From: Promethearchaeota archaeon
GTDB lineage: Archaea > Asgardarchaeota > Lokiarchaeia > Sigyniarchaeales > SOKP01
Assembly: GCA_011364975.1 (NCBI GenBank)
Contig: RDOE01000048.1
Coordinates: 1 to 25,402, forward strand
Direction: 5' to 3'
Length of the DNA stretch: 25,402 bases
Below, piece by piece: positions 1 through 25,402 of this stretch; the first letter of the stretch is position 1; each line of letters begins with the position of its first letter. The notes below the pieces were generated by a model. The model was not told the DNA's origin. It did no database searches and was given only the letters and a program-made list of their open reading frames with translations. The position numbers and the translations under genes are program-made.

Positions 1-230
1 CGTTCTTCATCACCAATTCGTAATTTTGCCTTTCCAGAATAGATTACTCCTATTTGTTCATGCTTATGAGAATGCATTGGAACAGCATGTCCTGGCAATG
101 TTGAATTAAATGCCATCATCATTTTTTCTCCTGATAATCCAGTAAGAATAATAGTTTCTAAGCCTTCAAACTGGGAAAACTTTATCCCTTTTTTTGGATC
201 TATAAAATATTTTTGCTGTTGTTTATTCAT
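1..230 (-). CDS. Cupin-domain protein (partial; 3' end runs off the window)
   Basis: Not in ORF track. ATG at 230-228; manual translation MNKQQQKYFIDPKKG...MMMAFNSTLPGHAVPMHSHKHEQIGVIYSGKAKLRIGDEE; contains cupin motif 1 (PG..P.HxHxxEQ....SG). Confidence 0.9.
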   Translation of the reverse strand, partial: MNKQQQKYFIDPKKGIKFSQFEGLETIILTGLSGEKMMMAFNSTLPGHAVPMHSHKHEQIGVIYSGKAKLRIGDEE

Positions 231-486
231 GATTTTGTATTTATACACATTTTTTATTCTATTAAGTTATAATTAAATAATATCATATTTTGTCAATTTT
301 TCTTTTCTACCTTTAAAATGGAAGATCTGTCTATTTACAAATTAGTAAATTTAAAGGATTCTGATCATCATTTTCAATAGAAATTTTGTAAAAAAGACAC
401 TAAATAAGACTTGGTGATCGAAAACATTAGTAGATAATCTTTTCCATGATCAGAAAAGTGCATAAGATTTATATAAAAGATTATAC

Positions 487-1704
487 TTATTTTTTTTTCT
501 TAGCCTTGAAATATAACACTAAAATAACAATTATAAATACCATAGATACAATAAGAATTGCTAAGTAGACTAATGAAATTCCCCCTTGATAATAAAAAAA
601 TTCATACGTAATTGGAACAAGGGCAATACCTACAAACTGACTCGCTGTAGCTAATCCTGCTAAAGCCCCTCGCCTTTCATATGAAAGGGTTTGGCTATAA
701 AACATAACCGCAGGTATAATAGTTCCGCCCGCAATGCCAATAAATATAAATCCTAAAGATACAAATGACAAAGTTTCAAGATTGGAAATATCTTCAATAC
801 TTAGTAAAGTAAATATTGAAGCAAATAAAGAAATGATGCCAATAGCTAAAGCAATGCTTATTCCTGTTTTTTTAATCATAACTCCTATGATTATTCCTGA
901 GATTGCTCCAAAAATACCTGCTAAACCAATAATCATACCTGCTACGTTTTCGGGGATAGCTCCAGTCAATGCTTGAGACGTCCAAGTTATAACCGCTAAA
1001 TAAGATTGGGTGGCTAAAAATGCTGATAAAATCAGTAATATTACTACAGGTCTTTTAAGTTCTGAAATAAGATGCCCAAAGAAAATTTTAAAATGTTTAT
1101 CTCTACGTTTACTCTTATTGATTTTACTTAAACCGAGTAAAATGAAAAACCCTAGAATAATAATCAATATAAAAATTATATATAACCATCTCCAACTGAT
1201 AATTGCTAACTGACCTGCTAAAATAGGACCAAAACCTACTCCTAGATTTGCTACCGCACCTAAAAAGCCCATCTTTTTAGGAATATCAGCTCTATTGGAA
1301 ATGTCGGACATCAGAGCGATCAAAACAGGATTTACAAATCCAAAGCCTACACCTCCAAGGATATTTGCAAGAATATACATTATTAAAGATGCAGAAAAAG
1401 TAGCTATAAACATTCCAACACCAAAAATTATTAATCCAAACAATATAATTGGTATTCTGCCCTTTATATCTGAAATTGCTCCCGAAAATAATTGAACAAT
1501 AGCAAACGGAAACATAAAAGAAGGAATAGCAATTGCGATAGCAGTAGGTGATACCCCAAATTCACTAGATAATACTCCAAATAATACTAAAATTACGTTA
1601 CCTGTTAATGGTCCTAATCCAAATAATAGATAAATAACTATTTGAAGCCAAATAGGGGATTTAATGTTATTATTAAATTTATTTAATTCAGTATCACTAA
1701 CCAT
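487..1704 (-). CDS. MFS transporter (drug:H+ antiporter-like)
   Basis: 405 aa, about 12 hydrophobic segments, MFS motif A variant GAISDIKGR, glycine-rich GFGPILAG motif C-like segment. Confidence 0.9.
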   Translation of the reverse strand: MVSDTELNKFNNNIKSPIWLQIVIYLLFGLGPLTGNVILVLFGVLSSEFGVSPTAIAIAIPSFMFPFAIVQLFSGAISDIKGRIPIILFGLIIFGVGMFIATFSASLIMYILANILGGVGFGFVNPVLIALMSDISNRADIPKKMGFLGAVANLGVGFGPILAGQLAIISWRWLYIIFILIIILGFFILLGLSKINKSKRRDKHFKIFFGHLISELKRPVVILLILSAFLATQSYLAVITWTSQALTGAIPENVAGMIIGLAGIFGAISGIIIGVMIKKTGISIALAIGIISLFASIFTLLSIEDISNLETLSFVSLGFIFIGIAGGTIIPAVMFYSQTLSYERRGALAGLATASQFVGIALVPITYEFFYYQGGISLVYLAILIVSMVFIIVILVLYFKAKKKK

Positions 1705-1779
1705 TGCTAATAAAATACCAAGTTCAATCGTTAAAATATACTATAGTAAATTGAATTCAAATTTAAATATAATGAAAAT

Positions 1780-1789
1780 AAAAAAAAAA
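1780..1789 (-). terminator. Oligo-T tract, candidate archaeal terminator
   Basis: T10 on the minus strand about 11 nt after the stop codon at 1801. Confidence 0.4.
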
Positions 1790-1800
1790 TAAGTTAAGAT

Positions 1801-2271
1801 TTAAGACACGAATATCGCTATGTTGGAGAAAAATGTAGTAAACATTACTACAAATAGAACGACTCCAGCAAGTGTTAAAGAAATACGTCGTGTTCTTTCA
1901 TCAAGTTTATCATTGAGTGCAAAACTTACAAATGCGATCATGATAAATATAAGCCCAATGTTTACGCCAATACGGGCAATATTTCCAACTATCACTTCTT
2001 GATATTGCATCCAATATGCGATTAATGCTGTTTTCTCAAGGCGTTCAATGTAATCATTATATCCATATACTCCTTGCATATAATTCATCTCATTTTGCTG
2101 ATTATCAAGATTTTGCCATGTTCCAGCATTATCTGAAATGCTCTTACTAACCATTAAAATTGTACCGAAAATAACCGCTGTAAGTAAGCCATATATCAGA
2201 AATTTCATTGCTTTTTCTTTGTTATCAAGCGGTAATCGCTCATACAAACTAACTCCTCGTTCATTTCCCAT
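1801..2271 (-). CDS. Hypothetical membrane protein (about 3 TM)
   Basis: ORF track starts at GTG 2280, overlapping the upstream stop. ATG at 2271 is preceded by AGGTGA-N5, an archaeal SD, so it is the likelier start. Three hydrophobic segments with a polar loop. Confidence 0.75.
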   Translation of the reverse strand: MGNERGVSLYERLPLDNKEKAMKFLIYGLLTAVIFGTILMVSKSISDNAGTWQNLDNQQNEMNYMQGVYGYNDYIERLEKTALIAYWMQYQEVIVGNIARIGVNIGLIFIMIAFVSFALNDKLDERTRRISLTLAGVVLFVVMFTTFFSNIAIFVS

Positions 2272-2276
2272 TTTTA

Positions 2277-2951
2277 TCACCTAAAATAATTTTTTCTTAA
2301 TATTACTACAACAGCGGCAATAAAGTAAAAGATCAGCAAGAAAACGCCAATAAGGACAAAAATGTTTGATAATTCATCTCCAGGACCATCAACAGCAATC
2401 GAGATATCAAATGAGACATTGATGTCTGTTGGACCACCAGAATTAGATCCATACACAATCACCACATAATCTCCTGGCCATGATATTAAGGCATCTCCAC
2501 TTCTAGTCCCCATAAATTCAATATAGAGATAAAGACCATCATTAGGCAAACTAAGTGCATCATCACCCTGCGTGCCCCCAGCGGGGGTAGTTCCCCACCC
2601 AAATACCGAATATACAAAATTTAATCCAGATAGACTACCCGGTGTACTATTTGCTATTACCGCAGATTCATAAGTACTTTTCGCCAAAATCTTTAAAGTA
2701 ACTGAACTATTTGGATAAAATTCAGCAATTTCGATAATTAATTTTTGGTCTTTAGCAATAGATACAGGTTGAGCAAAAGCTCTTGTAATCCCAGAAACAC
2801 TATCTTCTTGAATAACTTCAGGCTTCGCTTGATAAACATATGTTTTCTTGAGAAAAACACCCAAAAGCGGACCTAATATAAAACATATAATCGCAATGCC
2901 TACTATCAAATAAGCAGATTTCTTTTTAAGCAATCCGTCCCATTTTGCCAT
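2277..2951 (-). CDS. Hypothetical membrane protein: N- and C-terminal TM helices flanking a probable extracytoplasmic beta-rich domain
   Basis: 224 aa; hydrophobic segments near both ends; middle has alternating beta-strand patterns (KLIIEI, VTLKIL, PGDYVVIVY, VSFDISI). Confidence 0.8.
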   Translation of the reverse strand: MAKWDGLLKKKSAYLIVGIAIICFILGPLLGVFLKKTYVYQAKPEVIQEDSVSGITRAFAQPVSIAKDQKLIIEIAEFYPNSSVTLKILAKSTYESAVIANSTPGSLSGLNFVYSVFGWGTTPAGGTQGDDALSLPNDGLYLYIEFMGTRSGDALISWPGDYVVIVYGSNSGGPTDINVSFDISIAVDGPGDELSNIFVLIGVFLLIFYFIAAVVVILRKNYFR

Positions 2952-3068
2952 ATAAATTCCTCTGAAATAATTTTTAATGTAAAGTTTTTATATAACTCAT
3001 GGGAGAACGAAAATAAAAATATAGGTTTAAAATAAACTATTAACAAGAAAAAATAATTTAATTACAAC

Positions 3069-4466
3069 TTATGATACTATTTTTTTCCTTCTTTTTAATC
3101 GATTATAAAAGTAGTAAAAATTGATCACAAAGAAAGCTCCAAGAATTATCCAAATCATAATATCCCATTGAGCAATGAAGGTTAACCCAATCAAGGTTAA
3201 AAGTAAATTAGTAGTTATGTCCCTTATAAATTCGCTCTTTTCCATTGAAATTTCTAATTTTTCTTGAATTAATCTATCAGTATCAATATCCTGCAGATAT
3301 TCTTCGACTAATTTTTCTAGCTCATCATCTACTTTAACATAATTTTTAGCTTTCGAAGGATTAATAATCCAATCCTTTAAGATCGCATTCGAAACGAAGG
3401 CTTTTGTTTGAAAATTAAAGGTTTTCTCGATAAATTCATAAAATGATTTTAAGTTGAAATTATCGTCATGTATTTCTGAAGAAAGGAGAGAAAATCTTCC
3501 CAAAACTAACTTAGACTTAAATTCCTGAGGAAAATCATATATACTTCTTAATACATTAGTAAATTTAGTCTCGTAAAAAGCTCCTTTCTCAATTGCTCTA
3601 AATACGGGAACAGTAGGGATGAAAGGAGAGTTATTCCTATTTATTATGGTTAAAAGCTCTGATTGTCTTAAATTAAGTTTAATCAATTCCTGAACTAAGA
3701 GACGTCCGATCTGTATCATTCTATATAAACTTTTATTTACTGTCGTATCATTTGTTTTGGATTTCAATATTAGTTTATCTCCATCAAAATATCCTGTCAT
3801 ATCATCATCGATTACTTCAAAGGCATAATTATTTTCATATTTTTTATCCACTTTCATTTTGAAACCAGGAAAATCTGCATAGGGATAACAACTTGAAAGT
3901 AAATGATGCACTGAAATACCCTCCCCCGGTACTTTTAAAATTACATAAATTTCATTATTTCCTTTGGGAATCGTGTATTTTTTCCAATCAAAATCTGGTT
4001 TAATCTCTCTTGATTTTAGAATTTTTTTATTAAAATCACTATAATACACATGTCCTCCTTCTCTAACCGAAAAATTAATTTTTTCATTAAACCGTAGTTG
4101 TTTTAAAACATTTCCGATCAATGGTATTTCTGGAGATAATTTATTTTCAATAATATTAATCCTAAATGTATAATTTTCTATTCCGGATTTTATTAGTAAA
4201 TTCGTTAAATCATATTTTGATTGTACTTTTCCTTTTTTTAAAATTGCTAAAATATTTTTTTCAAGTATGGCTCGGCCTTCCTCTCTTTCTCTTATTTTCA
4301 TCTCTTGTTCTCTCTTTTTTCTCTCTTTAGTTTCCTGACTTTCCTTTTGTATCCTTTCTATGTCTTCCTTTGATAAACCTTCAGATTTTTCCTCTTCAGT
4401 AATGATTTCTTCTTCTATACTCTCATCTTCAATAATAAATTTGCTTTTTGCTTCTTTATCAGTCAT
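3069..4466 (-). CDS. Hypothetical protein: charged coiled-coil N-terminus, possible winged helix, C-terminal two-TM hairpin
   Basis: 465 aa; E/K/R-rich first ~65 aa; C-terminal LLLTLIGLTFIA and IMIWIILGAFFVINFYYFY followed by basic tail RLKRRKK. Confidence 0.8.
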   Translation of the reverse strand: MTDKEAKSKFIIEDESIEEEIITEEEKSEGLSKEDIERIQKESQETKERKKREQEMKIREREEGRAILEKNILAILKKGKVQSKYDLTNLLIKSGIENYTFRINIIENKLSPEIPLIGNVLKQLRFNEKINFSVREGGHVYYSDFNKKILKSREIKPDFDWKKYTIPKGNNEIYVILKVPGEGISVHHLLSSCYPYADFPGFKMKVDKKYENNYAFEVIDDDMTGYFDGDKLILKSKTNDTTVNKSLYRMIQIGRLLVQELIKLNLRQSELLTIINRNNSPFIPTVPVFRAIEKGAFYETKFTNVLRSIYDFPQEFKSKLVLGRFSLLSSEIHDDNFNLKSFYEFIEKTFNFQTKAFVSNAILKDWIINPSKAKNYVKVDDELEKLVEEYLQDIDTDRLIQEKLEISMEKSEFIRDITTNLLLTLIGLTFIAQWDIMIWIILGAFFVINFYYFYNRLKRRKKIVS

Positions 4467-4589
4467 GATAATATCATTATAAAACTTTCAAATTAATTAT
4501 ATTTTATATTATTTGAATTTTAACCAATAATAAGCTTATGTTTTTACAGCTAAACGTGTCTTTGTAGCTTCTGCGAATTAATTTAAAGA

Positions 4590-4970
4590 TTACAATTTCC
4601 CATTTAATTTCAATGCATAACCTTTTAGAAAATCTAATGCTTTAGAGGTATCTGCTTGAGGCATGGCATAAGATACAAGTACGCCTCCTTGAAAAGGAAC
4701 GAATATTGTATGTCCCATCCCACTTTCATTTGATGCAATAATTCCATTATTATTCATTGCGGTAACTAAAAATTTTGCCCCATTCAAAACAATAGACTGT
4801 TCTCCTTTAATTACCTTTAAGATCGCTTTAGTTTGATTGCTTATATCCCAATTGTCTGTTTGAAAGACTAACCTTCCCGAATCAGACACAATTGCGACTC
4901 CAGCAATTTTTATGTTTGTTTCAAATGCATCTATTCCCAAATCGTCAATAAAATTTTTAATGTCAACCAT
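4590..4970 (-). CDS. Asgard-type profilin homolog
   Basis: 126 aa. GVAIVSDSGRLVFQTDNWDIS, NGAKF, ASNESGMGHTIFVPF and GGVLVSYAMPQA...YALKL align colinearly with the Lokiarchaeota profilin sequence as I recall it (GIAIIGKDG...QTENWNIS, QGIKY, GTNITGKGH, GALITYVNPRA...YAKKL). Confidence 0.85.
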   Translation of the reverse strand: MVDIKNFIDDLGIDAFETNIKIAGVAIVSDSGRLVFQTDNWDISNQTKAILKVIKGEQSIVLNGAKFLVTAMNNNGIIASNESGMGHTIFVPFQGGVLVSYAMPQADTSKALDFLKGYALKLNGKL

Positions 4971-5100
4971 AATTAGGATTTATAAAATTTGTTGTTATTA
5001 ATATCTTACAATTCACCAAATTCTATCAAATAAAAAGCGATTGAAATATAATACATAATTCTTTTTAGAATGTAGAGATATAATTATTAGGTTTTATGTT

Positions 5101-6357
5101 ATGAAAGTTGATGAATCCTATTCAGATTATATGTATGATATTGTAGACACAATTTGTAATAGATTTGGCCCTAGATACTCTTGCAGTGAGACTGAACGGA
5201 AAGCAAATGAATGGATAAAAGAAGAATTAGATAAATTTTGCGACAAGACCTTTATAGATGAATTTCAAGCACGTCCTGCAATGTATCCGCAAGGATTAAT
5301 AAAGATTGCTGCAATTTTTAGTGTTCTAGCACCACTTTTTATCCCTTTTAGGTTTCCAATTCCAATTTTTGCTACAATATTCATTGGACTAGCATTTTGG
5401 GTACTCTATTCGGAATTAATGTTAATGAAGGGTTGGATTTGGCCCTTTTTTAAAAAAAAGAAATCAAGTAATGTGTTTGGCATTATTAAACCATCCGAGG
5501 AGATAAAATTTAGACTCATCTTCGAAGGGCATACCGATAGTGCTAAAGAAATGAATATTGCTAGTTATTCACCAAAAGCACGGAAATATATTGCAATCTT
5601 AGGGATATATTATCTTATTCACACAATAATTTTTTCGATATGGAAATTAATAGGCTCTGGTCTTAATTCTGGAGTATATTCGATTTATGAGTATTATCTT
5701 TTTTCTTGGACTATTGTTGATTTAATATACTTCTTTTCACTAATTATAATCTTTCCCTTTTTTATTTGGACTATAACAGGTTTTCTTGGAAATGCTGTTG
5801 TTCTTGGTGCTAATGATAATTTATCAGCAAGCGCGGTGGTAATTGCGCTTGGGAAATACTTAGCTCAAAATAAGCCTAAAAACATAGAGGTTTGGGTGGG
5901 GTCACAAGGAAGTGAAGAAGTTGGAGATAGAGGGGCTGAAGCATTTGTAGAAAAATATGGAGCTCTAGGCCTTCTTGATAACTCATATACTGTAGTATTA
6001 GAGTGTTGTGGTGCAGCAGAAGACATGTTTCTTATTGAACGAGATATGCATCAGGCTGTATATGATGTCGAGATTAATGATATGTTACGAGAGGCTCATA
6101 GTGAAGTAAAAAGGGATAATCCTACATTAATTGACATACGATTCGGACGCCTTAAAATTGGATCCTGCGATGCGTGTCGATATATTCACAAGGGATACAA
6201 AGCTTCAGCATTAATGGGAATGGAACATTTAAAAAATAAAGCAGTAAATTGGCATTCAATAAATGATGCACCAAACAACATAAACAAGAAAATATTAATG
6301 AATTTTTTAGATGTCTGTCTAAAATTTGTTGAGATTATAGATAATAAATACCATTAA
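5101..6357 (+). CDS. Membrane-embedded M28-family metallopeptidase
   Basis: Zinc-site motifs GHTDS, GANDNLSA, GSEEVG, VLE and WHSIND; two hydrophobic hairpins inserted in the catalytic domain. Confidence 0.88.
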   Translation: MKVDESYSDYMYDIVDTICNRFGPRYSCSETERKANEWIKEELDKFCDKTFIDEFQARPAMYPQGLIKIAAIFSVLAPLFIPFRFPIPIFATIFIGLAFWVLYSELMLMKGWIWPFFKKKKSSNVFGIIKPSEEIKFRLIFEGHTDSAKEMNIASYSPKARKYIAILGIYYLIHTIIFSIWKLIGSGLNSGVYSIYEYYLFSWTIVDLIYFFSLIIIFPFFIWTITGFLGNAVVLGANDNLSASAVVIALGKYLAQNKPKNIEVWVGSQGSEEVGDRGAEAFVEKYGALGLLDNSYTVVLECCGAAEDMFLIERDMHQAVYDVEINDMLREAHSEVKRDNPTLIDIRFGRLKIGSCDACRYIHKGYKASALMGMEHLKNKAVNWHSINDAPNNINKKILMNFLDVCLKFVEIIDNKYH

Positions 6358-6381
6358 AACCATTATTAATTTCAAAATATT

Positions 6382-6392
6382 AAAAAAAAAAA
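6382..6392 (-). terminator. Oligo-T tract, candidate archaeal terminator between convergent genes
   Basis: T11 on the minus strand about 10 nt after the transporter stop at 6403. Confidence 0.45.
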
Positions 6393-6402
6393 TAAAATTA
6401 TT

Positions 6403-7845
6403 TTATTTTATACCTAAACTCATTATTCTATCTTGGTTTTCTTGTATCTTATCCGGAGTTAACTTATAATATCTCCAGAAGAAAAAAGCCCCTATAAATA
6501 TAAATATTGCGGGAATTAATCCTAAATGTATCTGAATTCCAATTACAGCAGATTGAGGCTGAACGCTTGGTGCTCCTCCTTCTATAAATCCAGTAAAATA
6601 ATGTACTAGCGCAAATGTAATTGCTTGAGCAACTATACCTAACCGAGCGAAAAATTGTGAAAATCCACTATAAACCCCCTCCTCTCGTTTTCCCGTAATT
6701 GCTACAGACTCATCAATAACATCGGACATGACAGGAAAAATCATGAACCAAAACCCTGAAAGTCCAAAGACGCCCCAAATTAACATATTAATTACAACTG
6801 CCCAGTAGTTTGTCAAAAATAGTAAAGGAAGCGCGAATATTCCTAAGAATAAAGATGAAATCAACATTACTTTTTTATTGTTATTCATTTTGTGAGAAAT
6901 TTTAACCCATATAGGTGTTGCCAAAATTACTCCCACAAGAAATGCTGCAAAGATAAGGGTCGCCATTAGATTAATCGATAAACCTGCGGGCTGATCAATA
7001 ACATAAGTAACAGCATAATTAATCGAATTTTGCATCGTGACAATCTGAGATTGGTACATAGTATAAATAATCATATATATTATGAAAGAATTTTGTTTGA
7101 GAGCGCCTTTTAAGGATTTAAAAAAAGAGTCTCTTTGTGGACTTTTTTCATAAATCATTAGATAATTATCGATCATTTCCTTATCCTCTTTAAATCCAGG
7201 AATTGCGAGTAATATTCCAAGAAGACATATTAACCCTACGACTATACCTTGGACGATAAAAGAGAATAAAACTTGATCATGAGGGGCTTGGCCCGGATAT
7301 TTGAATACCAGAGGGGGAACTAAAGCTCCTAAAGCAACTCCAACTACACCTATTGGAATATAAATACCACTAGCAATTCTTCGTTCTTTATTTGATCGAT
7401 GCTTTTCAGGAAATAAGGCCATAAAATTTACAAAATATAACGAATGAAACGTGTCAAAAAGACATGCTGTAAGTAGTAACCATGCAAATAAAAACCATTG
7501 TCCAGACACTGGATCTGTAATCGGAGGTGTAAATACTATGATATAACTTAACGCAAGAGGGATGCCACCTATTAATAACCATGGAAATCGTCGCCCCCAT
7601 TTCTGAGTAAATTTAAATGGGCGATTAGTTAAATATCCGAGTATTGGATCGTTAAACATATTGTAGATTGCGAATAAAAATATGGATAAGAATACGATCC
7701 ACACGTCTAGGCCAACTACTGCTTCGTAATAAAAGAATACTGTAGCTGTAAAAGCCATGTTTATAAATTCCCTTGCCATGGATCCCATGCCATAAGATGC
7801 CATATTTAACTTACTGTGTTTTATTTCAATTTCTTGTTCTGCCAT
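6403..7845 (-). CDS. GPH-family (MelB/UidB-like) sugar:cation symporter, MFS_2
   Basis: Motifs NDPILGYLTN, KWGRRFPWL, ERRIAS, SDVID...TGKREEGVY. ORF track start is GTG 7854; ATG 7845 is likelier. Confidence 0.92.
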   Translation of the reverse strand: MAEQEIEIKHSKLNMASYGMGSMAREFINMAFTATVFFYYEAVVGLDVWIVFLSIFLFAIYNMFNDPILGYLTNRPFKFTQKWGRRFPWLLIGGIPLALSYIIVFTPPITDPVSGQWFLFAWLLLTACLFDTFHSLYFVNFMALFPEKHRSNKERRIASGIYIPIGVVGVALGALVPPLVFKYPGQAPHDQVLFSFIVQGIVVGLICLLGILLAIPGFKEDKEMIDNYLMIYEKSPQRDSFFKSLKGALKQNSFIIYMIIYTMYQSQIVTMQNSINYAVTYVIDQPAGLSINLMATLIFAAFLVGVILATPIWVKISHKMNNNKKVMLISSLFLGIFALPLLFLTNYWAVVINMLIWGVFGLSGFWFMIFPVMSDVIDESVAITGKREEGVYSGFSQFFARLGIVAQAITFALVHYFTGFIEGGAPSVQPQSAVIGIQIHLGLIPAIFIFIGAFFFWRYYKLTPDKIQENQDRIMSLGIK

Positions 7846-7910
7846 TAATATCACTAAATTTTATTCTAAAGAGAATTTTTTAGATAGTTTTTTAATAATT
7901 AGTGAAAATG

Positions 7911-7993
7911 GTATTTATACTTTATATATTTCTAATCATTTTGGATTAGATTTTTAACTATTTCCTACATTCATTTTTTTAAAGTATAAATAC
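7911..7993. promoter_or_regulatory. Divergent promoter region with a 14-bp inverted repeat containing TATA-like boxes and an internal dyad
   Basis: GTATTTATACTTTA (7911-7924) is the reverse complement of TAAAGTATAAATAC (7980-7993); TCTAATC-N6-GATTAGA lies at 7931-7950. Confidence 0.55.
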
Positions 7994-8113
7994 AAATTTA
8001 CACGATTGTACATAACAGTGAGTAGTTTTTTATTTTATCGAGATTAATTAACGTCATATTCTTTAGAAAAAATTCAAGTCTCAATCTGATCTAAAAATAT
8101 AAGGTCATGAATA

Positions 8114-9394
8114 TTGCCTACCAAACCTAACATCATTGTTTTTATCACACATGATCAAGGGCAGTTTTTGGGATGCTATAATACACCCCTTACTCCAAAT
8201 TCATTAAAAACGCCAAATTTAGATAAGATTGCCAAGGAAGGAATTCGATTTACAAACTATTTCTGTACGGCACCCCAATGCAGTCCAAGCCGTGGTAGTA
8301 TCCAAACGTCATTATATCCTCACCAAAATGGGCTAATGGGATTGACAAATAAAGGTTGGAATTTGCCTGCTTCAAATAAAACACTTCCAATGTATCTGAA
8401 AGATAAGGGTTATACTACACATCTCATTGGACTCCAACATGAAACAAACTATCCAGAAACTCTTGGTTATGATACGATGAATGAACGGGTAGGATATCAT
8501 AAATATACTACTAAAAAGCTAAATAATCAGTTTTGCGAATTTCTTATATCCCATAAGAAAGATAAAAAACCTTTTTATGCAAATTTTGGGGTTATTGAAG
8601 TACACAGACCTTTTTCAGCTTTTGGAGATCCAGTTGATGTGGATAAAGTTATAATTCCTCCCTTTTTGCCAGAAAATGAGAAAATTCGAAAGGATTTCGC
8701 AGAATTCTACGGATTAATCCATACGGTAGATGCAACCATAGGAAAAATAATGGATTGCCTAATGGATACTAAATTATATGAAAATACGCTTTTTATTTTT
8801 ACCACTGACCACGGAGCTCCTTTCCCTAGGGCTAAATGTACACTATATGACCCTGGCATCAAAACTGTTTTACTTATACAACTTCCTTCTTCATCCAATT
8901 TTAGCGGAGGAGATATATATGAAGAATTACTGAGTAATATAGATCTTTTACCCACATTGATAGAATTAACAGGAGGAACTGTACCTAAAAATGTTGAAGG
9001 CCAAAGTTTTCTTCCTTTATTAAAAGGAGAAACTGATAAAATAAATAATTCAATCTACACTGAAAAATCATATCATGACCAATACGATCCTATAAGAGGA
9101 ATAAGAACTAAAAATTATAAATTAATCTACAATTTTGAGCCGTTGAATACCCAATATCTAATGCCAGTAGATATTGATAGAAGTTACTCTGGACAGATTA
9201 TGAAAGAACTATATAATCGACCTCGAGAACAATTTGAGTTATATGATTTACAGAAGGACCCCCATGAAACTAGAAATCTTATTCAGAATTTAGAATATCA
9301 AGATATTGCAATTGACTTAAAGAAACAGTTATTAACTTGGTTAAAATCAACAAATGATCCTATACTTAGAGGAAAAATACCTCCCCACGGTTAA
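8114..9394 (+). CDS. Formylglycine-dependent (S1) sulfatase, sulfamidase-like
   Basis: KPNIIVFITHD, CSPSR (CxPxR), TTDHG, DLLPT, ELYDLQKDPHE; TTG start. Confidence 0.93.
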   Translation: MPTKPNIIVFITHDQGQFLGCYNTPLTPNSLKTPNLDKIAKEGIRFTNYFCTAPQCSPSRGSIQTSLYPHQNGLMGLTNKGWNLPASNKTLPMYLKDKGYTTHLIGLQHETNYPETLGYDTMNERVGYHKYTTKKLNNQFCEFLISHKKDKKPFYANFGVIEVHRPFSAFGDPVDVDKVIIPPFLPENEKIRKDFAEFYGLIHTVDATIGKIMDCLMDTKLYENTLFIFTTDHGAPFPRAKCTLYDPGIKTVLLIQLPSSSNFSGGDIYEELLSNIDLLPTLIELTGGTVPKNVEGQSFLPLLKGETDKINNSIYTEKSYHDQYDPIRGIRTKNYKLIYNFEPLNTQYLMPVDIDRSYSGQIMKELYNRPREQFELYDLQKDPHETRNLIQNLEYQDIAIDLKKQLLTWLKSTNDPILRGKIPPHG

Positions 9395-9433
9395 AATGAT
9401 TTTAATAATTAATCAATTTTAAATGGATGACTA

Positions 9434-10714
9434 ATGTTCGAATGTTTAAAAGATTGTTGCGAAAAAGTTGATTTAAAGGCTATTGATGACTTGAAAGATA
9501 TTGAGGGAACCGAATTTTATCAAAAAGTTATAAAGGTTTTCCCTAATATAGAAAAAATATGTAATCAAGGTAAAAAAAAAGATATCATTGAGTTTGTTCG
9601 CACCTTGAAACATATTTTTAGAACCTTTAAGACATATTATCTCATGATTGAAGATAAATTTACGCATGAAACACTATCTAAAGATATTGAATATAAAATA
9701 TGTAAAAAAGCAAAAGATGTGAATTCTTGTAATGAAAACTTAATGCCATTAATTTTAATATATCATGATCTTGGAAGGCTTATTCAAAAGAGAGATCATC
9801 CATACCAAAGTTATAAACTAATTATTGAAAATGGATTGCTAAAACCATATAAACTTAACCCCCAAGAAAATCTATTAATTACGAAAGTAATTCAGTATCA
9901 TCTACTCTTTGCAACTATATATACTGGTGAATCAACTTTTTATGGAGTCTATTCCCTTTTAAATGATACTGATCTTTTTAAACTATTTTCAAAGAATAAA
10001 TTTAGTAAATCATTCATAGATTTACTTGAAATTTTTACATTTATTGATATTCTAGGATATCCATATTCTCAAATTTATGACCACTACTTAAAATATTATG
10101 ACGAGATTAATTTAATATTAAATATTATTTTTGAGAGTTGGGAAAATAGAGATGAAGCTTTAAAGTTAGCATTTGATTATTCAGTAAAATGGATTAATTG
10201 GAGATTAGCTGGAGCATTGAGAATCTTTCAGTTTGTAGAAACAGAACCTGCCCTTACTGTAGAGTTTTATTATGATAAAATAAAAGAGAATATTAGAAAT
10301 TCTAAAAATGCCATATTAGAAAAAATGAATTGGGATAAGATTAAAGAAATTTATTTAAAACCTACTTGTAGAGTTCAATTAAAATATGCTCTTGGATTTT
10401 TAATGATTTTAGCGTTTGGAAAGTTCAGTAGATCTAAATTAAATGTTAAAGACGAGATTTCTGACAGATTAATTCTATTCTGGATATTTTTATCCCAAGA
10501 AATGCAAAAAAGAGTGCCAAATACAGATATTTATTTATGGAACGTATTTATCGTTGGGATTAAAAATTGGTTCGGATTAAATCAAAATCAATTAAGCAGT
10601 CTTACAGAAGAATATATTCAAAAAGTAATACATGCTGCTTCATTTGAATTTCAGGAGGATAAATTGGAATATAATCTCTCCTTAGATTTTAAAGACTTAA
10701 ACAGTTTAATTTGA
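9434..10714 (+). CDS. HD-domain protein with unknown C-terminal region
   Basis: Ordered motifs H(IFRT)...YHDLG...HPYQS...QYHL...FIDILG match the H...HD...H...H...D pattern of HD phosphohydrolases. Confidence 0.7.
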   Translation: MFECLKDCCEKVDLKAIDDLKDIEGTEFYQKVIKVFPNIEKICNQGKKKDIIEFVRTLKHIFRTFKTYYLMIEDKFTHETLSKDIEYKICKKAKDVNSCNENLMPLILIYHDLGRLIQKRDHPYQSYKLIIENGLLKPYKLNPQENLLITKVIQYHLLFATIYTGESTFYGVYSLLNDTDLFKLFSKNKFSKSFIDLLEIFTFIDILGYPYSQIYDHYLKYYDEINLILNIIFESWENRDEALKLAFDYSVKWINWRLAGALRIFQFVETEPALTVEFYYDKIKENIRNSKNAILEKMNWDKIKEIYLKPTCRVQLKYALGFLMILAFGKFSRSKLNVKDEISDRLILFWIFLSQEMQKRVPNTDIYLWNVFIVGIKNWFGLNQNQLSSLTEEYIQKVIHAASFEFQEDKLEYNLSLDFKDLNSLI

Positions 10715-10721
10715 TCTGGGT

Positions 10722-11165
10722 ATAAAAACGCCTTTCTTTTTTAGAGTATGCTCTATAAGGAGTTCATAGCTCAAGGCTTATCCAATCTCTTTCAGGCTTT
10801 AGTTTTGAGAGCGAACTTAGCAGATTAAAAGTTAACCCTCGTGAAGCTTGGGGATGTAAGTCACATACCCATAATCCACAATCACCCTGCAAATTTTTTA
10901 CAAATTCATTTAACTCCGCAACACGTTGATCGGACGCGCTAACCCCAATTTTCCAGCATAAACTGAGGATATGGGCATGATCTAGTTTTGGATAATAGGT
11001 GATTCATCCCCGAGATGGCTCTAGCCCAATCAATCGCGAAATTATCAATGTTAAATTATACTTTTCTTTTACTTCAGTCTCGAGGATTAAACCTATAGCT
11101 CTTTTTATTTCTTCAGAGATTCTTCGTATAGGGTGGTACTAAAAACAATTTAATATAGCAATAGA
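10722..11165 (-). pseudogene. Degenerate 5'-truncated paralog of the 11791-12822 gene (C-terminal 147 codons)
   Basis: Manual translation SIAILNCF*YHPIRR...ISRLIGLEPSRG*ITYYPKLDHAH...CWKIGV...WISLEL*TPYRAYSKKERRF aligns without gaps to 11794-12234 (97/147 identical by hand count). Stops at 11139-41, 11004-06 and 10764-66; the ancestral stop position reads TAT. Confidence 0.95.
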
Positions 11166-11174
11166 AAAAAAAAA
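11165..11174 (-). terminator. Oligo-T tract after the 135-aa membrane gene, abutting the pseudogene breakpoint
   Basis: T10 on the minus strand 5 nt after the stop at 11180. Confidence 0.45.
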
Positions 11175-11179
11175 GATTT

Positions 11180-11587
11180 TTACTTATTTTTTTTAAAAAA
11201 ATCCTTAAACGGTAAAGTCAGTAAATCTCCAACAATAAAAAGTATAAAAATGAGCAACAATACTATTGTATCAAATCGCGCTCCATCGATTATTACATTT
11301 GGTAAAAATACAGCAAATACCCAGATTAATTTGTAAATAAACTGGAATAAAAGTATGGGCATATACTTATGCAGATCGTAAATCAATCCCAAAACGGCCA
11401 AAATACCAAATGTAGTCCAGATAGCCGCAGCAACCCCATAGAGATATAAATCTTGAGGGGGCATCATAAATAAAGCCATCACGAAAGCAGGTGCTATAAG
11501 CATTGCTAAACCAAATCCTCCAGCTAACACGATTGTTAAAATGTACATAATTTTTAATTTTAGTTTTAGATCTATATTGTTCAACAT
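11180..11587 (-). CDS. Hypothetical small membrane protein (4 TM)
   Basis: 135 aa, four hydrophobic helices, PILLFQFIYKLIW segment. Confidence 0.8.
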   Translation of the reverse strand: MLNNIDLKLKLKIMYILTIVLAGGFGLAMLIAPAFVMALFMMPPQDLYLYGVAAAIWTTFGILAVLGLIYDLHKYMPILLFQFIYKLIWVFAVFLPNVIIDGARFDTIVLLLIFILFIVGDLLTLPFKDFFKKNK

Positions 11588-11695
11588 CCTTAGATTTCAC
11601 ATTTTTGTAAGTTTGTAATAAATTTATTTTTATTTTAATAAAAAGGTTTGTGTATCGAAATTCTAGAAAAAAGAACTGATAATAAAAATAAAGTT

Positions 11696-11755
11696 CTATA
11701 ATTTAATTTCTGCTATTCTTTCTCTAAGATCTTTCAATTTTTTAGGGGTTATCAT
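11696..11755 (-). other. 19-aa short ORF or truncated gene start with strong SD
   Basis: GGAGG (11764-11760) followed by ATG: MITPKKLKDLRERIAEIKL*, 35 nt after the stop of 11791-12822. Confidence 0.4.
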
Positions 11756-11790
11756 AATCCCTCCAAAGAATTACCTCTTCTTACCAAATT

Positions 11791-12822
11791 TTAAAATCGT
11801 TTCTCTTTTTTAGGATAACCTTGAAAGGGAGTTCTCGGTTCAAAACTAATCCATTTTCCCTCGGCTTTTATTTTTGAAAGGGAGCGTAAAATGTCAAAAG
11901 TAAGCCATCGTGATGCTTCAGGATGTAAAGTACATTCCCATAGCCCGTATTCCCCTTGTAGACTTTTTACAAAATTAATTAATTCTGCTAATCGTAGATC
12001 TGATGTATTAACTCCTATTTTCCAACATAAGTTAAGCAGATGAGCAGGGTCTAATTTGGGATAATAAGTGATCCATCCCCGAGAAGGTTCCAATCCAATT
12101 AAGCGAGATATCACAAAACCTAAATTATATTTCTCCTTAGTCTCGCATCCAAGCACTAGGTCCATTGCTCGTTGTATTTCTATTGAATTTTTACGTTTAG
12201 GATGATATGAAAAACAATTTAAGACACCAATGGTTGTTGAGCGACAACCCAATCGTGAGTGTGCAATACGGCGATATCCCCCTATTTTGCCATAAACACC
12301 GGAAGTTATACCAACCGGCCAAGCTCCATCATCTAGTTTACATTCTAAAAGCCAATCATATGCTTTTTCAGCTCTCTTATCCGTTGAATACCCGCATGAT
12401 GCGATCCCCTCAAGAGGAATGGCAGTTTGAAGTGGTTGCATATCATATCCTTTAAATTCATTATTCCTCCTTGCTTTTGGTAAGGGCCAAGAACCATCGC
12501 TTTTTTGTTTGGAAAATAGAAATTCCACTGCATTTTTGATAGAGGGATTATTAGAAGGAAATTGAAGGTATCCTAATCTCACTAAGGCTTGAGAGGTTGC
12601 TTGAATATTTCCACCTGGTGCTGTAGAACCCACAATATCTTTATCCCATGACCCATTATGTAATTGGGATTTTAAAAGTGATTGAGCAATTAAATCATTT
12701 TCTTGTAATTCCTTTAGTTCTTGTACCTCTGAGTCATCTTCTTGTCTATGTAACAATTCTTTTAATACTAATAATCGTAAACTTGGTGAAGGATCAGATA
12801 ATAAAAGTGGAATCCATGTCAT
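11791..12822 (-). CDS. Prenyltransferase/squalene-oxidase-repeat (QW-motif alpha/alpha-barrel) protein, function unknown
   Basis: Repeats SQLHNGSW, KQKSDGSW, CKLDDGAW, LQGEYGLW; no DXDD cyclase motif; ATG overlaps the upstream stop (TAATG). Confidence 0.8.
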   Translation of the reverse strand: MTWIPLLLSDPSPSLRLLVLKELLHRQEDDSEVQELKELQENDLIAQSLLKSQLHNGSWDKDIVGSTAPGGNIQATSQALVRLGYLQFPSNNPSIKNAVEFLFSKQKSDGSWPLPKARRNNEFKGYDMQPLQTAIPLEGIASCGYSTDKRAEKAYDWLLECKLDDGAWPVGITSGVYGKIGGYRRIAHSRLGCRSTTIGVLNCFSYHPKRKNSIEIQRAMDLVLGCETKEKYNLGFVISRLIGLEPSRGWITYYPKLDPAHLLNLCWKIGVNTSDLRLAELINFVKSLQGEYGLWECTLHPEASRWLTFDILRSLSKIKAEGKWISFEPRTPFQGYPKKEKRF

Positions 12823-15800
12823 TATACTTCCTCCAAAACATTTTTTATATAACTTGAAGAGGGAGTAGTTCCCTCAGCAATCATTTCGGGAGTGCCCTCT
12901 GCAATAATATAACCTCCTTTTGGACCGCCTTCTGGTCCCAGTTCAATTAACCAATCGCATGAAGCTAATAAGTGTGGATGATGTTCAATAATAACTACTG
13001 TATGTCCTTTTTCAACGAGATTTTGGAGAATTTTTATAAGATTCGATATATCTTCTAGATGTTGCCCCACTGTAGGTTCATCTAGTATGTATAAGGTTTT
13101 ACCAGATGTTTTTTTGCTTAATTCTTTTGCTATTTTCATTCTCTGAGCTTCTCCTCCTGAAAGAGAATAAACTGGTTGGCTTATAACTAAATAGCCAAGG
13201 CCAACATCTCTAATGAGTTCTAATTTTTGCTTTAACTCCTCTTTATCCTTAAAAAGATCATAAACTTCATCAATTGTTAGATTTTTAACTTCAGGAAGCG
13301 TAACACCTTTTACTTTAACTTGCCACGCCTCTTTGGAGTATCCCGTTCCATTACAAATTTCGCAAGGATTTATAATGTTTGGAAGAAAACCCATATCTGT
13401 TTTAATTATTCCAAAGCCTCTACAAACTGTGCATTTCTTATTAAGATCTTTTTCTGTTAATTCTAAAAGCTGTGCATCTTCACTCTCACCAAAGATTTTC
13501 AATAATACTTTATCTAATTCGAGATATCTCATTGGATTTGAAATATAGGCTTTTGACTGGTCAATAATAATAGTTTTACTTAATTCTCCAGTCACACTTT
13601 CATATTGTTCTGGATTTATGGGTTCATAAGCCACTGAAGTAGTATGCCTCTTTGGAGCAAGTGCTCTCCCTAAGGTATCAATAATTAAAGAACTTTTACC
13701 AGAACCAGAAACACCACAAATTCCCACTAATAATCCATGGGGTATCTTAAGTGTATTCCCTTTAAGATTATTTCCCGTAGCTCCTGTGATGGTTAACCAT
13801 TTCTTAGGTTTTCTTCGGGTTTTATGAATGTTCATTTTTCGAATCCCGCTTAACCATTTGGCTGTGATAGTATCTCTATTTATAAGATCAATTGGCCTTC
13901 CCTCAGCTATTACTTTTCCTCCATTTATGCCTGCTCCGGGTCCTAAATCAATTAAATGGTCAGCAGCTTTTATAAGCATAAGATCATGCTCAACCATAAT
14001 AATCGTATTTCCCTTATTCTTTAATTCATAAATACTATCCAATAATGCATTAAGTTCACTTGGATGTAAACCTCGAGAAGGTTCATCAAGTAACACTGTA
14101 AGAGACGTTAACTCACTTCCTAATAAACCTGCTAAACGAACACGTTGGGCCTCTCCAGCCGAAAGAGAATCAGCAGGACGATTTAAATTTATATAACCTA
14201 ATCCCGTCTTTTTTAAAAAGTTTAGGCGATTAATTATAATAGATAAACTATTTGACACTAATTTATCATTTATTTCCGCTTTTTTAATACTATTAATTTC
14301 ATCAAGAAGTTCATTTAATGATAATTCACTTAGCTGATGTATATTATTTCCATCTAAAGTAATCGCAAGATATTCTGGTCTAAGTTTAGCACCTTTACAG
14401 ACTTTACAGTTTTGTGTCTCGGAATAAGTACCTCCAATATCCCAATCTCTTATAAAATCTGAATAAATTCCCCAAATTCTTGATTTTCTCACGTAACTTT
14501 GACCCTTTTTATTTTCATAAAAGATTTCAACGGGTTCTTTATCTCCATATAAGAAAGCATTCTGAGCTTCTTTAGACATCAAATTCCAAGGAGTCTCAAA
14601 TGGATCAAAATTATATTTCTTACTTAAAGCTTGTAGCATGTAATAGCCCCCATTATAAGGTTTACATAAAAATCCTTTTGGAAAGAAGCCTGGAGAATAC
14701 ATAGCACCTTTGCAGAGAGGTTTTTCAGGATGAATAATTAATTTTTCTGGTCTTGGGATTTGAATTGTTCCAACTCCATGACAAGCTTTGCATGCTGCTC
14801 GATAATTAGATGAATTAAACATATTAGGAGTTGCAATTGGTAATTTTATATTACAATCATTACAGATCCAATTATCACTTTTTTCCATTGAATTTCCACA
14901 TTTTGGACAGTGATTCTCACCAAAAGCAGCGAGTAAGTTATTAAGATGAAGAGAAATTCCAGTTACCTTTCCCATAGTATTCCGAAGATTAAAAAATCTA
15001 GCATACATTTTAGTTTCTGGAAAAATCGTTGTTGTGACATTTAATCCTGAAATTTCATCCACCAACGCTTCTGTAGTTTCATGAGTAGTTTGGCGTTCAT
15101 ACATCGAAAGGGTTTCTAAATACCGACGAATTGCTTCGGATTCAATAATATCAATTACTAAACTTGATTTTCCTGAACCAGAAACCCCAGTCACTACTGT
15201 AAACTTATTTTTTGGAATCTCAACATCAACATTTTTTAAATTATGGATATGAGCATTCTTGATTATTATATTTTTATAACCCTTTTGAGAATCTACCCTT
15301 TTTTCTGGTTTAGGTATCACTTTTTTTTCATTTAACAATGCTCTCGTAGTTAAAGACTTTTGATTTTTTAGAAGATTCTCAAAGCTTCCAGAAAATATCA
15401 CTTCTCCACCCTTTTCTCCAGCACCTAAACCCAAATCTATCACCCAATCAGCAGCTTTAATAATATCTAAATTGTGCTCGACAATGATAACCGTAGCACC
15501 TGCTCTTACGATTCGGTCTAAAATAACTAACAATCCGTTTAAATCTTGAGGATGAAGCCCGGTAGAAGGTTCATCTAATATAATTAATTGTTCCTTTAAT
15601 GAACTTTTTCCTAGATATTTTGTTAATTTAATTCTCTGTGCCTCTCCTCCTGAAAGAGAGGGCGATGATTGCCCTAATGGTAAATAACCCAAACCTATTT
15701 CTTCAAGAGTATTTAGCATTTTTAAAAATTTTTGATGGTCATTAACACTTAACCACTTTTCCTTACTTAATACGGCTTTAACTTCAGAAACAGATAATCG

Positions 15801-17696
15801 ATAGAAATCAGCAATCGAATACTTATTATTTTCAATGGTTATCTTAGCGGATATAACCTTATCATTAAAGCGATTTTCTTCGCAAGATTGACATGGAATC
15901 CATGTAGATGGTAAATATCGCATCTTAACCTCAATAGCACCCATACCTCTGCAGGTAGGACATGCACCCTCGGGTCTATTAAAAGAAAAGTGAGATTCAG
16001 ATAAATTAGTCGATTTAGCAAATAATTTTCTTAACAAATCTGATATTTTAGTATAAGTTGCTGGATTTGACCGTGGATTTTTTCCAATTGGACTTTGATC
16101 CACCATTATAACTTTTAATGCAGTAGTTTTAAGCTCTTTACATCCAATAGGTTTCTTTTGCTTTAACGACGCAAATAATACATCCTCAACTAAAGTACTT
16201 TTTCCTGAACCTGAAATGCCTGTTATTACTGTTAAGCGGTGAAGAGGTATCTGAATGTCAATATTCTTTAGATTATGCTGATAAGCACCATTTATTGTAA
16301 TAAATTGAGTAGGTTCTGACCTAAATTTTGGTTTCATAACCTCAGTTCTAAGAGAGAAATAATTACCCGTTGCTGTATTGGACTTCCATAATTCGGAGGG
16401 CGTTCCTTTAAAAATTATTTTACCCCCATCTATTCCCGCCTTTGGTCCAATATCTATTGCATAATCTGCTATTGATGCTGCAAACCTATCATGCTCTACA
16501 TAAATTACTGGTCCTTTCAGATTACTTAAAACAGGCAAGAAATTTTGAGTGTCATGAAAGTGTTGACCAATTGTAGGCTCATCAAGTACATGTAATATAT
16601 CTTCTAACTCACTTATCATATTAACTGCAATTCTAATTCTCTGAGACTCTCCTCTCGATAAAGAAGGAGAAACTCTATCTAAAGTTAGATATCCAAGCCC
16701 TACTGCTTTAAGCGAAGATAATCGTTTCATAATTTCATTTAAAATGCGATCAGCAGTACTTGGTAATTCTACAGTTTTAAATAGTTGTAATAAATCCTCT
16801 ACGGGAAGAGATAATAACGTAGGAAATGTCTTTTTCGAAAATAATACTGAGGATGCAATTGGATGGAGTTTTGTAAAATTACATTTTGAGCAACCTTTTC
16901 CTTTACAGTGAGGACAAGACATATGAAAATATTTTGGCTCAAGTTCTTTAAGCCAGACTCCACATTCTTGACAAGATTTAGTCAAAGATATCTTTCTATT
17001 TTCATTTTCATTTTTCAAAGAAACTACACTTACGCCTAAGCCTTTTACCGTGCTCAGTAGTTCGCGAATTTGACTTAAAGATGTTTTATTGTCTAACTTA
17101 TCTAATTCAACTAAAATTGTATGGGGATTTTTTGGATTTAAACTAGTTTTGTTCCACCTTATTCCATCAACTATTATCTTATTTGCTTCAAATTGCGATT
17201 CTAATAACTTTAATAAGGTTTGATGGCTTCCTTGAACATTATAAACTAATTGAGCAAATACTACAATACTGAGTTCTCTAGTATTTTTTAATAAGTAATC
17301 AGAAATTTCATCATATGACAAAATATTGATATTAGCACCACAATTTGGGCATCTTCTTTCTCCGAACCTAGAATAAAGTATTCGAAAAAGAGGGTGTAGC
17401 CCTGATGCAGTTGCTAAAGTCGAATTAGGATTACGATTAAGTAAATTTTGTCCTACTGCTACAGTAGGTCTTAATCCGGTTATAGAACGAACTTTTGCTG
17501 GAGCTAATCTTAATCCTTTTGAACCATAAGAAAAATATTCTAAAAATCGCCTTCGAGCTTCGTGATAAAGTGTATCGAAAACTAAAGATGATTTTCCAGA
17601 GCCAGAAACACCTGTTACAATCGTTAAACCAGCTCCAAATTCAACATTTACATCCTTTAAGTTATTTTCGGCAGCTCCATCTATTTTGATATTCAT
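12822..17696 (-). CDS. uvrA: Double-length UvrA-family excinuclease/ABC ATPase with four nucleotide-binding domains
   Basis: Four Walker A (G[VI]SGSGKS), four signature motifs (LSRGE, LSGGE, LSAGE, LSGGE), four LDEP Walker B, H-loops, multiple CxxC zinc sites, and UvrA hallmarks (NLKNID, RSNPATY, FSFN, GLGYL). Confidence 0.93.
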   Translation of the reverse strand: MNIKIDGAAENNLKDVNVEFGAGLTIVTGVSGSGKSSLVFDTLYHEARRRFLEYFSYGSKGLRLAPAKVRSITGLRPTVAVGQNLLNRNPNSTLATASGLHPLFRILYSRFGERRCPNCGANINILSYDEISDYLLKNTRELSIVVFAQLVYNVQGSHQTLLKLLESQFEANKIIVDGIRWNKTSLNPKNPHTILVELDKLDNKTSLSQIRELLSTVKGLGVSVVSLKNENENRKISLTKSCQECGVWLKELEPKYFHMSCPHCKGKGCSKCNFTKLHPIASSVLFSKKTFPTLLSLPVEDLLQLFKTVELPSTADRILNEIMKRLSSLKAVGLGYLTLDRVSPSLSRGESQRIRIAVNMISELEDILHVLDEPTIGQHFHDTQNFLPVLSNLKGPVIYVEHDRFAASIADYAIDIGPKAGIDGGKIIFKGTPSELWKSNTATGNYFSLRTEVMKPKFRSEPTQFITINGAYQHNLKNIDIQIPLHRLTVITGISGSGKSTLVEDVLFASLKQKKPIGCKELKTTALKVIMVDQSPIGKNPRSNPATYTKISDLLRKLFAKSTNLSESHFSFNRPEGACPTCRGMGAIEVKMRYLPSTWIPCQSCEENRFNDKVISAKITIENNKYSIADFYRLSVSEVKAVLSKEKWLSVNDHQKFLKMLNTLEEIGLGYLPLGQSSPSLSGGEAQRIKLTKYLGKSSLKEQLIILDEPSTGLHPQDLNGLLVILDRIVRAGATVIIVEHNLDIIKAADWVIDLGLGAGEKGGEVIFSGSFENLLKNQKSLTTRALLNEKKVIPKPEKRVDSQKGYKNIIIKNAHIHNLKNVDVEIPKNKFTVVTGVSGSGKSSLVIDIIESEAIRRYLETLSMYERQTTHETTEALVDEISGLNVTTTIFPETKMYARFFNLRNTMGKVTGISLHLNNLLAAFGENHCPKCGNSMEKSDNWICNDCNIKLPIATPNMFNSSNYRAACKACHGVGTIQIPRPEKLIIHPEKPLCKGAMYSPGFFPKGFLCKPYNGGYYMLQALSKKYNFDPFETPWNLMSKEAQNAFLYGDKEPVEIFYENKKGQSYVRKSRIWGIYSDFIRDWDIGGTYSETQNCKVCKGAKLRPEYLAITLDGNNIHQLSELSLNELLDEINSIKKAEINDKLVSNSLSIIINRLNFLKKTGLGYINLNRPADSLSAGEAQRVRLAGLLGSELTSLTVLLDEPSRGLHPSELNALLDSIYELKNKGNTIIMVEHDLMLIKAADHLIDLGPGAGINGGKVIAEGRPIDLINRDTITAKWLSGIRKMNIHKTRRKPKKWLTITGATGNNLKGNTLKIPHGLLVGICGVSGSGKSSLIIDTLGRALAPKRHTTSVAYEPINPEQYESVTGELSKTIIIDQSKAYISNPMRYLELDKVLLKIFGESEDAQLLELTEKDLNKKCTVCRGFGIIKTDMGFLPNIINPCEICNGTGYSKEAWQVKVKGVTLPEVKNLTIDEVYDLFKDKEELKQKLELIRDVGLGYLVISQPVYSLSGGEAQRMKIAKELSKKTSGKTLYILDEPTVGQHLEDISNLIKILQNLVEKGHTVVIIEHHPHLLASCDWLIELGPEGGPKGGYIIAEGTPEMIAEGTTPSSSYIKNVLEEV

Positions 17697-17874
17697 TTTT
17701 TTTCGAGGTAAAGATAATCGTTACTTTTCTTAGTTCTATATATTTCATTATTATATAAAGGCTAAGAGTGTTTTGATAGTAAAATTATTGATAAGTAATA
17801 CTTCAATATGCATATACATATAATTGTAATATATACAAAAGATCGTAAAAGAAACGTTTCACGAATAAAATTCG

Positions 17875-19023
17875 ATGACAGAAAAACTTTATTGGAATGA
17901 CTGTTATCAAACTCAATTTGATGCAAAAGTTTTGGAAATAAACAATCAAGGAATTTTCCTTGATAAGACCTTATTCTACCCGGAAGGTGGAAACCAAGTT
18001 AGTGATAGGGGTGTTATTAAGAAAAAAAATTATCAGTTTGAAGTTAAATATGTATCTAAAAAGGATAATCTCATATTACATCATCTATCTGGCAAATTTA
18101 AAGAGCGTATCAATAAGGGAGATATAATAGAAGGTATTATAGATTGGGAATATAGATATGGCGTTATGCGTGCTCATTCTTCACAACATCTTCTATCTGC
18201 GATCTTTAAAAATTCGTTAAATATTGATACTACAAGAGCTAATATCTCTTTTGAGGATGTCTCTCTTCATATCTCTAAAAGTGTAAATATGGGTGAATTA
18301 GAAAAAGTTTTACAAGAATTTATGAAAGCTAGCACCATCGAAAATCTAGTATTAACTAGTAAGATAATTTCTCAAAAAGAAGCAGAAAATTTGGATGAAG
18401 AAATTAGAGGAGATCTTTCTAGTGAAGATAACCTAAGGATCATTGAAATTCAAAACTGTGATGTCAATTGCTGCGGCGGTACACATGTTAAAAACACTTC
18501 AGAAATTGGGCCTTGCTATTTTTATGAAATCAAGAAAGGAAGTGAATTTAAGTATTTAGTGGGAAATAAAGCTATTGAAATGCTTTCTAAACATAGTTTA
18601 GGAATTCTAGACGTAGCAACTTCCCTAAATCGTCCCATAGAAAACATATTTCCTATAGTTAAAGATCAGATTATAAGATTAAAAGAAGAAAATCTCAATT
18701 TTATAAATAAAATGCTAGAACTCATTTCAATTAATCCAACAATTACAAAGAGAATAAAGTTGGGTGTTTTAGACTTTGATATAGATTACAAAATATTATC
18801 AAAGAAATTTAAAGAATTTCCTCCCGATTACGTATTAGTTATAAAGAGAGATTCTAAAAGTATACTTATTCTATCTAATAGTGAAGAGTATAAAGCAAAT
18901 GATGCTATTGACTTATTAATAAAAAAATATGGGGGTAAGGGTGGAGGTAGCCCTAAATCCGCTCAAGTAGTTCTCACAAGTGAGCCGAAAGATTTAATAT
19001 TTGATATAGAAATTAATTTATAA
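17875..19023 (+). CDS. alaX: Alanyl-tRNA editing protein, long AlaX (AlaX-L-like) with C-terminal DHHA1-like domain
   Basis: TEKLYW, FYPEGGNQ.SDRG, HSSQH (HxxxH) and CGGTH zinc motifs; C-terminal GGKGGG. Confidence 0.88.
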   Translation: MTEKLYWNDCYQTQFDAKVLEINNQGIFLDKTLFYPEGGNQVSDRGVIKKKNYQFEVKYVSKKDNLILHHLSGKFKERINKGDIIEGIIDWEYRYGVMRAHSSQHLLSAIFKNSLNIDTTRANISFEDVSLHISKSVNMGELEKVLQEFMKASTIENLVLTSKIISQKEAENLDEEIRGDLSSEDNLRIIEIQNCDVNCCGGTHVKNTSEIGPCYFYEIKKGSEFKYLVGNKAIEMLSKHSLGILDVATSLNRPIENIFPIVKDQIIRLKEENLNFINKMLELISINPTITKRIKLGVLDFDIDYKILSKKFKEFPPDYVLVIKRDSKSILILSNSEEYKANDAIDLLIKKYGGKGGGSPKSAQVVLTSEPKDLIFDIEINL

Positions 19024-19036
19024 TGATTTATTAATT

Positions 19037-19858
19037 ATGGAATTCGTTATCGATGACCTGAGAATATATTATGAAGTATTTGGTAAAGGATTTCCGATTA
19101 TTATGATTCATGGGTTTGGTCCTGACCATCGTATATTAAAGGGTTGTATGGAACCTATTTTTAAATATAGGAAAGGATATATACGCGTGTATTTTGATTT
19201 ACCTGGTATGGGTAGAACGAAAAGTGTGAATTGGATACAAAATGCAGATGATATGTTGGAAATTATCTTAAAATTTATTCAAAAAATCATTCCAAATCAA
19301 AAGTTTTTAATTATTGGAGAGTCTTATGGTGCTTATTTAGCAAGAGGTCTAATTGAAAAGAGAATCGATGATATTTCTGGTTTGTGCTTTATTAGTCCAG
19401 TAATTATTCCAGATAAATCTATTAGAACATTACCAGAATTTCGTCCAATAATAAGCGATTCAACATTCTTATCCTCGCTTTCCGCTCAGGACATAAAAGA
19501 ATTCGAAGAAATGCATGTAATTCAAACAAAAAAGGTTTGGAAACGATATAAGGATGAAGTAGACTCTGGTCTTAAGTTAGCTGATGGGAAATTTTTAACT
19601 AAATTCTATGATAAAGGTTATTCATTCACGTTTGATCCCAAGTTAACTAATCAAAAATTTGATAAGCCCTCACTTTTTATAATGGGACGACAAGATAATG
19701 TCGTCGGATATCACGATGCTTATCAAATTTTGGAAAAATTTCCTCGCACTTCATTTGTAATATTAGACAAAGCAGCTCATGATGTACAAATCGAGCAGGA
19801 AGCTATTCTTAACACTGCAATAAATGAATGGGTTGATCGAGTTGAAGATTCAATTTAG
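19037..19858 (+). CDS. Alpha/beta-fold hydrolase
   Basis: HGF oxyanion motif, DLPGMG, GESYG nucleophile elbow, GRQD acid, AAH histidine; 13 nt after alaX. Confidence 0.93.
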   Translation: MEFVIDDLRIYYEVFGKGFPIIMIHGFGPDHRILKGCMEPIFKYRKGYIRVYFDLPGMGRTKSVNWIQNADDMLEIILKFIQKIIPNQKFLIIGESYGAYLARGLIEKRIDDISGLCFISPVIIPDKSIRTLPEFRPIISDSTFLSSLSAQDIKEFEEMHVIQTKKVWKRYKDEVDSGLKLADGKFLTKFYDKGYSFTFDPKLTNQKFDKPSLFIMGRQDNVVGYHDAYQILEKFPRTSFVILDKAAHDVQIEQEAILNTAINEWVDRVEDSI

Positions 19859-19929
19859 ATAATTCTCTTTAACTATAAAATCGGGTTTAGAATGATTTAA
19901 TAAAAATTTTGTATTCTATAATTTTATTG

Positions 19930-21885
19930 TCATTTAATTGATTTTATGCTTTCAAAAAGAGCCTTAAATGATGAAGCTTTACGATAAAAAACTGGAGGTA
20001 TCCCAATTGGAGCATCTACAACAATCCATCCCCCTTGATATTCAACTCCCGTCCAAAGGTGAATCCAGTTATCTTTTGGAAGATATACCTCCCATTTTTT
20101 ATGATCGGGTTTGATAACAGGTGCAATAAAAAGATCTCTGCCTAAAAGGTATTGAAATTTATTATTTTGTAATTCAGGATCATCTTCATAGTGCATGAAA
20201 CATCCTCTAATAGGAGATAAGCCTTTATTTTGATATTCATCTGATAAATGTTGAAGGTATGGTTTTAATTCTACATGAATTTTAACCATTTTTGCTAAAT
20301 GATGTAAGGTTTCATTATCACTATCAAATTGCCAATTTTCGGTAGGCCGATTTCCCTCATGAGTCCTCATAACCATAGAAAAAGTAGCATTTTCTGCGGA
20401 ACGCATAAATAATTCCTTAGTTCTTTTAAACTTACCATAAGTCGTAAAACAACCAATGTCAAATTGATAATACCCTATCCCACATAAACCGATATTTATC
20501 GCAGCAGGAATAACCGAGGGGAGGCCTAATTCTTCATCCCAATCAACTCTTTGATCCCCAGAAAATTGAATTATGGAATATTTTGAAGTACCCAAAAATC
20601 CCGATCGCGCAAAAAATATTAATTCCCCAAGTAAATTTGTTTCTTTTATCACTTCATAATTTAGTTTTGTCCACAATGTAGGAGAAATATTGTGAAATTG
20701 TTCTCCTGAAATACCTGAATAAGGAACAGAGTCAACAGGAACATATTCTCCATAGTCTACCATCCACCCGTCTAATCCGATACCAACCATATTTTTCTTC
20801 ATAATATCTTTTAACCATTCAACTGCGTTAGGATTTGAAAAATCTATTTGGGCGGCAGGAAAATCTGTCATCGTGGTATAGTAATCCTTTCCATCTTTGT
20901 CTTTTAAACAGTACCCCTTTTTTGTAGCTTCTTTATAGAGATTTCCCTCTATAGCGAGCATTGAATTTATATATCCTAAAAACCGTATCCCATGTGATTC
21001 TAATTTTTTAATATAATCTGGAAGGTTAGGATAAAGTTTGTCATCATATTTCCAATCCCAAAAAAGTTGTTTACCAAAAGAAGTGTATCGTATACCTTGC
21101 CAATCTTGGCACCATACTGCTGTGACTTTTAAATTATAGTCTAAAGCTTTTTGTATTTTTTCATCTATAATTTCTGGTCCGCCTTGAATTCCAAGCCATA
21201 TACCATCGAATACCCATTCTGGAAGTTTTGGTTGTAATCCAAGATACTTATTTAATTCTGAAATAGTTTTAAGTAGCGAGTCATACTTTCCAATTAATAT
21301 TTCAGATGGGATGTTCCAAAAATGTAGCTCATGATATAAGTCCGATTCAAAATTAAAAACAGAGTAAGAATTAATCTCAACATGGCAAAAATAATGATTG
21401 CTTGATATAAAATTTGGTTGTGGGAAATAAGTATGATCACCTCTTAATTCAGGAGAAGCATCTTGAACCCAGATTGGAATAATATTACCTTTAAGATTTA
21501 AAAGTCTAAATTGTTCTCCGCATCCATAAACGCTCTCATCTTTATATGAAACTATATTCATCCAAAATCGATTAATATCCTCATTCTCAGATTTCGGGGT
21601 TATAAGAAGTTTATCTTCTTTAACAAAAAATTCTACAACTAAATTATAATTATCTTCACTAAATTCAATAATTACCTGATTATCTGATTTATTAAGAATT
21701 TTGAATTTTTTCAAAAGAATTGTTTTTATGATATTATCTTTTATTGTAAAACTAGCATGGCTTTGTTTATATTTACCAATTCCTATTCCAATTTTAAAGC
21801 ATGGATTTTCAGGATTGTGAGAAAAAAATAGATTGTCCCTAAAGTAAATCTTAAATTTCTCATTATCTTGTTCGAATTTAATCAT
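19930..21885 (-). CDS. yihQ: GH31 alpha-glycosidase of the YihQ/sulfoquinovosidase subfamily
   Basis: YGCGEQF, LGIQGG, QDWQGIRYTSFGKQLFWDW, WMVDYGE (nucleophile Asp), GDQ.VDW (acid/base Asp) and MRTHEGNRP closely follow E. coli YihQ as recalled. Family is secure; substrate is less so. Confidence 0.85.
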   Translation of the reverse strand: MIKFEQDNEKFKIYFRDNLFFSHNPENPCFKIGIGIGKYKQSHASFTIKDNIIKTILLKKFKILNKSDNQVIIEFSEDNYNLVVEFFVKEDKLLITPKSENEDINRFWMNIVSYKDESVYGCGEQFRLLNLKGNIIPIWVQDASPELRGDHTYFPQPNFISSNHYFCHVEINSYSVFNFESDLYHELHFWNIPSEILIGKYDSLLKTISELNKYLGLQPKLPEWVFDGIWLGIQGGPEIIDEKIQKALDYNLKVTAVWCQDWQGIRYTSFGKQLFWDWKYDDKLYPNLPDYIKKLESHGIRFLGYINSMLAIEGNLYKEATKKGYCLKDKDGKDYYTTMTDFPAAQIDFSNPNAVEWLKDIMKKNMVGIGLDGWMVDYGEYVPVDSVPYSGISGEQFHNISPTLWTKLNYEVIKETNLLGELIFFARSGFLGTSKYSIIQFSGDQRVDWDEELGLPSVIPAAINIGLCGIGYYQFDIGCFTTYGKFKRTKELFMRSAENATFSMVMRTHEGNRPTENWQFDSDNETLHHLAKMVKIHVELKPYLQHLSDEYQNKGLSPIRGCFMHYEDDPELQNNKFQYLLGRDLFIAPVIKPDHKKWEVYLPKDNWIHLWTGVEYQGGWIVVDAPIGIPPVFYRKASSFKALFESIKSIK

Positions 21886-21960
21886 TTAACAATAAGGCGT
21901 TATATAATAAATATTATAATTCAAAATTTTACATTAAATTTATACCTAACAAATTTTTTT

Positions 21961-22059
21961 TTGAGAGATTAAAGCAACAGTACGATTGTTGAAGCTGTAG
22001 CAGATGGACACCGAATAGCTATGGAAATCGATAGAAAATTAAAAAAAGTAAATATTTGA
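21961..22059 (+). pseudogene. Remnant C-terminus of a GltD/NfnB-like FAD/NAD(P) oxidoreductase
   Basis: Translation LRD*SNSTIVEAVADGHRIAMEIDRKLKKVNI* resembles the terminal GD...T[VI]VEA[IV]AxGxxxAxxID motif of that family; the rest of the gene is absent. Confidence 0.6.
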
Positions 22060-22071
22060 CCTCAATAATTT

Positions 22072-23388
22072 TTAATTAACTATTTTCCATCCCTTTATCT
22101 TGGCAAAAATTTCTAGAGGTTTAATGAAGTCGCCATAAACCACAGATATGTGATGGGCGATTCCATTGTAAATTATTTTATCTAATACATTTTTTATGTT
22201 CTGATTAAATTTAACTTTAACATAAGTACCCTTCAATTCTTTACTCATTGGAATACCTTTTGCTTTCTGTAAAAATAATCTATATTCACCTGGAGCATAA
22301 TCTATTCTTAACATTGATATTTCTCCAGATTTCATGACAAAATCAGCAGTCACCCCTTTTCCGCCAGCAAAATATGTATCCAGTGATCTCTTACATAATC
22401 CATCCCATAAATTACACGCTGCAACTCCACAATGCCAGAGCAACCCATAATCCTCTTTAAGATCTACTTGGGAAAAATCTGCTAAAAATGGAGTTCCCCC
22501 TCCTATGACCTTATGAGCAAGCATAGATAGAGCCCCTAAAATATCTCCTTCACAAGTAAGAATTTTATACTCTGATTGCAAAATAGACATTGCCGCACAA
22601 GGAGAAATACCATATTCTGCAGCAAATTCAGGCCAGCAACGAATAGCTATCCCATCTAAATTATTAGAATTCATAAAGTCATTAAATTTAGCAGTTAGCG
22701 ACGCAACCTTTTCTAATTGTCCATTAGAAATACCAGAGACGTCAAAAATTGATTTTATCTGATTTATCCTTTCCTTAATACTTGCGTCACTTACTTTAAA
22801 ATTAAATATCTCACTTAACTCAAAATGATCTATAAGAACTCCAAGCTCTCGGTATAAATCTAATTCATCTATATCTAAATTAAAAAAACCTTTAGCACGA
22901 TAACCTATTATACCAATATGTTTTGTTGAAAATGCTTTTAAAATGCGAATAGCATCTAACCAATCAGTATCTATCTGATTTCCAATTATTGCATAAAAAT
23001 TTTTTACTCCTGCTTTATATAAATTACTAGAATTTAGATTAATTCCGCATACTGAATTTAATCTAATTTTACCCCCGTCATATGGAAGTTCTTCTAAGCC
23101 CCATAATAAAATGGGCTTTTTAATAATTTTATTTATCTCTAAAATTAAATGACCTAAGGCAAATGTACCGCTAATACAAACTAAGCCATCGATATCTTTC
23201 GATTGAAGAAATTTAGCTGCTTTTTGAGCGTCATGGATTTCGATCAACAGCTCAGAAACTATTTCCCACTCAACGCTTTCAATCTTTTCTAAATCAGATT
23301 GAATTTTTAAATAAATTTCTTTTGCAGCTTTGTAATCAAAAGTTGTCCTAGCTAAACATACAACCCCAATTGTTATTAGTTGCTTCAT
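22072..23388 (-). CDS. L-fucose/L-arabinose-isomerase-superfamily sugar isomerase, SqvD/SftI (sulfoquinovose isomerase)-like
   Basis: RCWPEF, CEGD, WHCG and AHH motifs of the fucose-isomerase-like fold. N-terminal RTTFD and GGKIRLNSVCG resemble RKTFD and GGRLRLNSLTG as I recall them from Bacillus SftI/SqvD. ORF track start is TTG 23400; ATG 23388 is likelier. Confidence 0.75.
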   Translation of the reverse strand: MKQLITIGVVCLARTTFDYKAAKEIYLKIQSDLEKIESVEWEIVSELLIEIHDAQKAAKFLQSKDIDGLVCISGTFALGHLILEINKIIKKPILLWGLEELPYDGGKIRLNSVCGINLNSSNLYKAGVKNFYAIIGNQIDTDWLDAIRILKAFSTKHIGIIGYRAKGFFNLDIDELDLYRELGVLIDHFELSEIFNFKVSDASIKERINQIKSIFDVSGISNGQLEKVASLTAKFNDFMNSNNLDGIAIRCWPEFAAEYGISPCAAMSILQSEYKILTCEGDILGALSMLAHKVIGGGTPFLADFSQVDLKEDYGLLWHCGVAACNLWDGLCKRSLDTYFAGGKGVTADFVMKSGEISMLRIDYAPGEYRLFLQKAKGIPMSKELKGTYVKVKFNQNIKNVLDKIIYNGIAHHISVVYGDFIKPLEIFAKIKGWKIVN

Positions 23389-23591
23389 AGTTTTTATCAA
23401 ATATCTTAATAATCAAGAAAATTATCTTTTTTTAATTAAAATATTTCATTGTATTATATATTTATATCTAATAATTATTAGTTATTTCAAATGGAGAGAT
23501 CTATGATAATCTCCTTTAAGATATTAGGTTACAATTCAATCATTCAACTTCTCTAAGGATAAAAATATAATTATAATTTAGATTTTAACGG

Positions 23592-23951
23592 TTATTGGTT
23601 AATGAAATCTTTAAATGATAATTTAGACCACTCTTGGATTATTAAAAATTTATTTCTCTCCGAGCTCCTTGGAGCCATTCCTGGGATTTCTTGTTTTTTA
23701 CTTTTAACAGGACCAATATCTTTCATATAATGTTTAGGACCTTCTTTAGCGTCTCTACTAAATAGTACACAGAAACCACGATCATCTCGGATCCAACCAT
23801 CTTTAAAGAATCCTAAATGCTTACCGTTATAATGATAGACAGAATTTCCATATATGTAAGCAACGGGTTCTCCACTAAACAGGAATATATTACAATTATC
23901 TTCAGTATAGGCTATGGGAGTTCCTCGTTTATTAAAGAAAGTTCTTGACAA
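23592..23951 (-). CDS. Small beta-hairpin-repeat protein resembling the 4-fold beta-flower family
   Basis: Four short repeats (FFNKRGTPIAY, IFLFSGEPVAY, VYHYNGKHLGF, IRDDRGFCVLF) followed by a P/K-rich tail ending WS; TTG start. Confidence 0.65.
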   Translation of the reverse strand: MSRTFFNKRGTPIAYTEDNCNIFLFSGEPVAYIYGNSVYHYNGKHLGFFKDGWIRDDRGFCVLFSRDAKEGPKHYMKDIGPVKSKKQEIPGMAPRSSERNKFLIIQEWSKLSFKDFINQ

Positions 23952-24215
23952 ATTATTTTAAACCAGATTTAATTATAATATAACTTCTTAAGATATTTAA
24001 TATAATAGGGGCATTTAAAAATTTTTTAATCGAAATGATCAATTCCGGTGAAATTATATCCTCATAATCGACGGTTTAGTAAAAAAAAACTCTTATTTTT
24101 ACGTGTTTAGCAAACATTTATATGACAATATTTTCTCATTATACCTTAAGCTATCTTTTTGATGGTTAATCTATAAAAAAATGGTATAATGAATATATTT
24201 TAATGGCGAAAAATT

Positions 24216-25402
24216 ATGCAAAAATTAAATAGAAAAGTAACTATTTTACTGATTTTCGTAAGTTTTATTACATCGAGCTTTTTAGTGGTGAATACGGTTG
24301 CTAATCCTGAAACTGAACCTGAAATGGTATCCTCTATACCTTTAGATACTCCTTTAGAAGACACTAATGATGTTTTGTCAGAGGGAGAAATATTACCCTC
24401 CTATAAGGATCCTGGTATCATTTGGGAGCCTATTGAGAAATCTATCAGCTTAACCAAAGAATCCAGTGAATCGGGAATGGATAATACATTAACTGCTGCT
24501 TTTGACCCACTAAGTGAAACAGAAAGCATTTTTGATAATTCATTAGAATTAGACCGAGAATTAGCTCTTGAAACCTCCTTTATTGAGGGATATGACGGTC
24601 TTTTTAACCTTGATGGTGAACCTGAAGCGGTTATTCCTCCTGATGGCAGAACAAGAATTACTCCAACAACAAGTTTTCCGTGGAATACTATATGTAAACT
24701 CTATATTACTGCTGCCGATAATTCTCATTGGGTAGGTTCCGGAGCTATTATTGATGGTTTTCATGTATTAACCGCTGGTCATTGTGCATTTTTGCACGAT
24801 AATGGTGGCTGGGCTAGTAGTATAGAAGTAGTTCCTGCTAAAGATACCGGTGTTGCTGATGAGGACCCTTATGGTCATGCTTATATGACCTATATGAGAT
24901 CCTATACTGGTTGGACTGTTAGTGAAATGGTTGAGCATGACTGGGCAGTAATAACCCTTGATCGAAATGTTGGAAGCTACACAGGATGGATGGGACGCAC
25001 CACTGCATCCTCATCAAGTTCTATTTATACTGATACTATGAATGTAGCTGGCTATCCTACTGATTTAGATGGTGGGGTAAATATGTATTATCATTATGCT
25101 GATGGTGATGGTGCTACTGAATATAATCATTACTACTGGGCTGATACGGCTGGTGGCCAGAGTGGTGGACCAGTTTGGAGAATAGTTTCTGGCAATCGTT
25201 ATATCATGACCGTTCATGCCTATGGTAGAGGCGGAACTGATTCCAATTATGGTACACGATTAAATAGTGATAAATATAACAGGATTTTTGATTGGTTAGG
25301 TGCTGATACCGCTCCTACTAATAGACCAGATATGAAAGATCGTGGTTCAGCTTATCATTGGCGTAATCTGAATACGGTAACCGCAGGTTCGACATCGTTT
25401 AC
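24216..25402 (+). CDS. Secreted trypsin-fold serine protease, glutamyl endopeptidase (V8/Mpr-like); partial, 3' end runs off the window
   Basis: Not in ORF track. ATG 24216; signal-like MQKLNRKVTILLIFVSF..., acidic propeptide, AVIPPDGR, FPWNTICKL, LTAGHC (His), HDWAV (Asp), GYP, DTAGGQSGGP (Ser), TVHAYG; frame open to the window end. Confidence 0.92.
   Translation, partial: MQKLNRKVTILLIFVSFITSSFLVVNTVANPETEPEMVSSIPLDTPLEDTNDVLSEGEILPSYKDPGIIWEPIEKSISLTKESSESGMDNTLTAAFDPLSETESIFDNSLELDRELALETSFIEGYDGLFNLDGEPEAVIPPDGRTRITPTTSFPWNTICKLYITAADNSHWVGSGAIIDGFHVLTAGHCAFLHDNGGWASSIEVVPAKDTGVADEDPYGHAYMTYMRSYTGWTVSEMVEHDWAVITLDRNVGSYTGWMGRTTASSSSSIYTDTMNVAGYPTDLDGGVNMYYHYADGDGATEYNHYYWADTAGGQSGGPVWRIVSGNRYIMTVHAYGRGGTDSNYGTRLNSDKYNRIFDWLGADTAPTNRPDMKDRGSAYHWRNLNTVTAGSTSF

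What the first reader, a model, noticed from the sequence alone, without database searches (positions are those of the whole stretch)
19930..23388. Candidate sulfoglycolysis entry module (SQ isomerase + sulfoquinovosidase) in a probable Asgard archaeon
Seen: a fucose-isomerase-fold gene lies directly upstream of, and co-oriented with, a YihQ-subfamily GH31. Established: bacterial sulfo-transaldolase (SFT/sulfo-TAL) and sulfo-transketolase pathways pair an SqvD/SftI isomerase with a GH31 sulfoquinovosidase to turn SQ-glycosides into sulfofructose. The isomerase carries RTTFD and GGKIRLNSVCG, which resemble the SftI/SqvD segments I recall. Inference: this organism may catabolise sulfoquinovose from sulfolipid, a role I do not know to be characterised in Asgard archaea. 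The downstream transaldolase/transketolase and dehydrogenase are not in this window.
Basis: partly seen in the sequence, partly recalled or inferred. Interest (0 to 1): 0.8.

Follow-up and report, generated by a model that had tools for sequence, protein, structure and literature searches.

The report
Orphaned sulfoquinovose entry genes, Asgard archaeon
Two neighbouring genes in this Asgard archaeon match the first two steps of a bacterial pathway for eating the plant and algal sulfosugar sulfoquinovose, and related Asgard genomes carry more of that pathway, but here the next enzyme is missing and the sugar-releasing enzyme lacks two residues that normally hold the sulfonate group.

Summary
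A 438-aa AraA/FucI-superfamily isomerase (22072-23388, minus strand) lies upstream of, and co-oriented with, a 651-aa YihQ-type GH31 (19930-21885).

Orthologues of both genes (isomerase 57-78% identical, GH31 46-69%) form the core of a gene cluster in related Asgard genomes. That cluster also holds a transaldolase whose best solved match is the Bacillus megaterium sulfofructose transaldolase. Of the 47 isomerase-bearing genomes among 400 searched in the phylum, 35 have this transaldolase. Bacterial relatives of the isomerase sit in sulfo-transketolase or sulfo-transaldolase clusters.

Three things cut against a working pathway here:
- The isomerase is not in the Bacillus SftI clade (220 bits against a 700-bit cut-off).
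- The GH31 has Gln and Phe where YihQ has the sulfonate-binding Arg301 and Tyr508. None of 28 Asgard copies has both Arg and Tyr.
- This 99%-complete genome has no transaldolase, transketolase, class II aldolase, or YihS, YihT or YihU homologue.

My reading is a retained sulfoquinovose entry module whose downstream step is unknown or lost. I found no paper on sulfoquinovose catabolism in Asgard archaea.

The parts
22072..23388 (-). AraA/FucI-superfamily aldose-ketose isomerase of 438 aa from the ATG at 23388 (an alternative TTG lies at 23400). It is an orthologue of the isomerase of sulfo-TAL and sulfo-TK clusters and the candidate sulfoquinovose-to-sulfofructose isomerase.
   Evidence: (NF048012 at 220.2 bits, cut-off 700). 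dN/dS is 0.18 against a 93%-identical relative.
19930..21885 (-). YihQ-type GH31 alpha-glycosidase of 651 aa. The catalytic residues D377 and D444 and the residues Q234, Q260, W276 and H509 are kept. The equivalent of YihQ R301 is Q273 and that of Y508 is F480.
   Evidence: (NF007746 at 739.8 bits, cut-off 553).
21886..22071 (-). 186-nt spacer between the two genes. Read on the minus strand, it has a T7 run about 25 nt after the isomerase stop and an AT-rich, TATA-like stretch about 15-25 nt before the GH31 ATG. It is the longest such gap seen; the 24 related loci range from -19 to 129 nt.
   Evidence: Similarity to the 93%-identical relative L083 ends at the isomerase stop codon. The terminator and promoter reading is inference from the sequence only.
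23389..23591 (-). 5' intergenic region of the isomerase. In 11 of 40 related Asgard loci the sulfofructose-transaldolase gene sits directly upstream here. In this window the next gene is a 119-aa Bflower-family protein (23592-23951).
   Evidence: Contig X12 record 23 (23354-24076) bridges this junction in an independent run.
6403..7854 (-). GPH-family (MFS_2) cation symporter, a tentative importer of the glycoside substrate. It is in the same protein cluster as symporters next to the isomerase in 12 of 26 genome-contig loci and 13 of 40 Asgard loci. It is 45% identical to the one in the L005 cluster.
   Evidence: It lies 12 kb from the GH31 here, so its membership is an inference.

Best explanation
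The two genes are the isomerase-then-glycosidase core of a sulfoquinovose (SQ) catabolic cluster of the sulfo-transaldolase type. This cluster type is shared laterally between Clostridia-like bacteria and Lokiarchaeia-type Asgard archaea.

The most likely mechanism runs as follows. An SQ glycoside such as sulfoquinovosyl glycerol from algal or cyanobacterial sulfolipid is imported, perhaps by the GPH symporter at 6403-7854. The cytoplasmic retaining GH31 (nucleophile D377, acid/base D444) releases SQ. The metal-dependent isomerase converts SQ to 6-deoxy-6-sulfofructose.

In this genome the module stands alone. The sulfofructose transaldolase that relatives encode directly upstream is absent, so the fate of sulfofructose is unknown.

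Shown: orthology, conserved adjacency, cluster context in relatives, the residue states, absence of the known downstream genes, and purifying selection on the isomerase. Inferred: the substrate, the importer, and that the module is still in use.
For: 1. Family. The GH31 passes the curated YihQ-type cut-off (739.8 against 553 bits). It is 42% identical to E. coli YihQ and keeps Q262, Q288, W304, D405, D472 and H537.

2. Context of isomerase relatives in genome contigs (26 loci). A YihQ-type GH31 is in 14 of them, a GPH symporter in 12, TauE in 9, DUF4867/SftX in 9, a TAL/FSA protein in 7, a split transketolase in 7 (N-terminal half) and 6 (C-terminal half), an RpiB-type isomerase in 7, an Fe-alcohol dehydrogenase in 5 and an HIBADH-type reductase in 5. 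These are the parts listed for sulfo-TK and sulfo-TAL clusters in the figure legend of PMC13219744 (passages read).

3. Context in Asgard genomes (40 loci). A GH31 is in 27 and lies directly downstream in 24. A TAL_FSA gene is in 27 and lies directly upstream in 11. Its best solved match is B. megaterium sulfofructose transaldolase 8bc3 at 303 bits, against 154 bits for the best ordinary transaldolase.

4. Co-occurrence across the phylum. The isomerase is in 47 of 400 genomes. This transaldolase type is in 38, and 35 genomes have both.

5. Trees. The window isomerase sits in a clade supported at 100 SH-like or SH-aLRT. That clade consists of sequences from such clusters plus four representatives of unknown context.

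6. Constraint. dN/dS is 0.18 for the isomerase against a 93%-identical relative over 341 codons. The window GH31 is no more diverged from its closest clade (64-69%) than those members are from each other (65-82%). Both reading frames are intact.

7. A second species of the genus (G270, 100% complete) also keeps the pair without any transaldolase.

8. Gln plus Phe at the sulfonate positions also occurs in three Asgard genomes that do have the sulfofructose transaldolase (L077, and the genomes of L064 and L067).
Against: 1. Both R301 and Y508 of YihQ are replaced (Q273, F480). All four solved sulfoquinovosidases (E. coli, 8r56, E. rectale 6pnr, A. tumefaciens) have Arg and Tyr. Passages in PMC12780224 and in bioRxiv 10.64898/2026.02.11.705467 describe these residues as sulfonate-recognition residues.

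2. The isomerase scores 220 bits on the SftI model against a 700-bit cut-off and lies far from the SftI-model clade. No member of its own clade has been assayed, as far as I could see.

3. No route onward from sulfofructose was found in the genome:
- no PF00923 transaldolase, no match to a profile of 27 Asgard sulfofructose transaldolases at E<=1, and no transaldolase match at E<=1e-20 in the phylum search, which included this genome
- no PF00456 transketolase and no PF01116 aldolase
- no tblastn hit for the HIBADH-type reductase, TauE, DUF4867, RpiB or transketolase cluster representatives
- no hit for E. coli YihR, YihS, YihT or YihU, and only 26% identity between YihV and a generic PfkB kinase.

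4. The closest relative of the isomerase (L083, 93% identical) has no GH31 downstream. The 186-nt spacer is the longest seen. The two genes may therefore not be co-transcribed here.

5. There are no expression data.
Confidence: 0.5

Rival explanations
1. Remnant. The lineage inherited a complete sulfo-transaldolase cluster, lost the transaldolase, and no longer catabolises sulfoquinovose. The two genes persist by drift or for a minor salvage role and are on their way to loss.
For: No transaldolase, transketolase or aldolase route in a 99.25%-complete genome. Another gene occupies the canonical transaldolase position. The GH31 has neither the Arg nor the Tyr. The spacer is widened to 186 nt. 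The isomerase's nearest relative has already lost the adjacent GH31. The genes are patchy within the genus: 14 of 41 other genomes have the isomerase.
Against: Both frames are intact. dN/dS for the isomerase is 0.18. The GH31 shows no excess divergence. A second species (G270) keeps the same transaldolase-less pair. The arrangement recurs nearly unchanged in DNA runs of 6 studies.
Confidence: 0.22
2. Repurposed. The GH31 and isomerase now act on a related but non-sulfonated or differently substituted alpha-glycoside, for example a quinovoside (6-deoxyglucoside) or an ordinary alpha-glucoside. The resulting ketose enters central metabolism through the genome's PFK or PfkB kinases and class I aldolases.
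For: Replacing Arg by Gln and Tyr by Phe removes the charge and a hydrogen-bond donor from the pocket that holds the sulfonate in YihQ. The sulfonate-specific partners are absent. The genome has one PFK, seven PfkB matches over the cut-off plus one weak one, and three DeoC-family aldolases.
Against: The same Gln or Phe states occur in GH31 genes that sit beside a sulfofructose-transaldolase orthologue in Asgard genomes (Q+Y in 11 of 15 loci, R+F in 7 of 9, Q+F in 1 of 4). They also occur in rumen Clostridia clusters with TauE or DUF4867 (L025, L028) or with TAL and HIBADH (L018, L021, L028). These states therefore do not by themselves mean loss of sulfosugar use. None of the kinases or aldolases is linked to the pair, and the one DeoC-family gene I annotated is an ADH synthase.
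Confidence: 0.15
3. The complete sulfo-transaldolase pathway is present, but the transaldolase gene is missing from the metagenome-assembled genome through a gap or a binning error.
For: The genome is in 200 contigs with 6.09% estimated contamination. The window is a whole contig that ends 2 kb upstream of the isomerase. Loose ends in laid contigs at 23984 and 24527 show strain variants in that region.
Against: Estimated completeness is 99.25%. In relatives the transaldolase sits 9-98 nt upstream of the isomerase, whereas here that place holds a Bflower gene, confirmed by an independent contig. Contigs that run 699 and 1645 nt beyond the window end exist, but I could not read them. G270 (100% complete) shows the same absence.
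Confidence: 0.08

Closest known systems
Sulfo-transaldolase (sulfo-TAL / sulfo-SFT) pathway of Bacillus aryabhattai, B. megaterium and Eubacterium rectale: SftG/YihQ sulfoquinovosidase, SftI SQ isomerase, SftT sulfofructose transaldolase (names from passages in PMC11968277 and PMC13219744)
   Same: The gene types and the order of the first two reactions are the same. Asgard relatives add a transaldolase whose best solved match is B. megaterium sulfofructose transaldolase (303 bits), an HIBADH-type reductase (5 loci) and exporters.
   Different: This genome has no transaldolase and no sulfolactaldehyde reductase. The isomerase belongs to a different clade from the SftI equivalog. The GH31 pocket lacks Arg and Tyr. 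The host is an archaeon.
Sulfo-transketolase pathway clusters of rumen and anaerobic Clostridia and Sphaerochaetaceae (SftI, SqwGH, SqwI, SqwF; PMC13219744, passages)
   Same: The closest bacterial relatives of the window isomerase (51-66% identical) sit in clusters with a split transketolase, an RpiB-type isomerase, an Fe-alcohol dehydrogenase, TauE, DUF4867 and YihQ (L007, L008, L014, L015).
   Different: Neither this genome nor the 40 Asgard loci examined has transketolase genes. The GH31 of those four bacterial clusters has the canonical Arg and Tyr.
E. coli YihQ sulfoquinovosidase (PDB 5aed; yih sulfo-EMP operon)
   Same: 42% identity over 648 aligned residues, with the same catalytic Asp pair and Q262, Q288, W304 and H537.
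   Different: R301 is Gln and Y508 is Phe. The E. coli partners YihS (a different isomerase fold), YihT, YihU and YihR have no homologue in this genome.

Membership tests
YihQ-type GH31 sulfoquinovosidase | GH31 fold and a score above the curated YihQ-type model cut-off | tested here: met
   PF01055, PF21365 and PF13802. NF007746 at 739.8 bits against a 553-bit cut-off. 621.9 bits against 5aed.
YihQ-type GH31 sulfoquinovosidase | Catalytic nucleophile D405 and acid/base D472 (E. coli numbering) | tested here: met
   D377 and D444. Both are Asp in all 121 sequences compared (the window protein plus 120 homologues).
YihQ-type GH31 sulfoquinovosidase | Q288 (or E270 with K245), Q262 and H537 for sugar hydroxyl binding | tested here: met
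   Q260, Q234 and H509. Residue roles are taken from a passage in bioRxiv 10.64898/2026.02.11.705467.
YihQ-type GH31 sulfoquinovosidase | Sulfonate-binding triad R301, W304 and Y508 | tested here: not met
   Q273, W276 and F480, so only Trp is kept. All four solved enzymes have R, W and Y. Among the 28 Asgard GH31 genes near the isomerase: R+F 9, Q+Y 15, Q+F 4, R+Y 0.
YihQ-type GH31 sulfoquinovosidase | Hydrolysis of sulfoquinovosides | not testable with these tools
   This needs an enzyme assay.
SftI (SqvD) sulfoquinovose isomerase, NCBIfam NF048012 | Score above the curated equivalog cut-off of 700 bits | tested here: not met
   220.2 bits. Of the 109 representatives scanned (out of 119 full-length ones), only P0305 passes, at 738 bits.
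SftI (SqvD) sulfoquinovose isomerase, NCBIfam NF048012 | Placement in the SftI clade | tested here: not met
   The window clade (39 rows at 100* in FastTree; 24 rows at 100* in IQ-TREE quick) is separate from the clade of high scorers on the SftI model (14 rows at 99*; 9 rows at 97*). The roots are midpoints only.
SftI (SqvD) sulfoquinovose isomerase, NCBIfam NF048012 | AraA/FucI-type fold with conserved metal and catalytic acidic and His residues | tested here: met
   The family profile matches L-arabinose isomerase 4r1o at E 1.3e-16. E284, D286, D308, H323 and H417 are invariant in 63 sequences. The assignment to the metal site is an inference from the alignment.
SftI (SqvD) sulfoquinovose isomerase, NCBIfam NF048012 | Genomic association with sulfoquinovosidase and sulfofructose-cleaving enzymes | tested here: inconclusive
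   Met for orthologues: 35 of 47 isomerase genomes have the sulfofructose-type transaldolase, and bacterial loci have transketolase or TAL genes. In this genome only the GH31 is present.
Complete sulfo-TAL pathway | Sulfofructose transaldolase present | tested here: not met
   No PF00923 match. No match to the profile of 27 Asgard sulfofructose transaldolases at E<=1 over the six-frame translation. No transaldolase match at E<=1e-20 in the phylum search, which included this genome. Genome completeness is 99.25%.
Complete sulfo-TAL pathway | Sulfolactaldehyde reductase or dehydrogenase, and a sulfonate exporter | tested here: inconclusive
   No tblastn hit for the cluster HIBADH-type reductases or for YihU. 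The genome has four generic TauE genes and a Mem_trans homologue on C181 (47% identical), but they are not linked to the pair. Aldehyde dehydrogenases were not searched.

The most novel reading that the evidence does not exclude
Lokiarchaeia-type Asgard archaea of marine and estuarine sediments catabolise sulfoquinovose from sinking algal sulfolipid, using a laterally acquired cluster. Its YihQ-type enzyme recognises the sulfonate without the canonical Arg-Tyr pair. In this lineage and its congener G270, sulfofructose is processed by a route that needs no transaldolase, transketolase or known aldolase, which would be a further, undescribed branch of sulfoglycolysis.
Probability: 0.15. Interest if true: 0.8.

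Novelty: new variant of a known kind. Interest (0 to 1): 0.5.

Why it matters
Every paper on sulfoquinovose breakdown that I read assigns it to bacteria. My three searches pairing sulfoquinovose or sulfoglycolysis terms with Asgard lineage names listed no paper on such catabolism in Asgard archaea.

The comparison set here suggests that about a tenth of the sampled Asgard genomes (35 of 400 have both the isomerase and the sulfofructose-type transaldolase) carry a sulfo-transaldolase-type cluster. That would give these sediment archaea a defined organosulfur substrate and a testable link to algal detritus.

It also shows that the Arg-Trp-Tyr rule used to recognise sulfoquinovosidases does not hold for a large Asgard and Clostridia branch of the family (0 of 28 Asgard copies have both Arg and Tyr). 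This bears on annotation and on yihQ-based surveys.

The window itself is the less tidy case. It is an entry module without a known continuation, so it is either decay caught in progress or a pointer to an unknown sulfofructose-cleaving step.

Tried and rejected
- Sulfo-EMP continuation: E. coli YihR, YihS, YihT and YihU have no tblastn hit in the genome at E<=1e-3, and YihV is only 26% identical to generic PfkB kinases. There is no PF01116 match. The DeoC-family gene near a TauE gene on C150 is an ADH synthase, a housekeeping enzyme.
- C65 (homologue of the L005 cluster MFS, 63% identical) and C181 (Mem_trans and GPH): the neighbours are Fe-S proteins, BKACE, 3HCDH and MR_MLE. I saw no sulfosugar link.
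- Genes that recur beside the isomerase in transaldolase-less relatives (a8 amidohydrolase, a9, a18, a19, the L057 luciferase-like gene, the L053 molybdopterin oxidoreductase): absent or only weakly matched in this genome. None explains the missing step.
- A compensating basic residue in the Gln-type GH31 enzymes: one column (window K487) is more often basic in the Gln type, but E. coli YihQ also has Lys there, so it is not compensation.
- Accelerated evolution of the window GH31: not seen.
- In-frame stops reported inside the isomerase matches of G260 and G264: for G260, the stop is the codon just before the start, and the gene is intact. G264 was not checked.
- No RNA holder was listed for the stretch, so nothing can be said about expression.
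- Structure prediction was not accepting jobs. No models were made and no fold search was run.
- PMC6161063 (Abayakoon 2018) and PubMed 26878550 (Speciale 2016), the primary sources for the residue roles, are not held. The roles are cited from passages in later papers.
- Supplements were not seen. The YihQ reference tree and tables of PMC13219744, and the genome survey tables of PMC13372026, may list archaeal hits.


Full report
WHAT IS THERE. The window is a whole 25.4-kb contig (C148) of a 3.74-Mb genome in 200 contigs, estimated 99.25% complete and 6.09% contaminated, with about 30% G+C. On the minus strand, an ORF at 22072-23400 lies upstream of an ORF at 19930-21885, separated by 186 nt. 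The upstream ORF is 442 aa from a TTG. The ATG at 23388 gives 438 aa, the length of nearly all listed homologues. The downstream ORF is 651 aa.

The downstream protein is a GH31 with the three family domains. It passes NCBIfam's YihQ-type model NF007746 at 739.8 bits against a cut-off of 553. It scores 621.9 bits against E. coli YihQ (5aed) and 490-606 bits against three other solved sulfoquinovosidases.

The upstream protein hits only NF048012 (SftI), at 220.2 bits against a cut-off of 700, and has no sequence match in the PDB on its own. A profile of 63 relatives reaches L-arabinose isomerase (E 1.3e-16, nearly full length) and L-fucose and D-arabinose isomerases. E284, D286, D308, H323 and H417 are invariant across the 63 sequences.

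IS THE ORGANISM AN ASGARD ARCHAEON? Yes, as far as these data go. The 120 best isomerase homologues and the 120 best GH31 homologues that carry a source name are called Lokiarchaeota, Promethearchaeota, Hermodarchaeota, Heimdallarchaeota, Thorarchaeota, Helarchaeota or Hodarchaeota, apart from one Bacillota GH31. The contig also shares gene order with genomes of the same genus: an AlaX-like gene, a sulfatase, an unnamed 426-aa gene and a GPH symporter.

WHAT THE RELATIVES SAY ABOUT THE ISOMERASE. A scan of one genome per species found 26 loci encoding relatives 51-77% identical. Four were Asgard or unclassified archaea. The rest were Clostridia, a Sphaerochaetaceae, a Thermotogae and a Vallitaleaceae. 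I called ORFs in each locus with a simple caller of my own, grouped them by all-against-all BLASTP and annotated one representative per group.

Number of the 26 loci holding each neighbour:

| Neighbour | Loci |
|---|---|
| YihQ-type GH31 | 14 |
| GPH symporter | 12 |
| ROK regulator | 10 |
| TauE | 9 |
| DUF4867 | 9 |
| TAL/FSA | 7 |
| Transketolase, N-terminal half | 7 |
| Transketolase, C-terminal half | 6 |
| RpiB-type isomerase | 7 |
| Fe-alcohol dehydrogenase | 5 |
| HIBADH-type reductase | 5 |

These are the components named for the sulfo-transketolase and sulfo-transaldolase pathways in a figure legend of PMC13219744 (passages read: SftI, SqwGH, SqwI, SqwF, SftT, SftX = DUF4867). PMC11968277 (passages read) describes DUF4867 as recurring in sulfo-SFT, sulfo-TK and sulfo-EMP clusters.

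ASGARD GENOMES. The isomerase (E<=1e-60) is in 47 of 400 genomes of the phylum, counting this one. That includes 14 of 41 other genomes of the genus and 35 of 134 of the family. I fetched up to 20 kb around 40 of them, leaving out six mostly partial matches (G266, G152, G280, G259, G144, G269).
- A GH31 is present in 27 of the 40 loci and lies directly downstream on the same strand in 24, with gaps of -19 to 129 nt.
- A 222-aa TAL_FSA gene is present in 27 and lies directly upstream in 11.
- GPH symporters are in 13 loci, with up to six in tandem in L046.
- A Mem_trans-family carrier is in 11, an HIBADH-type reductase in 5, and a ferredoxin plus aldehyde:ferredoxin oxidoreductase pair in 4.

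The transaldolase is not an ordinary one. Its best solved matches are the three B. megaterium sulfofructose-transaldolase entries (8bc3, 8bc4, 8bc2; 300-303 bits), against 154 bits for the best general transaldolase. Searched across the phylum, matches fall into two groups. One is 64-100% identical to the query, in 38 genomes. The other is 45% identical or less. Of the 47 isomerase genomes, 35 have the first type. Only three genomes have that type without the isomerase, and two of those are 61% and 78% complete. I read this as good evidence that a sulfo-transaldolase-type cluster exists in Asgard archaea.

Related genomes are not independent, so I attach no statistic to these counts.

TREES. 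In a FastTree tree of 116 rows, the window sits in a 39-row clade with SH-like support of 100. The rows were the window, 23 genome-contig loci, 11 Asgard loci, the first 75 full-length representatives and the 14 representatives with the highest SftI-model scores. The 39-row clade contains all sequences taken from the clusters above plus four representatives of unknown context. The 14 high scorers on the SftI model form a separate clade at 99.

An IQ-TREE quick tree of 56 rows gives the same picture: 24 rows at 100, and 9 rows at 97. In it the Asgard rows nest within bacterial rows, which suggests transfer from bacteria. That depends on a midpoint root and I did not test it.

Of the 109 representatives scanned (out of 119 full-length ones), only one passes the SftI cut-off. 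It belongs instead to a second clade with an equally strong contextual link to sulfoglycolysis.

THE GH31 POCKET. I aligned the window protein with E. coli YihQ taken from the K-12 record (42% identity). Q262, Q288, W304, D405, D472 and H537 are kept, but R301 is Gln (Q273) and Y508 is Phe (F480). All four solved sulfoquinovosidases have Arg and Tyr there.

Passages in PMC12780224 and in bioRxiv 10.64898/2026.02.11.705467 give R301, W304 and Y508 as the sulfonate-recognition residues. I could not read the primary papers.

This is not a peculiarity of the window. Among 121 sequences (the window protein plus its 120 best homologues), 53 have Arg and 61 have Gln at the first position. The 28 Asgard GH31 genes near the isomerase (27 loci plus the window) divide as follows:

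| Residues at YihQ 301 + 508 | GH31 genes | With the sulfofructose-type transaldolase in the fetched locus |
|---|---|---|
| Arg + Phe | 9 | 7 |
| Gln + Tyr | 15 | 11 |
| Gln + Phe | 4 (window, L077, L064, L067) | 1 |
| Arg + Tyr | 0 | - |

Two further Gln + Phe genomes have the transaldolase elsewhere. Rumen Clostridia loci with Gln + Tyr also carry partner genes: L025 has TauE and DUF4867; L018 and L021 have TAL and HIBADH; L028 has all four. The four bacterial sulfo-transketolase loci (L007, L008, L014, L015) have the canonical pair.

The departure from the triad is therefore real and fails a defining feature of the characterised enzymes. It does not by itself show that the substrate has changed.

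WHAT IS MISSING HERE.
- No PF00923 transaldolase.
- No match at E<=1 to a profile built from 27 Asgard sulfofructose transaldolases, over all six frames of the genome.
- No remnant in the window (best tblastn E 0.28).
- No PF00456 transketolase.
- No class II aldolase.
- No tblastn hit for the cluster HIBADH-type reductases, TauE, DUF4867, RpiB or transketolase representatives.
- No hit for E. coli YihR, YihS, YihT or YihU.
- Generic TauE (4 copies), PFK (1), PfkB (7 matches over the cut-off plus one weak one) and DeoC-family (3) genes exist, but none is linked to the pair. The one DeoC-family gene I annotated is an ADH synthase.

In place of the transaldolase, the window has a 119-aa Bflower-family gene and then a trypsin-like gene that runs off the contig. 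Independent assemblies agree. The stretch is held in 20 DNA runs of 6 studies. Contigs from three different studies bridge the spacer between the GH31 and the isomerase, and one bridges the isomerase start into the Bflower gene.

A second species of the genus, G270 (100% complete), has the same arrangement and no transaldolase. In all, 12 of the 47 isomerase genomes lack the sulfofructose-type transaldolase. Six of these have only an ordinary transaldolase. The other six have none at E<=1e-20, and three of those six are 69-86% complete.

IS THE MODULE STILL UNDER SELECTION? The isomerase compared with a 93%-identical metagenomic relative (L083) gives dN/dS of 0.18 over 341 codons. The window GH31 is 64-69% identical to the six members of its closest clade, which are 65-82% identical to each other. 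The corresponding isomerase figures are 72-77% and 70-85%. So there is no sign of relaxed constraint on the GH31.

Against this, the L083 relative has no GH31 downstream, and its similarity to the window ends exactly at the isomerase stop codon. Within the genus, nearly identical isomerases are paired with GH31 genes only 51-54% identical to the window's. The glycosidase has evidently been exchanged while the isomerase stayed.

The 186-nt spacer carries a T7 run after the isomerase stop and an AT-rich stretch before the GH31 start. I read this as possible separate transcription, but only from the sequence.

VERDICT. The pair is real, conserved and orthologous to sulfoglycolysis entry genes. 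The wider reading, that Asgard archaea carry sulfo-transaldolase-type clusters, is well supported by gene content and appears unreported in the literature I could search. Searches listed no paper on it. PMC13372026 and PMC12780224 mention archaea only in their reference lists. I did not see any supplements.

For this genome, the entry module is orphaned. I put about 0.5 on it still acting on sulfoquinovose glycosides with an unknown continuation, about 0.22 on a remnant, about 0.15 on a changed substrate and about 0.08 on an assembly gap. None of the enzyme activities has been tested.

Noticed in passing
L065, L073, L075, L078 (for example L078:5878-7704 and L075:4096-4599): In four Asgard loci a ferredoxin (about 165 aa) and an aldehyde:ferredoxin oxidoreductase (about 608 aa) lie near the isomerase. 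In L065 they sit directly between the sulfofructose-type transaldolase and the isomerase. This could be a ferredoxin-linked oxidation of sulfolactaldehyde to sulfolactate, an anaerobe's alternative to the NAD-dependent dehydrogenase.
   Followed up: partly
L005:13430-14632 (the same locus as L056): A fused sulfopyruvate or phosphonopyruvate decarboxylase-like protein (400 aa; TIGR03846 at 173.9 bits, TIGR03845 at 116 bits) and an MFS transporter follow the GH31 in one Promethearchaeota cluster. This hints at further processing of C3 sulfonates.
   Followed up: no
L053:7095-8147 and the matching 350-aa gene in L055: A 350-aa membrane protein with a sulfite-oxidase-type molybdopterin domain (PF00174, plus DUF4079) lies between the transaldolase and the isomerase in two same-genus genomes.
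   Followed up: no
L057:9107-9940 (G270): In the other transaldolase-less genome, a 277-aa luciferase-like monooxygenase-family gene lies divergently upstream of the isomerase. It has no homologue in the window's genome.
   Followed up: partly
window 12822-17696 (-): A 1624-aa UvrA-like protein, about 1.7 times normal UvrA length, with extra ABC ATPase modules (TIGR00630 at 1399 bits, matched in 5 stretches). A 1625-aa counterpart sits at the same relative position in G270 (L057).
   Followed up: no
window 8114-9394 (+) and 9434-10714 (+): A sulfatase and an unnamed 426-aa protein with no Pfam or NCBIfam match stand next to the GPH symporter. The same trio lies one gene away from the transaldolase-isomerase-GH31 cluster in L051 and L052, so they may be functionally linked to it.
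   Followed up: partly
L046 and L066: Five or six tandem GPH-family symporter genes lie directly upstream of the transaldolase-isomerase genes in two Asgard genomes.
   Followed up: no
G000:C1:6770-7888 (L002): A second, distant FucI/AraA-like gene in the same genome (102 bits on the SftI model), with one TGA inside the match.
   Followed up: no
window 23984 and 24527: Laid contigs from two runs (X1, X3) diverge from the window at 23984 and rejoin at 24527. Some strains therefore carry different sequence between the Bflower gene and the trypsin-like gene.
   Followed up: no
window 1801-4970 (-): Four consecutive minus-strand ORFs (159, 224, 465 and 126 aa) have no Pfam or NCBIfam match.
   Followed up: no
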